Shown here piece by piece: positions 1 to 64,000 of a DNA stretch of 64,000 nucleotides. Position 1 is the stretch's first letter; the number at the start of each line of letters is the position of its first letter. The notes beneath the pieces were generated by a model that saw nothing but the letters and a program-made list of their open reading frames with translations, did no database searches and had not been told where the DNA came from. Source of the DNA: an uncultured Bacilli bacterium (GTDB taxonomy: Bacteria > Bacillota_I > Bacilli_A > RF39 > UBA660); contig CANPXO010000001.1 in NCBI GenBank assembly GCA_947586205.1, forward strand, positions 4,164 to 68,163. The letters run 5' to 3'. The position numbers were made by a program, and so were the translations under genes.

Positions 1-5
1 GCGCG

Positions 6-227
6 GTGATATCTCCAGAACTCACTCCTAATGAAGCCAACAGTGTGGGAAACTGGCTTGTCCTTGTCGGAGATTACCTTCTTGCTTATGCTGGACAACT
101 CGCTTTAATCCAAGGAAGAATGGAAACGAATCAAAACCAAAATAGTCAAATGCAAATGGATTCTTTAATCGAAATTTTAAAGAAAATGGAATGTGAAATC
201 GAAAAGTTAAAAAAGAAATGTTCTTAA
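6..227 (+). CDS. Hypothetical protein, probably the C-terminal part of a gene truncated by the window edge
   Basis: The ORF runs to the window start. Its composition looks coding (hydrophobic segment followed by a K/E-rich tail). No family was recognised. The overlapping minus-strand ORF 28..249 looks spurious. Confidence 0.3.
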   Translation: MISPELTPNEANSVGNWLVLVGDYLLAYAGQLALIQGRMETNQNQNSQMQMDSLIEILKKMECEIEKLKKKCS

Positions 228-229
228 AA

Positions 230-1090
230 TTATTTTCTTCGATTTTCACTCACTAACGAAAGTTCTTCCGTGAGTTGTTTAATTCTTTCAATAATTCTTC
301 TTGCTTTTAATTTATCTAATTCTTTCCCAGCTAAATGAATTTCTAGTTCTTCCAAAGTTAAATTGGATGTAAAAAATGTTGGTAAATGAGAGTTCATTCT
401 CGATTGTAAAATCGTTCCCAATACTTCATCACGGCTCCATTCACTCACTTTTTCAGCTCCAATATCATCAATACATAAAACATCTACCGTTTGATAATAG
501 TTCATCTTCGCATCATAAAATTCCCAATCTTTTAAATCTTTTAAAACTTCAGGAAAATAAATGAGCTCGGTAGTCACATTTTTCTTCTCTTCTAATTCAT
601 TTAATAAAGCACCAATCAAGAATGTTTTTCCAGAACCAAAACTTCCACTTAAGTAAAGTCCTTTTTGAGGTTTTGAAAAATCAAAGTTTTCAAAGTATTC
701 AATAATCCATTTAATCACTTTTGCTCTTTTTTTATCACTGCCATCAATATCTTTCATTCGTGCTTCTTTATTTTTTTCAAGTTCACTTTTTCTTACTTCA
801 TTTTCTTTCACCTTATAACGGCATGGAACATAGGAAAAAGTGAATAATCCTTCTTCTTTTTTAGGCATACTCACATGTCCTAGATAGGCATTCTTACATT
901 CAAAAAGACCTTTACATTTTTTACAATGTTCAAGTTCTTCTACGGTATCTTGTAATTTGGTTACTTTTTTCATCGTTTCTTCTTTCGTAAGTCCGACAGA
1001 CTTTACTAATTCTCGAAAATCTTCATTGTGACATGCTTCTTTTAAATTTTTTTCTAATGCTTCTATATTTTTATTTCCACTTACAAACAT
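230..1090 (-). CDS. dnaI: Primosomal protein DnaI (helicase loader, AAA+)
   Basis: Walker A motif GSFGSGKT. N-terminal Cys-rich zinc-binding region (CKKCKGLFEC...C). Lies immediately downstream of a DnaB/DnaD-like gene, as in Firmicute dnaB-dnaI operons. AGGAGG RBS 6 nt upstream of the ATG. Confidence 0.85.
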   Translation of the reverse strand: MFVSGNKNIEALEKNLKEACHNEDFRELVKSVGLTKEETMKKVTKLQDTVEELEHCKKCKGLFECKNAYLGHVSMPKKEEGLFTFSYVPCRYKVKENEVRKSELEKNKEARMKDIDGSDKKRAKVIKWIIEYFENFDFSKPQKGLYLSGSFGSGKTFLIGALLNELEEKKNVTTELIYFPEVLKDLKDWEFYDAKMNYYQTVDVLCIDDIGAEKVSEWSRDEVLGTILQSRMNSHLPTFFTSNLTLEELEIHLAGKELDKLKARRIIERIKQLTEELSLVSENRRK

Positions 1091-1099
1091 AAGGTCCTC

Positions 1100-2380
1100 C
1101 TAATCTTTATATTTACTTAACATACTTTCAAGTTCATTCGATTCTTCCTCTGTCATACCCTCTTTTTCAATCTTTTCATTAAACCAAACCGGTACATCAT
1201 TAGAGACAGGTTTATTACTGACTTTATTTAATTTATTCATCATTTTTTTATGTTCTTTTTCAGCCAAAGCCATCGCATCTTTTGCTGTTTGAACACCGAT
1301 TCGTTTCCACTGACCAGCAATCGTTTCCACAAATGAACTATTTAATTTATTATTATTTTTTTTTAGAACATAATCAATTAAGACATTACACACAGCTGGT
1401 TGTAAACCAACATCGACTAATAAATATTCCACAAGTCTTAAATCTCTATTTGTAGGACTTCCCGTATGATATTTACTCCTTAAAAAATCATATGGTGTTG
1501 TATTTTCAAAGACTTCAATAATTTTTCCTCTTTTCGATGTATCCCCGACTGGGTCTTTTAAATAATCAGGTTGAGACCGATAAATAAGAGTTGGTAATTT
1601 TCCATGATGATTATATTGATAATATTTTCTAGTCTGAATTCGTAACTCTTCTTTGTCAATGGCACCTTTTTCATTCATACAAAGTCTTATAATTTCACAC
1701 ATTTTTAAGGTATCTAAATCATAGACTAAGGCTAAGTTATTAATAAGCTCTTTCATTTTTTTAGTGAGTGTTTTTTCTGTCACCATTCCCCTTGGTAAAC
1801 TAGAAACCAGTAAATCAAAATCGACTTGGTCTTGCATCGTAATCGGTAAAACTTCTCTTCCAATCGCTTCAAAAGAAACAGAATCACTGGATGACTTAAA
1901 GAGTTCATCAAAAGGTGTCGTAATTTCCACATAGTCTTTGAAAGAAAACGGTAAAACGGAAAATTCTTGTTTTAATAAGTCGTATTCTTTAGCCCCAATA
2001 TTATTGTATAAAACAACATTAAAAATAGGATTTGCAAAGAACTCTTTTGGAGTCATCGGCGAATATAATTCATAGACATAGTTACTTGGCTCTCCTGCCT
2101 CATAATAAGTTTTTAATAATCCCACAGCTTCCAGTGTTTTACGAGCCATTTTAATAGATTCTAAATTCATTTTTAAAAGAGTCATAAGATGATGATGAGA
2201 GTAATCGGTACTTACAGAATTATAACGGTCTAAGTCTCTCCATAAAGTCATGTATAAACTGACTGCATTAGAACCAATAATGGGTTCATAAAGACTTACT
2301 AAATATTTACAATCTAATTCTGTAAGAAGTGTTTTATTAAGTACAATATATTTATCTGCTGGTAATAACGAGATGTCCAT
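1100..2380 (-). CDS. dnaB: Replication initiation and membrane attachment protein DnaB (Bacillus-type, DnaD-domain; not the helicase)
   Basis: Length and composition fit Firmicute DnaB, and it sits upstream of dnaI. The track ORF extends to 2461 through non-ATG codons. An internal ATG (MDISLLP...) at 2380 has an AGAAAGAGGTGAG RBS and a TTGAGA-17-TATAAT promoter upstream on the minus strand, so the start was adjusted. Confidence 0.7.
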   Translation of the reverse strand: MDISLLPADKYIVLNKTLLTELDCKYLVSLYEPIIGSNAVSLYMTLWRDLDRYNSVSTDYSHHHLMTLLKMNLESIKMARKTLEAVGLLKTYYEAGEPSNYVYELYSPMTPKEFFANPIFNVVLYNNIGAKEYDLLKQEFSVLPFSFKDYVEITTPFDELFKSSSDSVSFEAIGREVLPITMQDQVDFDLLVSSLPRGMVTEKTLTKKMKELINNLALVYDLDTLKMCEIIRLCMNEKGAIDKEELRIQTRKYYQYNHHGKLPTLIYRSQPDYLKDPVGDTSKRGKIIEVFENTTPYDFLRSKYHTGSPTNRDLRLVEYLLVDVGLQPAVCNVLIDYVLKKNNNKLNSSFVETIAGQWKRIGVQTAKDAMALAEKEHKKMMNKLNKVSNKPVSNDVPVWFNEKIEKEGMTEEESNELESMLSKYKD

Positions 2381-2471
2381 AACTCTCACCTCTTTCTTAA
2401 ACTCTATTATAAAAGAAATCATTTGATTTCTCAAGAAGAAACAAAAAGTTTTTAAAATCACTTTTTCCTAC

Positions 2472-2500
2472 TTGAATTTTTATTTTATTTTTGATATACT
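2472..2500 (+). promoter_or_regulatory. Antisense-RNA promoter of unit A (TTGAAT-17-TATACT with TGn extended -10)
   Basis: -35 TTGAAT at 2472-2477, a 17-nt spacer, and ttGaTATACT at 2495-2500. It converges on the 3' end of small ORF A. The same promoter recurs at 2841-2869 and 3217-3245, and on the minus strand at 14733-14761 and 15107-15135. Confidence 0.55.
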
Positions 2501-2506
2501 GTATAC

Positions 2507-2620
2507 AGATGAAGGAAACTTCATATAATAAAAAAAGGAAGCATTCAGTTTTCCATTACTGAATGCCTACCTATAAAAATGGGTTGACATTTACGTTATG
2601 TAAGTGTCTATTTCTTTATT
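2507..2620 (+). ncRNA. Putative cis-antisense RNA A (type I antitoxin-like), overlapping the 3' UTR and terminator of small ORF A
   Basis: The TSS is inferred ~7 nt after the -10. The RNA ends at hairpin GACAUUUAC..GUAAGUGUC (2585-2607, one G-U wobble) followed by a U-rich run. It is fully complementary to the last codons, stop codon and terminator of the convergent small ORF. Confidence 0.4.
2525..2566 (-). terminator. Intrinsic terminator of small-ORF A mRNA
   Basis: On the minus strand, hairpin GCAUUCAGU..ACUGAAUGC is followed by CUUCCUUUUUUUAUU. Confidence 0.5.
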
Positions 2621-2703
2621 ATGGAAAGAATTAATATAATTTCCAATAAAATAGTGATGACATACCTTAAGACTTGTAAATGATAACTCTGCTTTTTTGT
2701 CAT
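2608..2703 (-). CDS. Small hydrophobic peptide A (31 aa, MTKKQSYHLQVLRYVITILLEIILILSIIKK); putative type I toxin-like membrane peptide
   Basis: Not in the ORF track because it is too short. SD AGAAGAAAGGGG lies upstream. The 5' leader (about 2745-2756) contains CTTTCTTCTCTC, complementary to the SD. It has a polar N-terminus, a single TM helix and a C-terminal KK, like BsrG/TxpA/Fst. Confidence 0.45.
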   Translation of the reverse strand: MTKKQSYHLQVLRYVITILLEIILILSIIKK

Positions 2704-2788
2704 ATCAATCACACCCCTTTCTTCTTTAGATTTTGTTATAGAGAGAAGAAAGTGGTAGACACCCAGTAACTAAATACTTCCTATGAAC

Positions 2789-2817
2789 ATAATAGCATAC
2801 TTTTATAATATTAGCAA
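2789..2817 (-). promoter_or_regulatory. Promoter of small ORF A (TTGCTA-17-TATTAT)
   Basis: Read on the minus strand: TTGCTA atattataaaagtatgc TATTAT. It recurs at 3165-3193 (-), 14413-14441 (+) and 14785-14813 (+) with a TAATAT -10. Confidence 0.5.
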
Positions 2818-2875
2818 GCAAAAATATTATTTTTTGCCACTTGAATTTTTATTTTATTTTTGGTATACTGTATAC

Positions 2876-2992
2876 AGATGAAGGAAACTTCATATAATAA
2901 AAAAGGAAGCATTTCAGTTTGCTATGCTGAATGCCTACCTATGAAAATTGGATAGACATTTACAATTTACTTGTAAGTGTCATTTCTTTATC
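2876..2992 (+). ncRNA. Putative cis-antisense RNA B
   Basis: Promoter TTGAAT (2841-2846), 17-nt spacer, tgGTATACT (2864-2869). Terminator hairpin GACATTTAC..GTAAGTGTC at 2955-2981 followed by a T-rich run. Confidence 0.4.
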
Positions 2993-3081
2993 ATGGAAAG
3001 AATAAATATTACTTGCCATAATATTGTGATAATGTAATCAAATATTTGAAGTACAAATTTCTTGTTTTGACTCATATTCAT
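2980..3081 (-). CDS. Small hydrophobic peptide B (33 aa, MNMSQNKKFVLQIFDYIITILWQVIFILSMIKK); putative type I toxin-like
   Basis: SD AAGGAGAAAGGGG lies upstream and the leader carries CTTTCTCCTCTC (anti-SD). It is a paralog of peptides A, C' and D'. Confidence 0.45.
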   Translation of the reverse strand: MNMSQNKKFVLQIFDYIITILWQVIFILSMIKK

Positions 3082-3251
3082 CACACCCCTTTCTCCTTAA
3101 AAAAATTATTTTATAGAGAGGAGAAAGTGGTAGACACTCAGCAACTAAAATGCTTCCTACAAACATATTAGCATACTTTTATAATATTAGCAAGCAAAAA
3201 TATTATTTTTTGCCACTTGCATTTTTATTTTATTTTTGATATACTGTATAC

Positions 3252-3366
3252 AGATGAAGGAAACTTCATAAAATAAAAAAAAGGAAGTATTCAGTTTTCC
3301 ATTACTGAATGCCTACTTTAGAAAGTTGAAGACATTTACAATTGCTTGTAAGTGTCATTTTTTTGT
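3252..3366 (+). ncRNA. Orphan antisense-RNA unit C (promoter and terminator present, cognate small ORF absent)
   Basis: Promoter TTGCAT (3217-3222), 17-nt spacer, TATACT (3240-3245). Terminator hairpin 3331-3356 followed by T7. The expected small-ORF position is taken by the 3' end of the thioredoxin-like gene, so the unit is degenerate or truncated. Confidence 0.3.
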
Positions 3367-3399
3367 CATAAAGAAAAAGAAAAGCAATATTTACTTTTC

Positions 3400-4116
3400 T
3401 TAACATGCATCCGTACAAACATCTAAACTTATTGAATTTAATAATTCTTTTAAAGTGTTTTTAAGTTTTTCTCGATCACTTTCTGACAATGTTTCATACC
3501 CAGTTTCTTGAGCATCTACTGTTCCCTCATGTATTGCTTTAATCTTCCCACCTTGAACTGCCACGATTGTGGGAGCATAGAGTCTTTTTTCATTGGTCTC
3601 AATACTTTTTCCTTTGGAATCATATAATGTATAATCACTTAAATAATCTTTTAATAAATCTAATATTTTATAATAGTCAGCACTCCCCTCTTTTTGAGTC
3701 ATCACTTTATTATTCTCATCTAAGGCAAGTGTAGAACGAATGTCTTTAATATTTAAATAATAAATCTCCCCAATACTTTCTTCTTTAGCAGCTTCCTCTA
3801 AAATAGGTAGTATCGTTCGGCACCAAGGACAAGTTGGAAAACCAAAATAAATAATTCCTGAACCACTTTCCAAAATTTTTACAATTTCTTCTTCTGTTTT
3901 ATATACAAAAGGATTGTCATCATCAAGTTCTACAATAGGATATTCCTTTTTATTATTTTCATTTACTTGACCGTTCAAAGAACCATATTCTTCCTTTATT
4001 TTTACTGCATCTTTCTCTTCCGTTTCTCTATTTTGAAAAGCAAAGAAGGCGCATACACAAGCAATCACTACAATCACACCTAGTAAACCTACTAACACCC
4101 AGTTTTCTTTCTTCAC
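3400..4116 (-). CDS. Membrane-anchored thioredoxin-fold protein (CPWC active-site-like motif)
   Basis: N-terminal TM helix and an FPTCPWC motif. It starts at GTG (the track shows M). The thioredoxin-like fold is inferred from the motif and length. Confidence 0.55.
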   Translation of the reverse strand: MKKENWVLVGLLGVIVVIACVCAFFAFQNRETEEKDAVKIKEEYGSLNGQVNENNKKEYPIVELDDDNPFVYKTEEEIVKILESGSGIIYFGFPTCPWCRTILPILEEAAKEESIGEIYYLNIKDIRSTLALDENNKVMTQKEGSADYYKILDLLKDYLSDYTLYDSKGKSIETNEKRLYAPTIVAVQGGKIKAIHEGTVDAQETGYETLSESDREKLKNTLKELLNSISLDVCTDAC

Positions 4117-4182
4117 TTTTATTCACTTCTTTCTATTAATATTATAACGAAAAGACATAGAAAAAACAAGATTTCTCTTGTT

Positions 4183-4854
4183 TTAGACAGCATTTTTTAA
4201 TTCTTCGATGTATTTATTTACTTTTGTAGCCCAAGTTGTACTTTCTGCATACTTTGTATTTATTTGTTCTGGTGTTACAAGCCCTTTTTGAATATAATTT
4301 TTAGAAAGGTTTTTGATCATTGCTTCGATTCCAGCATCTAAGCTTTCAAATGTATCATAATACCCACCATTACATCTTCCAGGTCCTTTCATTCCACCAA
4401 CATTGTTACATTTAGTTACTAACGCACTACAATTCCATTTACAACCTGTTTCTAGTAAAGTAATCGATACAGCTAAGTAAGGGTCTACTCCGTATTCCAC
4501 AGAATATTCGGCAAAACTACTTCCATATCCTTCTAGATCACTATGTAAACTTAAATTTAGTTTATTTGTAAGCTCAGTCATCGTCATTCCATCATAAACG
4601 ATAGGTTCTGGTGTGGTAGCTTTCAAACTAATCACTTCAATTTGTTGTTCTATATTTTCAACTTTTTCTTGGCTGTTTAATTCATTTTTTTGATTTTTCA
4701 TTAAAATCGTTTCATATAAGAAATTTCCTGATGTCGTAATTCCACTTTCAAATGTCACGAGTATGACATCTTCTAAACGATTCACTAAAAATTCTAAACA
4801 TCCAATAACGGTTAAAGCTAATGCAATTAACTTTACCGAGGGTAATTTTTTCAT
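4183..4854 (-). CDS. Mannosyl-glycoprotein endo-beta-N-acetylglucosaminidase-family protein (glucosaminidase domain), secreted or membrane-anchored
   Basis: Signal/TM segment at the N-terminus. The C-terminal region resembles the LytD/FlgJ glucosaminidase domain (..YGVDPYLAVSITLLETG..NN..G..). Confidence 0.5.
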   Translation of the reverse strand: MKKLPSVKLIALALTVIGCLEFLVNRLEDVILVTFESGITTSGNFLYETILMKNQKNELNSQEKVENIEQQIEVISLKATTPEPIVYDGMTMTELTNKLNLSLHSDLEGYGSSFAEYSVEYGVDPYLAVSITLLETGCKWNCSALVTKCNNVGGMKGPGRCNGGYYDTFESLDAGIEAMIKNLSKNYIQKGLVTPEQINTKYAESTTWATKVNKYIEELKNAV

Positions 4855-5018
4855 TAATAATCCATCCTTCTTTTTTTCCGGAAAGCATCACTATCATACC
4901 ATAGTCTATGTGTCTTTGTCAAATATTTTCTTTCAAAAACACGTACATTTGTTTTTAAAATAAGCAAAAAAGCCCGTTAAAATAAGGGATTATATGTACA
5001 TCATATTTTTTATATATT

Positions 5019-5540
5019 TTATCCAAAAAAGAGGAATGTGATAAGAAAAGCAGCTAAAATTCCCATAAAATCGGCAAATAATCCTGCTTGTAAAGCATGT
5101 TTGGTTTTGGTAACCCGAATGGAGCCAAAATAGAGAGCTAAAACATAAATCGTTGTATCTGTACATCCTTGTAAATTAGATGCCAGTCTTCCTACAAAAG
5201 AATCAGGTCCATACATTTGAAAAATATTCGTCATAATGGCTAATGAGGCTGTTCCAGAAATTGGTCTTACAAAAGCCATTGGTAAAATACTAAGAGGAAT
5301 TCCAAAACGACTTAATGCAGGTGTTAAAAAGGAAAAAACAAATTCTAGAAACTTACTATTTAAAAAGATATTCGTAACAAAAACCATGGCAATTACAGCA
5401 GGTGCAATTTTAAAAGTGGTAATCAGTCCTTCTTTTGCTCCGACTAAAAAAGATTCATAAATGTTTACTTTCTTTCTAAAAGCATATAGTACAATTCCTA
5501 GAACAAACACAGGAACAATGTAATTAGAGAGTTGAAACAC
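5019..5540 (-). CDS. spmB: Spore maturation protein B
   Basis: A polytopic membrane protein of the nucleoside-recognition/Gate family. It directly follows spmA and dacB, in the same order as the B. subtilis dacB-spmA-spmB operon. Confidence 0.7.
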   Translation of the reverse strand: MFQLSNYIVPVFVLGIVLYAFRKKVNIYESFLVGAKEGLITTFKIAPAVIAMVFVTNIFLNSKFLEFVFSFLTPALSRFGIPLSILPMAFVRPISGTASLAIMTNIFQMYGPDSFVGRLASNLQGCTDTTIYVLALYFGSIRVTKTKHALQAGLFADFMGILAAFLITFLFFG

Positions 5541-6126
5541 GTTTTTTCCTCCTCTTTATATAATCAAAAATAAGCCCTGCAATGTTTGATGAGAAAGTAG
5601 CCAGAATACTTGTTAAAATAATTTCCGAAGGATTTGCACTTCCATACATCATTCGAAGAGCAATCACGGTCGTTGGTACAATGGTGACTCCTCCTGTATT
5701 TAATACTAAAAAAGTTACCATAGCTTCTGTTGCTGTATCTTTATGAGGATTATCTTCTTGTAAGCATTCCATCGCTTTTAAGCCAAACGGAGTCGCGGCA
5801 CTTCCAAGACCTAAGGCATTCGCAGCTATATTAGAAGCAATATATCCTAAAGCAGGATGATTCTTTGGTAAACTTGGAAATAACTTACTTAATAAAGGAC
5901 ACACTAATTTGGAAAACTTTTCTAAGATTTTGGAGTCTTCGGCAATTTTCATGACTCCTGTCCATAAAACAAGTAAGGGGATCATATCCAAAAGCAGTTT
6001 GATTCCATCCGTTCCCCCTTTTAAAATTTGATTATTTAAACTTTCAATATTTCCTGTAAAAATCGTAAATAAAGACCCTACGACGAGGAAAAAGACCCAA
6101 ATATATGTTACCATCGAAACAACCAC
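5524..6126 (-). CDS. spmA: Spore maturation protein A
   Basis: Typical SpmA sequence (..GTDGIKLLLDMIPLLVLWTGVMKIAE..). It overlaps the dacB stop and the spmB start. Confidence 0.7.
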   Translation of the reverse strand: MVVSMVTYIWVFFLVVGSLFTIFTGNIESLNNQILKGGTDGIKLLLDMIPLLVLWTGVMKIAEDSKILEKFSKLVCPLLSKLFPSLPKNHPALGYIASNIAANALGLGSAATPFGLKAMECLQEDNPHKDTATEAMVTFLVLNTGGVTIVPTTVIALRMMYGSANPSEIILTSILATFSSNIAGLIFDYIKRRKKRVSTL

Positions 6127-7184
6127 CTTAGAAATCTTTGAAAGAAGTTTTCTTTTTTCTCTTCTTTTGCCTCTTCTCTTTGATAAATTTTCACACTTCC
6201 AAGCAAAGAATCTTTTAAATACACTTCGGCTACCCCAACTTCTGTACTTTTTTCATCCGGATTTACTTTATAATCAATACGAATATTATCTTTCTCGTCA
6301 CTCTTAAGCAAGGCATAAAAGCTCTCTTCTAAATAATACTGCTCAGGATGATTTACATCTATCACTACACTCTCTTTATCCAGTAATAAAACTCTTTCAT
6401 AAGTTTCAAAAACACTTTCACATAAGTCTTTATGGTCCTCAAAATCATTTCCATCATTTAAAGTCACAACAATGCAAGTTTTATCATCTTTCTTAGAAGC
6501 TGTCACTAAAGTTCTTCGAGCTTTTTCAGTAAATCCTGTTTTTCCGCCAATGTTATATTCATAAGTTCGTAAAAGTTTATTTTTGTTTTGCCACACATAA
6601 GTCTTCCCTGTTGTCCGAGCCGTATAACTTTTGGTTTTGATAATTTCTCTAAATGTTTCACTATTTAAAGCATAACGCATGAGTTTTGCCATATCGATAG
6701 CAGTTGAAGTATTTCCACTTCCATCTTGTTCTTCGAGTCCATGTGGATTTAAAAATTTCGTATGACTCATTCCCAGTTCATAGGCTTTCTCATTCATAAG
6801 TCTTACAAACTCTTCTAGACTTCCTGAAACATGAAAAGCAATTTCAATCGCCGCATCATTTCCACTTCGAAGCATAAGTCCATAAAGTAAATCTCTTAAC
6901 GTCATTTCTTCATCAATACTAATATAAATCGCACTTCCATAGGCTTTTAAAACTTCTTCTCCCACTTTTCTTACACTATCTAAATCTTTGTTTTCTAAAG
7001 CTATAATCGCAGTCATAATTTTGGTTGTACTAGCAATTAATTTTTCTTTTTCTCCATTATGACTCATTAAAATACGTCCTGAATCATAGTCCATCACGGC
7101 ATAACTTTTCGCAGAAATGGCCGAGACTTTGAAAGGAAGAAGAAACAATAGAAAAAAAAGGCATACTTTTTTCATGAAAACCAC
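6108..7184 (-). CDS. dacB: D-alanyl-D-alanine carboxypeptidase (sporulation-type PBP5*)
   Basis: Signal peptide, SxxK motif (ASTTKIMTA), SGN motif (RSGNDAA) and KTG-like motif (GKTG). The operon context with spmAB supports the call. Confidence 0.8.
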   Translation of the reverse strand: MVFMKKVCLFFLLFLLPFKVSAISAKSYAVMDYDSGRILMSHNGEKEKLIASTTKIMTAIIALENKDLDSVRKVGEEVLKAYGSAIYISIDEEMTLRDLLYGLMLRSGNDAAIEIAFHVSGSLEEFVRLMNEKAYELGMSHTKFLNPHGLEEQDGSGNTSTAIDMAKLMRYALNSETFREIIKTKSYTARTTGKTYVWQNKNKLLRTYEYNIGGKTGFTEKARRTLVTASKKDDKTCIVVTLNDGNDFEDHKDLCESVFETYERVLLLDKESVVIDVNHPEQYYLEESFYALLKSDEKDNIRIDYKVNPDEKSTEVGVAEVYLKDSLLGSVKIYQREEAKEEKKENFFQRFLRWLFRW

Positions 7185-7228
7185 CTAGTGAAATATATGA
7201 AAAAAGAAACCAATCTATGAGTTTTCTT

Positions 7229-7756
7229 TTATTTTATCGTTCCTTTCATTACTTTTTTGGTATCACTAATGACAATAAAAGCATCGGGGTCATTTTGCTG
7301 AATTAAACTTTCTAATTTTTTTAAATTTTTCGTACTCACTTCAATGAATATCATGAGTTTTGGAACACTGTTAAAACCACTTTCTAAATGAAGAATGTTA
7401 ATGGGGTATCCTCGCATTTTTAAAGAATTAATAAGATCTTTTTTCTCTTCATCAATGATGATTTGAACTCCTACTTCTCCCTTAATAAAATGTTTCGATA
7501 ATAAACTTCCAATCAAAGTTCCCGTTGCAAAACCTAAAGAATAAGAAATCGGAATCCACACACTTTGAATCGGAATCGTAAGAGCTTCTCTAGCAACCAA
7601 AAACCAAATCATAATCTCGGCAAAAGCCAAAATTGCACCTAATACGCATCTTCCCTTTAATAAAATATTTTGTCTAAACGTCGCGATTGTGACATCTAAA
7701 ATACGGGCAAAAAAAATCTTAATACAAACAAATAGTAGTTCCATAAAATCCCTCAC
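7229..7756 (-). CDS. UPF0316/DUF2179-family membrane protein
   Basis: Three N-terminal TM segments plus a C-terminal DUF2179-like domain. The size (~175 aa) is typical of the family. Confidence 0.45.
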   Translation of the reverse strand: MRDFMELLFVCIKIFFARILDVTIATFRQNILLKGRCVLGAILAFAEIMIWFLVAREALTIPIQSVWIPISYSLGFATGTLIGSLLSKHFIKGEVGVQIIIDEEKKDLINSLKMRGYPINILHLESGFNSVPKLMIFIEVSTKNLKKLESLIQQNDPDAFIVISDTKKVMKGTIK

Positions 7757-7808
7757 TCATAGTTTGGAACGTTTCCTTCTTTCTATACAAAAAGGCAAGA
7801 AAAAAGTC

Positions 7809-8087
7809 TTAGAAATTTCCTAAGACAATCACAAAAACAACAATGGCAATGATGATAAGAAGTCCAAAGAGAATAATCCATAGATAGAAATTGGAATCAG
7901 ACCCTTCTCTTTTTTCATAATACACTTTTTTGCCGTTATATTTCTCAGTAATCATTTCTTCATGAAAACGATTTTCTTTTTTCATTTGTTTATAAGTAGC
8001 CATTTGGTCTTGACTAAGCATCGCTCCACAAAAAGGACAAATTCCTCGGTCTGTTCCAATTGCTTTTCCACATCTTTTACAATTCAT
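7809..8087 (-). CDS. Zinc-ribbon membrane protein (hypothetical)
   Basis: CKRCGK..CPFCG zinc-ribbon and a C-terminal TM helix. The start was adjusted to an internal ATG (MNCKR) that has a GAGG RBS. It overlaps the trmL stop by 11 nt. Confidence 0.4.
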   Translation of the reverse strand: MNCKRCGKAIGTDRGICPFCGAMLSQDQMATYKQMKKENRFHEEMITEKYNGKKVYYEKREGSDSNFYLWIILFGLLIIIAIVVFVIVLGNF

Positions 8088-8607
8088 GATAATCCTCAAT
8101 AAAATGATTTCCTTTATGACCAGTGTCTCCTGGTTCATCTTTTAGTAAATCAATATAGTCCTGTTGTCTTAAGGCTTCATATAAAACAATGGCAACAGAA
8201 TTCGATAAATTTAAAGCTCGAACTTTATCTGTCATGGGAATTCTTGCGCAAGATTCTAAATGTGGTTTTAAAATACTCCTTGGAATACCCGTACTTTCTT
8301 TTCCAAAAATAAGATAAATATTTTCTTCTGTATTGGAATAATCAAACTCAGAATGTGGCTTATGACCATATCTTGTATAAAAATAATAGGTTCCCTGATT
8401 CTTTTTTTCAAATTCTTCCCAGTTTGGATATACTGTATAGTCACAATGCTCAATGTAATTTACTCCACTTCGTTTAATATACTTTTCCTCTAAAGAAAAA
8501 CCAAGAGGTTCAATTAAATGAAGACGAGTATGTGTCGCGACACAAGTACGCATGATATTTCCAGTGTTCCCTGGAATTTCTGGTTCAAATAAAACAACGT
8601 TTAACAT
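8077..8607 (-). CDS. trmL: tRNA (cytidine/uridine-2'-O)-methyltransferase TrmL (SpoU family)
   Basis: N-terminal sequence MLNVVLFEPEIPGNTGNIMRTC.. and a 176-aa SpoU-class SPOUT fold. Confidence 0.75.
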   Translation of the reverse strand: MLNVVLFEPEIPGNTGNIMRTCVATHTRLHLIEPLGFSLEEKYIKRSGVNYIEHCDYTVYPNWEEFEKKNQGTYYFYTRYGHKPHSEFDYSNTEENIYLIFGKESTGIPRSILKPHLESCARIPMTDKVRALNLSNSVAIVLYEALRQQDYIDLLKDEPGDTGHKGNHFIEDYHEL

Positions 8608-8641
8608 ATAACCCTCCTAAAAGAAAAAAAGATTTCTCTTT

Positions 8642-9433
8642 TTATTTTGTAATTTCATAAATATCAAGTAACTTTTGGAAATCTCCTACTTCTAACATTT
8701 TTTCATCTTCACGTAGTGCAACTTCTTCGAGCTTTCCATCTCGGTAATATAGAATAGCTGGAGTGTGTTTTAGTCCTTCTGTAAGTAATAGATTTTGACT
8801 CGCTGTACTAGATGCGTCAGTAACTGATCCACAACTATCATTTAAAGAATATACATAAAAGTCATCAATATGATTTTCACGAATGAGTCTTGCTAAATCT
8901 TTTTCTAAATGAAATTCTTCCTCGCTGAAAGAAGTCACAAGAATAAATGCTTGACTTCCTAAAATCGCATTAGAAATTCCATCACAAGTAAGAGAAGCTG
9001 CATATTCTTTTTCAACTAAATAACTTTTATCTTTCCATTTCTCGCTGTAAGAAGCCCCACTTTCTTCGGCTTTTATAAATGCAACAATTACCCCTACTGC
9101 TAAAACAAGAAAGGATACCACAACCATGATGATTGTTTTCAAATGACTACTTTCGTTCCAAACCGCTTTTGTCTCTTTTTTAGGTTCTTCGTAAGATACT
9201 CCTTTTGTTTCTTTTAATTCTTCAGGAAAACTTGTTTTCTCTTCGATTATTTTTTCTTCAAAGATATCCTTTTCTACTTTCACTGATTGTTTTGGAGTCA
9301 CTGTTTTCTTTGGTGTTGTTTTCTTTGCCATTCTTTTTTTCGTAGTAGTCGTCTTTTTTACTCCCGTTTTATTTGTCGTACTTGTCTTTGTATTCGTTTT
9401 CTTAGTCGTTGTTTTTTTCTTTTTCTCATCCAT
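8642..9433 (-). CDS. Hypothetical membrane protein with a Lys/Thr-rich low-complexity N-terminus
   Basis: K/T-rich 70-aa N-terminus, a single TM helix and a ~130-aa C-terminal domain of unknown family. Confidence 0.35.
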   Translation of the reverse strand: MDEKKKKTTTKKTNTKTSTTNKTGVKKTTTTKKRMAKKTTPKKTVTPKQSVKVEKDIFEEKIIEEKTSFPEELKETKGVSYEEPKKETKAVWNESSHLKTIIMVVVSFLVLAVGVIVAFIKAEESGASYSEKWKDKSYLVEKEYAASLTCDGISNAILGSQAFILVTSFSEEEFHLEKDLARLIRENHIDDFYVYSLNDSCGSVTDASSTASQNLLLTEGLKHTPAILYYRDGKLEEVALREDEKMLEVGDFQKLLDIYEITK

Positions 9434-9514
9434 ATAAATCCCTTATCTTTCCTTAATAAAAAGATACCACAAAAAGAAGAGGAATACAAGAAAAAAAGAC
9501 ACTTTTTCGTGCCT

Positions 9515-10072
9515 TTAATATCCCTTATTTTTATAATATTTATATAATTCTTTAAAACGATTAAAATGAACAACTTCTCTTTGTCTTAAGAATAGAAGTG
9601 GTGCGAGAACATCTTCATCATCCGTTTCATCAATTAAGTTTTCATAAATCGCTCTTGCTTTTTGTTCAGCAGCCATGTCTTCCGATAAATCCGCTAAAGT
9701 ATCTCCTGTTACAGCAAAGTATGTGACAGTAAAAGGATTTCCAAAAGAGTCAGTTGGATATACCCCACGCCCATGTTCAGTATAAAGACTTTCGAGTCCA
9801 TTTGCTTTTAATTCTTCTACGGTTGCATCTTTCACTAATTGACTCACCATTGTACAAATCATTTCACAATGACCAAGTTCCTCTGTTGCTATATCATTTA
9901 ATAAAGCTTTTCCCTTTTCATCTGGCATCGAAAACTTTTGACTAAAGTAACGAAGAGACGCCGCAAGCTCTCCATTCGAACCCCCAAATTGAGTTAATAA
10001 ATTTTTTGCCATTTTCAAATCTTTTTTCTGAATATTAATTGGATAATTTAAATGTTTGACATACTTAAACAT
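9515..10072 (-). CDS. cotJC: Spore coat protein CotJC (manganese-catalase/ferritin-like)
   Basis: The Mn-catalase-like sequence MFKYVKHLNYP...ELGHCEM... The start was adjusted to an internal ATG with an AGGAGGG RBS. At 186 aa it matches CotJC size. It follows a cotJA/JB-like ORF. Confidence 0.75.
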   Translation of the reverse strand: MFKYVKHLNYPINIQKKDLKMAKNLLTQFGGSNGELAASLRYFSQKFSMPDEKGKALLNDIATEELGHCEMICTMVSQLVKDATVEELKANGLESLYTEHGRGVYPTDSFGNPFTVTYFAVTGDTLADLSEDMAAEQKARAIYENLIDETDDEDVLAPLLFLRQREVVHFNRFKELYKYYKNKGY

Positions 10073-10511
10073 ATTTAGTCCCTCCTGTCTTATCCCATGG
10101 CCAAGGATTTTTAATCCAGTTAAAGGTATTTCCTGTGGTATCTGTAACAATAAGTGGACCATATTTTTCTGTGTAAGACCCTTCTACATCACATTTTTCT
10201 TTCGTATATTTTTTAAATAACATGAAAGCATTTTGGTCTTCTGGATGTAAATCTAAGTATAAATTTAAATCAACAATTGCAAAAGCATAAGCCATTAATT
10301 TTAAAAGCATCGTTTCTCTTTCATTTTCCCCTTTTAATTTGTAGTACGTTAAATTTTTGTAAGGCTTGTATTCATCACGAAATAAATTTCCTCTTAAGAA
10401 TCCTTCTTCTGGTGTTAAAAACTTATCGGTTCTCATTTCTTTTGAAAAGTCGCTTCCTGGAATTTTAAAAAAGCCAATTTCATAATTAAAATCTGTGTTA
10501 TCGAATAACAT
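10065..10511 (-). CDS. cotJB: CotJA-CotJB in-frame fusion (spore coat-associated proteins JA and JB)
   Basis: The N-terminal half carries a CotJA-like motif (TPEEGFLRGNLFRDEYKPY). The C-terminal half is CotJB (AFAIVDLNLYLDLHPEDQ...NPWPW). The start was set at the second ATG, which has a GGAGGG SD 6 nt upstream. The reading frame is continuous between the JA and JB parts. Confidence 0.65.
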   Translation of the reverse strand: MLFDNTDFNYEIGFFKIPGSDFSKEMRTDKFLTPEEGFLRGNLFRDEYKPYKNLTYYKLKGENERETMLLKLMAYAFAIVDLNLYLDLHPEDQNAFMLFKKYTKEKCDVEGSYTEKYGPLIVTDTTGNTFNWIKNPWPWDKTGGTKYV

Positions 10512-10597
10512 ATTTTTCCCTCCCATAGGTATTTTACTTAAATACTCTATTTGTGATTAGGATAAACGTCTAAAAAAAACAGTTTTATTTCACTGTT

Positions 10598-11911
10598 TCA
10601 TTTTTTCATACTTTCTTGTCTCGCATCTTTTAGAAGATTCACCACATCTTGTTCACATAAAAATCCCATAAGACGATTTAATTCATTTTTAATGTTTTCT
10701 ACACTGATTTGATTTGTTTCTTTTAATCTTAAATAGATTTTCCAAACTTCATCCATAAAGTAATCAGAACTTTTTCCATCAATAAAATCATAAAAATCAA
10801 CGCGACAGTAATCCCGGTAATAAGCCCAGACAGAATTTTCATCACATACCTCATCAATCATTGATAAAATAATATTATATTTATCAGTTAAAGAAAAGGC
10901 ATCTAACCCTGCTTGTACTCGGTATATACTTTTATCAATTTCTATTAATGGCAGATTCCAACTGTCAGCCATCTCTTTCGCTTTTTTGTATCCATAACAA
11001 GCCTCTTTTAATCCATAATCCATAATATAGATTCCAATCGGTTGCACCGTATCCTTTATTAATAATTCATTATAAATACTGTCAGCCATAATATGTCCTG
11101 TCATTTTCTTAGATAACTTTTTGTTTTTTTCAATAATTAATTTTAAAGGAAACACAAAATGATAAGTTTGCATACTTCTTAGAATAAATTCATCATCTGC
11201 TTTTAAAGGGTCTTTTTCTTCACCATCATTTTCAATCCATGAATAAATGTCTTCGGGATATGCTGAGATTACATCCTCATAAGGATATATAAAACCAATA
11301 CTGCCATACTTGGAAGCATATGTTCCGAATTGTTCTTCTGTAATATAACTTACAGACTTTTCTTCTTTACGATAATTTTTATCATCTTTTAATATTTTAG
11401 AGCCTCCTGTGCTATATACTAAAAAACGAGGAGGTTTCTTCTTATTTACATAATCTTCAATGGATGTTATTTCTAATTTATTGTATTTATGCACGATAGA
11501 ATTATAGAATTCTAAAATATCTTTAAGTCTTTCCATATGGCTACTATGATTCACATATTCTAAAAGATACTTGATGTTTTCTTCATCTTCCCGAGTATCA
11601 TAATGATTCACTAAAAATTCGATACTTTCTTTTAAATATCCTACATACTTTTTAAAATCTAGTTTAAGCCATTTTTGCTCCAATATTTTTTGCATTTCAT
11701 GAATGAGTACATCATAATTTTCAAAAAAATCTATGACATCTTGTACACTCATTATTTCTTTATCTATAATATTGGATACTTTTTGCTTGTAATCTTCTTG
11801 TTGGTCTTCTGGTAAATTCTTGATGTATTTTAGTAAATTTTTGGTTGCATATTCTATTCTTCCATTTACATAATAAGAACTATTGATTTTTGATTCATTT
11901 AAATATTTCAT
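10598..11911 (-). CDS. Hypothetical cytoplasmic protein (437 aa)
   Basis: A long ORF with coding-like composition and no recognisable motif. Confidence 0.3.
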   Translation of the reverse strand: MKYLNESKINSSYYVNGRIEYATKNLLKYIKNLPEDQQEDYKQKVSNIIDKEIMSVQDVIDFFENYDVLIHEMQKILEQKWLKLDFKKYVGYLKESIEFLVNHYDTREDEENIKYLLEYVNHSSHMERLKDILEFYNSIVHKYNKLEITSIEDYVNKKKPPRFLVYSTGGSKILKDDKNYRKEEKSVSYITEEQFGTYASKYGSIGFIYPYEDVISAYPEDIYSWIENDGEEKDPLKADDEFILRSMQTYHFVFPLKLIIEKNKKLSKKMTGHIMADSIYNELLIKDTVQPIGIYIMDYGLKEACYGYKKAKEMADSWNLPLIEIDKSIYRVQAGLDAFSLTDKYNIILSMIDEVCDENSVWAYYRDYCRVDFYDFIDGKSSDYFMDEVWKIYLRLKETNQISVENIKNELNRLMGFLCEQDVVNLLKDARQESMKK

Positions 11912-11923
11912 ACTCTTTCTCCT

Positions 11924-14278
11924 CTAATACTCAATAGGAATTGTCGGATCTAATTTTGAGAATATCTTACTCATATAATGGTTTGCTTTTTTATAAATAT
12001 AAAGAGAATCTATGGATAGAACAAAGCCAATTAATGCACTTGCTGGTGTGATTGGAATTAAATTAAAGAAATCATATTGGAATAACACACAGTAGATGAA
12101 GCCTAAAAGTAATCCCATAAATAACACGATTCGAAGTAAAGTAAATGGTGTACAAATTTTATAAAGATAAATAAATCCTGTAATCGCGGTTAAGAACACA
12201 GCAATCGAACTTTGCATTTCATAAGATAAATGGAACGTATAAGTAAATAATGTGACGAGTAGAACATTAAAGACAATCGTTAAAGCAACAGGAAGGCTTC
12301 GACTGACAACTTTTAAAAGAAAGTTTCCTTTCACTAAATCATGGTTCGGTTCTAAGGCTAAAATGAAAGATGGAGTTCCAATCGTAAATGTGGTAATTAA
12401 AGTAAGTTGTATAGGAATAAAGAAATATTTTGCAGATAGTACAACACTTAAAAGAATGAGTAAAACGGTATAAATCGTTTTTACTAAAAGTAAAGATGCA
12501 CTTCTTTCAATATTGTTAATGGTTCTTCTTCCCTCGGCAACAATTTTTGGTAAAGAATCAAAGTTATCATCTAATAATATGAGTTGAGAAACATTTCTCG
12601 CGGCATCACTTCCACTAGCCACTGAGATTGCACAGTCAGATTGTTTTAAGGCAAGGACATCATTTACTCCGTCTCCAGTCATAGCAACCGTTCTTCCACT
12701 CTTTTGCAATGTTTCAATAATTATCTTTTTTTGTTCGGGTTTGACACGACCAAAAACTTGATACTCTAAAACAGTATTCTTTAATTCTTCCTCACTTAAA
12801 TCTCCTACATCAATACCTTTCATGTTTTTGAGTCCCACACGTTCAGCAATATTCAAAACCGTTTTTACTTGGTCTCCGGAAATAATCTTCACAGCAACCC
12901 CTTGAGACTTAAAATAATCTAAAGTATTTTTTGCTTCTTCACGAATGACATCTTCTATCAGAATGTATCCTAAAATTTCAATATCACTTGGTGTTTTACT
13001 AATTTGCTTTTGACTAGACCCCACAAGTAAAACACGGTAATTTTCTTGTTTTTTTATAATATCACTTGGAATTAATTTTTTATCGGATATCAAAAACTCC
13101 AGTGCACCAACATAAATGGTTCCATGACTTTTAAACTCCATTCCACTAAACTTTCGCTCGGAAGAAAAAGGAATTTCTTCGACAACCGTATCTATCACTT
13201 CTTGTTGAAATTCTTGTTGTAAAGCCTCCATCGTCGCATTGGCATCTTTCACATTTTGACAAAATAAGGAAACGATTTCCCTTAAATGTTCTTTTGTTTC
13301 TTTTTTATAAGGAACGGTATCTACAACTTTCATAGTTCCTTTGGTAAGTGTTCCTGTTTTATCTAAACAAATGACATCGACTCTTGCTAACGTTTCAATA
13401 CAATAAAGTTGTTGTACCAAAACTTTGTATTTTGATAAACGAATGACACTGACTGCCATCACTGAACTTGTAAGTAAAACAAGACCTTCAGGTATCATTC
13501 CAATTAGAGCTGCAACCGTCGTAAAAATCGCATCTGTGACGATTCCATTACTCGCATGAAGCTGACTAAAGAACATAATAATTCCAATGGGAATAATACA
13601 AACAGATAACACTTTCAAAAGTTTTTCAAAAGAATCCATAATAATCGAATTGATTTTTTTATTGTATTTCGCCTCTCTAGATATTTTCGATACGTAGTTT
13701 TCATTTCCAATATGCACAATTTTAGCAAGACATGTCCCACTTACTAAGAAAGAACCGGAAAGTAAGAAATCTCCTTTTTTCTTTACAATAGAATCTGGTT
13801 CTCCAGTAATTAAAGATTCGTTGACTTCTACTTCTCCTTCTAAAACTATGGAATCACAAACCACTTGATGCCCTCTTTGAAGTTCAATTACATCATCTAA
13901 AACTAATTCTTCTAATTTTTTAGATACCTTCTTACCATCACGAAGAACAATAATATCTGATTCAGAAACCATGGAAAGTTTATCAATAATTTTTTTAGAA
14001 ATAATTTCTTCAATAATACTAATAATCGAATTGATAATGATAACACCCATAAATAAACAATTCTTTAACCCTTGAAATAACTGATGACTGAATAAGCCAG
14101 AAAGAAAAACAGCAAGCCCTAAAGCTAAATTTAAAAAGTTAAAATAAGTAAAAAAGTTACTTGCAATAATTTGTTTAATAGATTTTGTCTTAGGTTGGTC
14201 ATCAAAGTTGACAAGTCCTTTTTGAATTCTTTCTTCTACTTCACTCTGACTCAAACCTTTTTCTTCGTATTTTTCCAT
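11924..14278 (-). CDS. Cation-transporting P-type ATPase (type II-like)
   Basis: DKTGTLT phosphorylation motif, PEGL, GDGVND hinge motif and multiple TM segments. Confidence 0.8.
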   Translation of the reverse strand: MEKYEEKGLSQSEVEERIQKGLVNFDDQPKTKSIKQIIASNFFTYFNFLNLALGLAVFLSGLFSHQLFQGLKNCLFMGVIIINSIISIIEEIISKKIIDKLSMVSESDIIVLRDGKKVSKKLEELVLDDVIELQRGHQVVCDSIVLEGEVEVNESLITGEPDSIVKKKGDFLLSGSFLVSGTCLAKIVHIGNENYVSKISREAKYNKKINSIIMDSFEKLLKVLSVCIIPIGIIMFFSQLHASNGIVTDAIFTTVAALIGMIPEGLVLLTSSVMAVSVIRLSKYKVLVQQLYCIETLARVDVICLDKTGTLTKGTMKVVDTVPYKKETKEHLREIVSLFCQNVKDANATMEALQQEFQQEVIDTVVEEIPFSSERKFSGMEFKSHGTIYVGALEFLISDKKLIPSDIIKKQENYRVLLVGSSQKQISKTPSDIEILGYILIEDVIREEAKNTLDYFKSQGVAVKIISGDQVKTVLNIAERVGLKNMKGIDVGDLSEEELKNTVLEYQVFGRVKPEQKKIIIETLQKSGRTVAMTGDGVNDVLALKQSDCAISVASGSDAARNVSQLILLDDNFDSLPKIVAEGRRTINNIERSASLLLVKTIYTVLLILLSVVLSAKYFFIPIQLTLITTFTIGTPSFILALEPNHDLVKGNFLLKVVSRSLPVALTIVFNVLLVTLFTYTFHLSYEMQSSIAVFLTAITGFIYLYKICTPFTLLRIVLFMGLLLGFIYCVLFQYDFFNLIPITPASALIGFVLSIDSLYIYKKANHYMSKIFSKLDPTIPIEY

Positions 14279-14412
14279 AATTCCACGTCCTCATTAAAAA
14301 AATTATAACAAAAAAAAGACAAAAAAAGAAGTTTTATTCTTCAAGTGTTAAAGTGGTTGTCACCTAGCCTAACAATCAATTTTATTTTCAGTAGATAATT
14401 ATCATTTTTTGC

Positions 14413-14441
14413 TTGCTAATATTATAAAAGTGTGCTAATAT
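14413..14441 (+). promoter_or_regulatory. Promoter of small ORF C' (TTGCTA-17-TAATAT, TGn extended -10)
   Basis: TTGCTA 14413-14418, 17-nt spacer, tgcTAATAT 14436-14441. Confidence 0.5.
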
Positions 14442-14524
14442 GTTTGTGGGAAGCATTTTAGTTGCTGAGTGTCTACCACTTTCTCCTCTCTATAAAATCA
14501 ATTTTTTAAGGAGAAAGGGGTGTG

Positions 14525-14626
14525 ATGTATATGACCAAAAGGCAAATTTATCATTTAAAAGTCTTGAAGTGTATAATCACAATTCTGTGGCAAGTAATAT
14601 TTATTCTTGCCATAATAAAAAAATGA
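14525..14626 (+). CDS. Small hydrophobic peptide C' (33 aa, MYMTKRQIYHLKVLKCIITILWQVIFILAIIKK); putative type I toxin-like
   Basis: SD AAGGAGAAAGGGG at 14507-14519. The leader anti-SD CCACTTTCTCCTCTC at 14476-14490 gives an SD-sequestering stem-loop with a 14-nt loop. The sequence is a single TM helix plus a KK tail. Confidence 0.45.
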   Translation: MYMTKRQIYHLKVLKCIITILWQVIFILAIIKK

Positions 14627-14726
14627 CACTTACGTAATTGTAAATGTCTATACTCTTTATAGGTAGGCATTCAGCATAGCTAAACTGAAATGCTTCCTTT
14701 TTTATTTTATGAAGTTTCCTTCATCT
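14615..14726 (-). ncRNA. Putative cis-antisense RNA C'
   Basis: Minus-strand promoter TTGAAT (RC at 14756-14761), 17-nt spacer, TATACT (RC at 14733-14738). Terminator hairpin (RC at 14625-14648) followed by a U7 run. It overlaps the stop codon and terminator of ORF C'. Confidence 0.4.
14667..14710 (+). terminator. Intrinsic terminator of small-ORF C' mRNA
   Basis: Hairpin GCATTCAGCATAGCTAAACTGAAATGC followed by TTCCTTTTTTATTTT. Confidence 0.5.
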
Positions 14727-14895
14727 GTATACAGTATATCAAAAATAAAATAAAAATTCAAGTGGCAAAAAATAATATTTATGCTTGCTAATATTATAAA
14801 TGTATGTTAATATGTTTGTAGGAAGCATTTTAGTTGCTGAGTGTCTACCACTTTCTCCTCTCTATAACCAAAATTTTTAAGGAGAAAGGGGCGTG

Positions 14896-14997
14896 ATGTA
14901 TATGAGTCAAAACAGGAAATTTATACTTCAAATATTTGATTACATTATCACTATTTTATGGCAAGTAATATTTATTCTTTCCATAATGAAAAAATGA
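14896..14997 (+). CDS. Small hydrophobic peptide D' (33 aa, MYMSQNRKFILQIFDYIITILWQVIFILSIMKK); putative type I toxin-like
   Basis: Promoter TTGCTA (14785-14790), 17-nt spacer, TAATAT (14808-14813). Leader anti-SD and SD as in C'. Confidence 0.45.
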   Translation: MYMSQNRKFILQIFDYIITILWQVIFILSIMKK

Positions 14998-15100
14998 CAC
15001 TTACAAGTAAATTGTAAATGTCTCCAATCTTTTTCGGTAGGCATTCAGCATAGCTAAACTGAAATGCTTCCTTTTTTATTTTATGAAGTTTCCTTCATCT
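14986..15100 (-). ncRNA. Putative cis-antisense RNA D'
   Basis: Minus-strand promoter TTGATT (RC at 15130-15135), 17-nt spacer, TATACT (RC at 15107-15112). Terminator hairpin RC at 14996-15023 followed by a U-run. Confidence 0.4.
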
Positions 15101-15153
15101 GTATACAGTATAACAAAAATAAGATAAAAAATCAAGTAGGAAAATATAATATT

Positions 15154-17745
15154 TTATACTCCTAATGCTACTCCTTTTTTCTTTAGTATTATTTTTCTAA
15201 TAAAATCAACAGGAATCACGGTAAATGATAAAATTAACACAAAGAATAATTCAAAAGGTGTGAGTCCAAAGGTTCTAAATACGGTTCCTCCTTTATAAAT
15301 GAGAATCATCTGTACAGAAGCTATAAACAAAATTGTAAGGACAAAAACAATATTTTCACTTAAATGGGCAAATAAATTAAGACGATGGGTTCTTGCATTA
15401 AAAGCATTCCCGATTCCAATAAAAATAAACAAAGCAAAATAAGCCGTCATTAAATATTTAAAATCTTCGCCTGTTCTTACTAAAGTTCGAATCCACGGGT
15501 GTTTCAAGAAAAACAAACATAATAAAGCGGAATAAAGACCTGTGAAAATAATCTCCGAATACATATAACGATTCATAATCGGTTCATTTTTATCTTTAGG
15601 AGGCTCCATCATTGTATCTTTTAAAGCAGGTTCATAAGAAAAAGCAAGTCCTGCAAAGGTATCCATAATCATATTAATCCATAACATTTGAATAATGGTA
15701 ATCGGGGTATTCACTCCTACAAAAGGGCCAATAATGGATAAGAATAAAGCTACAAAGTTACAAGTACACTGATAAATAATAAACTTTCGAATGCTTTTGA
15801 AAATCGTTCTTCCATAAAGAATCGCCTGACTAATCGATAAAATATTATCATCTAATATGACAATGTCACTCGCTTCTTTCGCGACTTCGGTTCCACTTCC
15901 CATGGCAAAACCAACATTGGCTTTTTTAAGAGCTGGAGCATCATTCACACCATCCCCTGTCATTCCGACAATAAGCTCTTTTCTCTCAGCAATTTTAACA
16001 AGTTTACTTTTGTCTTGAGGAAGAGCCCTAGCAATGACTTTAATTCTTGGTAAAAGAGTTTCGAGTTCATACTCGGAATAATGATTTAATTCTTCACTCG
16101 TTAAAACTAAATCCGAAGGGCTTTTGATAATTCCGACTTCTTTTGCAATCGACTCTGCCGTTTCTTTCGCATCTCCTGTAATCATCACGACTTGAATACC
16201 CGCATTTTGAATCAAAGAAACGCCGTCCAAAGACTCTTTCCGTAAATCATCTTTAATGGCAACGATTCCTAGAAATGTTAAGTATTCTAATGTTTCACTT
16301 CTTCCTACTGCTAAAGTAATGACACGACTTCCTTTTTTGGTGAGTCTTTCAATTTCCCTTTCGATTTCTTCATGACTTGTAAATGGTTTTTCTTCCCCAC
16401 TTTCTAACATCATCCGATTACATTTTGGAATAATCTTTTCACTAGCTCCTTTAAAATATGTTTTTTCTACGCCATTTTCTTTCACTGTAACAGAGGAATA
16501 CTTGTATTTACTATCAAAAGGAGTGGAATGAATGATTTCTTTCTCGATATTTTTTGGTTCAAAAAACTGAAGCAAAGCCCGGTCCGTCGAATTCCCACCT
16601 ATCACTTTTCCCTCGCTGTAAAAACTTTGATTGTTCCAAACCATAGCTTTTTCAATACTGAAACCAAGCTCCCTCTTCTTTTGTAAATCACTTTCAGTAT
16701 GAAAATGAAATAATTCCCCACTTACTATATCTACAACTTCTAATTTTCCTTTTGTTAAAGTTCCTGTTTTATCTGTGAATAAAATATTTAGGGAACCCGC
16801 GGTTTCAATTCCCACAAGCTTTCTTACTAAAACATTATTTTTAAGCATTCTTTTCATGTTACTTGATAAGACTAAAGTAATCATCATCGGAAGTCCTTCT
16901 GGAACTGCAACAACAATAATGGTAACAGATAAAGTTAAAGCATAAATAAGATAATCGGCCATGACCCTAAAATTCATTAAAGTATCACAAATACGACTCC
17001 ATTCAAAATTATTATTGATGACAATCACCGAGAAAAGATAAGAAATGGTTACCAAAAATGCTCCAACATAACCAATGCGACTAATCGTTTTAGCAAACCC
17101 ACGAAGTCGAAGTTTTAAAGGACTCACTGGTTCCTTTTCTTGAACTTCTTTCGCTAAAGCTCCATACACCGTTTGGTCCCCTACACTTTGAACTTCTAAA
17201 GTTCCCGTTCCTTCATAAATGACTGAACCTCGAAGAAGCTTATTGTTGGAAGTTCCAGCAATTTTTTTATTTTCTTTTGTTTCTCCATTGAGTCTTGATT
17301 CATCGACACTTAAACTTCCTTCCACCAAAATTCCATCTGCTGGGACGGCATCTCCACTTGATAGAAGAACGATATCTCCAACCACCACTTCATCCATTTT
17401 AACTTCGATGATTTTCCCATCTCTTTTAACTTTAACCAAAATGCTTTCAGATTCTTCTTGTAATTTCTTAAATGCTTGTTCACTTCCATATTCACTGATG
17501 GATGAGATAAAAGATGCAAGAAAAATGGCGATTAAGATGCCTAAAGTTTCAAAATAATCAAAATCTCGAAACAAAAAAACAACTTTAATAGCTAAAGCAA
17601 TGAGTAAGATTTTGATAATCGGATCTCCTAAAGATTCTAATAACAGTTTCCAAAAACTATTTCTTTTTATTTCGGTTAAAGCATTGGTTCCGTACTTCTT
17701 TCTTTGTACTTCTACTTCTTTATTCGTGAGTCCATTGAATTTCAT
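15154..17745 (-). CDS. Calcium-translocating P-type ATPase (PMCA/SERCA-like, P-type IIA/IIB)
   Basis: DKTGTLT, VPEGLP, TGDGVNDAPAL and 10 predicted TM segments, in an 863-aa protein. Confidence 0.8.
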   Translation of the reverse strand: MKFNGLTNKEVEVQRKKYGTNALTEIKRNSFWKLLLESLGDPIIKILLIALAIKVVFLFRDFDYFETLGILIAIFLASFISSISEYGSEQAFKKLQEESESILVKVKRDGKIIEVKMDEVVVGDIVLLSSGDAVPADGILVEGSLSVDESRLNGETKENKKIAGTSNNKLLRGSVIYEGTGTLEVQSVGDQTVYGALAKEVQEKEPVSPLKLRLRGFAKTISRIGYVGAFLVTISYLFSVIVINNNFEWSRICDTLMNFRVMADYLIYALTLSVTIIVVAVPEGLPMMITLVLSSNMKRMLKNNVLVRKLVGIETAGSLNILFTDKTGTLTKGKLEVVDIVSGELFHFHTESDLQKKRELGFSIEKAMVWNNQSFYSEGKVIGGNSTDRALLQFFEPKNIEKEIIHSTPFDSKYKYSSVTVKENGVEKTYFKGASEKIIPKCNRMMLESGEEKPFTSHEEIEREIERLTKKGSRVITLAVGRSETLEYLTFLGIVAIKDDLRKESLDGVSLIQNAGIQVVMITGDAKETAESIAKEVGIIKSPSDLVLTSEELNHYSEYELETLLPRIKVIARALPQDKSKLVKIAERKELIVGMTGDGVNDAPALKKANVGFAMGSGTEVAKEASDIVILDDNILSISQAILYGRTIFKSIRKFIIYQCTCNFVALFLSIIGPFVGVNTPITIIQMLWINMIMDTFAGLAFSYEPALKDTMMEPPKDKNEPIMNRYMYSEIIFTGLYSALLCLFFLKHPWIRTLVRTGEDFKYLMTAYFALFIFIGIGNAFNARTHRLNLFAHLSENIVFVLTILFIASVQMILIYKGGTVFRTFGLTPFELFFVLILSFTVIPVDFIRKIILKKKGVALGV

Positions 17746-17829
17746 AAAGTCGTATCACCTAAAAAAGTATATGAATTTCACGAAAAAAAGATGTAAAAAA
17801 AGTAAGGACTTTTCCTTACTATGAAGTAT

Positions 17830-18330
17830 TTATTTTAAGCTATCTACATCAAAAACATATTCAATAGAACTTACAACATTATTTTGAAGAATCACTTTTA
17901 ATGTTGTATTTCCTTTGACATATTCATACATTGTTCCTGTTTCTTTGTAATCTTCGCCATAAAGTTCTTTCATTTTATCTAAAGTATCTCCAAACGCGAG
18001 TCCTTCACTTGTCTCTACTGTATTATCTAAAAAGTAAATAGATAATACATATTCTTTTCCATCTTTTAAGAATGTTTGAATTTCATAATGATCATAAGTA
18101 TAGACTCTATCTTTTCCATCAAATGCACAACTAGAGAGTTCTGAAAAAGCAAGTTCTGTTCCAAATTTTTCTCTTGAAAATTCTCCTCCAGGTACAATTT
18201 CCATATTCGATACCTTTAAACTGTACACACTTGTATTATTATTTTCATTTCCTGTGGCAGATTGAGTCTCTCCACACCCAGTTAAACACAAAGTAACTAA
18301 CCCAATTCCGAGTATTCTTTTTAAATTCAT
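17830..18330 (-). CDS. Hypothetical lipoprotein
   Basis: Lipobox LTGCG after a signal peptide. Confidence 0.45.
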   Translation of the reverse strand: MNLKRILGIGLVTLCLTGCGETQSATGNENNNTSVYSLKVSNMEIVPGGEFSREKFGTELAFSELSSCAFDGKDRVYTYDHYEIQTFLKDGKEYVLSIYFLDNTVETSEGLAFGDTLDKMKELYGEDYKETGTMYEYVKGNTTLKVILQNNVVSSIEYVFDVDSLK

Positions 18331-18333
18331 TTT

Positions 18334-19341
18334 TTATTCCTCAACTTTCTTTCTATATTCTAATACTTTTTTATTATAAACCTCATTCACATTTTTGTCT
18401 AGACGATAATCCGTAAGTGTATAATTCTCTTTTAAAATTTTAGCAAAATATTTTGATAATTTTGTTGCTCCCGATAAATTAAGATGCAGTCCTCCATCAT
18501 AGGTATCAGTATTAAAATCTAAGCCAATCTCTTCTTTCACCTTAGTAAAATTATAGTAATCTAAATCATGAGACTTCGCATACTCCACAACTTGACTTTC
18601 ATATTCATCATACCAATAAGGATATAAACTTGGTGCTTTCATGAGAACTAGTTTGATACCATGTTCTTTACATAATTCATAAATTTTTTCTAAATATTCC
18701 ATATTTTCTTTCGAAAACTCATAGGTTGGGAGAATCTTTTTGGTAGGAAGAGCCCCAGCTGGCCGAACCTCTTTATTAATTAAAAAACCATTAAATGTAT
18801 TTCTTTTATCCATAAAGAAATATTTAAAATCTTCTCCACTTAATTCACTAAAACGAGAGTGATAACGAAGTATTGGAAAAACATAAGACCAAAAATTTTC
18901 TTCTTTTGTCATAGAAGCCCTTATTAAATCCACTTTTTCTTGAGACCATTTCATTTGATCAATCATCAAACGGTTATACCCTTCACTTTTTTCTTCTTCT
19001 CCATAACGTAGAGAATTCACATTAAAAACAACAATCTTTGGAATTTCATATCTTAAAGTTTCTTTTAGTAAATAATAGGATTGATGAATGAGTTGTTGAG
19101 AGTTTCCTCTTACATAAGCCGTGATCCCTTCTTCTTCATAAAGCACCATGGGAGAGATATTTGCATAAACCTCGCAATCACCTAAAAAGATAATTTCATG
19201 ATTTTTTTCTTCTTCATAGAAGGCCGCGGTCATACTTCCTTCGACTAAGGAATCCCCATATTTTGGAGAAACAAGACGATTTAAGCCCAGAAAAACAATA
19301 AGTGTAAGTAAAATGATGATGAAACTTCGAATCCATTTCAT
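18334..19341 (-). CDS. DltD/AlgJ-like membrane-anchored protein (partner of the MBOAT acyltransferase)
   Basis: An N-terminal signal anchor. It lies immediately downstream of an MBOAT gene in an AlgI/AlgJ- or DltB/DltD-like arrangement. Confidence 0.45.
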   Translation of the reverse strand: MKWIRSFIIILLTLIVFLGLNRLVSPKYGDSLVEGSMTAAFYEEEKNHEIIFLGDCEVYANISPMVLYEEEGITAYVRGNSQQLIHQSYYLLKETLRYEIPKIVVFNVNSLRYGEEEKSEGYNRLMIDQMKWSQEKVDLIRASMTKEENFWSYVFPILRYHSRFSELSGEDFKYFFMDKRNTFNGFLINKEVRPAGALPTKKILPTYEFSKENMEYLEKIYELCKEHGIKLVLMKAPSLYPYWYDEYESQVVEYAKSHDLDYYNFTKVKEEIGLDFNTDTYDGGLHLNLSGATKLSKYFAKILKENYTLTDYRLDKNVNEVYNKKVLEYRKKVEE

Positions 19342-19355
19342 AAAGACTCTCCTTT

Positions 19356-20627
19356 CTAAAATTTGCTGTAAATAAAATCAGTCACTTCAAACCCAATTCC
19401 ATAAACTCCAAAAAGTAAAATGACTAAAACAAGAACACAAGGAACAAGAGTTTTCCATTCAATAGAAGAACGTTTCCAAAAGCTTATCCATTTCTCACTT
19501 TGAAAGTCATAGAGGAATAAAATAAACACACTTACTAGAAGAACAATCCAGTTTCCAATATCTAAAGTAAGAGATAAAATATTTTGAAATAAAGCTAAGT
19601 AATTTCCAGTTGTAAAGATACTTAAAAACATTTTAGATGCAGTAAGTGCACTACTAGGATATAAGAAGAACACCCATACCAAAGACACCAAAACAAAAGT
19701 GATCAAACGATTTAAGATTTTAGACTTTGTAGAAAAAAATCTTGAAAAAGCAACAAATATGCCATGGCAAACACCCCATAAAAGATAACTTGTTCCATGC
19801 CATAAACCAGAAACTAAAAATGTTATAAAGACATTTATTTTTTGTCTTATTTTACCACACCGATTTCCTCCTAAAGAAATATAGATATAGTCTCTTAACC
19901 ATGTACTTAATGCGATATGCCAACGATTCCAAAATTCTTTCACACTTTCAGACTGAAATGGTGAACGAAAATTTTCTTTTAGATGAATTCCAAAACAATT
20001 CGATAAACCTAAAACCATATCAATTCCCCCACTAAAATCAGCATAAAGTTGAATCGAATATAAGAAACAGGCGAAGATTACATAGGACCCTTGATAAAGA
20101 GTTGTATCGCTTGTAATAAGTGATGTTACCATCGCGATTCGGTTCGCAATCACTAGTTTCTTAAAAAGTCCCCATAAAATTCTAACTAATCCATCATAAA
20201 TTTCTTGTTTTGTTCCTATTTTATTAGAAACCAAATCTTCTTTCACATCAGAGAGTCTTGAAATAGGTCCAATGAATAAATAAGGAAAATAAAAAACGTA
20301 AAGGAGATAGGTGAAAAGATTTTTTTCTCTTTCTATTTTTCCACGATATACATCTACGACATAAGAAATGACTTGCAAAGTATAATAAGAGATTCCAAGA
20401 GGCGCGATGATACTGGTAAAATGAAAGACTTCTTGAAATTTTAAAGTCAGTAAAATTCCTACATTAAATACAAGAAAAAGAAGAAGCCACATTCTTTTAT
20501 GATTTCCTTTAAAACACTTAGTAACATAAAAGCTTGAAAGCGCACTAAAAAGAAGGAAAAAAATTCCAGTCGACCCAAAATAAATATAAATCAGTATACT
20601 AAAAAGGAATAAAAATATTTTTTTCAT
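19356..20627 (-). CDS. Membrane-bound O-acyltransferase (MBOAT; AlgI/DltB family)
   Basis: A polytopic membrane protein with the conserved motif FWNRWHIALSTWLRDYIYISLGGNR, and a second conserved His in WHGTSYLLWGVCHG. Confidence 0.75.
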   Translation of the reverse strand: MKKIFLFLFSILIYIYFGSTGIFFLLFSALSSFYVTKCFKGNHKRMWLLLFLVFNVGILLTLKFQEVFHFTSIIAPLGISYYTLQVISYVVDVYRGKIEREKNLFTYLLYVFYFPYLFIGPISRLSDVKEDLVSNKIGTKQEIYDGLVRILWGLFKKLVIANRIAMVTSLITSDTTLYQGSYVIFACFLYSIQLYADFSGGIDMVLGLSNCFGIHLKENFRSPFQSESVKEFWNRWHIALSTWLRDYIYISLGGNRCGKIRQKINVFITFLVSGLWHGTSYLLWGVCHGIFVAFSRFFSTKSKILNRLITFVLVSLVWVFFLYPSSALTASKMFLSIFTTGNYLALFQNILSLTLDIGNWIVLLVSVFILFLYDFQSEKWISFWKRSSIEWKTLVPCVLVLVILLFGVYGIGFEVTDFIYSKF

Positions 20628-20741
20628 AACATTCTCCTTTATTTATTTTATTATACTATAGAGATTTTTAAAAAACAAGAAACCAAAAAAATAAAGAGTT
20701 TTTAATTTAAACTCTTTATTTCATTCCTATAAGGATTATTC

Positions 20742-22334
20742 TTATTCATAAATAGCTTTGTAAACATTCATTTTAACACCATAAACGGTTTCGTTCTCTG
20801 TTACTTCCCATCCTTTAAATTTCTTACCATTGACATAAGTAGGCACATATTGTATCCAACTACTATCTACTCCACCACGACGACCTATAATAGCTTCATT
20901 AACAAGAGCATTAGACCCTGGTGCTTTAAAGATATTGAATTCAGATTCAAATTTAGCAAACCAAATCCATCCATAATCATCACAATGATCAAGACCAGTA
21001 GGACAAGTAATTTTTTGTCCATTTTCTTTCGTATCTACTTGAATGGCATTATCTGCTTGTTTCGCTGCAGATTGTAAAACTTGTGATTTAAATTCTGTTT
21101 GAACAGATGATTTTGCTTGTTCTTTTTCTTTTAAACTTTCTGTAGACTCTCTTGCAGCTCTTTCCTGAGCTTCTTTTTCTGCTTGTTCTTGTGCAGCTCT
21201 TTCAGCTGCTTCTCTTTCAGCTCTTGCCTTAGCAGCAGCTTCCGCTTTTTCAGCTTCTAGTTTAGCAAGTTCTTCTTTTTCTTTTTGCTCACTTCTAGCA
21301 GCTGCTTCTAGTGCCCATTGAGGTAAAGTATTGTTTTCAGTTTTAGTTTCTTCTTCGGTGGCTTTCTTTGTTGCCTCAGTAGCTTTACGAGCCTCTTCTG
21401 CTTTTTGAGCTGCTGCCTTTCTCTCTGCTTCTTCTTGAGCTAATCTTTCTTTTTCAAGTCTTCTTGCCTCTGCAACAGCTTCTCTTTCTGCCGCTGCTTT
21501 TTTAGCTTCTTCTTGAGCTTTTTTGGCTTCTTCAGCCTTACGATTTTCTTCTTCTTGAGCAAGTCTTGCTTCTTCGGCTTTTTTATTAGCTTCTTCTGCT
21601 AATCTTTTTGCTTCTTCATCATTTTTAGCTTCTTCAGCAGCTTTTCTTGCTTCCTCAAGTTTTCTAGTCTCTTCTTCTGCTACCTTTCTTGCTTCCTCAG
21701 CTTTACGAGCTTCCTCTTCTGCTTTTTTTGCAGCTTCCACTCTTTTAGCCTCTTCTTCTGCTGCTTTTCTTACTTCTTCCGCTTTACGTGCTTGTTCTTC
21801 AGCTTTTTCTTTTGCTTCGGCAGCTTTTTGAGCTTCTTCCTCAGCAAGTTTTTTAGCTTCTTCAGCCTTTTTAGCAGCTTCGTCAGCTAATCTTTTTTCT
21901 TCAGCCGCTCTTTCTGCTTCTGCTTCAGCAGCTTTTACTTTTTCTTCGGCTGCTTTTCTATCTGCATCTGTCTTTGCAGATTCCATTTGTTCTTTAGCTT
22001 TATTTTTGGCTTCCTCGGCTTTTTTTACCGTTTCCTCTGCATTCTTTACAGCATTTTGAGCAGTTTCTAAATTTTTTACAGCCGTCTCCTTAGCCTCAGT
22101 CTTCTTATTGAATTCTTCATTTGCTGCGTCGACTTTTGCATTTGCTTCACGAACGTCCTCTTCTGCTTCTATTAAAGCAGCTGATTTCTCAACAGGAAGA
22201 ACTTGGTTTTCATAAAAGCCATAAATATTATTGTTATTTGCATTTAAAGCTTGAGTGACTCCAAGAGCACACACTCCAACCGTAGCAGTACCTAAAACAA
22301 TTCCACCAATCATTTTTACTGATAACTTTTTCAT
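20742..22334 (-). CDS. Secreted protein with a long charged E/A/K/R-rich single-alpha-helix-like region and a Cys-containing C-terminal domain (paralog 1)
   Basis: Signal peptide, a ~300-aa (AEEAKKAEEEARKAEE)n region and a distinct C-terminal ~130 aa. It is about 90% DNA-identical to the neighbour over the 5' end and promoter. The start was set at the ATG (MKKLSV) that has a GGGAG RBS. Confidence 0.6.
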   Translation of the reverse strand: MKKLSVKMIGGIVLGTATVGVCALGVTQALNANNNNIYGFYENQVLPVEKSAALIEAEEDVREANAKVDAANEEFNKKTEAKETAVKNLETAQNAVKNAEETVKKAEEAKNKAKEQMESAKTDADRKAAEEKVKAAEAEAERAAEEKRLADEAAKKAEEAKKLAEEEAQKAAEAKEKAEEQARKAEEVRKAAEEEAKRVEAAKKAEEEARKAEEARKVAEEETRKLEEARKAAEEAKNDEEAKRLAEEANKKAEEARLAQEEENRKAEEAKKAQEEAKKAAAEREAVAEARRLEKERLAQEEAERKAAAQKAEEARKATEATKKATEEETKTENNTLPQWALEAAARSEQKEKEELAKLEAEKAEAAAKARAEREAAERAAQEQAEKEAQERAARESTESLKEKEQAKSSVQTEFKSQVLQSAAKQADNAIQVDTKENGQKITCPTGLDHCDDYGWIWFAKFESEFNIFKAPGSNALVNEAIIGRRGGVDSSWIQYVPTYVNGKKFKGWEVTENETVYGVKMNVYKAIYE

Positions 22335-22554
22335 AAGCATCTCCCTTTCAAACTCATTTTTATAACGTGATTACATAATATTATATGAAAAATGTCAAGT
22401 ACAAGTGTAAAGCCAAAATGTAAAGCTTGACTCCACAAAGAAATGAAATTTTCATATATCATATTTCATTTACTCTTAGAATACTCCACAAATAAAAAAG
22501 AGCTCTTTTAAAATTTAAACGAACCCTTTATTTAATTTATACAATTTCTATGAA

Positions 22555-24420
22555 TTAAAAATCATGTTGATTTACGTGTTTGTTTGGTCCACAAACCCAG
22601 TAATAGTAATCGTTTCCATCCTTGTCTTTCGCCCACTCTATGTCACAACCATAATTTTCCCTGTATTTTTTTTCTAATTCAAGAACTGCATCATTACTTA
22701 AATCTAATTCATTAGCAGTAGGAACTTTAGTACTATTAGCATTTGCTAAAACAATTTCAAAACTTCTAGTCTTATTATTTCCTAATACTGTACCTTTTAA
22801 ATAACATATATAACCAGCGCCATTAATACCAATATCAATCATTACTGTATCAGTAGCAACAGTATCACCATAATAAGTAGAAAGCCATTCATTAAATTGT
22901 TTATTTGAAACAGCTACACGATAGAACTTAATATTTGAACCCATACCATTATAAGCCTCGCCTTTTAAACTACTCTCTGTAAGAGATGTAGCACTTGCAA
23001 GGAATCTTAATTTTTTAACTAATTCTAATTCAATAACTCCTACTGTTCTTTTTCCACTAAATTGCATAGTCCAACCTGCCATACCTTTAATGCTACTTGC
23101 GTCTGGAATAGTCCAAAGAGATGGAGACATTGATCTAAATAAAGATACTTGTTTAGCATTAACATTTGAGGTATTCGTATATGAATATAACACACCCTTA
23201 TCAGAACCATTATAATAAACAATTAATTCTGTTCCACTATTATTATCATACATTTTTGTCCATTGTTCCTTAACATTACGAACTGTTAAACTATTAGCTC
23301 CTGCAGTTTTCGTTACTGCATTTTTAATCGTTGTAACCGCATCTTCACTTGGACTAGGATCTTCAACAACGCTAGGAGTACTATTAGACTGAGTAACACT
23401 TGGTGTTTGTTCTTCAACAATTGGTTTTGTTTCCGCTACACTCTGAGTTGTTGCTTTTTTTGAAGCTTCTGCCTCTGCAGCTTTACGAGCTTGTTCTGCT
23501 GCTTGTCTTTCAGCTTCCTCTTTAGCTAATCTTTCTTTTTCAAGTCTTCTTGCTTCTGCAACAGCTTCTCTTTCTGCTGTTGCTTTTTGAGCTTCTTCTT
23601 GAGCTTTTTTGGCTTCTTCTGCCTTACGATTTTCTTCTTCTTGAGCAAGTCTTGCTTCTTCTGCTTTTCTATTAGCCTCTTCTGCTAATCTTTTTGCTTC
23701 TTCAACATTTTTAGCTTCTTCAGCAGCTTTTCTTGCTTCCTCAAGTTTTTGAGCCTCTTCTTCTGCTACCTTTCTTGCTTCCTCAGCCTTACGAGCTTCC
23801 TCTTCAGCTTTTTTTGCAGCTTCTACTCTTTGAGCCTCTTCTTCGGCAGCTTTTCTTACTTCTTCCGCTTTACGTGCTTGTTCTTCAGCAACCTTTTTAG
23901 CTTCCTCAGCTTTTTGAGCTTCTTCCTCTGCAAGTTTTTTAGCTGCTTCTGCCTTTTGAGCAGCTTCGTCAGCTAATCTTTTTTCTTCAGCCGCTCTTTC
24001 TGCTTCCGATTCAGCAGCTTTTACTTTTTCTTCAGCTGCTTTTCTTTCTTCATCTGTTTTTGCAGATTTTACTTGTTCTTCAGCTTTCTTTTTAGCATCC
24101 TCGGCTTTTTTAACTGTTTCTTCTGCATTTTTTACAGCATTTTTAGCAGTTTCTAAATTTTTAACCGCGGTTTCTTTCGCTTCTGTTTTCTTATTGAATT
24201 CTTCATTCGCTGCATCAACTTTTGCATTAGCTTCACGAACATCTTCTTCTGCTTCTATTAAAGCATTTGATTTTTCAACTGGAAGAACTTCATTCTCATA
24301 AAAGCCATAAAGATTATTGTGATTCGCATTTAAAAATTGACTTGCTCCAAGAGCACACGCTCCAACAGCAGCAGTACCTATAACAATTCCACCAATCATT
24401 TTTACTGATAACTTTTTCAT
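22555..24420 (-). CDS. Secreted EAK-rich charged-helix protein, paralog 2, with a larger, different C-terminal domain
   Basis: The N-terminal 330 aa are near-identical to paralog 1. The C-terminal ~290 aa are unrelated to paralog 1. The start was adjusted from a TTG to the ATG with a GAGGGAGAGAG RBS. Confidence 0.6.
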   Translation of the reverse strand: MKKLSVKMIGGIVIGTAAVGACALGASQFLNANHNNLYGFYENEVLPVEKSNALIEAEEDVREANAKVDAANEEFNKKTEAKETAVKNLETAKNAVKNAEETVKKAEDAKKKAEEQVKSAKTDEERKAAEEKVKAAESEAERAAEEKRLADEAAQKAEAAKKLAEEEAQKAEEAKKVAEEQARKAEEVRKAAEEEAQRVEAAKKAEEEARKAEEARKVAEEEAQKLEEARKAAEEAKNVEEAKRLAEEANRKAEEARLAQEEENRKAEEAKKAQEEAQKATAEREAVAEARRLEKERLAKEEAERQAAEQARKAAEAEASKKATTQSVAETKPIVEEQTPSVTQSNSTPSVVEDPSPSEDAVTTIKNAVTKTAGANSLTVRNVKEQWTKMYDNNSGTELIVYYNGSDKGVLYSYTNTSNVNAKQVSLFRSMSPSLWTIPDASSIKGMAGWTMQFSGKRTVGVIELELVKKLRFLASATSLTESSLKGEAYNGMGSNIKFYRVAVSNKQFNEWLSTYYGDTVATDTVMIDIGINGAGYICYLKGTVLGNNKTRSFEIVLANANSTKVPTANELDLSNDAVLELEKKYRENYGCDIEWAKDKDGNDYYYWVCGPNKHVNQHDF

Positions 24421-24584
24421 AAACTCTCTCCCTCTCAAATTTATTTATAACGTGATTATACAACATTATATGCAAAATGTCAAGTGTAAGTGTAAAGCTG
24501 AAATGTAAAGATTGACTCTACAAAGAAATGAAATTTTCATAGATCATGTTTCATTTATTTTTAGAATACTACAAAATGGAAAAC

Positions 24585-25346
24585 TTATTCATCTATGTTT
24601 CTTTTAAATCCTTTTTGATATAGCTTTCTTTTTACTTGAAATTCCAATTCTTCCCCCGCATACTTTCTAGATAATTTCTTTCTTAATTTTTCTTCTTCTT
24701 TTTTCATAAGTTCTACACTATTTTCTAAATGAATATCTTCGACTAGAGAAGAACTCATCTCATGAGGATACCCCACGGTATATAAATATTGACTAAGCTT
24801 TCTTTTAAAGACCATCTCACTATTCTTTTTATTACTCTGTATTCTTTTCTGAATAATTTTCTTTATTTTTTCTTCCCAAACCTCCCTCGGAACTTCATCA
24901 AGTCTTTTTTCTATCGTTTCTTTTTCGATTCCCAAATCGATTAAAGCTCTTTCCATTTTTAAAGGTCCCTCATTCGTAAACTTTACATTATCATTTACAT
25001 AATAGTTTACATACTTTTCATCATCAAGAAAATGATTTTCTTTTAATGCTTGAATAACTCTTTCTACAATCTCTTTAGAAACTTCATCTTTTTTTAAATA
25101 GTTTCTCATTTCTTTCTCAGTCCGCATTTTTTTCTCTAAATAACCACAACACTTTTGATAACTGACTTCCATGTCATTTTCTTTTTGAATTTCTTCAATC
25201 TCTTTTTCAGTAAGCATTTTTTTCAAGAAAACTTCATGATGAATCATCACATTTTCAAGAAGTATTAGACTTTCTTTCGTATCTAAAACAACTTCATACA
25301 TTGATTTTTTCTTTTTGATAATTTTTAAAATTTTCATGTGAACCAC
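24585..25346 (-). CDS. recX: Regulatory protein RecX
   Basis: A ~250-aa protein with three-helix repeat modules, and motifs like Firmicute RecX (..YQKGF...). Confidence 0.55.
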   Translation of the reverse strand: MVHMKILKIIKKKKSMYEVVLDTKESLILLENVMIHHEVFLKKMLTEKEIEEIQKENDMEVSYQKCCGYLEKKMRTEKEMRNYLKKDEVSKEIVERVIQALKENHFLDDEKYVNYYVNDNVKFTNEGPLKMERALIDLGIEKETIEKRLDEVPREVWEEKIKKIIQKRIQSNKKNSEMVFKRKLSQYLYTVGYPHEMSSSLVEDIHLENSVELMKKEEEKLRKKLSRKYAGEELEFQVKRKLYQKGFKRNIDE

Positions 25347-25386
25347 CTATTCCATTATAAAATGATTTGATAAAAAAAGCCACTCT

Positions 25387-26535
25387 TTACGGTAGCTCAA
25401 TTTCAACATCACTTAAAGGATACGTCACACAAGGATGAATATATTTTAAATCTACATCTTTTTTTCTTAATGCCGATGTATCGGTTTTTACAGTTCCACT
25501 TAATAGCTTACTACGACAGTATCCACAAACACCAACAGTACAATGAACTGGAGCACTAAAACGTCCTTCTTCCATACTTTGCACTAAAGTCTCACTGGAT
25601 TTACAAGGAATCACAGTCACATTCCCTTTTTGATGAATCGTAAGTTCATATATCTCTTCTTCATCAGTTTCTAAAGGGTCTCTAAATTCTTCATGACGAA
25701 TAAACTTATTAGGAATATCTAATTTAATAAAAATCTCATTTAATGCTTGATACATCGCAACCGGTCCTGATACAAAGAAAGTTTTTCCTTCCAGATTTAA
25801 GCTTCTTAATAATTCTTCATCCATAAGTCCATACGGATAATCGTCTCTTTTTTCTTCACTTAATAAATAAGTGACTTTAAAATTTTTATTCTTTTTTGCT
25901 AGTTCATCAAATTCTTTTTTCCATAAAATATCGTTCACTGTCTTTGTTCCATACACAAGTGCAATACTTGAAACTTTCTTTGATTTTAATAAATCAAAAA
26001 TCATCGACCGAACCCCAGTGATTCCACTTCCTCCCGCAAGACAAATAATATCACTAGAATCTCGGATCATACTATAATGGAAATGCCCAAAAGGTCCATA
26101 AACTGTAAACTTGTCATTTTCTTTACAATCATAACACATATAATGTGAAACAATTCCATTCTTTTCTTCTTGAATCGTAATCCGATATTCTTTTAAGGAA
26201 TCTGTATCTGAACTAATCGTATAAGGTCTTTTATAAATTCTTCCATTGGTATGAACTTCTAAAGTAATATAAGAACCTGCTTGGAAAGGTGGCATAGATT
26301 CACCATCTTCTCTTTTGATCCAAAAAGATTTGGTATTCTCATTTTCTTCAACAATTTTAGTCACAACTACTTCCATTTGGGAAGGATGAAAAACAGAAAC
26401 GAATTCATTCACCGCATAACTATACTTGGGTAAATCTTTAGAAGAATGTTTGGTAATATCTCTTCGACCTAAAGCTAAATCATTAAATTTCGCAAATACT
26501 TTCTTTTGATCTTTTTCCATAACAATATCTTTCAT
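25387..26535 (-). CDS. FNR-like oxidoreductase with a C-terminal plant-type [2Fe-2S] ferredoxin domain (PDR/VanB-type reductase) and a ~100-aa N-terminal extension
   Basis: RPYTISS (RxY[ST] FAD site), LAGGSGITG (NAD(P) site) and a C-terminal CTVGVCGYC...C (C-x4-C-x2-C...C). Confidence 0.65.
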   Translation of the reverse strand: MKDIVMEKDQKKVFAKFNDLALGRRDITKHSSKDLPKYSYAVNEFVSVFHPSQMEVVVTKIVEENENTKSFWIKREDGESMPPFQAGSYITLEVHTNGRIYKRPYTISSDTDSLKEYRITIQEEKNGIVSHYMCYDCKENDKFTVYGPFGHFHYSMIRDSSDIICLAGGSGITGVRSMIFDLLKSKKVSSIALVYGTKTVNDILWKKEFDELAKKNKNFKVTYLLSEEKRDDYPYGLMDEELLRSLNLEGKTFFVSGPVAMYQALNEIFIKLDIPNKFIRHEEFRDPLETDEEEIYELTIHQKGNVTVIPCKSSETLVQSMEEGRFSAPVHCTVGVCGYCRSKLLSGTVKTDTSALRKKDVDLKYIHPCVTYPLSDVEIELP

Positions 26536-26539
26536 TTTA

Positions 26540-28048
26540 TCACTCTCCTAAAGTTTTCATGGCTACATCTTCACCATTCAAATATGTAGAACTAAAATCT
26601 GACAATCGTGATCCAAATCCCCCACAGAATCGGAGTCCTTTAATTCTCGTCTCTTCTTCTTCACTAAAGATTCTTGGTAAAAGATTATCATATCCTTTGG
26701 CCATATAACCATAGATAGCTCCACTAGGATGTCCTGTATATCTTGCAAAAGTAAGTGGTGTGGCTATTTCTATTTCTTCAATATATTTACGAATGGAAAT
26801 ACCAGTCGTTTCTTCAAAACAGCGAATGAGATAATCTCCAAATTGTTCTTTGACATCAAAATAGTTTTCTTTACTTACTAACTTATCAAATCCATCTCCA
26901 AAAATAAGAGAAGTTAAAGTAAGAATACATGTTCCATCAGGAGAAGCTTTGGCATTTATCACATTAGGAACAAACCCAACTACATTTCCATGAAAAACTT
27001 CTTGCATTTTTTTATATTCCACTTTACTATTTAAATTATTAGAAAGAAAATAAGTAGAATGATGAAGTCCTATATCTTCCAAAGAAGCATTAAGTCCCAA
27101 GTAAACAGTAATTTCTCGTGCCCCTAAAATCCTTTCATTTTCTAATTGACAATTTTCTACAGGAACATTTTCTTTTTGAATCATTTTCCCATAAACGACC
27201 TTAGGACTAAGGTTAGCAATCACATGAGAAGTCGCGAAAGTTTGATCTTTTGTTTGTACACCAGTCACTTCCCCATCTTCCACATCAATTTTTTCAACTT
27301 CCGATAAATAATAAATCGTTCCTCCAGCACTTTTAAATTCATTTTCCAAAGCTCTAGACAATTCATGAGAAGTATATTTAGGAATCGCTGGTCCATAAAG
27401 AACATAAGAATATACAATACTTGCATAATGAACAAAACTAACATCATCAATGGCACTTCCAAAATAAACCCAGTAAGTAGATAAGATTTCAATTGCTTTT
27501 TTAGGCATTTTGATTTTTTCTAACACAGCATCGACTTTATAAGGAGCAAGCTGAACAAAATTAGGAAACTTTTGATATAAGTCTTTTTCATCTATAGTAC
27601 CCTTCTCTGAATGTAAATAAGACAAAGCATCTTTAATGTCTTCGCATAATCCAAAAAATGTGGTCATCGCATCGCGACTTCCAGGCACATATTCTTCCAT
27701 TTTTTCAATAAAATGATCTACTCCAACAGGCATGGTATATTCATCTTTTGTTAATTTATCAATCACATGAAAAGTTTCCTGAGCTTGCATCATTTCTATT
27801 TTAGAATCAATCCCTAATCTTTCAAACAGTGAATCAATCTCACCATTATTTCCTACGCCACCATAACCACATAATTCATGAGTTCTTACATCAAATTCAA
27901 ATCTTCCTCTTCGAAAAGAAGTAGCAAGCCCTCCTGGTGCAAGTCCCTTTTCTAAAATGAGTACTTTTTTTCCCTTTTTTTGTAATGTTAAAGCTGAGAC
28001 AAGTCCACCATTTCCAGCTCCTATGACAATACAATCAAATTTTTCCAT
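26540..28048 (-). CDS. FAD-dependent oxidoreductase (phytoene-desaturase/amine-oxidase-like family)
   Basis: N-terminal dinucleotide-binding motif DCIVIGAGNGGLVSALTL...LILEKGLAPGG. The 502-aa size is typical of CrtI-like enzymes. Confidence 0.65.
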   Translation of the reverse strand: MEKFDCIVIGAGNGGLVSALTLQKKGKKVLILEKGLAPGGLATSFRRGRFEFDVRTHELCGYGGVGNNGEIDSLFERLGIDSKIEMMQAQETFHVIDKLTKDEYTMPVGVDHFIEKMEEYVPGSRDAMTTFFGLCEDIKDALSYLHSEKGTIDEKDLYQKFPNFVQLAPYKVDAVLEKIKMPKKAIEILSTYWVYFGSAIDDVSFVHYASIVYSYVLYGPAIPKYTSHELSRALENEFKSAGGTIYYLSEVEKIDVEDGEVTGVQTKDQTFATSHVIANLSPKVVYGKMIQKENVPVENCQLENERILGAREITVYLGLNASLEDIGLHHSTYFLSNNLNSKVEYKKMQEVFHGNVVGFVPNVINAKASPDGTCILTLTSLIFGDGFDKLVSKENYFDVKEQFGDYLIRCFEETTGISIRKYIEEIEIATPLTFARYTGHPSGAIYGYMAKGYDNLLPRIFSEEEETRIKGLRFCGGFGSRLSDFSSTYLNGEDVAMKTLGE

Positions 28049-28127
28049 TTCCAGTCACCCTTATTCTATTTCAAGTATATCAAAAACAGCCAAAAATCAC
28101 AAGATTTTTGTTGTCATTCGTAAGTAT

Positions 28128-28150
28128 CAAAAAGAGAAAGATGCACTCTT
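28128..28150 (-). terminator. Intrinsic terminator downstream of the Rpn-like gene
   Basis: Hairpin AGAGAAAGAGTGCATCTTTCTCT followed by TTTTG on the minus strand. Confidence 0.4.
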
Positions 28151-28156
28151 TCTCTT

Positions 28157-28969
28157 CTAGCACATAGATGCACGTAGTTCTTGGATACGACTTATATCCA
28201 TCATAGAAATATCTGATATTAATTCATCAGGTAATCCTTTTTGAATCATACGTTCCACGATTGCTTGTTTCTCTCGTTTTTCTCCAGCTTCTTCTAAACG
28301 TGCATCATTGATGAGTTTGTCCCACGCATCATGATCAAAAAACTTTGGATCTAACTCCGTATCCATTCGACTTGGAATATCAATACACATATTTGTGAGC
28401 ACCTCATTTCCTTTACTTATTTTTTCTCGTTCTTTCTGTGTTTCTGCTTTCAAAAATTTTAGAAGTCTAATGTAATCATCACTTCTATTACGATTATAAT
28501 CCACTTTTTCTAAACAGTCAAGTCTAATAATAATCATACTGACATATTTATTTAATGGTTTTAATGTTAAGCTTTGTTCACAGGTACTTTCCATTTCTTC
28601 ACTGACATGTCTTGCAATGTTGATTTGGATAAGTTGTTTCTTTGGATGATACTGTTCTTGCTTCACTAACTTATTATTTGAAAGTGTAATTACATAAGCT
28701 GTACTTTTCCGAAATGCTTTTTCATCAAGCAGATTATACATTTCGATGTTATAAAGAACATCATCTGTTTCATAGACAATGTCACATCGATTGGTCTTCG
28801 ATTCGATGTTGTCTCGTTCTAATGTGCTTTCAAATGTAAGCTTACCATGTAAGCTATTTTCTTCCAAATCAAGTAAAACTTCCAACATGTACTCTACGTA
28901 CATTTTGTTTTCCTGTCTACCAAAGAAATCGAGAAATAAACGATCTTCTGTTAAAGTGTGTTCTTCCAT
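28157..28969 (-). CDS. Rpn-family (YhgA-like, PD-(D/E)XK) recombination-promoting nuclease/putative transposase, divergent paralog
   Basis: A C-terminal helical tail (..IVERMIQKGLPDELISDISMMDISRIQEL) like that of Rpn proteins. It has the same length and architecture as the clear Rpn at 42666..43475. Confidence 0.45.
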   Translation of the reverse strand: MEEHTLTEDRLFLDFFGRQENKMYVEYMLEVLLDLEENSLHGKLTFESTLERDNIESKTNRCDIVYETDDVLYNIEMYNLLDEKAFRKSTAYVITLSNNKLVKQEQYHPKKQLIQINIARHVSEEMESTCEQSLTLKPLNKYVSMIIIRLDCLEKVDYNRNRSDDYIRLLKFLKAETQKEREKISKGNEVLTNMCIDIPSRMDTELDPKFFDHDAWDKLINDARLEEAGEKREKQAIVERMIQKGLPDELISDISMMDISRIQELRASMC

Positions 28970-29153
28970 GAAGTACTTCCTCCTCTCACTTAAATTTTTA
29001 GAGGTTAGAACAATACCCTCTATTTATATATACCGAAAAAATGTCTGATTTCCTTCTTTTTCTAAAAATGCGTTCGACAAAATTCGACAAATGCCCATTT
29101 TATGGGCTTTTGTAGCATGAAAAAAAACTTAAGTTTTTTTAAGTTTTTCGTTT

Positions 29154-29657
29154 TTAAATTACTAAGCTTCCCTTTAATTTCATAAAAATTTCTAAATGAA
29201 GATATTCGTCTTCTAAAATTCTCTTAATGGTTTCTTTCACATAAATATCATCGATAACACTTAAAGCCATTTGATAATTTTTAATTGCTTGTTTTTCTTC
29301 TTCAATATTAATTTCTAAAATCGTTTTCAAATCGGTATCATAATAAATAAAATCTGAATTCCAATAAGTTTTTTGGTTATGACTTGTCTCACAAAACACC
29401 GGTGTACAACCTAAAAGTTCAATCGTCTTACCTAAAATTTTTAAATGATGCATTTCCACAATGGAAATTTGTTTTAAAATATATGCAATTTCTTCATTAG
29501 GAATCACAAAAGTTTCAAAACTATATTGGAGAACCGCGGTCAGTTCTCCTTCATTTGAAGCGTACAAATAACTAAGAATTTCTGCAACTTCTTTCGATTT
29601 TCTTTCTACTTTAATTTTTGGATAAGGTTTATCTACTAGACAATTCAAAATCATCAC
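29154..29657 (-). CDS. Ferritin-like (diiron-carboxylate) domain protein
   Basis: Paired E..H motifs (VEMHHL, EDEYLHLE) spaced as in ferritin-like four-helix bundles. Confidence 0.4.
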   Translation of the reverse strand: MMILNCLVDKPYPKIKVERKSKEVAEILSYLYASNEGELTAVLQYSFETFVIPNEEIAYILKQISIVEMHHLKILGKTIELLGCTPVFCETSHNQKTYWNSDFIYYDTDLKTILEINIEEEKQAIKNYQMALSVIDDIYVKETIKRILEDEYLHLEIFMKLKGSLVI

Positions 29658-29683
29658 CTAGTAGAAGTGTATGTAAAAAAAAC

Positions 29684-30586
29684 TTATACAGAACTTTTTT
29701 TCTTTAATTTGGCTACAAAAAATCCTTCATAATAATCACTTGGAAGCACGCATAACGTTCCTTTAATCTTGGTCGGTAAAAGAGGTACATCTTGTAAAGT
29801 AAGGGGAACAACTTCACAGTTACAGTGATTTAAAGCATACTGAATGACACTTTCATTTTCTTCTTCTAAAATCGAACAAGTCGAATACACCATCGTTTCA
29901 TTTGGTTTTAACAAAGACAAAGCTTTGCATAAAAGATTTTTCTGAGTCTCAGTGATCTTTGTTATACTTTTATTAGTAAGCATCGAACTTTTTTCAATTT
30001 CTTCATAGGTAAGAGTTCCAGTCCCCGAACAAGGAGCATCCAGTAAAATCTTATCAAATCGAAAAAAAGAATCTAAATTCCTGGCATCTTCTTTTAAAAC
30101 AGTACAACATTTCACTCCCTGTTTTTGAGTATTGTATTTAAGCCGTTCAAACCGTGCTGTATTTTTTTCACAGGCTGTAATACGACATAAGTTTTTCCCT
30201 TCCATCGCCATCTGAGTTGTTTTAGAACCTGGTGCCGCGGTCATATCTAATATAGTTTCATCTGGGTTTACTTCCAAAAACAAGACAGGTAACATCGAAC
30301 TTAAACTTTGTAAGTAAATCATCCCGTCTTTGTATTCCTCTAACTCATAAAAGTCTTCCTCACCCTTATTAAGGGAAACAAAGGCAACCAAATACCAGGA
30401 AACACTTTCTAATTCAAATCCTAATTCTTGTAAATGACTTACAATAGAGTTTACATCTCCTTTTAAAGTATTGACTCGAAACGTTGTATAACGTTTTACT
30501 TTAAAACCATCAAAAATTTTCTTACAAAACTCTTCCCCATATTGGCTTATTAATTTTTCTTTTAAAAATTCTTCTTTCATACTCAT
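29684..30586 (-). CDS. RNA cytosine-C5 methyltransferase (NOL1/NOP2/Sun family; RsmB/RsmF-like)
   Basis: SAM motif MTAAPGSKTT, and the catalytic motifs LLDAPCSGTG and YSTCS. Confidence 0.75.
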   Translation of the reverse strand: MSMKEEFLKEKLISQYGEEFCKKIFDGFKVKRYTTFRVNTLKGDVNSIVSHLQELGFELESVSWYLVAFVSLNKGEEDFYELEEYKDGMIYLQSLSSMLPVLFLEVNPDETILDMTAAPGSKTTQMAMEGKNLCRITACEKNTARFERLKYNTQKQGVKCCTVLKEDARNLDSFFRFDKILLDAPCSGTGTLTYEEIEKSSMLTNKSITKITETQKNLLCKALSLLKPNETMVYSTCSILEEENESVIQYALNHCNCEVVPLTLQDVPLLPTKIKGTLCVLPSDYYEGFFVAKLKKKSSV

Positions 30587-30588
30587 CT

Positions 30589-31287
30589 TTACTTCTTACT
30601 TTTGACAAGTTGATAAACTTCTTCATGAATATCATCAATAGAACGAATCTGATTATCTTTCACACAAGACACCGTATCAAAGTGATAAAGATGAGCAAGT
30701 TCTAAATAAGCTTTTTCTCCCACTTTTAAATAAGTTTCGTTTTGTTCGGCTTCATCTGGCTTCTCAGCTCGTTTCTTTTTTAGTTCACAAGCATATTCAT
30801 AAGGCATATATAAGAATATGGTTTGTGTGGGTCTTGGAAGTTCTAAAATATCATACTCTAACTGTTCAATTTTCTGATAGATTTTCTTTCGTTCTTCTTC
30901 CTTTAATAAAAGACCTCCTCGGTGAGCCATATTACTCGTGACATAACGATCAAGGATCACAGTAGCCCCTTCTTCTAAATACTTATGGATAACTGGCAAG
31001 TGATAACGACGATCAGCAGCATAATAACACAAAGCAGTAAGTGCATCGATATTGCCTCCACCCTCTGGGAAAAAACTATGATTCTCTTTCAGTAACTCCT
31101 CACACATCTGTGGCTTTCCGAGAACACAAGCCCCGATAATCTCTCCCGTTGGGGAATCATACATCGGAAATGACAAAGTCTCCACAACTTCTCCTTCTCT
31201 TTTTAATCTTTCTACTAATTTTTTTGTCTGTGTTTCTTTTCCCGAACAATCGGTTCCTTCAATCACAATTAATTTTCCTTTTGACAT
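30589..31287 (-). CDS. tmk: Thymidylate kinase-family protein
   Basis: P-loop IEGTDCSGKETQ and a DRY motif (ILDRYVTSN). The start is set at MSKGK. It may be a paralog of the housekeeping tmk. Confidence 0.6.
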   Translation of the reverse strand: MSKGKLIVIEGTDCSGKETQTKKLVERLKREGEVVETLSFPMYDSPTGEIIGACVLGKPQMCEELLKENHSFFPEGGGNIDALTALCYYAADRRYHLPVIHKYLEEGATVILDRYVTSNMAHRGGLLLKEEERKKIYQKIEQLEYDILELPRPTQTIFLYMPYEYACELKKKRAEKPDEAEQNETYLKVGEKAYLELAHLYHFDTVSCVKDNQIRSIDDIHEEVYQLVKSKK

Positions 31288-31372
31288 ACACACCACCTAA
31301 GTTCATTGTATCATAGAATTTCTCATTATGAAACTTGAATTTTTTACATATAATGACCTAGGAGTGAAAAAA

Positions 31373-32293
31373 ATGAAACCAGATTATGAATTTGGAAATA
31401 AATTTTATCAATATTATGATAAGATTGGTATCCAAGGGACCAAATATAAAATTTTAGCCCCTGAACAAAGTCAGGACGTTCAACCCGGTTTAGAAACATT
31501 AATGTTTCCACAGCCTATCTTTGATAATCCAAACTATATTGGAAGTGGTAAACTAAAAGGAAAAGTCGCGATTATTACAGGAGGAGACTCAGGCCTTGGA
31601 AGAGCCGCGGCCATCGCATTCGTAAAAGAAGGCGCGAAAGTAGTCATTCCTTATTTAAATGAGCATGAAGATGCAAAAAACACTGAAGAATACATTAAAA
31701 AGCTAGGTGGCGAGTGTCTCCTTCTCTCTGGCGATATTACGGACAAAAGTTTTTCCAAAAAAATTGTGGAATGTACTTTAGAAAGATTTGGATGCATTAA
31801 TATCTTAGTCAACAATGCGGGAGTTCAATATCAAGCGGATTCTCTAGAAGAAATTAGTGAAGAACAATTTGATCAAACTATGAAAGTAAACATTTATGGC
31901 ATGTTTTATTTAACAAAAGAAGTTTTACCTCACCTTCACTCTGGAGACTCCATCATCAATCTTTCTAGTGTGACTACATTCTATGGTGAACCACAGCTTA
32001 TTGATTATGTCACAACAAAAGGAGCCATTGTAGGTTTTACCAGAGCTTTAGCAAGAAATCTTGCATTAAAGAATATTCGTGTGAATGCCATTGCCCCAGG
32101 ATTTTTCTGGACCCCATTACAACCTGCTTGTTGGGTAGCGGAAAAAATACCATCTTTAGGTGCCGATGCGGCGATGGCAAGAGGTGCCATGCCTTACGAA
32201 CTTGCTCCCACATTTGTCTTTTTAGCAAGTGATGATTCTAGTTACGTAACAGGTCAAGTACTCCATAATAATGGAGGACAAATCATGGGTTAA
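31373..32293 (+). CDS. SDR-family oxidoreductase, general stress protein 39 (YhxC/YdaD)-like
   Basis: GKVAIITGGDSGLGRAAA, NNAG, and the S...Y..K catalytic residues (YxxxK realised as T..K: VTTKGA). It resembles B. subtilis YhxC along the whole length. The start was adjusted to MKPDYEF, which has an AGGAGTG RBS. Confidence 0.75.
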   Translation: MKPDYEFGNKFYQYYDKIGIQGTKYKILAPEQSQDVQPGLETLMFPQPIFDNPNYIGSGKLKGKVAIITGGDSGLGRAAAIAFVKEGAKVVIPYLNEHEDAKNTEEYIKKLGGECLLLSGDITDKSFSKKIVECTLERFGCINILVNNAGVQYQADSLEEISEEQFDQTMKVNIYGMFYLTKEVLPHLHSGDSIINLSSVTTFYGEPQLIDYVTTKGAIVGFTRALARNLALKNIRVNAIAPGFFWTPLQPACWVAEKIPSLGADAAMARGAMPYELAPTFVFLASDDSSYVTGQVLHNNGGQIMG

Positions 32294-32328
32294 AAAAGAA
32301 GATAGTTTTCTGGGCTATCTTCTTTTAT

Positions 32329-32568
32329 CTAAAACACGCCTGTTTCTTTCTTAAAATAATCAAGAAGTTCTGAATAGATTTCTTTATCTTCCTTATCATC
32401 TAAAATATAAACTTCCCCATCACTTTCTGTGACAATAAGAACTTCGTCTTGAATAACTTTATCACCTACAACAGGACAAAGTAAATAGTAAGTTTCTCCT
32501 TTCACAACTGTCTCATCATAAACTAAATATTGTACTCCATCAACTTCAATTAAATCTTCTTTTTTCAT
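32329..32568 (-). CDS. DUF1292-family small protein
   Basis: A 79-aa acidic protein with the Y..L....G..YYLL motif typical of Firmicute DUF1292 proteins. Confidence 0.45.
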   Translation of the reverse strand: MKKEDLIEVDGVQYLVYDETVVKGETYYLLCPVVGDKVIQDEVLIVTESDGEVYILDDKEDKEIYSELLDYFKKETGVF

Positions 32569-35054
32569 CGACTGAACCCCTTTTCTTGATTAATATTTTG
32601 AGCAGATACATAAAATGTTATATTATCATCTACTTGTTTAGAATTTGTTTCATATAATCCATCCGCAACAGAACTAAGTGAAGTATTTAAAGAAACTGCA
32701 GCACTTAACACTTGATAGCCATCATTGACATATCTTTTAATTTCTTCATTTGATTTAGCAATAACTGTCTTACTTGAATCATTTGGATTTATAAATGCCA
32801 CTTTTAAGACCACCATTTCGGTATCTGGAGAATAATTTCCTTTAAAAACTCTTTGACTTCCAGTACTTACATTCACCGTATTAACGTCTTTTTCTACTAA
32901 AAAATCTGTATAAGTATTGGCCCCAAAGTCAATGGTAACTACATCCCCAATATGTGGTCCCGTATAAGAATCATAAAATTCCTCTTCTGGTAGTGATTGC
33001 ATTGGTTCAGATATTTCTTCTACTTCTTCTTTTACATTCTCTTGTTCTAGTTGATGATTTATTTCACTAAGCTTTTGGTGCATCGATAACATTTTTTCAA
33101 TTTGTTCATTTGCAAGAGTTGGAGTTCCAACAGTTTCTACTTTAATCGTAGATTCATTTGGATTCTTATTTGAATTTTTAATATTTGAGAACCATTTTAT
33201 GCCACCTGCTCCAATCATCGCCAAAGAAGTAATACCAATAGCAGCATACATTACATTTCTTTTATTCACTCTTTCCCATAAATCATGAGCTTTTTCCCGA
33301 ATCACTCGGAATGGTTTTCCTCCTACTGTCTTTTTCCCTTTTAAATTTTCTATTTCTTTTTCTAATTCTTCTTTTTCATGTGTTAAATGTTCAATTTGTT
33401 CTTGAGACTTTTCATGAACTAATTTTAATTCTTCATTTTCTTTTAAAAGTCTTTCTTTTTCCACTTTTAAATCTTCAATCTGTTTTTCTAATTCTTCTTT
33501 TTCATTTAAAGTTTTTACATTCTCTTCTTGAGGTACTTCTTTTTCAACTGGGCTAACTGGCAAGACTACAGGAAATGGAGAAGTGACAAAATCATCAATA
33601 GTTAAATCATCTTTATCTTCAGGTATTTCAAAAATATTTGTATACTGATTATTTTCTTCTAAAGATTCCTCTAAAGCAAAAGGTAAATCAGAATTAGGAA
33701 TAAAGTTTTCTACTTGAAATAGATCTTTTGCATGATTATTAACAAAATGATAGATATTTAAAAGATTTTCTTTTTCTTCTGGATGATTCATATAGTCTTG
33801 TTTTTTCTTTTCATAAAGATAAATAGCTTCAAAAAAGGAAGATAACTTACTATAGAACTCGACATCTAAAGCACTGATATTTAATTTTTCAAATTCAGTT
33901 TGATAATCTCTTAAGTTGTCTAAAAGAATTTCTTTTTCATTCTCAAATTCTTCTGGTTTAGTAATTTCTAATTCTCCCATATAATTTCCATTACTAAGCA
34001 AACCCTCATACAAATTTTGATAAGGATATTCTTCTTCTTGAGTAGACTCTCTTGCTTTCTGAATATAGTAAAGCATCTTTTTAAAGTTTTCAATTTTTTC
34101 ATCAAAATAACTAAATGTTTTTAAAACCCATTTATTAGTTAAAAAAGTATCTAAATGATCTAACCAAGAATCATATTCTAATGTTTTATCATCTAAATCA
34201 AGTTGTGAAAGTTGTTCTCCCAAAGAATAAGTAAGTCCATTATCATATCCATCAGAATAAACCGTCGAAACATCTTCTTCATTTTGAGTTGGATTTTCTA
34301 CAGACTCATCCTTTCTTTCTATTATTTTAGGTAACGTATTTTCTTGATGATAAAACTGATATAAATACTTTTCGTATTCTTCATTTGTTTCTCCACCCAC
34401 ACGCATTCTTGGAATTGCATCTTTCTCTTCTAATAAATCTGTAACCCCATAAGTAGCTTGATACAATATATTTAATTTATCTTGAATACTATGTAAAATA
34501 GCAATTGTTTCTTCCAATTTCGAAACATTGGTTTTTCCATCCAAAACCATCTTTTTCTTTTGTTGATCATAAACTGTGATTAACTGAATCATTCTAGCAT
34601 ATTCTACAGCTTTTTCATCATTCAAATAATTTCTGCCATTCACGTTGGCTTGATTTTTTGATCTTATTTGTTTTTCAATTTTTGCTAACTGTTTATAGTA
34701 ACTATTTCTTTCTTGTTTCCAATCTTCTAGTTCCTTTAGTAAATCTCTCTTTTCTTGTTCATCTGTTGTTTCTTCTATTTTTTTGATTAAATCTTCTATA
34801 ATTTCTTTGATGTCTTCAAGGTCAGATAAAAAGAGTAACAAATTCTCTTGGATAGCAACTCTTCCTTCCATTTTGGCATTTTCTTTTCCACAAATTCCTA
34901 AACAAAACTGTACAAAATGAACATCTTTTTCTTTTAATTTCTTAATGAGCTCATTATTCTTAATAACCTTGAATGACTCCATTCCATAATTCAAATTTCC
35001 ATCCATTTTTTCCACCCACTCATCTAATATAAAGATTATAACACATATTATCAC
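32565..35054 (-). CDS. Large coiled-coil protein with one TM helix and a ~230-aa extracellular C-terminal domain (hypothetical)
   Basis: About 560 aa of heptad-rich, E/K-rich sequence, then a TM helix (AIGITSLAMIGAGGI), then a C-terminal domain. The start is uncertain. Confidence 0.4.
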   Translation of the reverse strand: MIICVIIFILDEWVEKMDGNLNYGMESFKVIKNNELIKKLKEKDVHFVQFCLGICGKENAKMEGRVAIQENLLLFLSDLEDIKEIIEDLIKKIEETTDEQEKRDLLKELEDWKQERNSYYKQLAKIEKQIRSKNQANVNGRNYLNDEKAVEYARMIQLITVYDQQKKKMVLDGKTNVSKLEETIAILHSIQDKLNILYQATYGVTDLLEEKDAIPRMRVGGETNEEYEKYLYQFYHQENTLPKIIERKDESVENPTQNEEDVSTVYSDGYDNGLTYSLGEQLSQLDLDDKTLEYDSWLDHLDTFLTNKWVLKTFSYFDEKIENFKKMLYYIQKARESTQEEEYPYQNLYEGLLSNGNYMGELEITKPEEFENEKEILLDNLRDYQTEFEKLNISALDVEFYSKLSSFFEAIYLYEKKKQDYMNHPEEKENLLNIYHFVNNHAKDLFQVENFIPNSDLPFALEESLEENNQYTNIFEIPEDKDDLTIDDFVTSPFPVVLPVSPVEKEVPQEENVKTLNEKEELEKQIEDLKVEKERLLKENEELKLVHEKSQEQIEHLTHEKEELEKEIENLKGKKTVGGKPFRVIREKAHDLWERVNKRNVMYAAIGITSLAMIGAGGIKWFSNIKNSNKNPNESTIKVETVGTPTLANEQIEKMLSMHQKLSEINHQLEQENVKEEVEEISEPMQSLPEEEFYDSYTGPHIGDVVTIDFGANTYTDFLVEKDVNTVNVSTGSQRVFKGNYSPDTEMVVLKVAFINPNDSSKTVIAKSNEEIKRYVNDGYQVLSAAVSLNTSLSSVADGLYETNSKQVDDNITFYVSAQNINQEKGFSR

Positions 35055-35210
35055 AAAAAAAAAGGAGATTTTTTAATCTCCTAAACGCATTCTACGTAAG
35101 TGTCAGATAAACAACGAATCGCACATACACAATTTAAATCAATGGTAAAGAATGAATTCGTTGCTACATATGGATTCAAGCTTGTCGGGTCTGGATTAGC
35201 TTCTAGAACT
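35028..35210. repeat. 183-bp direct repeat, copy 1 (identical to 35556..35738), holding a promoterless 3' remnant of the CotZ-like gene plus its terminator
   Basis: It matches copy 2 base-for-base, including the hairpin GGAGATTTTTTAATCTCC and A9/T9 run. The remnant encodes ..VLEANPDPTSLNPYVATNSFFTIDLNCVCAIRCLSDTYVECV*, preceded by in-frame stops. Confidence 0.7.
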
Positions 35211-35213
35211 CCC
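35088..35213 (-). pseudogene. 3' gene fragment (last ~41 codons) of a CotY/CotZ-family coat protein gene
   Basis: Identical to the 3' end of 35608..36036 up to residue L102. Upstream in-frame TGA codons mean there is no start. Confidence 0.55.
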
Positions 35214-35589
35214 GGAGTTTGACAGTTGGTGATTCATCAAATGTTTGTTTAGCCCTTTTGTAATAAGGCTTTTCTTATGTCAAGTTCTTGCATTTTTTTT
35301 GTTGTACATTCGTTGTACTTTGAATTTTTTTAGATTTTTATCTTTTATTAAAATCAATATTGTGATATAATTATCGCATAAAGTAAAGGGATATATAAAA
35401 TATCATCTAAAGTCGCATAATTATTGATACAATTAATATAAAGTATTTCAAAAAAATTAATTTTTTTTAAAATTAGCAATAATGTACAACATTAAAAAAA
35501 CGTGTTAGCCCTTTAGTTACTTGGGCTGGCTCATTTTTACTGTCAAAGTCAAGATATAAAGATTATAACACATATTATCACAAAAAAAA

Positions 35590-35607
35590 AGGAGATTTTT
35601 TAATCTC
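35590..35607 (-). terminator. Strong intrinsic terminator of the CotZ-like gene
   Basis: GGAGAUUAAAAAAUCUCC followed by U9 on the minus strand, immediately after the stop codon. Confidence 0.65.
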
Positions 35608-36036
35608 CTAAACGCATTCTACGTAAGTGTCAGATAAACAACGAATCGCACATACACAATTTAAATCAATGGTAAAGAATGAATTCGTTGCTACATATGG
35701 ATTCAAGCTTGTCGGGTCTGGATTAGCTTCTAGAACTCGGCAAGTACAGCAACAATTATCTACTTTTTCTACTCTAAATACGGATGATGTTGTTCCACCT
35801 ACGACTGGGTCTTTACTTGTTGGCATACTAAATGCAACTCCATTCGATCCACAAGTGTAAAGCTCAATTGGTCTAGTATTACAAATAAGGCAATTAGGTC
35901 CTCCACCAAGAACTGGTCTATCGCATGAATCCAAACATGAATCTGGACAAGCATTTTGTTGAAGTACTAAAATGACATTCAAAATTTCGGAAATGCAAGT
36001 TGAGCAGTTTGAATTACATGTTTCATTATTACACAT
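35608..36036 (-). CDS. cotZ: Cysteine-rich spore coat protein of the CotY/CotZ/ExsY family
   Basis: 142 aa with 23 Cys. The motifs FRVEKV, DNCCCTC and FFTIDLNCVCAIRCLSD align with B. subtilis CotY (FRVEKL, CDCCA, CIEVDLGCFCAIQCLSP). Confidence 0.65.
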   Translation of the reverse strand: MCNNETCNSNCSTCISEILNVILVLQQNACPDSCLDSCDRPVLGGGPNCLICNTRPIELYTCGSNGVAFSMPTSKDPVVGGTTSSVFRVEKVDNCCCTCRVLEANPDPTSLNPYVATNSFFTIDLNCVCAIRCLSDTYVECV

Positions 36037-36141
36037 ACATATTCCCCTTTCCTATATTCTCATTAATAATTTATGTGAATTTTCAAAATTAGTGCAATTC
36101 TCTAAAAAATAGTGTATAATTTATTTAAGAGGGTGATCAAT

Positions 36142-36459
36142 GTGAGCGATTGGATTATTTATTTAATCATTATACTCGTCTTACTTATTATTTCTTTAGT
36201 TGTTGCCAAACTCATGAAGAAAGATTTTCATTTAGAAGCGAATAAACTCCTTGGTTATTTAGGTGGAAAAGACAACATCATTAATGCGGAATGTAACTTA
36301 TCTCGTTTTAAAGTGATTTTAAAAGATGTTTCGATTGTCGACAAAGATGGGATTACAAAGTTAGGTGCCAAAGGAATTGTGGAAATTGATAATCAATTAA
36401 AAATCATTTTTGGAAGAGATGCCAAACAATTAAAGAAATATATTGATGAATTACTATAG
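36142..36459 (+). CDS. Membrane-anchored orphan PTS EIIB (glucose-family) domain protein
   Basis: An N-terminal TM helix, then LGYLGGKDNIINAECNLSRFKVILKD..VDKDGITKLGAKGIV. This matches the EIIB signature LGG.ENI....HC.TRLR...D, including the phospho-Cys. The start was set at the GTG with an AAGAGGGTGA RBS. A TATAAT -10 lies at 36115-36120. Confidence 0.55.
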   Translation: MSDWIIYLIIILVLLIISLVVAKLMKKDFHLEANKLLGYLGGKDNIINAECNLSRFKVILKDVSIVDKDGITKLGAKGIVEIDNQLKIIFGRDAKQLKKYIDELL

Positions 36460-36464
36460 AATTT

Positions 36465-36755
36465 CTATAGTTTTTTTATGTCTAGAATACTTGGTATCGA
36501 TATTTTTTCTCCATCCATTGTCAGTAAATAACTTCCACTTTTTCCCACAATTTCAGTTTCAAACACATCACTTTTTGTTGTAATCTCTACTTTACTTTTA
36601 TAAACAAAATCTTTACTTCCAAAAATCGAATCAATTTCTTTTAAAATATTTTTGGTTCCTCCTCGATCTTCTAATAACTTACTATAAAACATTTCTTTAT
36701 TATTATGTAAATCTTTTTCCATTGGATTTGCATAAACTTTTGGTAATTCTTTCAA
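36465..36755 (-). CDS. Hypothetical small protein (96 aa)
   Basis: The ORF looks coding. No family was recognised. Confidence 0.3.
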   Translation of the reverse strand: MKELPKVYANPMEKDLHNNKEMFYSKLLEDRGGTKNILKEIDSIFGSKDFVYKSKVEITTKSDVFETEIVGKSGSYLLTMDGEKISIPSILDIKKL

Positions 36756-36789
36756 AATTCTTCACCTCACTCTTATTTTATGATTAAAA

Positions 36790-37941
36790 GTGAAAATCAT
36801 GAAGCATACTAAAAACATGAAAAAGAAAATGATAGGAAAAATTTTATTTTTTTGGATCCCTTTTCTAATGCTTTTAAGTATTAGTCTTTTACTCATGTAT
36901 CATGCTCGTTTTATCACGAATACCTATGCTCATCATTTTGAAAAACAACTTCTATGGTTTAGTATTGGTTTTCTTTTATTATTTTTATTTAAATGGATTC
37001 CTATTAAAAAGATATTTTCCCTAAGTATCCCCATCTACCTCATCAATCTTCTTTTCCTTATTTTAGTATTAATCATTGGAACCAATGTAAATGGGGCAAA
37101 AGCATGGATAGACTTTCATTATTTTAGTTTTCAACCAAGTGAACTCATGAAGTTTTCTCTTGCTTTATTCTTAGCCGATTTTTGTTCTCATAAAAAATGT
37201 CAAAACTATAAAGAAGAATTTATTCTTTTATTAGAAGTATTTATTCTCACCATTATTCCCTCTATTTTAGTTTTTCTAGAACCAGACACAGGATCCATAC
37301 TATTCTATTTTTGTATAGCACTCGCCATTCTTTGGAACAAAGTTCATAAAAGATGGTTTGTCATCATAGGCCTTCTTGCTATTTCTTTATTTGGAACATT
37401 CTTTTATTTATTCTTTTTTCAAAAAGATTTGTTAATCTCTTTCATTGGAACAAGTATTTTCTATCGTGTCGATCGTCTTTTAAATCTAGGAAGTGGAATG
37501 CAAATTGAAAATGCTTTAATTGCTTTAGGAAGTGCCCCATTCATGAGATGGAATCTCACTGAAACAGGAATCTATATTCCTGAAGCTCCTACTGATTTTG
37601 TTTTTGCTTTAACATCTAATGTCTTTGGAATTATAGGAAATCTTTTCATTATTTTCTTATTTTTGATACTAGACTTTTATTTACTAACCTTTATGAAAAA
37701 AGAAAAAGATCAAACCAAAAAACTATTTTCTATTTCTTTTTTAAGCATCTTTATTTCCAGTCAAATCATCAGTATTGCCATGAATCTCGGATTATTTCCA
37801 ATCATCGGTATTCCTTTACCATTTGTCAGTTATGGTGGTTCTTCTACCATCGTCTTATTCTTATTCTTAAGCATTTTCTTTTCTAAAAATAGAAAAGGAA
37901 AAAAGAAAAAACAAGTTACTATTGAAGTTTTAGTTATATAA
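36790..37941 (+). CDS. SEDS-family protein (FtsW/RodA/SpoVE)
   Basis: A polytopic membrane protein with the conserved PLPFVSYGGSS motif. The sporulation-gene neighbourhood suggests a SpoVE-like role. Confidence 0.7.
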   Translation: MKIMKHTKNMKKKMIGKILFFWIPFLMLLSISLLLMYHARFITNTYAHHFEKQLLWFSIGFLLLFLFKWIPIKKIFSLSIPIYLINLLFLILVLIIGTNVNGAKAWIDFHYFSFQPSELMKFSLALFLADFCSHKKCQNYKEEFILLLEVFILTIIPSILVFLEPDTGSILFYFCIALAILWNKVHKRWFVIIGLLAISLFGTFFYLFFFQKDLLISFIGTSIFYRVDRLLNLGSGMQIENALIALGSAPFMRWNLTETGIYIPEAPTDFVFALTSNVFGIIGNLFIIFLFLILDFYLLTFMKKEKDQTKKLFSISFLSIFISSQIISIAMNLGLFPIIGIPLPFVSYGGSSTIVLFLFLSIFFSKNRKGKKKKQVTIEVLVI

Positions 37942-37964
37942 AAAATGTAGACATAACATCTACA

Positions 37965-38189
37965 TTAATATGGTTGATAATAACTATAAGAATAATTTCC
38001 ATAAGGGGCATTTGGATAAGGTCGAGGTCCATATCCAGGTCCAGGTCCATATGGTGCAACATTATAAATTGGTCTAGGTCTTGTAAGTCCAACAGCAGCT
38101 CCACCAATTAAAGCTCCTCCTAAAAAAGGTAATAAAAATTGACGATCTCCAACAAATTGATTATTCATAGGATATTGATAATTATACAT
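37965..38189 (-). CDS. Small Gly/Pro/Tyr-rich protein (spore coat-like low-complexity protein)
   Basis: 74 aa with one hydrophobic segment, then a GPGPGYGPRPYPNAPYGNYSYSYYQPY tail. GAGAGGAG RBS present. Confidence 0.4.
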   Translation of the reverse strand: MYNYQYPMNNQFVGDRQFLLPFLGGALIGGAAVGLTRPRPIYNVAPYGPGPGYGPRPYPNAPYGNYSYSYYQPY

Positions 38190-38250
38190 ACATTCTACTC
38201 CTCTCAGTATAAAATATGTAAAAACTTACAAAGCTTAAGTTACAAACGCC

Positions 38251-38610
38251 TAGTTATTGAACACCATTGGTCTCCATTGGTCAGCTCTGTCTCCATTGGA
38301 CAGCTCTGGTCACCATTGAACACCTCTGAACACTATTGAACACCTCTGAACACTATTGAACACCTCTGGTCACCATTGAACACCTTTGGTCACCATTGAA
38401 CACCTTTGAACTCCATTGAACACCTCTGGTCACCATTGAACACCTCTGGTCACCATTGAACACCTTTGGTCACCATTGAACACCTTTGAACTCCATTGAA
38501 CACCTCTGGTCTCCATTGAACACCTCTGGTCACCATTGAACACCTTTGAACTCCATTGAACACCTCTGGTCACCATTGAACACCTTTGAACACTATCGAA
38601 CACCTCTAAA
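38251..38610. repeat. Tandem array of ~18 copies of a 20-bp unit (CCATTGAACACCTCTGGTCA and variants)
   Basis: Read directly from the sequence: perfect 20-bp periodicity, with alternating TGAACA and TGGTCA/TGAACT hexamers every 10 bp. It is non-coding, since the period is not a multiple of 3 and stops are present. It lies between the stop of 38618..40066 and the start of 37965..38189. Confidence 0.85.
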
Positions 38611-38617
38611 CAGCAAT

Positions 38618-40066
38618 TTATTTAATTATATATTTTCCATAACCATCATTTTTAGTAGTACCTGTCCAAACAATAAGTTTCTTATCAATTAATCTATTTA
38701 ATAAAGCTACGGCTGTTGTTTTTCTTCTTCCTATTAATTCACTTATTTCTTCTCTAGTCGCCCCATTGTTATTAATGATGTACTCTATTGCTTGCTGTTC
38801 AGGATAACTTAATTCATCCCATACATTTTTAACACGTTCATTATTCACAGCCTTGTTTACCTTTGAACGTTTTTCAATATTATTTTCTAAAATTAATAAT
38901 ACTGAATTTCTATCAGGTTCTGAATATATAGGTTGTTCCAAATGAAAACGTTTCATTTCTTGATATATTCTTTTAACCCCTTCATTTAATTCTCTAACAA
39001 TCCCTAATTCTACTAATGCTCTTGCAATTTGTGGATTTCTTGAATATCTTTTTACTTGCATTGTATCTAAAGTAACAAAACCACCAAGCCTTCCTGGAGA
39101 AGATATTTCCATTCTACTATTATAGATTTTAACAATAATTTGTTCTCCAATATTAGAATAATCTCGATGAGTGACAGCATTGACAATTCCTTCATACCAA
39201 GCGAATTCTGGATATTCCGGATTTTTTTCAAAAACACCGTCCTGATTTAAATAACTAAATTCACGTAATTGAGAATTAATAAATTCTTTGGCTTCAGTTA
39301 AAATCTTATAAAGATTTTTATCAAACGTTTTTTCCTTAACAACATTCATGGAAGTTCCTGTTTGAAAATCATCACCTTCAAATTTAATAACTCTTAAACG
39401 AGCACAAGGAAAATAAACAGAAGGATTTTTACCAAAAAGTAACATACCCGCATTTGTAAATTTAACTTCTCCTTTTGCTTCAACTAAATATCCTCGAGCT
39501 TGTAATACAGAAATATCATCATTATCTGTTTCAAGTTTTTTCTTATATAAATCTAAAACTTCATGATCGATATCATCTAAGCTTGAATTCCAAACAACTT
39601 GATTTTCAAAATTCATCTCATTTCTGTCATATTCTAAGCTTTTAATTTGATCATGTGTTAATTTTATAGAAGAGTCCCCCTGACGAATATAGACTTCATC
39701 TTTTAAATTTCTTATAACTCGATTCATAGATGGTTCTATATGAAACAAAAGTATTTTGTCATCCTCCCCTTTTACATTTTTGACATCTACGATTTCACAA
39801 TTATAGACTGGAGTAGGTTTTAAATAAGAACCAACAATTTTTTGGGCATCATTAAGTTTATTCATCCCATAATGATTAAATCCTTCAATATCTCCATTAT
39901 CATGAATACCCAATGCTAAAATACCCCCTTGTGCATTTGCAAATGCCATGACTTCATTAGCAAATGTTTTTAAATCAATTTTCGCAGACTTTCTATCAAA
40001 ATATAAGTTCTCTGGTTCTCTTAAATATTCTAAAGTAACCTTTTTATTTATCTTAGATAAATTCAT
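38618..40066 (-). CDS. Schlafen-like AlbA_2 domain protein with a C-terminal winged-helix HTH (often annotated RecG-C-terminal-like/putative transcriptional regulator)
   Basis: N-terminal LYFDRKSAKIDLKTFANEVMAFANAQGGILALGI (AlbA_2 signature). C-terminal ..GATREEISELIGRRKTTAVALLNRLIDKKLIV (HTH). Confidence 0.6.
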   Translation of the reverse strand: MNLSKINKKVTLEYLREPENLYFDRKSAKIDLKTFANEVMAFANAQGGILALGIHDNGDIEGFNHYGMNKLNDAQKIVGSYLKPTPVYNCEIVDVKNVKGEDDKILLFHIEPSMNRVIRNLKDEVYIRQGDSSIKLTHDQIKSLEYDRNEMNFENQVVWNSSLDDIDHEVLDLYKKKLETDNDDISVLQARGYLVEAKGEVKFTNAGMLLFGKNPSVYFPCARLRVIKFEGDDFQTGTSMNVVKEKTFDKNLYKILTEAKEFINSQLREFSYLNQDGVFEKNPEYPEFAWYEGIVNAVTHRDYSNIGEQIIVKIYNSRMEISSPGRLGGFVTLDTMQVKRYSRNPQIARALVELGIVRELNEGVKRIYQEMKRFHLEQPIYSEPDRNSVLLILENNIEKRSKVNKAVNNERVKNVWDELSYPEQQAIEYIINNNGATREEISELIGRRKTTAVALLNRLIDKKLIVWTGTTKNDGYGKYIIK

Positions 40067-40165
40067 TTTTCATCACCTCAACAACATAATACCACATATA
40101 TTTTCATGTGTAAATATCACTATGATATGCTTTACTTTCAAAAAAAATAATGAACTTTCCATTCA

Positions 40166-40672
40166 TTATTTTGAAGTACTCTTCTTTTTGGTTGACTTAC
40201 TTGATTTTTTAGTCGTTCCGGTTTTTCCTGTTTTTTTCTTAGATTTAGTAGTACTCTTCTTTTCTTCTTTATTTGTTTCTTCTTCTAATTCATCTAAGAA
40301 TTCATGAAGTAATGTACTTGCACTTTCTTTCACTTCTTTAGCCGCTCTTTCAACAACAGGAGCTCCCTTTTCCTTAGCAAGTTTCATTAAATCATCACAT
40401 TTATCTTTTACAAAATCTACTTTTTCTTCTGCTACTTCTTTTATTGTCACTGCATCCATTTGAGACAATTCTTTCTTTATTTCATTCACTTTCTTTAAAA
40501 GATTTTCTTTCGTCTCTTCTATATCAATATCTTTGATTGTATCTACTAATAAAGAAAAAGATTTTTTTAAATCATTTCTTGTCTCATTACCCTCTTTAGG
40601 CGCAAGTAAAATTCCGAGTCCAACCCCTACAAAAGTTCCTGTTAAAAAAGAACGGAATTTACTTTGACTCAT
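40166..40672 (-). CDS. ytxH: YtxH-like protein (PF12732-like)
   Basis: N-terminal FLTGTFVGVGLGILLAPKEGNETRNDL followed by a long helical region, then a K/S/T-rich tail. Confidence 0.55.
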   Translation of the reverse strand: MSQSKFRSFLTGTFVGVGLGILLAPKEGNETRNDLKKSFSLLVDTIKDIDIEETKENLLKKVNEIKKELSQMDAVTIKEVAEEKVDFVKDKCDDLMKLAKEKGAPVVERAAKEVKESASTLLHEFLDELEEETNKEEKKSTTKSKKKTGKTGTTKKSSKSTKKKSTSK

Positions 40673-40974
40673 TATTCCTCATCCTTTTTTGAAATTACTT
40701 TTTTACTTTTCTTTTTAGATGAGAATAGATTTGCAACGGTAGCAGTAATTCCTTCCACAACTTTATCTGTGACTAAGACAATCTTATCTGTTGTGGTATC
40801 AATAATATGAAATAAACCATCCAACGCTCTTACTTTTTCATTCACATTATCCACAACTTTTTCTACTTTATCTAATGCAATTAAACATTTAATAGCAAGT
40901 ACAATTCCTATAATTAAGACAATAATTAATAATACATAAATCACAATTGGTAAAAAATCTAATAAAAAACTCAT
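40672..40974 (-). CDS. ytxG: DUF948-family membrane protein (YtxG-like)
   Basis: A 100-aa protein with an N-terminal TM helix and then a coiled-coil region. It is directly upstream of the ytxH-like gene, as in B. subtilis ytxGHJ. Confidence 0.5.
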   Translation of the reverse strand: MSFLLDFLPIVIYVLLIIVLIIGIVLAIKCLIALDKVEKVVDNVNEKVRALDGLFHIIDTTTDKIVLVTDKVVEGITATVANLFSSKKKSKKVISKKDEE

Positions 40975-40976
40975 TC

Positions 40977-41906
40977 TTATTCCTCCTCCTTATTTTCATA
41001 CATAGAATCAATTAAGTGATATAAATCATTTTCGAGTGTCTCATCATCTTCTATTTTTTCTTCTTCTGTTTTGTCATGATATTCATCTAAAACATCCATA
41101 CTTAATTTTTCTTCTAATTCTGGATCATTTTGAATCACTACATCATCAGAATCTATCGTATCAAAAAGTTCTTTTTCTTCTGGTTCTACTTCTTTTTCAA
41201 CTGGTACATCAATGGTATCAAAAGACGACCCTTCTAAAAGTTCATCAATGCTTTTTTCTTTTGGTTTTTCTTGAACAGTCTTTTCTTCTTTTTCATGAAC
41301 CACTTCTAATTGTCTTGTTTGCATTAATGTTCTTTCAATATCATCTTCTAAAGTACCAAATGCTTTTTTTCTTACATCGTCTACATCAAATGTCTTTTTT
41401 TCTTCTTTTTTTACAATGATATCTTCTTTTTTATAATTCTTATCAAGAACCCCATATACTGGTGAAATGACTGGTGAAGGTTTAAACTTTCTTGATTCAA
41501 TTCCTGTTGATTTTGATTCATAAGCTCTTCCTTTAATTTCTTCTGCTTTATTCTTTTTTAATTTAGGCTTTTCAGAATCAAATAGATTAAATCCCATTGT
41601 CTTTTTAGGTGGTTCTTCAGACTGTTTAGGTTCAGGCTCTGGTTCAAAAGTATGTTTCATTTCTTCAAACTCTTGGTCATCAAACATTGGAAAATCAAAT
41701 GTTTTCTCAGCCTTAAATAAATCTCGATCACCAGTTAAATCTTCATCTAAATTGCTTTCAAAGACATTTTTCTTTCTTTCTACTTTCTTCTCTTCAACAA
41801 CAGGAGGAGAGACTTTCTTTGGTGGTTCCTCAATAGGAACTTCCACTTCTTCTTCCTCAAATAACACTGATTTTAACTTATTAAACAATCCCATGATTAT
41901 CCTCAC
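40977..41906 (-). CDS. Acidic Glu-rich low-complexity protein (hypothetical)
   Basis: 309 aa, very E/D/K-rich, with no TM segment. Confidence 0.3.
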   Translation of the reverse strand: MRIIMGLFNKLKSVLFEEEEVEVPIEEPPKKVSPPVVEEKKVERKKNVFESNLDEDLTGDRDLFKAEKTFDFPMFDDQEFEEMKHTFEPEPEPKQSEEPPKKTMGFNLFDSEKPKLKKNKAEEIKGRAYESKSTGIESRKFKPSPVISPVYGVLDKNYKKEDIIVKKEEKKTFDVDDVRKKAFGTLEDDIERTLMQTRQLEVVHEKEEKTVQEKPKEKSIDELLEGSSFDTIDVPVEKEVEPEEKELFDTIDSDDVVIQNDPELEEKLSMDVLDEYHDKTEEEKIEDDETLENDLYHLIDSMYENKEEE

Positions 41907-41915
41907 TCTCTTATG

Positions 41916-42569
41916 CTAACGAATAAAGTCTGGATCTACGGTACTATCAGTTTCTTCGTAAGTTCCATATTCTTCTACAATTTGTAAGTATCCACTTTCT
42001 GTGTCGGCACTTTCAAAAATGTTATGTTCCACTTCATTCGCTTCTAACACATTCTCACCCATCAAGCTTGTTAATACTTCATCTTGATAAGTAATAGAAG
42101 AAAGAATTGACATTGAATAGGCAATCGCACTTTCGATATCTTCTTTTTCTACTATCACTTCTATTTTAGCATAATTATACATGATTTCAACAAAATATTT
42201 TTCATTTTCTGTTTTTTTTATTTCAATATAACCAAAATGATTTGCTTTTTCTAATTTTTTAGAATAAAAAACATCTTCTTTTTCTTCATATGTTTTTTGA
42301 ATTCGATTATAATAACTTACTCGATCCACATACATGTAATATAGGTCATCATTAACACTTAATATTTCATTGCTTCCTTCATGATTTACAAGTTTAATTC
42401 CCTTTGGTAAATAGAATTTATAACCAGCTCGGTAAGTATTTGCAATATCAGCTTGAGAATTCATTGTCATAGATAATATATTTTCATAACTATCACTTTC
42501 AATACTACTACATCCACATGTTAAAAACAGGATAAAAAAGAATAAAAAAAATTTTTTCATCAATATCAC
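41916..42569 (-). CDS. Hypothetical lipoprotein
   Basis: A signal peptide with lipobox LTCGCSS. Confidence 0.45.
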   Translation of the reverse strand: MILMKKFFLFFFILFLTCGCSSIESDSYENILSMTMNSQADIANTYRAGYKFYLPKGIKLVNHEGSNEILSVNDDLYYMYVDRVSYYNRIQKTYEEKEDVFYSKKLEKANHFGYIEIKKTENEKYFVEIMYNYAKIEVIVEKEDIESAIAYSMSILSSITYQDEVLTSLMGENVLEANEVEHNIFESADTESGYLQIVEEYGTYEETDSTVDPDFIR

Positions 42570-42647
42570 CTATTCATATCAATAGTATACCAAAAAAATA
42601 AAAGATTGGAAAGAAGAAAAAATGGAAAAATGAATTCTAAATTTATC

Positions 42648-42665
42648 GAAAACAAAAAAGGCTTT
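42648..42665 (-). terminator. Intrinsic terminator of the Rpn gene
   Basis: AGGCUUAAAAAGCCU followed by UUUUUU immediately after the stop. Confidence 0.55.
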
Positions 42666-43475
42666 TTAAGCCTCTTTTAATTTTTCAATGTCCTCGATAG
42701 ACAAACCTGTGACTTCAGAAATATAAGCCACATCTGACTTTTCAAGCATCGATTTGGCAATTTCAATGTTTCTTTCTTCGCGTCCTTCAGTATGTTCTGA
42801 ATTCAGCATCATTCGCATGTCTTCTTCATCACTTGCAAATCTCACAAAATCTTCATTTTGATTTAACTCTATGACTTTGTCTCTGAACTTATCCATGAAT
42901 TCATCTTCCCCTCTTGGAAGTGCATTTAATTCAGCTTCATTCATATCAAATATGGATAAATACCGAAATAGGGTTCTTGCATCTTCATCATTTTCATTAT
43001 ACCACTTCCGACCCATCTCGTCCATAGAAAATTCCAAAACAGATACATTATCAAGGTACTTTTTTTGGGAAGAGGACTGAAAACTGTGATCTTCCATAAG
43101 GGTATCTGAAGCTTTGCCATAGGTGAAATCCACGAGTAAATAATATTTTTTGCTTTTATATTCCTCGCCTTTTTTAGCATCTTTGTTAATAGTAACCGAA
43201 AAGAAATTAAAGTTCCTGAAATGTAACCAATCAGTATATTTAAAATTCATTTCCATTTGCACAACGATGCTTTCATCTACTTCCAAAATCAAATCAGCAG
43301 TTTTGCCTTTTTCATAGGCATATCTTTTGATAAGCTCTGGGTTACGAATTTTAATGTTTTCCACTTTTTGATGTAAGATAAGTTCAAGTAGTCGTTTGGT
43401 TAAATCTAAATTTTCTTCATCACCAAAGACTGCTTTAAAAACTTTGTCGTAACGAGCACTTAGAAATTTTTTCAT
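42666..43475 (-). CDS. Rpn-family (YhgA-like, PD-(D/E)XK, transposase_31) recombination-promoting nuclease
   Basis: N-terminal ..DKVFKAVFGDEEN..LLELIL..., a catalytic D..E.Q.E-like core, and a C-terminal ..ISEVTGLSIEDIEKLKEA tail. AGGAGG RBS present. Confidence 0.65.
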   Translation of the reverse strand: MKKFLSARYDKVFKAVFGDEENLDLTKRLLELILHQKVENIKIRNPELIKRYAYEKGKTADLILEVDESIVVQMEMNFKYTDWLHFRNFNFFSVTINKDAKKGEEYKSKKYYLLVDFTYGKASDTLMEDHSFQSSSQKKYLDNVSVLEFSMDEMGRKWYNENDEDARTLFRYLSIFDMNEAELNALPRGEDEFMDKFRDKVIELNQNEDFVRFASDEEDMRMMLNSEHTEGREERNIEIAKSMLEKSDVAYISEVTGLSIEDIEKLKEA

Positions 43476-43802
43476 TTAAGGTTTCCTCCTTTCGCCAACC
43501 ATTAAAGCAGAAAAAAGGAGGCTTTGCAAACGCCAAAAACGGGTAAAACCCTGCAGATTTTGAAAATCTGCTTAGCAAATTTTGAAAATTTGTAGCCATT
43601 TTGACCAAAAATGGGCAAAAATGTCTAATTTGGCCGTTTTTTTTGACAAGTTTTGTCGAATCCTGTCGAATGGTGTCAAAAACCAAGAAAATATTCACAT
43701 TAACGCACAAATTTATATGATTTTGTTGACTTTAAACTTATTTAATAATCAAGACAAAAAACGCCATTTTTGTCTGAATTATCAATTTTGATTTTATAAA
43801 CA

Positions 43803-43835
43803 AAAAAAGAACTTACGCATTTAAGCAATAAGTTC
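43803..43835 (-). terminator. Intrinsic terminator of the 1181-aa surface protein gene
   Basis: A perfect 9-bp stem AAGAACUUA...UAAGUUCUU followed by U7 on the minus strand. Confidence 0.6.
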
Positions 43836-43851
43836 TTTAAAAGTGTCAAGT

Positions 43852-46800
43852 TTATTCTGTTAAAGATGCAACAGCTTGAACTGTAATGTGTAAAACAATA
43901 ACACCTTTACCAGGAATAGCAAGTTTACGTGTAAGTGTTCTTGGCGCACTGTCTGGAGTAACAGCACCACCAGCTTCTACATATGGACTAAAGTAAGCAC
44001 CATAAGTTGCATCACTTTCACATTCAGTTACACCTATGCCAGTCTCATCTAATCTATAAATAGTTGTACCGCTTCCTTTTATTTCAGTGCCATCACTTAT
44101 ATGGAAATAAAATGCTGTATTATTCTGAGTATATTGAAGATTGATATCATATTCTCCATCAATTTCATGTCCGGCTGAATCTTTAGTTTTTTCAACCTTT
44201 ATTTTTGAAGTTTCAGCTTTATTTGTAGTAACTCCATTACTAGTATCTATTGTTAATTTTTTTGATTCAACACTATCACTAAATAATTTTACATCAAAAT
44301 TTTGTTCACCAATAGATACCAAAGAATTTGTACCAGGTAAAGCGGAAATATTCATATAGACAACAGATACTAAAATTTTATGATTTTCATCAATAGTCCA
44401 AATTGGAGCTTCTAGGAATGCACCTTTTCCAACACTAAATAAAGTCATTTGGTCTTTTTTATAAGAAATTCCATTAATAGTTAAAGTATTAGGTGTATCT
44501 GTACCTTTATATTCTCCAATTTCCATATAAAATGCTTGTTTTTCAGTATCATCAAATTTGTCATATGGAAGAATACATTGACTTCCCTCTTTTACACAGT
44601 CTTCATTAGCCTCATACTTATTATAGAATTGAGTATCGAATGCTGTTGATTCAGTTTGAATGTTACTTGTAGAATCTACTACAGTTTCAACATCTAGATT
44701 AATAGTATATACTAATTTACCATCTACAGCATTTTCATCAGTAACACCATCTGCTAAAGTTAATGTAACTTCAATTGAGCGACCTTTCAAAGCAGTGATA
44801 TTTCCATTACCAATAATTTTTTGATAATAATCAGTAATTGCTTTTTTAGTAGTAGCTTTAACTTGTTCATCAACTGCATTTAATTTAATAGAGGCAATTG
44901 TGTCTTTTTCATCAGCTGTTATATCATCAATAGAAACTTCACTATAAAACTTAGTTGCTAATAATGCTTCAAGTTGGTCCATCATACCAGTTCCTTCAAT
45001 TTCACTTAAAGAAGCTGTTGCATCACTTAATAAAATATTATATGTTGTAACTTTTCCATCTTCATTAGCTACTGGTACAAGTGTAAAGAAATCTTGACCA
45101 TTTATTTTACCCATTGCACTTCCAACACCAATTTCAGTATTAGCTGTAGCAGTAAGTTGAATAGTATATGTAGCTTCTCTACCAGCCTCATTAGTAACAT
45201 ATAAATTATCAGTAATTAATTTAATTGTTAATTCTGTTCCAGCTAAACCTTTTCCTTTAGTTTCATCCATAATTTCTTTAATAGCTTTAGTTAATTCTGA
45301 TGAATTAGTAATCTCCTCTGAATCATGATTTACATTATATGTAAAATCTTTATTATTAATAACAATTTTATCATATTTTTTAGATGCCAATAATGAATTA
45401 ATAAATTTAGCTAATGCTACATTATTACTAGCAGTCACATTATTCTCAAGTACAACATCAATTACTCCGTTAGCATAAGTTGCTTTTTCATAAGCAGAAT
45501 CTTTTGCTAACTCAGTTGCTAAGTTACTCATATCAACATCACTATTATGTGAAACTGTAAATTTAATCGTGTAAGAATTATGTCCACTAACATCTTTTAA
45601 AACATCTTTTAAATCAAATGTGATATTAAAATTCTTACCAGCAATATTAGCAGCTATAGGAGTTCGTTCATCACTAGAAGTCATCATAGTTGCTATTATT
45701 TGGTTAAATGCAGTTGTAATAGCACCACTTTCTTGATATGAAGTTGCACCTGCTGATGCATCACTACTTGTAAATTCATGTTTTCCATTTGTAGTTTGAT
45801 TATAAATAAATGAGATTTTATCAAAATCACCAGTGGTAATAGCCTTATATAAACCACCAGTAATACCAGTTGATTTAATATCTGTAATAGCATTAAATGA
45901 ATCTAGTTTAAGATTAATCGTTGCAGTTCCATCTTCATTATAGATTGCATCATAGAATTTATTATTTGTATTTTTTAAAGAACTAATAAATTCTCTTACT
46001 ACTTTTTCAGTATCAATTGCATATTCTAATTGACTTAAGTCAATTTCATATTCTTCAGATGATAGATAATCATTTTTATTACCATCAGCATCGATTTTGA
46101 TTTTTAAAGTATTGTCTGTTGATGCGTCATCTTTTAATTTTAATATTAATGTTAAAGTGCCATCAGTTAAATCAGAATATTTTCCATGGAATACTTTATC
46201 ATTAATTGTGTAAGTAATATCAATATCCTCAGTGACATATTTTGGTTTAACATTTAAAGTTATAAAATAACCTGTTGACTTTCCTTCACCAAAAGAATCC
46301 TTAGTTAAAGTTTGTTTAACTACTGTTCCAGTCATTTTTTTACCTGTTGCATCTAATGCATAAGTCTCTTTGGCATTTCTATGATATCCAAATCTTTCTT
46401 CATTATCTTTTTGATCTGCTTCTGGAATTTCATTTGTAAAAGCAGCTTCAGAAACTTCTTGAATAGTTGCTTTAGACCAATCGATGACATATTTAGTTGG
46501 CTCGTAAACCTCACCAGCACCATCTAAATCAACTTCAATTGTAATTTTTTTCTCTGTATCTTTTTCAGGATTTAAAGATGCTAAGAATTTTAATGTTGTT
46601 ACACCATCAGCAGTAAATCTATCTGTATTATCTGTGAAGCTTGCATAAGTAAATGTTTTCTCATTTAATCCAGTTATTTTAATAGTTGTATCATTGCGAT
46701 ACCCTGTAACTTTTAAATCAAATGCTAAATAATATCCGGTTTTTTCCTCTTCAGAGAATACGTTTTCATTAATTTCATTATCTATCTTAATTAAACCAGT

Positions 46801-47331
46801 TACTATACCATCATCACTAATTTCAAGAGTTGAATCATTTCCTTCAAATCCATAATCACTTCCATATGCTGTATCTTTTTCAACAGTATATTTAGCTTCT
46901 TCTGCAATATACTCATAATTGATATATTGAATATCAATCTTTTCTTGATTAAACTTACCTTCACCAACATAATTGGTTTCAGCAGTTAATCCAGTTATCT
47001 CACCAAAATCTGATGCTTTTACAGTTTTAAATTTATAAGCAACCATGTCTTTATAAACGTTATCTGTTTTTACATCTTTTTGATAACGATAACCAGGTAC
47101 TAATTCATTAGCATTAACAGTTCTTGATGAAATCATAATATCTTGTGTATCTAGTAAATAGCTATTTGTAAAAGCATAATTACCAAAAACATAGACATCT
47201 GTTGCTGTAGGACTTATTTCTTTTACTTTCTCAGCAAATTCCTGTAAAGTCATTTCCTTTGCAGAAACAGATGCAGAAAGTCCAAGAAAAGCTACAGCAG
47301 CTAATGAACATAATTTGCCATATTTTTTCAT
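43852..47331 (-). CDS. Large secreted surface protein (hypothetical; ~1160 aa after start adjustment)
   Basis: Signal peptide MKKYGKLCSLAAVAFLGLSASVSA. The sequence is long and T/N/S/D-rich, as expected for an extracellular protein. The start was set at the internal ATG to avoid overlap with the upstream gene. Confidence 0.5.
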   Translation of the reverse strand: MKKYGKLCSLAAVAFLGLSASVSAKEMTLQEFAEKVKEISPTATDVYVFGNYAFTNSYLLDTQDIMISSRTVNANELVPGYRYQKDVKTDNVYKDMVAYKFKTVKASDFGEITGLTAETNYVGEGKFNQEKIDIQYINYEYIAEEAKYTVEKDTAYGSDYGFEGNDSTLEISDDGIVTGLIKIDNEINENVFSEEEKTGYYLAFDLKVTGYRNDTTIKITGLNEKTFTYASFTDNTDRFTADGVTTLKFLASLNPEKDTEKKITIEVDLDGAGEVYEPTKYVIDWSKATIQEVSEAAFTNEIPEADQKDNEERFGYHRNAKETYALDATGKKMTGTVVKQTLTKDSFGEGKSTGYFITLNVKPKYVTEDIDITYTINDKVFHGKYSDLTDGTLTLILKLKDDASTDNTLKIKIDADGNKNDYLSSEEYEIDLSQLEYAIDTEKVVREFISSLKNTNNKFYDAIYNEDGTATINLKLDSFNAITDIKSTGITGGLYKAITTGDFDKISFIYNQTTNGKHEFTSSDASAGATSYQESGAITTAFNQIIATMMTSSDERTPIAANIAGKNFNITFDLKDVLKDVSGHNSYTIKFTVSHNSDVDMSNLATELAKDSAYEKATYANGVIDVVLENNVTASNNVALAKFINSLLASKKYDKIVINNKDFTYNVNHDSEEITNSSELTKAIKEIMDETKGKGLAGTELTIKLITDNLYVTNEAGREATYTIQLTATANTEIGVGSAMGKINGQDFFTLVPVANEDGKVTTYNILLSDATASLSEIEGTGMMDQLEALLATKFYSEVSIDDITADEKDTIASIKLNAVDEQVKATTKKAITDYYQKIIGNGNITALKGRSIEVTLTLADGVTDENAVDGKLVYTINLDVETVVDSTSNIQTESTAFDTQFYNKYEANEDCVKEGSQCILPYDKFDDTEKQAFYMEIGEYKGTDTPNTLTINGISYKKDQMTLFSVGKGAFLEAPIWTIDENHKILVSVVYMNISALPGTNSLVSIGEQNFDVKLFSDSVESKKLTIDTSNGVTTNKAETSKIKVEKTKDSAGHEIDGEYDINLQYTQNNTAFYFHISDGTEIKGSGTTIYRLDETGIGVTECESDATYGAYFSPYVEAGGAVTPDSAPRTLTRKLAIPGKGVIVLHITVQAVASLTE

Positions 47332-47359
47332 AAATATAAACTTCCTTTCTTTATTATTT

Positions 47360-48991
47360 TTATTCATATTTAACAATTGCATCAACTTTTGTTCCATCTT
47401 TTAACATAATTTGTGCTTTTGTTATTTTTACATCGTTTACAACCACATAGGAAACATCAACATAATCTCCGTTAGCAATTGGTGTACCACTGAAATAAAT
47501 TCCTTGATAATCAGTAATAGTTGTTTTTGTTCCTTTTTTAACAGATGTAACAATGTATTGTTTTACAGCTCCAGTTCCAGCTTGAGTATATGGTTTCAAT
47601 GTTACAACATACTCATCTTTAACTGTAATTTTAATAGTGCCTTTAACACCACTACCATCATTTGCAGTCGCAGTAATAACAGCTTCTCCTTCACCAACAG
47701 CTTCAATTTCTCCAGTTGTAAGATTTACTTTAACAGCAGTTGGATTACTTGATGACCAAGTAACGCTTTTGTCTGTCACATCAGTTGGTGTAATATTAGC
47801 CTTTAATGTTTGTTTGGTACCTGTTTTCATTGATGTGCCATTTGGTGCTGTTACATTAATACCAGTTACTTTAACGATTTTATTCGTTACGGTAATTGTA
47901 ACACTTCCAGTCACTTTAGAACCATCACTAGCAGTTGCCGTAATCGTTACGGTTCCAGCTTTTTTAGCTGTCGCAACTCCATTTGCATCTACTGTAGCAA
48001 TATTATTATCACTTGAAGACCAAGTATATGCCTTATTAGAAGCCTCATCTGGAGTCACTTTAGCAGTAACTTTAGCTGTTTCACCAACAACAATAGACTT
48101 TTTGTCTGTAGTTACTTCAATTTTAGTAACTTTTACTTCTTTAACAACAGGTTGATCTGCTTGTTGTTCTGCTTCTTTTACTGTAACAGTATAACTAGCA
48201 GTCTTTCCACCATCTTCAGTTGTAACTGTAATTGTTACGGTTCCAGCTTTTTTACCAGTAACATTTCCATTACTATCTACTGTTGCAACATTTCTATTAC
48301 TTGATTTCCAAGTAACTTTCTTATTTGTTGCATTCTTTGGTGTTACAGTAGCAGTTAATTTAATTGTTTTTCCTACTTCTACTTCTTTTGCACCACTGAT
48401 AGTTACTTTTATTACACTAACATCAGATGCAGGTCTTACAGTAACTGTAATACTCTTGCTATACTTACCATCTTCTGTAGATACAGTGATTGTAACTTCA
48501 CCTTCTTTTAATGCTTTGATATTCCCGTCACTATCTACTGTTGCAATAGATTCATCACTAGATTTCCATACAAGTTTAGCATCTTTAAGTCCTTCTGATA
48601 AAGTAACATTTACTTTTCTTGAACTTCCTACTGTTAAACTTAATGTACTTACATCTAATTCTAGATCTTCTACTTCTTCTGGTTCTGAATCTGAACTCCA
48701 TCTAGCTTTCAAAGTTATATCTCTCGTAATTTTTGTACTAAAGCTAAACTTTACATCATCTAGATACCATCCAGCAAAGGTATAGCCTTCTTTTGTAGGC
48801 GCTGTTGGTTCACTAATTGTGTCATCTTTCTTTACCTTAATTGGACTTACTGTAGTACCACCATTTGAATCAAATGTAACAGTATACTCTTTCACTCCAC
48901 ATCCTTTAATTAGGAAAAAGATAACAATTGCTAAAACAACTAGAACTCCAACAACTATCGCTATTTTCATTCCTTGAGAATCTTTTTTCAT
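47360..48991 (-). CDS. N-terminally anchored surface protein with one Listeria-Bacteroides (Flg_new) repeat and five Big_2 Ig-like domains
   Basis: A TM anchor, then YTVTFDSNGG...EGYTFAGWY (the Flg_new hallmark), then repeated ..TVDSNGNVT.KKAGTVTITVT.. Big_2 modules. Confidence 0.65.
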   Translation of the reverse strand: MKKDSQGMKIAIVVGVLVVLAIVIFFLIKGCGVKEYTVTFDSNGGTTVSPIKVKKDDTISEPTAPTKEGYTFAGWYLDDVKFSFSTKITRDITLKARWSSDSEPEEVEDLELDVSTLSLTVGSSRKVNVTLSEGLKDAKLVWKSSDESIATVDSDGNIKALKEGEVTITVSTEDGKYSKSITVTVRPASDVSVIKVTISGAKEVEVGKTIKLTATVTPKNATNKKVTWKSSNRNVATVDSNGNVTGKKAGTVTITVTTEDGGKTASYTVTVKEAEQQADQPVVKEVKVTKIEVTTDKKSIVVGETAKVTAKVTPDEASNKAYTWSSSDNNIATVDANGVATAKKAGTVTITATASDGSKVTGSVTITVTNKIVKVTGINVTAPNGTSMKTGTKQTLKANITPTDVTDKSVTWSSSNPTAVKVNLTTGEIEAVGEGEAVITATANDGSGVKGTIKITVKDEYVVTLKPYTQAGTGAVKQYIVTSVKKGTKTTITDYQGIYFSGTPIANGDYVDVSYVVVNDVKITKAQIMLKDGTKVDAIVKYE

Positions 48992-49335
48992 AATTTTTAC
49001 TCCTTTCTTATTTTTTCATTTTTCATATATCAAATATTTTCCTTTTTCCAAAGCATTAAAAAATAAGAAAAATATTTTTAATATGCATACTTCATTTTCT
49101 AAATATTTTTCTTACCTCACCTCTCTTAAAACTTAAGCGAAAGTCCTGTATTTACATACTCTTCCCACGCTTTACAAGCCTATTATAGCATAAAGTTTTC
49201 AAAAAAACTAGACATTTCGTGTCGTCTTTTTAAATTTTATGTAAAGAAGCATGTTTTATGAAAAAAAGCCGATATAAACTAAAAAAGTGAGATTGCTCTC
49301 ACTCTTAAATGTTACTAGAAATACTAGCATTAAAA

Positions 49336-52300
49336 TTAGTTAGATGTCCCCGTAGCTTCAATGGTTATATCCGTTGTAGCATATTGAGAATCAAAATCAA
49401 AGTTCCAATCAGTAACTGTATAAGTTTTTCCATTATAAGTTACTTTATTATCTTTATCTGATATTTTTGGAATTGGAGAATCATTAGGAACTTTTATAGT
49501 ATAGACTGTATCTTCTCCTATTTTGTATGTAATTGTGTGTGGATTTGCTATGTTTTCATCAGTTGCAAAGAAGAAGTATGTATTTTTATTAATATTTGTA
49601 CTTGCCATTGAACCATAATGAGGAGTACAAGCAAGTCCATTACATCCAAATTTGTCAGCAATACCCAATTCTCTATTATTGGTAATTGGTATTGGTTCAG
49701 ACATCTGTAGTGCTTCAACTGTGATACCATTTTTTAAAGAATGATAAAATTGACTTCCGGAAAATGGATTAGGAACTTGTTGAGCAACTACTCGATAAGC
49801 CATAGTAAACATACCATTTTCATTATCACTTGCTTTCCATGTCTTACCATCTCCTTCTGAATTTAATGGTAAAGATGCCATAGAGAAATTACCAATATGA
49901 ACTTTATTTTCTTGTGACCATAACTCTGCATAAGTATCACTAGGATCTTGATCTAAAGAATTTAATTTAATAGGTGTCGTCGTCTTAACAATTAAACTTG
50001 GAACATATACAATTAAATCGTTTTCTGGAATTTCAATATAAAATGCTTTCTTATTTTTATTTACTATTACATTTGATGTTTGTTTTGGAGAGCTTGTTAA
50101 AGAATTAACATTCTCATAAAGCCCAAAAGAAATAGAATCTATATATGGTTTTTCCCACCATATAGCATACAAAGTGGTATTTCCAGTATAAGTATGTTTC
50201 GTACCTGGATCAGCATAAGTATATTCGTCAACAAATGAAGCATCGACTTCTTTTTTAGTATAACCTACTATACTTGATAAATCATCATCAACCGTACTAT
50301 TTTTTGTACTCCAACCACCAAATACATATTCATTACCACGTGCAGTTTTATCAATAGTTGGTAATTTTTCTTCATCAAACGTAAGATTTAAAGTTAATTC
50401 TTGATTTTTTGAAGTAGTCAAATCTTTTGTAATAACATATTTCTGTTCTTTTAATTCTATCTTATCCATACAATTTTGGCTATCTATTTGACAAGTTTTT
50501 AAATTAGGTATTAAATATTTAGGTTCATTATTATTAGATTTCAAATTTTCATAATATGTTACAACATTTACAACATCTTGTAATTCGCACTCTTCTCCAA
50601 CAGTACATGTTACAGTTTTATCAACACCAGTTCCATTTTTCTTATATTTTACAGTATAAGTAATTTTTTCGACAGGTGCGAATAAAATAGTATATTGAGT
50701 TGGTAAGTTTTTATCTGTATCTACATACAAATTAATTTTTACTGTTATTTTATATCTTTCACTATCATTGCCATCTGCATATAATTTAGATACTGGATAA
50801 TTGTAATTGCCTGTTTGCCCAAACTGATTAATGTCTGAGTTAAAATCAAACGTGAAAGTACTCAAGTTAGTTCTATCGTATGTGCCTTTTGTACCATTTT
50901 TAAACTCTACCTCAATATTTTTTACAAATTCATTTTCAAAGAATTTATGAATAGCTGTGTTCACACCCATTTGGAAAATTGCTTCATAAGCAGTCGCATC
51001 TGGATCTTTATATCTAAATGTAATTGTACCACTATCTCTTGAATCCATATCTAAATCAGGTTTAGTTTTATTAAATACACTTAAGGCTTCTGTACCACTT
51101 TCATCAATCTTCTCTTTTTGTATTAATGCTTGAAAATTAATTGTATAATCTAATTCATTTTTCTTGTCTTTAGTAGTTGCCTTTTCTGGGTCTAAAATCA
51201 CTCTAATTTTTGCATTTTTATCATGAATTTTAGACATAGGATTAATAATTCCTACAACTTTATTTAATGCTCCTGTAAGAGCTTGAGAAGAAAACAAAAA
51301 TTCCTCTTCTCCATCAAATTGAATATAAATTTCCTTAAAATTATCCTGTTCTAAAATACTTTGAATTTTTCCTGCAAATGGCATTAATTTTGGAACAAAT
51401 GCTGTAAATTTTTGCTTTGCACCACTAATATATGCGGTAACTTTATTATTTTCTTCATAAACTTTAGAAACAAATGAACTATCTACACCATCCATTACTA
51501 ATTTATCAAATTCTGTTAATGTTAACACTTCTAACCAATGAGCAGTAATTTCTTCATCTTGAGAAATAGTATAATCATTAAGTTCACTTTCTTCAATGTC
51601 ACCCTCATCATCTTCAAAATCTTTAAAATAATAATCTTCTGTATCAGTTAATTTTTCTAGAGTTTTCTTTTCTGTTTCAAACACAGCATATAGATTGATT
51701 TCTTCTCCATCTTCTTTTGGAATAACAAGGTCATTTTTATCATATTCAATATCACTAGAACCACTACTTGTTGCCCAACCAGCAAATTCATTATTAAACT
51801 CAATCTTTTGTTCACTGCTTTCATCTGCTGCCTCTGAATGTTTAATTGTTAAAGTATAAGGATCTTTACTATAAGTAATATCATCTAAAGTGATACCTTC
51901 CTCATAAGTTTTCTCTTTGACTTGTTCACTTCCACCATTTTCATCATGATATTTTACAGTAAATGAATTACCAGCACTTTCTAAAGTAACCTCATTTTTA
52001 CCATCATCAATTTTATAAGTAAATGTTTCTGTTTTATCGTTATTAGTAAGCGCAGCCTTTAATAATTCATGACTGATTAAATGATATCCATCTTTGGCAT
52101 TTGAGGTAATGTTTACTTCTTCTTCATAGTAATACTTATCACTTTCATGATATTCTTTTTCATCAACAGTAAAATTTTTAATACCATCTGTAGCTATGAC
52201 TGTTAAAGTATACTGTTTTCTTACATAATAGTATTTTAAAACAGTTGTACCATTCCCATCAATAGTTGGTAATTCATCGATAACTTTACCATTTTCACTT

Positions 52301-55300
52301 TCTTTTAATACTGGATCTTCAAAACCTTTTTTATTTTTTTCAGGTTCAAATACAACCTGAGTATCTGTCGTACCATTTTGATTAAGAGTAGTATCTGCTT
52401 CTTCTTTATAATGTCCTTCTGTATCCATATAATAGTACTCTACTTTATATGGTGTATCTTCTTTGGCAGTAAAGCTCTTATCACTTAATGTGAGAGACAT
52501 TTCTCCAAAACTTCCTTTTGGTATTTTTGTAACAAGTTCTTCTGTTCCATTTTTTACCCAACCATTAAAGGTATATCCAGGTTTTGTTGGTACTGGCAAC
52601 GTTTTTTCTTCATCTTCAATTGTATAAGTTGTATTATTACAATCATTACAAGTGACACCTTGTACTCCAGATGTATCATATTTAATATTATAATTAACAA
52701 CGTTCCATTCTGTTGTTATCTCTTCACTTTTTTCTACTTTAAATCCTTTATAATTTTCTTGAGGAATTTCTTCATTATTTAATTTAAAGCCCTTAAATTC
52801 ATAGCCATTCATATTTGGTACCTCTAAATCATAAGTCTCAGCTTCAAATACAGCATATAAATCTAAAGTTACATTATTATCATTTGGAACATAATTTTCT
52901 AGACTATCACAATCTTGGTATGATACTTCTTGATTATTTTGTTTTGTTGACCAACCTTTAAAACGATTTTGGATAGTGATGATTTCACTTTTCCCTTTTT
53001 CCTTATAGTCTTTTATAGTTAAAGTATAATCATCTTTTGTAATAGTATTTTCTTTAAGAGAATAACTACTTCCATATACAAAAGTATCTGAAACCATTTC
53101 TGAATTTGTTCCATCTTCTTTATGATAGTTTACCGTAAACTGATTGCCTTCACTTTCAATAGTAACTGTGTTGTCTCCATCCACAATTTCATAAGTTATA
53201 GTGCTTTCTTTTAAATGATATCCATTTTTAGCAGTAGCTGTTACAGTAACTTGAGATTCAAAATAATACTCAGTTTCTTCTAAATATTCCTTTCCATTTA
53301 CTTTAAAGTTTTCTACTCCATCCGTTTTAACTACGTTTAATGTAAATTTCTTTCTTTCATAGTAATATTTTAAAACTGTTTTTCCATTTCCATTAATAGT
53401 TGGAGTATTTGTAATTACTTCTCCTGTAGCACTTTCTTTTAAAACTGGATTTTTAAAACCTTTTTCTTTTACTTCAGGAGTAAATGTAATTTCACTATCA
53501 GTAACCCCATGCTCCTCTTTCGTTGCATTTGGTTCTGTTGGATATTGTCCATCTTTATCCATATAATAGTATTCTATTTTATATGGAGTATTTTCGTTTG
53601 CTGTAAAACTTTTCTCACTTAAAGATAATGTTAATTCTCCAAAACTTTCTTTTGGTATTTCTTTAATGAGTTCATCTGTTCCGTTTTTTACCCAACCATT
53701 AAAAGTATATCCAGGTCTTATTGGTGTTGGTAAAGAAACGATATCACTTTCAATATTGTATTTTTTAGTTGTACAATCCGTACAAGTTACATCTTTAATT
53801 CCATTGGTATCAAACGTAATAGAATAATCAACTAATTCCCATTCCGTAGTAATTTCTTCATCTTTTTCTACTTTAAAGTTCTTATAATCTTCTTTGGAAA
53901 TTTCTTTGCCATTTAACATGAATCCTTTAAATTCATAACCATTTATACTTGGTTCTTTTAATTCATAATTTTCTGTTTCAAATACTGCATATAAATTTAA
54001 GGTATCATTATCTTTACTAGGGATATAAGTTTCTAATTTATCTACATCATTATAAATTTTCTTACCACTTTTTGATGTAGCCCATCCACTAAAATTATTT
54101 TTAATAGAAACTGTTTCATCTTTATCTTTTCCATTATAATCTTTTATAGTAAATGTATATGGTTCTTTTGTGATGACATTTTCTTTAAGTGCATATGTTT
54201 CTCCATACACAAAAGAATCTGATTCCATATTTGAAGGAGTTCCATCTTCATTATAATAATTTACTGTGAACTCATTTCCTGCACTTTCAATAGAAATAGC
54301 ATTTTCTCCCTCAGTAACTACATAGTTATACACACCATCATCTAATAGATGATAACCTTCTTTGGCGAAAGCACGCACATTTATTTCTTCTTCAAAGTAA
54401 TACTTTTCTTTTTGAGGATAAGTTACATTGACTTCATCTTCATTATAAGAAATCACAACAGGATATTGTTTTCTCTCATAATAATATTTTAAAACTGTTT
54501 TACCATTTCCATCAATGGTTGGTAATTTTTCTCCATCTAATTTTGGAGATTCAAAACCATTTTTATTCTGAGGAACATAAGTAGGTAATTCATCTGTAGT
54601 TCCTTTTGTGATTTCTTTATCAACTGTTTCTTTCAGACTATATTTTCCTGTAGTATCCATATAATAAAGTTCTACTGTATAAGGAGTATCTTCTTTTGCT
54701 TTAAAGATAGCTTCCACAGTAATATCCTCAAAATAAGTATTAGGTTCTATTTCTGTTCCTTCTATTTCTTTTCCATTGATTTTCCATCCAATAAAGTCAT
54801 AACCATTCTTAGTTGGTGTACCAAAAGATAATTTTGTTTGAATCGTATATTTATCTTTTAAAGGAATATTCGTTTTTCCACCATTAAGTTCATAAGTAAT
54901 TTGATATTCTTTTAACTTTGTTGTGACTTTTAATCTTTCATCTTTTAAACCTATTTCATAATCAAAAGAAGTTTCTTGTTTTTGATTAGACCATTTGTCT
55001 AATTCATAACCAGAGTTTAAAAGAACACTCACCTTTACTTTTGATTGATAATAATATTTTCCGCTGCCAGATGTTTCCTTTACTCCACTATCTCCTGTTA
55101 CTTCTAAAGTAAATTGTTTTCTTTCGTAGTAATATCTGACTAAGATCGTATCGTTTTCAGAAAGAGTAATTTCCTCTTCTATTGGACTCATAAATCCAAT
55201 AAAATCTTTTACTCCAGGAGATACTTTACTTCCACTTTCTCCTACTTTTGTTTCAGAAATATTTGGTGTGTTAGGGTAAATTCCATTGGTATCCATAAGA

Positions 55301-55854
55301 TAATGTTCCACAATATATTGAGCTTTATGAGAAACTTCTTTATTCACCGTAGGTTTAGAATTTATTTTTTCCCATTTTGCTTCTATATTAAGATTTCCTG
55401 TAATCTTACTATTAAAATCATATTTTTCTTCTCCATTGTACCAACCAAGAAATTTATACCCTTTTCTTGTTGGAGTACTTGGTTCTTCTAAAGTATCTTC
55501 AAACTCGATTTCTTTTGTTTGAATACTACTTCCATCTCCTAAATCGATTGTAATGGTATATTTATTCTTAGTAAATCTAGCTTCTAAAACCATATTTTCA
55601 TCAATTGGTGTATCAAGAGAGAATAACTCTCCATCTACATACCAACCAGCAAAAGTATAACCATCTTTAACAGGGTTTTGAACTCCACTTAAAGTATCAC
55701 CTTTGTGTAAATTTGCTTGATAGAAGACTCCACTATCAACCTTTAATTCCACTTTATATTCTTTACTACATGATAGGAATAATAGCAAAATTATAATTCC
55801 TATTGCTAGTACAAAACCTATCATCATTACTATTTTTTTATTCTTCATATACAA
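49336..55854 (-). CDS. Giant (2172 aa) N-terminally anchored surface protein with multiple Flg_new repeats and three ~340-aa tandem modules
   Basis: An N-terminal signal anchor, with recurring GYTFAGWY, GYDFIGWK, GYEFKGF and GYTFNGWV motifs. There are three near-identical long internal repeats, at about 52.2-55.4 kb in the DNA. Confidence 0.65.
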   Translation of the reverse strand: MYMKNKKIVMMIGFVLAIGIIILLLFLSCSKEYKVELKVDSGVFYQANLHKGDTLSGVQNPVKDGYTFAGWYVDGELFSLDTPIDENMVLEARFTKNKYTITIDLGDGSSIQTKEIEFEDTLEEPSTPTRKGYKFLGWYNGEEKYDFNSKITGNLNIEAKWEKINSKPTVNKEVSHKAQYIVEHYLMDTNGIYPNTPNISETKVGESGSKVSPGVKDFIGFMSPIEEEITLSENDTILVRYYYERKQFTLEVTGDSGVKETSGSGKYYYQSKVKVSVLLNSGYELDKWSNQKQETSFDYEIGLKDERLKVTTKLKEYQITYELNGGKTNIPLKDKYTIQTKLSFGTPTKNGYDFIGWKINGKEIEGTEIEPNTYFEDITVEAIFKAKEDTPYTVELYYMDTTGKYSLKETVDKEITKGTTDELPTYVPQNKNGFESPKLDGEKLPTIDGNGKTVLKYYYERKQYPVVISYNEDEVNVTYPQKEKYYFEEEINVRAFAKEGYHLLDDGVYNYVVTEGENAISIESAGNEFTVNYYNEDGTPSNMESDSFVYGETYALKENVITKEPYTFTIKDYNGKDKDETVSIKNNFSGWATSKSGKKIYNDVDKLETYIPSKDNDTLNLYAVFETENYELKEPSINGYEFKGFMLNGKEISKEDYKNFKVEKDEEITTEWELVDYSITFDTNGIKDVTCTDCTTKKYNIESDIVSLPTPIRPGYTFNGWVKNGTDELIKEIPKESFGELTLSLSEKSFTANENTPYKIEYYYMDKDGQYPTEPNATKEEHGVTDSEITFTPEVKEKGFKNPVLKESATGEVITNTPTINGNGKTVLKYYYERKKFTLNVVKTDGVENFKVNGKEYLEETEYYFESQVTVTATAKNGYHLKESTITYEIVDGDNTVTIESEGNQFTVNYHKEDGTNSEMVSDTFVYGSSYSLKENTITKDDYTLTIKDYKEKGKSEIITIQNRFKGWSTKQNNQEVSYQDCDSLENYVPNDNNVTLDLYAVFEAETYDLEVPNMNGYEFKGFKLNNEEIPQENYKGFKVEKSEEITTEWNVVNYNIKYDTSGVQGVTCNDCNNTTYTIEDEEKTLPVPTKPGYTFNGWVKNGTEELVTKIPKGSFGEMSLTLSDKSFTAKEDTPYKVEYYYMDTEGHYKEEADTTLNQNGTTDTQVVFEPEKNKKGFEDPVLKESENGKVIDELPTIDGNGTTVLKYYYVRKQYTLTVIATDGIKNFTVDEKEYHESDKYYYEEEVNITSNAKDGYHLISHELLKAALTNNDKTETFTYKIDDGKNEVTLESAGNSFTVKYHDENGGSEQVKEKTYEEGITLDDITYSKDPYTLTIKHSEAADESSEQKIEFNNEFAGWATSSGSSDIEYDKNDLVIPKEDGEEINLYAVFETEKKTLEKLTDTEDYYFKDFEDDEGDIEESELNDYTISQDEEITAHWLEVLTLTEFDKLVMDGVDSSFVSKVYEENNKVTAYISGAKQKFTAFVPKLMPFAGKIQSILEQDNFKEIYIQFDGEEEFLFSSQALTGALNKVVGIINPMSKIHDKNAKIRVILDPEKATTKDKKNELDYTINFQALIQKEKIDESGTEALSVFNKTKPDLDMDSRDSGTITFRYKDPDATAYEAIFQMGVNTAIHKFFENEFVKNIEVEFKNGTKGTYDRTNLSTFTFDFNSDINQFGQTGNYNYPVSKLYADGNDSERYKITVKINLYVDTDKNLPTQYTILFAPVEKITYTVKYKKNGTGVDKTVTCTVGEECELQDVVNVVTYYENLKSNNNEPKYLIPNLKTCQIDSQNCMDKIELKEQKYVITKDLTTSKNQELTLNLTFDEEKLPTIDKTARGNEYVFGGWSTKNSTVDDDLSSIVGYTKKEVDASFVDEYTYADPGTKHTYTGNTTLYAIWWEKPYIDSISFGLYENVNSLTSSPKQTSNVIVNKNKKAFYIEIPENDLIVYVPSLIVKTTTPIKLNSLDQDPSDTYAELWSQENKVHIGNFSMASLPLNSEGDGKTWKASDNENGMFTMAYRVVAQQVPNPFSGSQFYHSLKNGITVEALQMSEPIPITNNRELGIADKFGCNGLACTPHYGSMASTNINKNTYFFFATDENIANPHTITYKIGEDTVYTIKVPNDSPIPKISDKDNKVTYNGKTYTVTDWNFDFDSQYATTDITIEATGTSN

Positions 55855-55864
55855 ACCTCACCTT

Positions 55865-58800
55865 TTATTGTTTACTTTCAAATTCTTCTGGTCGAACTAC
55901 TTCTACATGATAAATGTTATTTACACCATCTTCATAGACATAGCCCTCACCTAAATCAATACGCATATACATTGGTCTATCTATTGTGGTTCCATTTTTA
56001 ACGTTAAATAAACCAATATCACCTAAACCTAAAGCTTCAAGCATACTTACTGCAAATGGAAGTAAAGCTCCCATTCCTCCATCAATCATTTGTTTATCCA
56101 CTGTTCCTAAAGCTTCTACAAAATAATTTTTTGAATTTTCTTCATCTGAATAAACAGAAATGATTGCCTGTAATACTTCTGGATGGTTAAAGAAAGCATT
56201 CATACAATTATTTAATCCAGTTCCACCCGTAAGTATTGTAGAGCCTACCGCTTCTTCTTCGATTTCTTTCTTATAAGTAGCATATACTGTATTACCAATT
56301 CTTTTTGCCTTATATGGCTTATTTACGCTTTTATTTATTTCTGTAATTCCCGAATCAGCAATTGCGTCTAATGTTGCCTGAGTAACAACTTTCTCTGTAT
56401 TTTTTGTAAGAGTATACTCAACATGATAAGTAGCAACGGTAGTTCCATTCTTTTCTTTCGCATATTCTTCATCAAAATTTACTATAATCATTAGTTTTTT
56501 CTTCCATAAAGAGCCTAAATGTTTTTCTTCTACCGTATTTTTTGAGGTGATTGAATTCAAAAATGTTGCTATTTTTTCTTTGATATTATCTTCTTTTGAT
56601 AGAGTGATAGAATTACTTGCAATAGTTCTAAGTAATGAAGATGGACTATCTTCCAAAGAGATTTCAATATTTTTTACATCATTACTTTGTAAAATAGTAC
56701 TTAATCTCTTCACATCATTTTCATTTACCAAAGCATTCGTTACATCTAATATGTCAATGCTATAAGAATTGTCTTTCACTTCCGTTGGTTTTAAATCTTT
56801 TCTACCCTCTGTTATTAGCTTTTCTTTAATATATTTATTGGAATCAATAATTTTTAAATATTCAGCTGTTAATGTTGTGTCTTTTGTTAATGTTATAGAA
56901 CCACCTAATGAATAATTAGAATTACCATCCGTAAAATCTTTAAAATCATATGTATAATAATCTTCAGTTGCCTTTTTAGTAGGTTCTTGTTCTTCTATTT
57001 TAACAGTAGGATCAGTCCACTGTGCGACTAAAGTAATCTCTTTTCCCTTTTCAGAAGTTAAATTACCTAAATCTTGATCAACTTGATAAGTCTCACCATC
57101 TAATTGCCAACCAGTAAAAGTTGCATTACCAGTTTCTTTCTTTTGGTTTTCACCATTATCATAATTATAAGTTAACTCGAATGATTTCACAAACTCACCC
57201 ATAGCTTTTGTCTCGACATCATAAGTTGCTGTCACTTTTTCTTGACTGTTTCCATTATGATTGCCACCATTACCATCAAAGATAATCGTATATGTAATTG
57301 GAGTCCAATGAGCTTTTAAAGTTAAATTTTCATTTACATCATTTAAATTTTCAATTCTTGTTTGATCATCTTTATACCAACCTGCAAAATCATAACCCGT
57401 TCTTTCTACACTTTTTAAAGTAGTAGTGGTTTCATCGATTTTCCATTCAGCATCTAAAGTAACAGTACCATCTTTTTCACTTGTTAAATTTGTTACGTTA
57501 CTTTCATTAGAATATTTATTGTTGTTATATATCCAATTTTCAAAATTATAACTTACAGTTTGTTGTTCTTGTATGTTAGTTTCATCATTTTTATCATATG
57601 TAATGGTATATTTTCTTTCAAAAATATTATTCTCTAATTTGCATTCTTGATCATAAGTACAAGAAGTTGAAGACATATTAGCTTCTCTATTAGTATTGCC
57701 ATTTCCATTATATTTTATTGTATATTGATTTGCTTTCCAAACTGCATATAGAGTGACCTCTCCATTATTGGCATCTGTTAAATTATTGGCTTTTGTAATA
57801 CAATCTGTACAATTTTCAACAGATTCTTCGTGCTTATGTAAACTCCAACCTAAGAATGTGTAACCATCTCTTTGATAAGCTTGCTTAGTTAATTCTTTTT
57901 CCTCATCGTAGATACATTCGGTATTTTCTACCATTCCAGTTGGTTCACTACTACCAAGTCCTTTATTACTATCATATTTTATATGATAATGATTAGCTTC
58001 CCAACGAGCCTTTAACGTTAAATCTTTAGAAATATTATCTAGTGATGTAACAAGATTGTCATTGTCATACCACCCAACAAAATGATATCCAGTTTTAGTT
58101 ACTTCTTTTAAAGTAGTAGTATTTTTATCAACAATCCACTCTACTTTTAATGTAACTACTTGATTTTCTACTGCAGTTAAATTTCGAACTTCATCACCAT
58201 CTTCAAATGTTTCAGAGTTATATGTCCAATTTTTAAAATTATATTTGACAACTTGAGTAGTATTTTCATTTTCATAAGTAACATTGTACTCTTTCTTAAA
58301 TGCATTTGATGTTAATTTGCATGGTTCATCATAAGTACACGTAATATCATCCATAGAACCTGTAGTAGGTGTATTTCCATCAAAATGAATTTTATATGTA
58401 ATTGGAGTCCAATGAGCTTTTATTGTTATTGCATAATCAGGCATCGTATCAGAATCAAAGTTCCATGCTTCAGATAAATCTTCTTTATACCAGCCATCAA
58501 ATTTATAACCTTCTCTTGTTGGCTGTTCTTCTAACTCTTTAATATGGGAACCAACTTCTTGATTTAAAATTGCTTTTTCAGCTTTACCATCTTTAAAGAC
58601 TCCACCATTGGCATCAAAGATCACAGTATCTTTATGAATTTCCCATTTAGCATATAAAGAAACATCTTCATCAGGCATCACATCTTTTTCAAAATTCCAT
58701 TGTTCCTCTGTATCTTTCTTATACCAACCTAAAAAGTCATATCCATCTTTTACTGGGTCTTCTGGTTTAGAAATCGTCTTGCCATAATATTCTTTTTGTT

Positions 58801-60418
58801 TTTCAATCACCGAATCACTTTGACTATCAAAGGTAACCTGATGTTCATTACGTTTAATTTTTGCTTCTAAAGATTGATGCTCTGAAGCAGTCATCGTATA
58901 AGTAAATGAACTATCCTTTGTTCCATTCGACCATTCTTCTAAATGGAACCCTTTTTCTAAATCAATACTAATGTTTACAGTTTCACCATAATAATAATTT
59001 GTAGTTTTAGATATTTGTTTTACTCCTTCTAAATCATCCTTATCAACTGTATTTATATAAGAAATTTTAAGTTCATATTTTTTTCTTTCATAACGATACT
59101 CTACAACAGTTGTTCCATCACCTTTGATAGAAGTAGTTATTTTATCAGGAGATTTAAAACCATCATATGAATACGTTTCAGGTATTATAACGGAATCTGT
59201 TGTTCCAGTAAATTCTTCTGTATCTTTCAAAGTATAATGTATGCCATCTAAATCCATAAGATAATGCTTTACAACATAAGGAGTATTTTCATTTGCTTTA
59301 AAAATAGCAGTAAGTTTTAAGTCACCATAAGTTCCTTTTTTAATAATACCGTCAAAATCTTTTTCGTTTACTTTCCATCCAACAAAAGTATATCCCGCTT
59401 TTGTTGGAGAAGATACTTTATAATCTTCATCTAGAATTGTATAACTTTCTTTTTTATCTTTTAATTCTCCACCATTTAAATCATAGTGAATTGTATATCT
59501 ATCTAAGATTGTACTAACTTTTAATGTTTCAGATTGATCATTTACTGTATATATAAAATCTGTAGTTTTCTTACCATTTGACCAACCATTAAAAGTATAT
59601 CCATTCTTTATTTTCACACTTATATGGATTTCGCTACCATAATAGTATTCACCTGTTCCATTAATAGAGTCGATTCCTTGATCGCCTTCAATATTAACAT
59701 GATATTTATTTCTTTCATAATAATATTTTACAAGACTCGTACCGTCAGCATTTACTGTAATGCTTTCTTTTTTTGGAGATGTAAATCCTTTCATCGTTTT
59801 TGGGTTAGGACTTACAATACTATTAATCTTGCCATTAAAAGTTTCAGAATCATACTTCGTATAAGTTCCATCTAAATTCATTAGATAATGTTCCACTTTA
59901 TAAGTAGCCGTTGTTTTTTTTGTCCATTTTGCTTGAATCACCATATCTTCCGTAATTTTTGTATTAAAGTCATATTTTGTATCATTGACATACCATCCAT
60001 CAAAGGTATATCCCTTTTTACTAGGAATACTTGGCTCTTCAACAACTTCATAATAATTCACTTTTTTTGTTACATTTTCTTCTTCATTATCAAGATTAAA
60101 TGTAACTGTATAGCTATTGATAGTAAAATGTGCTTCTAAAACCATATTAGATTCGATTTTAGTGTTTGCATCAAATTTCTTTTCATTGATATACCAACCA
60201 TCAAAAGTATATCCTTCTTTTGTTGGATTATCTGGTAATTCAATTGTACTTTTATCACTCACTTTATTTAATTCTTGATATACATTATCATTTACATAAA
60301 ATGTTACCGTATATGTTTTCTTTTGAAACATGATAAAAACAATAACTAAAATAATAGCTATCAGAACGATAAAACATAATAGTAATTGATACTTTTTATT
60401 TTCTAACTTTTCTTTCAT
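55865..60418 (-). CDS. Giant (1517 aa) N-terminally anchored surface protein with Flg_new repeats and a distinct C-terminal domain
   Basis: A TM anchor and repeated EGYTFDGWY modules. The C-terminal ~300 aa are unrelated to the repeats. Confidence 0.6.
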   Translation of the reverse strand: MKEKLENKKYQLLLCFIVLIAIILVIVFIMFQKKTYTVTFYVNDNVYQELNKVSDKSTIELPDNPTKEGYTFDGWYINEKKFDANTKIESNMVLEAHFTINSYTVTFNLDNEEENVTKKVNYYEVVEEPSIPSKKGYTFDGWYVNDTKYDFNTKITEDMVIQAKWTKKTTATYKVEHYLMNLDGTYTKYDSETFNGKINSIVSPNPKTMKGFTSPKKESITVNADGTSLVKYYYERNKYHVNIEGDQGIDSINGTGEYYYGSEIHISVKIKNGYTFNGWSNGKKTTDFIYTVNDQSETLKVSTILDRYTIHYDLNGGELKDKKESYTILDEDYKVSSPTKAGYTFVGWKVNEKDFDGIIKKGTYGDLKLTAIFKANENTPYVVKHYLMDLDGIHYTLKDTEEFTGTTDSVIIPETYSYDGFKSPDKITTSIKGDGTTVVEYRYERKKYELKISYINTVDKDDLEGVKQISKTTNYYYGETVNISIDLEKGFHLEEWSNGTKDSSFTYTMTASEHQSLEAKIKRNEHQVTFDSQSDSVIEKQKEYYGKTISKPEDPVKDGYDFLGWYKKDTEEQWNFEKDVMPDEDVSLYAKWEIHKDTVIFDANGGVFKDGKAEKAILNQEVGSHIKELEEQPTREGYKFDGWYKEDLSEAWNFDSDTMPDYAITIKAHWTPITYKIHFDGNTPTTGSMDDITCTYDEPCKLTSNAFKKEYNVTYENENTTQVVKYNFKNWTYNSETFEDGDEVRNLTAVENQVVTLKVEWIVDKNTTTLKEVTKTGYHFVGWYDNDNLVTSLDNISKDLTLKARWEANHYHIKYDSNKGLGSSEPTGMVENTECIYDEEKELTKQAYQRDGYTFLGWSLHKHEESVENCTDCITKANNLTDANNGEVTLYAVWKANQYTIKYNGNGNTNREANMSSTSCTYDQECKLENNIFERKYTITYDKNDETNIQEQQTVSYNFENWIYNNNKYSNESNVTNLTSEKDGTVTLDAEWKIDETTTTLKSVERTGYDFAGWYKDDQTRIENLNDVNENLTLKAHWTPITYTIIFDGNGGNHNGNSQEKVTATYDVETKAMGEFVKSFELTYNYDNGENQKKETGNATFTGWQLDGETYQVDQDLGNLTSEKGKEITLVAQWTDPTVKIEEQEPTKKATEDYYTYDFKDFTDGNSNYSLGGSITLTKDTTLTAEYLKIIDSNKYIKEKLITEGRKDLKPTEVKDNSYSIDILDVTNALVNENDVKRLSTILQSNDVKNIEISLEDSPSSLLRTIASNSITLSKEDNIKEKIATFLNSITSKNTVEEKHLGSLWKKKLMIIVNFDEEYAKEKNGTTVATYHVEYTLTKNTEKVVTQATLDAIADSGITEINKSVNKPYKAKRIGNTVYATYKKEIEEEAVGSTILTGGTGLNNCMNAFFNHPEVLQAIISVYSDEENSKNYFVEALGTVDKQMIDGGMGALLPFAVSMLEALGLGDIGLFNVKNGTTIDRPMYMRIDLGEGYVYEDGVNNIYHVEVVRPEEFESKQ

Positions 60419-60509
60419 ATCCCCCTAAACCTCTACTTCCTTCTTTCATTTAAATAAATATAGGCAAAACGCTTTCCAGAACAAATAGGAAAGCGTTTAA
60501 CCATGCTTT

Positions 60510-62714
60510 TTATTCTGCTGTTTCTTCAACAAATGTTAATATATATTCTATAGTTTCTGTTACATGACCAATTTTGTAAGTTACTTTTGCTTTTGCTTCT
60601 TTACCTGCAACACTTTTATATGTTAAATCTTTAGCTTGTTGTGATGAGCCATTTTGAGACATAGCTAGAAGAATCTCTGCTGCTAAAGCTTTAGTTGTCA
60701 TTTCAGCACTTGTTTCTCCAGTTGATTTAATTTTAACTTCTCCCTCTTCAACTGTTACTGTATATTTCTTTGTTACGTCTCCAACAGTCCATTCAAATTC
60801 ACTAGCACCAACGATAAATTGTTCAAACATTTCGATGATGTCTTCTTTACCTGCATAATCAGTTAACTTCTTACTTTCATTTTCATTAGTAAATGTATAA
60901 GTTAAAGTTTTGTTTGCATATGTAACACTTTTGAAATCTCCTAATTTTCCTTGTTCATTTAATCCTTCAGCATATCCTGTTAAAGTCTCATCTGTATCTT
61001 TTTCAAGATCATAATCAAATTTCAAATTATATGTAAGTTCTTTATCGCCAAATGTAAATGTTGCAACTGCTGATGTTCCAGCTACATCACCATTTTTTAA
61101 TGCAATGGCTGTTTGAGCAAGCTTAGCATCACCGCATTCATCTTCAGTTTTACCAGCCATACGGCAAAGTAATCTAGCTGCCAATTTCATAACGTCCAAA
61201 TCACCGCTTAAGGTTTCAGTATATTCAGTTTCAATGTCATTTACTTTATATTTTACAGAAGTTGCTCCATCAGACCATTTTTGGAATAATTGAACAATAC
61301 CTGTTGTTGCAAAATCTTTTAATGAAATATCGAAACCAGAATTTGTAAATACAACAGTATTGCTAGTAGAATCATAAGTAATATCACTGAATCCTTTTCC
61401 AGTTATTTTATCTTTTAAAACCTCTGAATAAGTATCAAGCAAATAATCTTTTGCTTCTTCTACATTATAATTAAATTTTAATGTATAAGTGACTTCCGTA
61501 CCATCTGCATAAGTAACTGTTGCTGTAGCACTCTTGTTTGCGACAGATCCTACTGTTAAATCACTATCACCACCAGCTAATGCGATTAACACTTCAGCAG
61601 CAAATTTCTTGATTTGTGCATCTTCTTCATTACCTTTTAAATCAAATTCTTCAGAACTTGTACCAGCTGTCCATTCTATATGAGTAGCTCCTGAATAATT
61701 TTTCTTAAATAGGTCTATAATACCACTATCTGCAAATGCACTTAATTGTGCTTTAGTATCATAGATATCAAATGTTAATGTATGATTTGATGAATCATAA
61801 GTAACTTCACTAAATCCATATTTTGGATTTTCACTTTTTACATCTTGCTGAATCTTGTCGTTTAATGTTTCAGAAGCACTTGTTAAAACTTTATCCTTTT
61901 CTTCTTCAAAGTCATAAACAAAACTTAAAGTATAAGTTACGTGATATTCAACACCATCTGCATCTTTGTAAACAACTTCAGCATCAGCACTCTTATTTGC
62001 TACAGATGCATAATTTAAAGTTTTTAATCCTTCAGTACCTGCCATTTTATTTAAAACCTTTACAGCAAGTTCTGTTATTTTAGCTTCTTCATTATTTTTA
62101 AATTCATCTGCTTTCACTGTTTCATTATTAAAAGTCACACTTTGAAAACCATACTTTTCATCAAGCATTGATTTTATCAAACTCATAACTTGATTTTTAT
62201 AATCAGCTAATCCTTTTCCAGGATCACTAATATAGAATGTTGCTGTATTATTTTCATAAGTAATTTTTTCAAATCCATGTTCTTTTGCACCTGTATTTAA
62301 TTGTGAAATCGCACTATTAATTGCAGGTTCAACATCTTCAAAAACTAAATCGTTATATTCAATGTTATTTAATCCAGCTGCAAATATTTTTGAATCTTTA
62401 AACACCTCTTCTACAGTTCCGAGAGGTTTAGTAGCTGAGCTACCTTTTTGATCAAATTCATACACTGTTCCACCAACGATGTAGTAAACATATGCTGGAC
62501 GTTCACCGGTTACTTGAGTGTATTTACTTGCTGCATCTGATACATCTAAACCGTTAATTTCATATTTATTTAATTGGAATACCCAATTTCCTACAATGTA
62601 AATATTGTTATATTCAGAAGTATTGCCTTTTAGACTCATCTCTTTAGCACTAGTATTAACAGTTCCAATAGAAAATAGTCCAACACAAGCAGCAGCTAAT
62701 AACCATTTTTTCAT
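60510..62714 (-). CDS. Secreted protein (734 aa) built from four repeated ~150-aa modules
   Basis: Signal peptide MKKWLLAAACVGLFSIGTVNTSA, with recurring ..GFS.VTYD....T..F.. and ..VANKSA.A.VTY.DG.E..YTL.F.Y modules. Confidence 0.5.
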   Translation of the reverse strand: MKKWLLAAACVGLFSIGTVNTSAKEMSLKGNTSEYNNIYIVGNWVFQLNKYEINGLDVSDAASKYTQVTGERPAYVYYIVGGTVYEFDQKGSSATKPLGTVEEVFKDSKIFAAGLNNIEYNDLVFEDVEPAINSAISQLNTGAKEHGFEKITYENNTATFYISDPGKGLADYKNQVMSLIKSMLDEKYGFQSVTFNNETVKADEFKNNEEAKITELAVKVLNKMAGTEGLKTLNYASVANKSADAEVVYKDADGVEYHVTYTLSFVYDFEEEKDKVLTSASETLNDKIQQDVKSENPKYGFSEVTYDSSNHTLTFDIYDTKAQLSAFADSGIIDLFKKNYSGATHIEWTAGTSSEEFDLKGNEEDAQIKKFAAEVLIALAGGDSDLTVGSVANKSATATVTYADGTEVTYTLKFNYNVEEAKDYLLDTYSEVLKDKITGKGFSDITYDSTSNTVVFTNSGFDISLKDFATTGIVQLFQKWSDGATSVKYKVNDIETEYTETLSGDLDVMKLAARLLCRMAGKTEDECGDAKLAQTAIALKNGDVAGTSAVATFTFGDKELTYNLKFDYDLEKDTDETLTGYAEGLNEQGKLGDFKSVTYANKTLTYTFTNENESKKLTDYAGKEDIIEMFEQFIVGASEFEWTVGDVTKKYTVTVEEGEVKIKSTGETSAEMTTKALAAEILLAMSQNGSSQQAKDLTYKSVAGKEAKAKVTYKIGHVTETIEYILTFVEETAE

Positions 62715-62739
62715 TTTATTTCTTTCCTTTCTCTAATAT

Positions 62740-64000
62740 TTATTGTGCAGACTTTACTGCATACGTTGTATTTGGATCACTGTTGAATAGCATATTATAA
62801 ATATGTCCTTGTTGATGTCTACCATATTGAACACCAACTCCATTAACGTAGTCTAATCTTCCATCATCTGTAAAATAATAATCAGTTGCATTAGGATTTA
62901 CATTAATGATTGTGACAATTCCCTTTGTTGTCGTATAAGTATAAGTTGATGCTGGGATTGTATGTGTAACATCTTTTGTTTCTTTTAAACTTCCACAAGT
63001 AATTGTATAAGTAACTTTTACAGTCGTCGCACTTACTGGACGATAAACTTTGGTAGCTACTCCACTAACTAATGTAGTTTTATTATCACTAGTATTTGCA
63101 TTATTAGCAACAATTGTACATCCGGTAGCAGTGTAATTAACATTGTCATTAGCTTTTTGAATTGTTTTTGGATTCATTAAAGCTTTTGCTTTTTCCATGT
63201 TAATTTCATCTTGTGATTTTACAATCACTGAAATTGTTGCAGTTTTACCATTTTTTGATTTTACTGTAATTGTTATTGTTTTACCATTACTTGATTTTAA
63301 AGCTTTGATATTCCCTTGTTGGTCTACAGATACAACACTTGAATCACTTGATTCCCATGTAAGTGTTTTATCAGTTGCATTTGCTGGTTCTACAGTAGCT
63401 TCTGCTTTTTTACTCTCTCCAACAGTCATATTTAATGATGTAGGACTCACAGTTACTTTAGATACTTCAATAGGTTTTACAGTGACTTCTACAGATGCAC
63501 TTTTTCCACCAGCAGTTGCTGTTACTTTAGCACTTCCTATACCTACAGCTTTAATATTTCCATTTTTATCTACTGTAACAACACTTGGATTACTTGATGT
63601 CCATGTTACAGTCTTATCTGTAGCATTTGAAGGATTAACAGTAGCATTCACTTTTGCACTACTACCAATAGTTAAATCTAATTTTGCTTTATCTAATGTA
63701 ACACTTGTAACGTCCACTCTAGGTGGATTTGTAATTGTAATTGTAACAGTTGCTGTAAATTCACCATCGGCAGTTTTTACAGTAATCGTAACTGTTCCAG
63801 CTTTCTTCGCTGTAACAACACCTCTACTATTTACACTTGCAACACTTGTATTACTGCTAGACCAAATAAGTCCTTTATTTGATGCATTTGTAGGATTTAT
63901 AGTAACATAATTTGCTAATCTCAATGTACTTCCTGTATACATAGATAATGTTTTTTTGCTAAATTGAACTCCTGTTACAGCAATTTTTTCTTCACTTACT
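62740..64000 (-). CDS. Big_2-domain surface protein, partial (its 5' end lies beyond the window)
   Basis: The reading frame stays open upstream of the track's ATG right to the window edge (..VSEEKIAVTGVQFSKKTLSMYTGS..). It has three Big_2 repeats plus a C-terminal domain. Confidence 0.55.
   Translation of the reverse strand, partial: VSEEKIAVTGVQFSKKTLSMYTGSTLRLANYVTINPTNASNKGLIWSSSNTSVASVNSRGVVTAKKAGTVTITVKTADGEFTATVTITITNPPRVDVTSVTLDKAKLDLTIGSSAKVNATVNPSNATDKTVTWTSSNPSVVTVDKNGNIKAVGIGSAKVTATAGGKSASVEVTVKPIEVSKVTVSPTSLNMTVGESKKAEATVEPANATDKTLTWESSDSSVVSVDQQGNIKALKSSNGKTITITVKSKNGKTATISVIVKSQDEINMEKAKALMNPKTIQKANDNVNYTATGCTIVANNANTSDNKTTLVSGVATKVYRPVSATTVKVTYTITCGSLKETKDVTHTIPASTYTYTTTKGIVTIINVNPNATDYYFTDDGRLDYVNGVGVQYGRHQQGHIYNMLFNSDPNTTYAVKSAQ

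Follow-up and report, generated by a model that had tools for sequence, protein, structure and literature searches.

Which of its two neighbors, if either, does a long tandem repeat between genes serve? The question is raised by a 64,000-nt stretch of contig CANPXO010000001.1 from an uncultured Bacilli bacterium (the window), in which a preliminary description had noted an 18-unit, 20-bp tandem repeat between a gene for a Schlafen/AlbA_2-helix-turn-helix (HTH) protein and a small G/P/Y-rich gene. Both flanking genes are as it described. On the minus strand, the order is a ytxH-like gene (40672..40166), the Schlafen gene (40066..38618; AlbA_2, HATPase_c_4 and HTH), the array, and the small gene (38189..37965). 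Tandem Repeats Finder (TRF) placed the array at 38256-38607 (352 bases, score 452), with a period of 20, 17.6 copies, 85% matches, and zero indels, and returned the consensus 20-mer ATTGAACACCTCTGGTCACC; on the Schlafen coding strand, the array reads GGTGTTCAAT / GGTGACCAGA. Annotated to 38610 (38256..38610, without a strand), this candidate docking array comprises ~35 sub-units of 10 bp in 17.6 units of 20 bp. The 10-bp sub-period that had been noted is real, as 26 of the 28 exact TGNNCA hexamers (18 TGAACA, 9 TGGTCA, and 1 TGGACA) share one 10-bp register. The sub-unit total is ~35 when the degenerate units TGAACT, TGGTCT, CGAACA, and TAAACA are added, so that the earlier count of about 36 TGNNCA hexamers was slightly generous. 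The repeat is not "perfectly phased," since one base is missing near its gene-proximal end (38278 to 38297 = 19 bp).

As had been stated, the array is non-coding. Stops occur in all six frames (3 to 8 per frame), and the longest open run, 58 codons on the minus strand, is a by-product ORF (38430..38603; 57 aa). Its G+C content is 45.7% versus 30.9% for the window. The array lies 7-10 nt from the stop codon of the Schlafen gene and ~65 nt from the small, 74-aa gene. A CRISPR array was rejected, in agreement with the preliminary description, because the units run head to tail with no spacers between them. No Rfam family was matched at the gathering threshold in the whole window. When up to three mismatches were allowed, the 20-mer had 12 matches in the 64-kb window, 12/12 of them within the array (0 expected from shuffles), and 24 of the 26 window hits to the core 8-mer GGTGWYCA were also within it (3.0 expected from shuffles). 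A degenerate 28-nt two-unit pattern gave 0 hits in 185,579 species genomes, a metagenome collection, and a viral collection, and the exact two-unit pattern likewise gave 0 hits in the species genomes, metagenomes, and viral contigs. The repeat unit of the window is lineage-specific, and the species is absent from, or unassembled in, the collections scanned. The preliminary description had also allowed for a common genome-wide minisatellite with no positional association; within the window, the motif occurs at this site only.

Genomic context of the array

The small gene (37965..38189, minus strand; 74 aa) lies outside the proposed module and adjoins a CotZ-like gene. It belongs to a widespread, unannotated family, with 596 homologues and no match to a Pfam family. 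Between it and the array is a promoter-like element, CATATTTTA (38210..38218, minus strand), which fits CATAnnnTA and which we take, from the Bacillus consensus, to be a candidate sigma-K type -10 element. The pattern is kept at the same site upstream of the small gene in the array-less loci L029, L033, and L034. In L029, L030, and L033, whose small proteins are 72-74% identical to that of the window, ytxH is followed by ~85 nt and then by the small gene, with no insert, and the CATAnnnTA element stands just upstream of the small-gene ribosome-binding site. Since array-less orthologous loci keep this element, the small gene appears to have its own promoter region.

L013, a rabbit-gut MAG of an uncultured Bacilli bacterium, is the nearest relative within the species collection, with an FtsW-like protein 96% identical to that of the window; in relatives beyond it in that collection, the FtsW-like protein is only about 30% identical. 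In L013, the small gene is present, the Schlafen gene is absent, and the array is cut to three 10-bp sub-units. The segment missing from it (38285..40087, 1.8 kb, no strand) contains the Schlafen gene and most of the array, and the window minus this segment aligns end to end with L013 positions 7395-7600. L013 still has the promoter-like DNA and, from the end of the array, three 10-bp sub-units; by this alignment, it looks like a deletion scar. The flanks of the segment are syntenic chromosomal genes common to relatives that have no insert. We found no terminal inverted repeats around the 1.8-kb segment, and transposon-like ends were rejected on that ground. By comparison of these loci, the Schlafen gene and array are a 1.8-kb insertion in this lineage, between the ytxH-like operon and the spore-coat-like gene, and the array is assigned to the upstream Schlafen gene and not to the small coat-like gene. 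SpoIIID or GerE sites serving the coat gene were dropped from consideration, as the array travels with the Schlafen gene. The neighbors of the Schlafen gene in the window are cell-envelope and sporulation genes, with no obvious defence island, although the gene itself arrived recently, as part of the 1.8-kb insert.

Domain composition of the Schlafen protein

The Schlafen gene (38618..40066, minus strand) encodes 482 aa. Its promoter-like site (40086..40114, minus strand; TTTACA, 17 nt, TATTAT, with an upstream TG) has 10 of 12 matches in a consensus scan and, as a consensus match only, is putative; a GAGGTG ribosome-binding site follows. Pfam identified a Slfn/AlbA_2 RNase-type domain at residues 19-136 (PF04326; 68.7 bits versus a cut-off of 25.3) and a GHKL-type ATPase domain at residues 307-389 (PF13749, HATPase_c_4; 60.2 bits versus a cut-off of 26). 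A MarR_2 match at residues 425-465 scored 21.3 bits, under the cut-off of 27. A PDB profile search with the protein matched SLFN12, SLFN14, and SLFN8. In the AlphaFold2 model (pLDDT 74, pTM 0.68), the C-terminus consists of helices 421-433, 438-445, and 449-461 plus a beta wing, the fold spanning residues 421-481. Foldseek retrieved the uncharacterised structure 3lmm with the full-length model, SLFN14 and SLFN5 with its N-terminal part, and MarR-family DNA complexes (MepR, HpaR, SlyA) with its C-terminal part. As modeled, the C-terminal domain (residues ~405-482, encoded by 38621..38854, minus strand) is a MarR-like winged helix, and it is the proposed reader of the array.

The stretch E19-NLYF-D24-R-K26 of the translated ORF fits the Ex4(E/D)xK motif, which is thus intact; the accessible text of Perez Taboada et al. 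(Nat Microbiol 2026; PMC13056530) defines this motif as catalytic in Schlafen tRNases, prokaryotic and human alike. E19, R25, and K26 are invariant in homologue alignments A1 and A2, and the ATPase motif (E292-x3-N296 with H300-R-D) is likewise invariant among the aligned homologues. Prokaryotic Schlafens are described as anti-phage tRNases whose fused domains are thought to be sensors (PMC13056530), and the portions of the literature available to us report tRNA cleavage and phage protection for other Schlafen architectures (PMC13056530, PMC13552941, PMC13462974). The 482-aa protein belongs to the "HisKinase-HTH" or "Schlatpase-HTH" class, with which it shares the Slfn/AlbA_2 (PF04326) and GHKL ATPase (PF13749) domains, the short C-terminal helix-turn-helix, the order of these domains, and the intact motif; it differs in the array coupled to its gene, which is apparently a new element. 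HisKinase-HTH proteins make up 19.2% of 5,930 prokaryotic Schlafens and, in the accessible text of that study, are not among the architectures assayed (PMC13056530). A Schlafen-GHKL "Schlatpase" set comprises 60,692 proteins, most of which have no further domain or a short C-terminal HTH, according to the available part of a preprint (bioRxiv 10.64898/2026.05.29.728809). PADLOC gave a domain-level hit only, to a Schlafen-fused pAgo model.

Repeat arrays beside homologous genes

Homologues 80-82% identical to the window's Schlafen protein occur elsewhere, despite host housekeeping genes that are only ~30% identical to any others in the species collection, which indicates horizontal transfer. 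One of this class (P0125) occurs in four different upstream contexts, always with an array 6-15 nt past the stop codon; these are 10/20-bp arrays with a TGAACA core, in which the 20-bp unit is present 4.5 to 5.8 times. Another such protein (P0123, at locus L046) is accompanied by 9.8 units. The homologues of Streptococcus dysgalactiae and S. respiraculi (42-44% identity) are accompanied by perfect 10-bp arrays, TAGGATACAG x20 and TTTATTGTAG x15.6, the latter beginning at the first base past the stop codon. Beside a homologue in Fusobacterium, there are 11-bp clusters.

Metagenome contigs, scanned with a profile as guide, yielded 80 loci (43-80% identity); counts were limited to the 76 in which the sequence extends 60 nt or more past the gene. 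An array was called where a TRF repeat with a score of at least 50 started between -15 and +180 nt from the stop. By this definition, arrays follow the stop codon in 55 of the 76 loci, with a median offset of 4 nt and a median length of 66 bp, many having 3-4 units, and most loci without a TRF call show 2-3 units by eye. TRF repeats occur at 4.05 per kb past the stop versus 0.13 per kb elsewhere in the same loci. A generic minisatellite without positional association was rejected on the basis of this 31-fold enrichment directly after the homologous gene. In one group of loci, the array (22 bp x3) instead precedes the gene. Viral contigs, scanned independently, have arrays at the stop in 7 of 13 loci, and there the copy number varies between 5.5 and 22.9 where the winged helix is the same. 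The array-bearing set thus spans 42-82% identity and comprises the 55/76 metagenome loci, the 7/13 viral contigs, and the 2 Streptococcus records. Long arrays (15-23 or more units) recur independently in several clades, and the window array is the largest seen. Among distant homologues (23-25% identity), those of a Streptococcus satellite, Mycoplasmopsis, and a Lactobacillus iners plasmid have 11-12-bp arrays upstream. No array was found beside the actinophage homologues examined, nor, among the relatives examined, beside proteobacterial homologues that lack the C-terminal helix domain or have a different one; both of the two examined relatives without a helix domain are array-less.

The genes that come after the array are unrelated between loci, lie in both orientations, and are often convergent; examples are UPF0158, RlmN, an XRE regulator, UvrB, integrases, HsdS, ORF6N, and RhuM. 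Control of one specific downstream gene was rejected for this reason. Unit cores were not enriched in the 150 nt upstream of the Schlafen genes, and autoregulation through operator copies in the gene's own promoter was rejected as well. Homologues also adjoin hsdS/hsdM (type I restriction-modification), integrases, RhuM, and ORF6N, and occur in prophages and islands. By these comparisons, gene and array are a mobile, co-inherited cassette. Since most of ~100 relatives, in other bacteria and in prophages, have a similar array at this position, the repeats are probably the Schlafen protein's own DNA landing pad.

Helical phasing and orientation

Past the stop codon, the period is 10, 11, 20, 21, or 22 bp in 44 of 59 arrays, with a mean near the helical repeat of 10.5 bp; in the rest of these loci, the periods of repeats are mostly multiples of 3. 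The observed periods, 10/20 bp in the window and 10, 11, 20, 21, and 22 bp in homologous loci, bear out the earlier view of a helically phased array of units of a protein-binding type. The arrays are also independent of orientation. Loci L037 and L054 share a 22-mer, AACTGAACACCACTGAACAGAA, only when one of the two is inverted, i.e., it stands in opposite orientation relative to the gene, and the unit of the window matches that of L046, from the 80%-identical relatives, only when inverted. Since the same motif occurs in either orientation, double-stranded DNA is indicated rather than RNA. Structured RNA was rejected, as the array transcript folds no better than shuffles (z = +0.9). In L056, the stop codon is separated from the array by a terminator, and in the window it is not; since a scan of the loci for terminators proved too strict where the DNA is A+T-rich, these are single cases. 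Together, the sequence comparisons point to an array that acts as double-stranded DNA and not as RNA.

Winged helix and repeat unit

Unit sequences differ between clades, and the last 80 residues of the protein vary more across the family than any other part. Across homologues, recognition-helix sequence groups track repeat-unit groups. In partial Mantel tests on 43 non-redundant proteins, unit distance correlated with C-terminal distance when the core was controlled (r = 0.38, p = 0.0005) and did not correlate with the core when the C-terminus was controlled (r = -0.09, p = 0.99). Shared ancestry partly confounds this co-variation and the test can be over-optimistic; it is the asymmetry that is informative. 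A simple pair-binning test was weakly informative, and partial Mantel was used in its place. The preliminary description had pointed to the adjacent AlbA_2-HTH protein as a candidate binder. The linkage of gene and array across genomes, together with the co-variation of unit and winged helix, marks it as the best candidate, and we infer that the Schlafen protein very probably binds the array.

MarR-type winged helices usually read palindromes as dimers and not long direct-repeat arrays, which counts against such a reading of the array. The LexA/Cheo box is a GAAC-N4-GTTC palindrome, and a resemblance of GAACA to it was dropped, as the units are direct repeats. Another clade has CCTTGTCGTA as its unit type, beside the TTTATTGTAG type.

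Variation and curvature of the array

An identical small protein is encoded on 13 metagenome contigs, most of which end inside the array; contig ends inside tandem repeats are typical of short-read assemblies. Among these samples, the order of array units is polymorphic near the unique flank. The AATAGTGTTC/AGAGGTGTTC pair is present in two copies in the window, L001, L003, and L006 and in three copies in L002, L004, and L007, and L010 is without another unit pair of the array. Copy number and unit order thus differ from sample to sample, in line with the hypervariable copy number that the preliminary description had anticipated, and in this respect the array resembles a VNTR. Differences in the array interior between the window and L001 could be assembly artefacts.

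Strong intrinsic curvature, which had been offered as one explanation of the spacing, is at odds with a wedge-model estimate in which the window array is straighter than 98% of random window segments, a result that is indicative only. Since the estimated curvature is low in the window array and varies widely in other arrays of the family, intrinsic curvature is not the conserved property.

Proposed function of the array

We slightly favor a reading in which the array is the cognate, helically phased, double-stranded DNA docking site of the adjacent Schlafen protein, where that protein would be captured in cis and sequestered. One winged helix would occupy each 10-bp sub-unit and, because the sub-units are spaced one helical turn apart (10-11 bp across the family), many protomers would be aligned head to tail along one DNA face. 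New protein would be captured in cis beside its own gene, because the array starts a few bases past the stop codon and the winged helix is translated last. In RepA-CIS-oriR of plasmid R1, the binding site also lies just 3' of the gene and the nascent protein loads in cis; that site differs in being a replication origin, reached via a transcription pause element, and not a long tandem array. After insertion of the cassette in this genome, its array would have expanded to ~35 sub-units by slippage or unequal exchange.

While bound to DNA, a potentially toxic nuclease would be held inactive or buffered until some signal releases it. That binding sequesters or inactivates the Schlafen protein is a tentative suggestion, which we hold to be somewhat less than an even chance and which is made by analogy with the inactive filament and active tetramer of the Schlafen-GHKL module in RzAgo. 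According to the accessible text of the preprint, Schlafen plus GHKL in RzAgo forms inactive filaments and ATP-driven active tetramers (bioRxiv 10.64898/2026.05.29.728809). Both systems have the Schlafen-GHKL supradomain; in RzAgo, a nucleic-acid-guided sensor sets the inactive filament versus the active, ATP-bound tetramer, and protomers could be ordered in an analogous assembly with a tandem DNA array as template. However, the scaffold of RzAgo is a guide RNA on an Argonaute core and its trigger is target DNA, whereas in the window system the sensor would be the winged helix and the proposed scaffold a fixed genomic array. The DNA-bound state may instead activate the protein (DNA-templated activation).

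A bolder form of the proposal, which we regard as rather doubtful, is that the array is a DNA "antitoxin" or scaffold, on which the Schlafen tRNase is captured in cis during its synthesis and kept inactive in a helically phased nucleoprotein filament. Events linked to infection (for example, competing DNA, damage to or degradation of DNA, a change in ATP, or a phage factor) would release the protein or convert it to an active oligomer, and array copy number would set the size of the stored pool, tunable by slippage. If true, such an array would be a new control principle for an immune nuclease.

Alternative explanations

Array size ranges from 2-3 units to ~35, which counts against docking, as does the lack of an obvious defence island around the window locus, and since copy number varies among near-identical proteins, most copies may be dispensable. 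It is unlikely, in our judgment, that only a few units (3-4 sites) matter and the rest are neutral expansion, the array then having an ordinary transcription-factor role (roadblock, insulator, terminator aid, or downstream control) and the window's 35 units being a slippage-driven minisatellite without added function. The median array of only 66 bp, the many loci with 3-4 units, the spread of copy number, 5.5 to 22.9, with one and the same winged helix, and the variable unit order within this species, whose array is the largest seen, would all fit such a history; however, several clades have each acquired long arrays (15-23 or more units) on their own, and there is no consistent downstream target. 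This explanation also accepts that the protein binds the array and differs from docking only in the purpose of the bound state; a plain transcriptional role, e.g., as roadblock or insulator, may be that purpose. Regulation of the small gene, which the preliminary description had raised, did not survive comparison. That the array is an upstream regulatory or curved-DNA element of the spore-coat-like gene seems to us scarcely credible, its position ~40 nt upstream of the promoter-like element notwithstanding, considering that orthologous small genes lack the array and keep the same element, that the array follows a Schlafen gene everywhere else, with unrelated genes after it, and that predicted curvature is under the window average. 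The array may still have a local side effect on the small gene.

A function at the RNA level, in which the array is transcribed as the Schlafen 3' UTR and the repeat RNA binds or inhibits the RNase in the manner of a type III antitoxin, we consider very unlikely. Type III systems do pair an endoRNase with a tandem-repeat RNA, and in ToxIN the repeats (~36 nt) lie upstream in a fixed orientation and form a structured RNA. The physical coupling of an endoRNase gene to a tandem repeat in a mobile unit is common to both, as would be, by analogy, a selfish, defence-linked unit whose repeat neutralises the RNase; the units here are, in contrast, 10-11 bp, usually downstream, orientation-independent, and unstructured as RNA, and the structured RNA, fixed orientation, and upstream position with an intervening terminator that define type III systems were not found. 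The lack of a terminator between stop codon and array in the window, and an Slfn domain that is an RNase in the available part of the source (PMC13056530), would suit RNA, but the period is locked to the 10-11 nt of the DNA helical repeat, the motif occurs in either orientation, the L056 terminator precedes the array, some clades have the array upstream of the gene, and the unit co-varies with the winged helix and not with the Slfn core. Highly improbable, too, is the reading that the array serves a mobile element as its partition centromere or replication iterons, to which the protein would bind as adaptor or initiator, respectively; as for the strict iteron or partition site that had been suggested, the array has neither replication nor partition genes beside it, and its setting is chromosomal. 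In its favor are the geometry, which is like that of parC, tubC, and iteron arrays, and the mobility of the cassette, with homologues on plasmids and in prophages. The parC/ParR (R1, pSK41) and tubC/TubR sites are helically phased direct repeats of ~10-12 or 20 bp that are cooperatively coated, TubR being a winged helix, and they too adjoin the gene of their binder. Here, however, a motor NTPase partner is absent, the site follows the gene on its 3' side instead of lying in an operon promoter, the setting is chromosomal or a defence island, and the binder carries a nuclease and an ATPase; no actin-like, tubulin-like, or ParA NTPase with a small adaptor operon was found within 33000-44000. Iterons of theta plasmids are tandem sites for an adjacently encoded winged-helix protein, which they can titrate, but their units are 17-22 bp as against 10-11 bp here, and the window locus showed neither a Rep-family protein nor DnaA boxes nor an AT-rich unwinding element. 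Further against either kind of site, no Rep, ParA, ParM, or TubZ gene adjoins, many loci are chromosomal and beside housekeeping genes such as uvrB and rlmN, the core of the protein, a Schlafen-GHKL module, has its nuclease motif intact, and the window cassette is a 1.8-kb insert without other element genes.

Implications

The Schlafen family and its role in defence are known already, as are tandem binding-site arrays beside the gene of the binder (iterons, parC, tubC); the coupling of a Schlafen-HTH gene with an array appears to be new. Our literature search, in which coverage of subscription journals was thin, turned up no account of Schlafen-HTH genes paired with an array, and this absence is not proof. 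Term searches found no mention of repeat arrays in the accessible text of recent Schlafen papers, and a search of the accessible text of the SLFN-pAgo preprint on the term "tandem" only found no repeat array. The HTH architecture is among the commonest of prokaryotic Schlafens, and the array is a concrete candidate for the DNA ligand of its helix domain. The role of that domain becomes directly testable through binding, assembly on DNA, toxicity, and defence with versus without the array. The array would be left out of constructs made from the ORF only, with possible effects on toxicity or activity. For this genome, the repeat would be part of a mobile 1.8-kb cassette and not a regulator of a sporulation gene. 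Arrays also break short-read assemblies, many homologue contigs having an end inside an array, and metagenome-assembled genomes therefore under-represent the module.

Placement of the repeat array in homologous loci

Most homologues of the window's Schlafen-GHKL-winged-helix protein are followed by tandem repeats that begin just after the stop codon of the gene. The sole homologue group lacking an array 3' of the stop codon was L097-L105, where three copies of CAGGGTTCGCGAGGGGTAGAG (22 bp) lie ~60-130 nt before the gene start; since this array sits upstream, the side that it occupies relative to the Schlafen gene can switch. Repeats on both sides were found around the distant homologue of the Lactobacillus iners plasmid pC0094A1 (L134), with six upstream clusters, each of three 11-bp units (TAATCGTGAGT), set at 87-bp spacing across positions 858-1405 and one additional cluster of 11-bp units 3' of the gene (3109-3133). 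A ParM/StbA gene is also present in the vicinity of this homologue. At L053, another of the compared loci, two clusters of three CCTTTCAC units follow the gene (3958-4200) with ~190 nt between them, and the final unit of the first cluster forms a terminator-like hairpin with an inverted copy.

Across L037-L045 (2700-3000 and 4452-5850), an 80%-identical Schlafen homologue was located behind four different upstream contexts, at a conserved left boundary consisting of CCCCTGAAG, a hairpin and a T run. The promoter region of this homologue carries an 11-bp repeat in two copies, TTTAGGTACAA, and in eight of the nine loci the gene is followed 3' by a DUF7695 gene and then by another ORF (216-314 aa); the ninth, L045, ends within the array. 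This arrangement resembles the border of a more extensive element, either mobile or defence-related. Many other metagenome contigs likewise end inside arrays (L056-L060, L094, L098, L110, and L146; also L002-L010), and many Schlafen-homologue contigs hardly exceed the length of the gene. Because arrays break short-read assemblies, the gene-plus-array module is likely under-assembled in MAGs.

Neighbourhood of the Schlafen cassette

In the window, a gene of the PD-(D/E)XK_2 "transposase" family (42666-43475) lies 2.6 kb from the cassette. The closest relative, a rabbit-gut MAG (L013), has different genes at the corresponding region, indicating that the neighbourhood has been rearranged between close relatives. 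The window's Schlafen gene is missing from L013, which encodes a different paralogue of 563 aa (11103-12794, minus strand) that has no counterpart in the window and, judged by eye, appears Schlafen-GHKL-HTH-like. A 21-bp repeat of 9.7 copies (11331-11533) is coding and lies inside this paralogue, where it specifies ENTPE[VI]LK heptads that separate the ATPase from the helix domain at the C-terminus.

The small G/P/Y-rich protein beyond the array (37965-38189) belongs to a widespread family of 596 homologues that is without a Pfam model. Its gene and the CotZ-like and FtsW/RodA/SpoVE genes nearby make up a neighbourhood that is conserved (window 37965-38189 and 35608-36036), as is a CATAnnnTA element upstream of the small gene. 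The protein probably belongs to the spore coat or crust and is made late, in the mother cell.

Other repeats in the window

Tandem modules of ~375 bp occur at 2462-3369 (2.4 copies) and 14406-15154 (2.0 copies). The former set adjoins a 453-aa gene (1100-2461) of putative DnaB/DnaD-like type by visual inspection of its sequence, and every module of that set contains a hydrophobic ORF of 34 aa, as at 2608-2712 and 2980-3084 on the minus strand. An Rfam search of the window returned no match; in appearance, the modules are duplicated units of a type I toxin-antitoxin-like kind. Dense, nested tandem repeats fill 21500-24060, with periods of 21, 42, 81, and 123, each a multiple of three, and a pyrimidine-rich plus strand; these are probably long, repetitive coding repeats of coiled-coil type on the minus strand.
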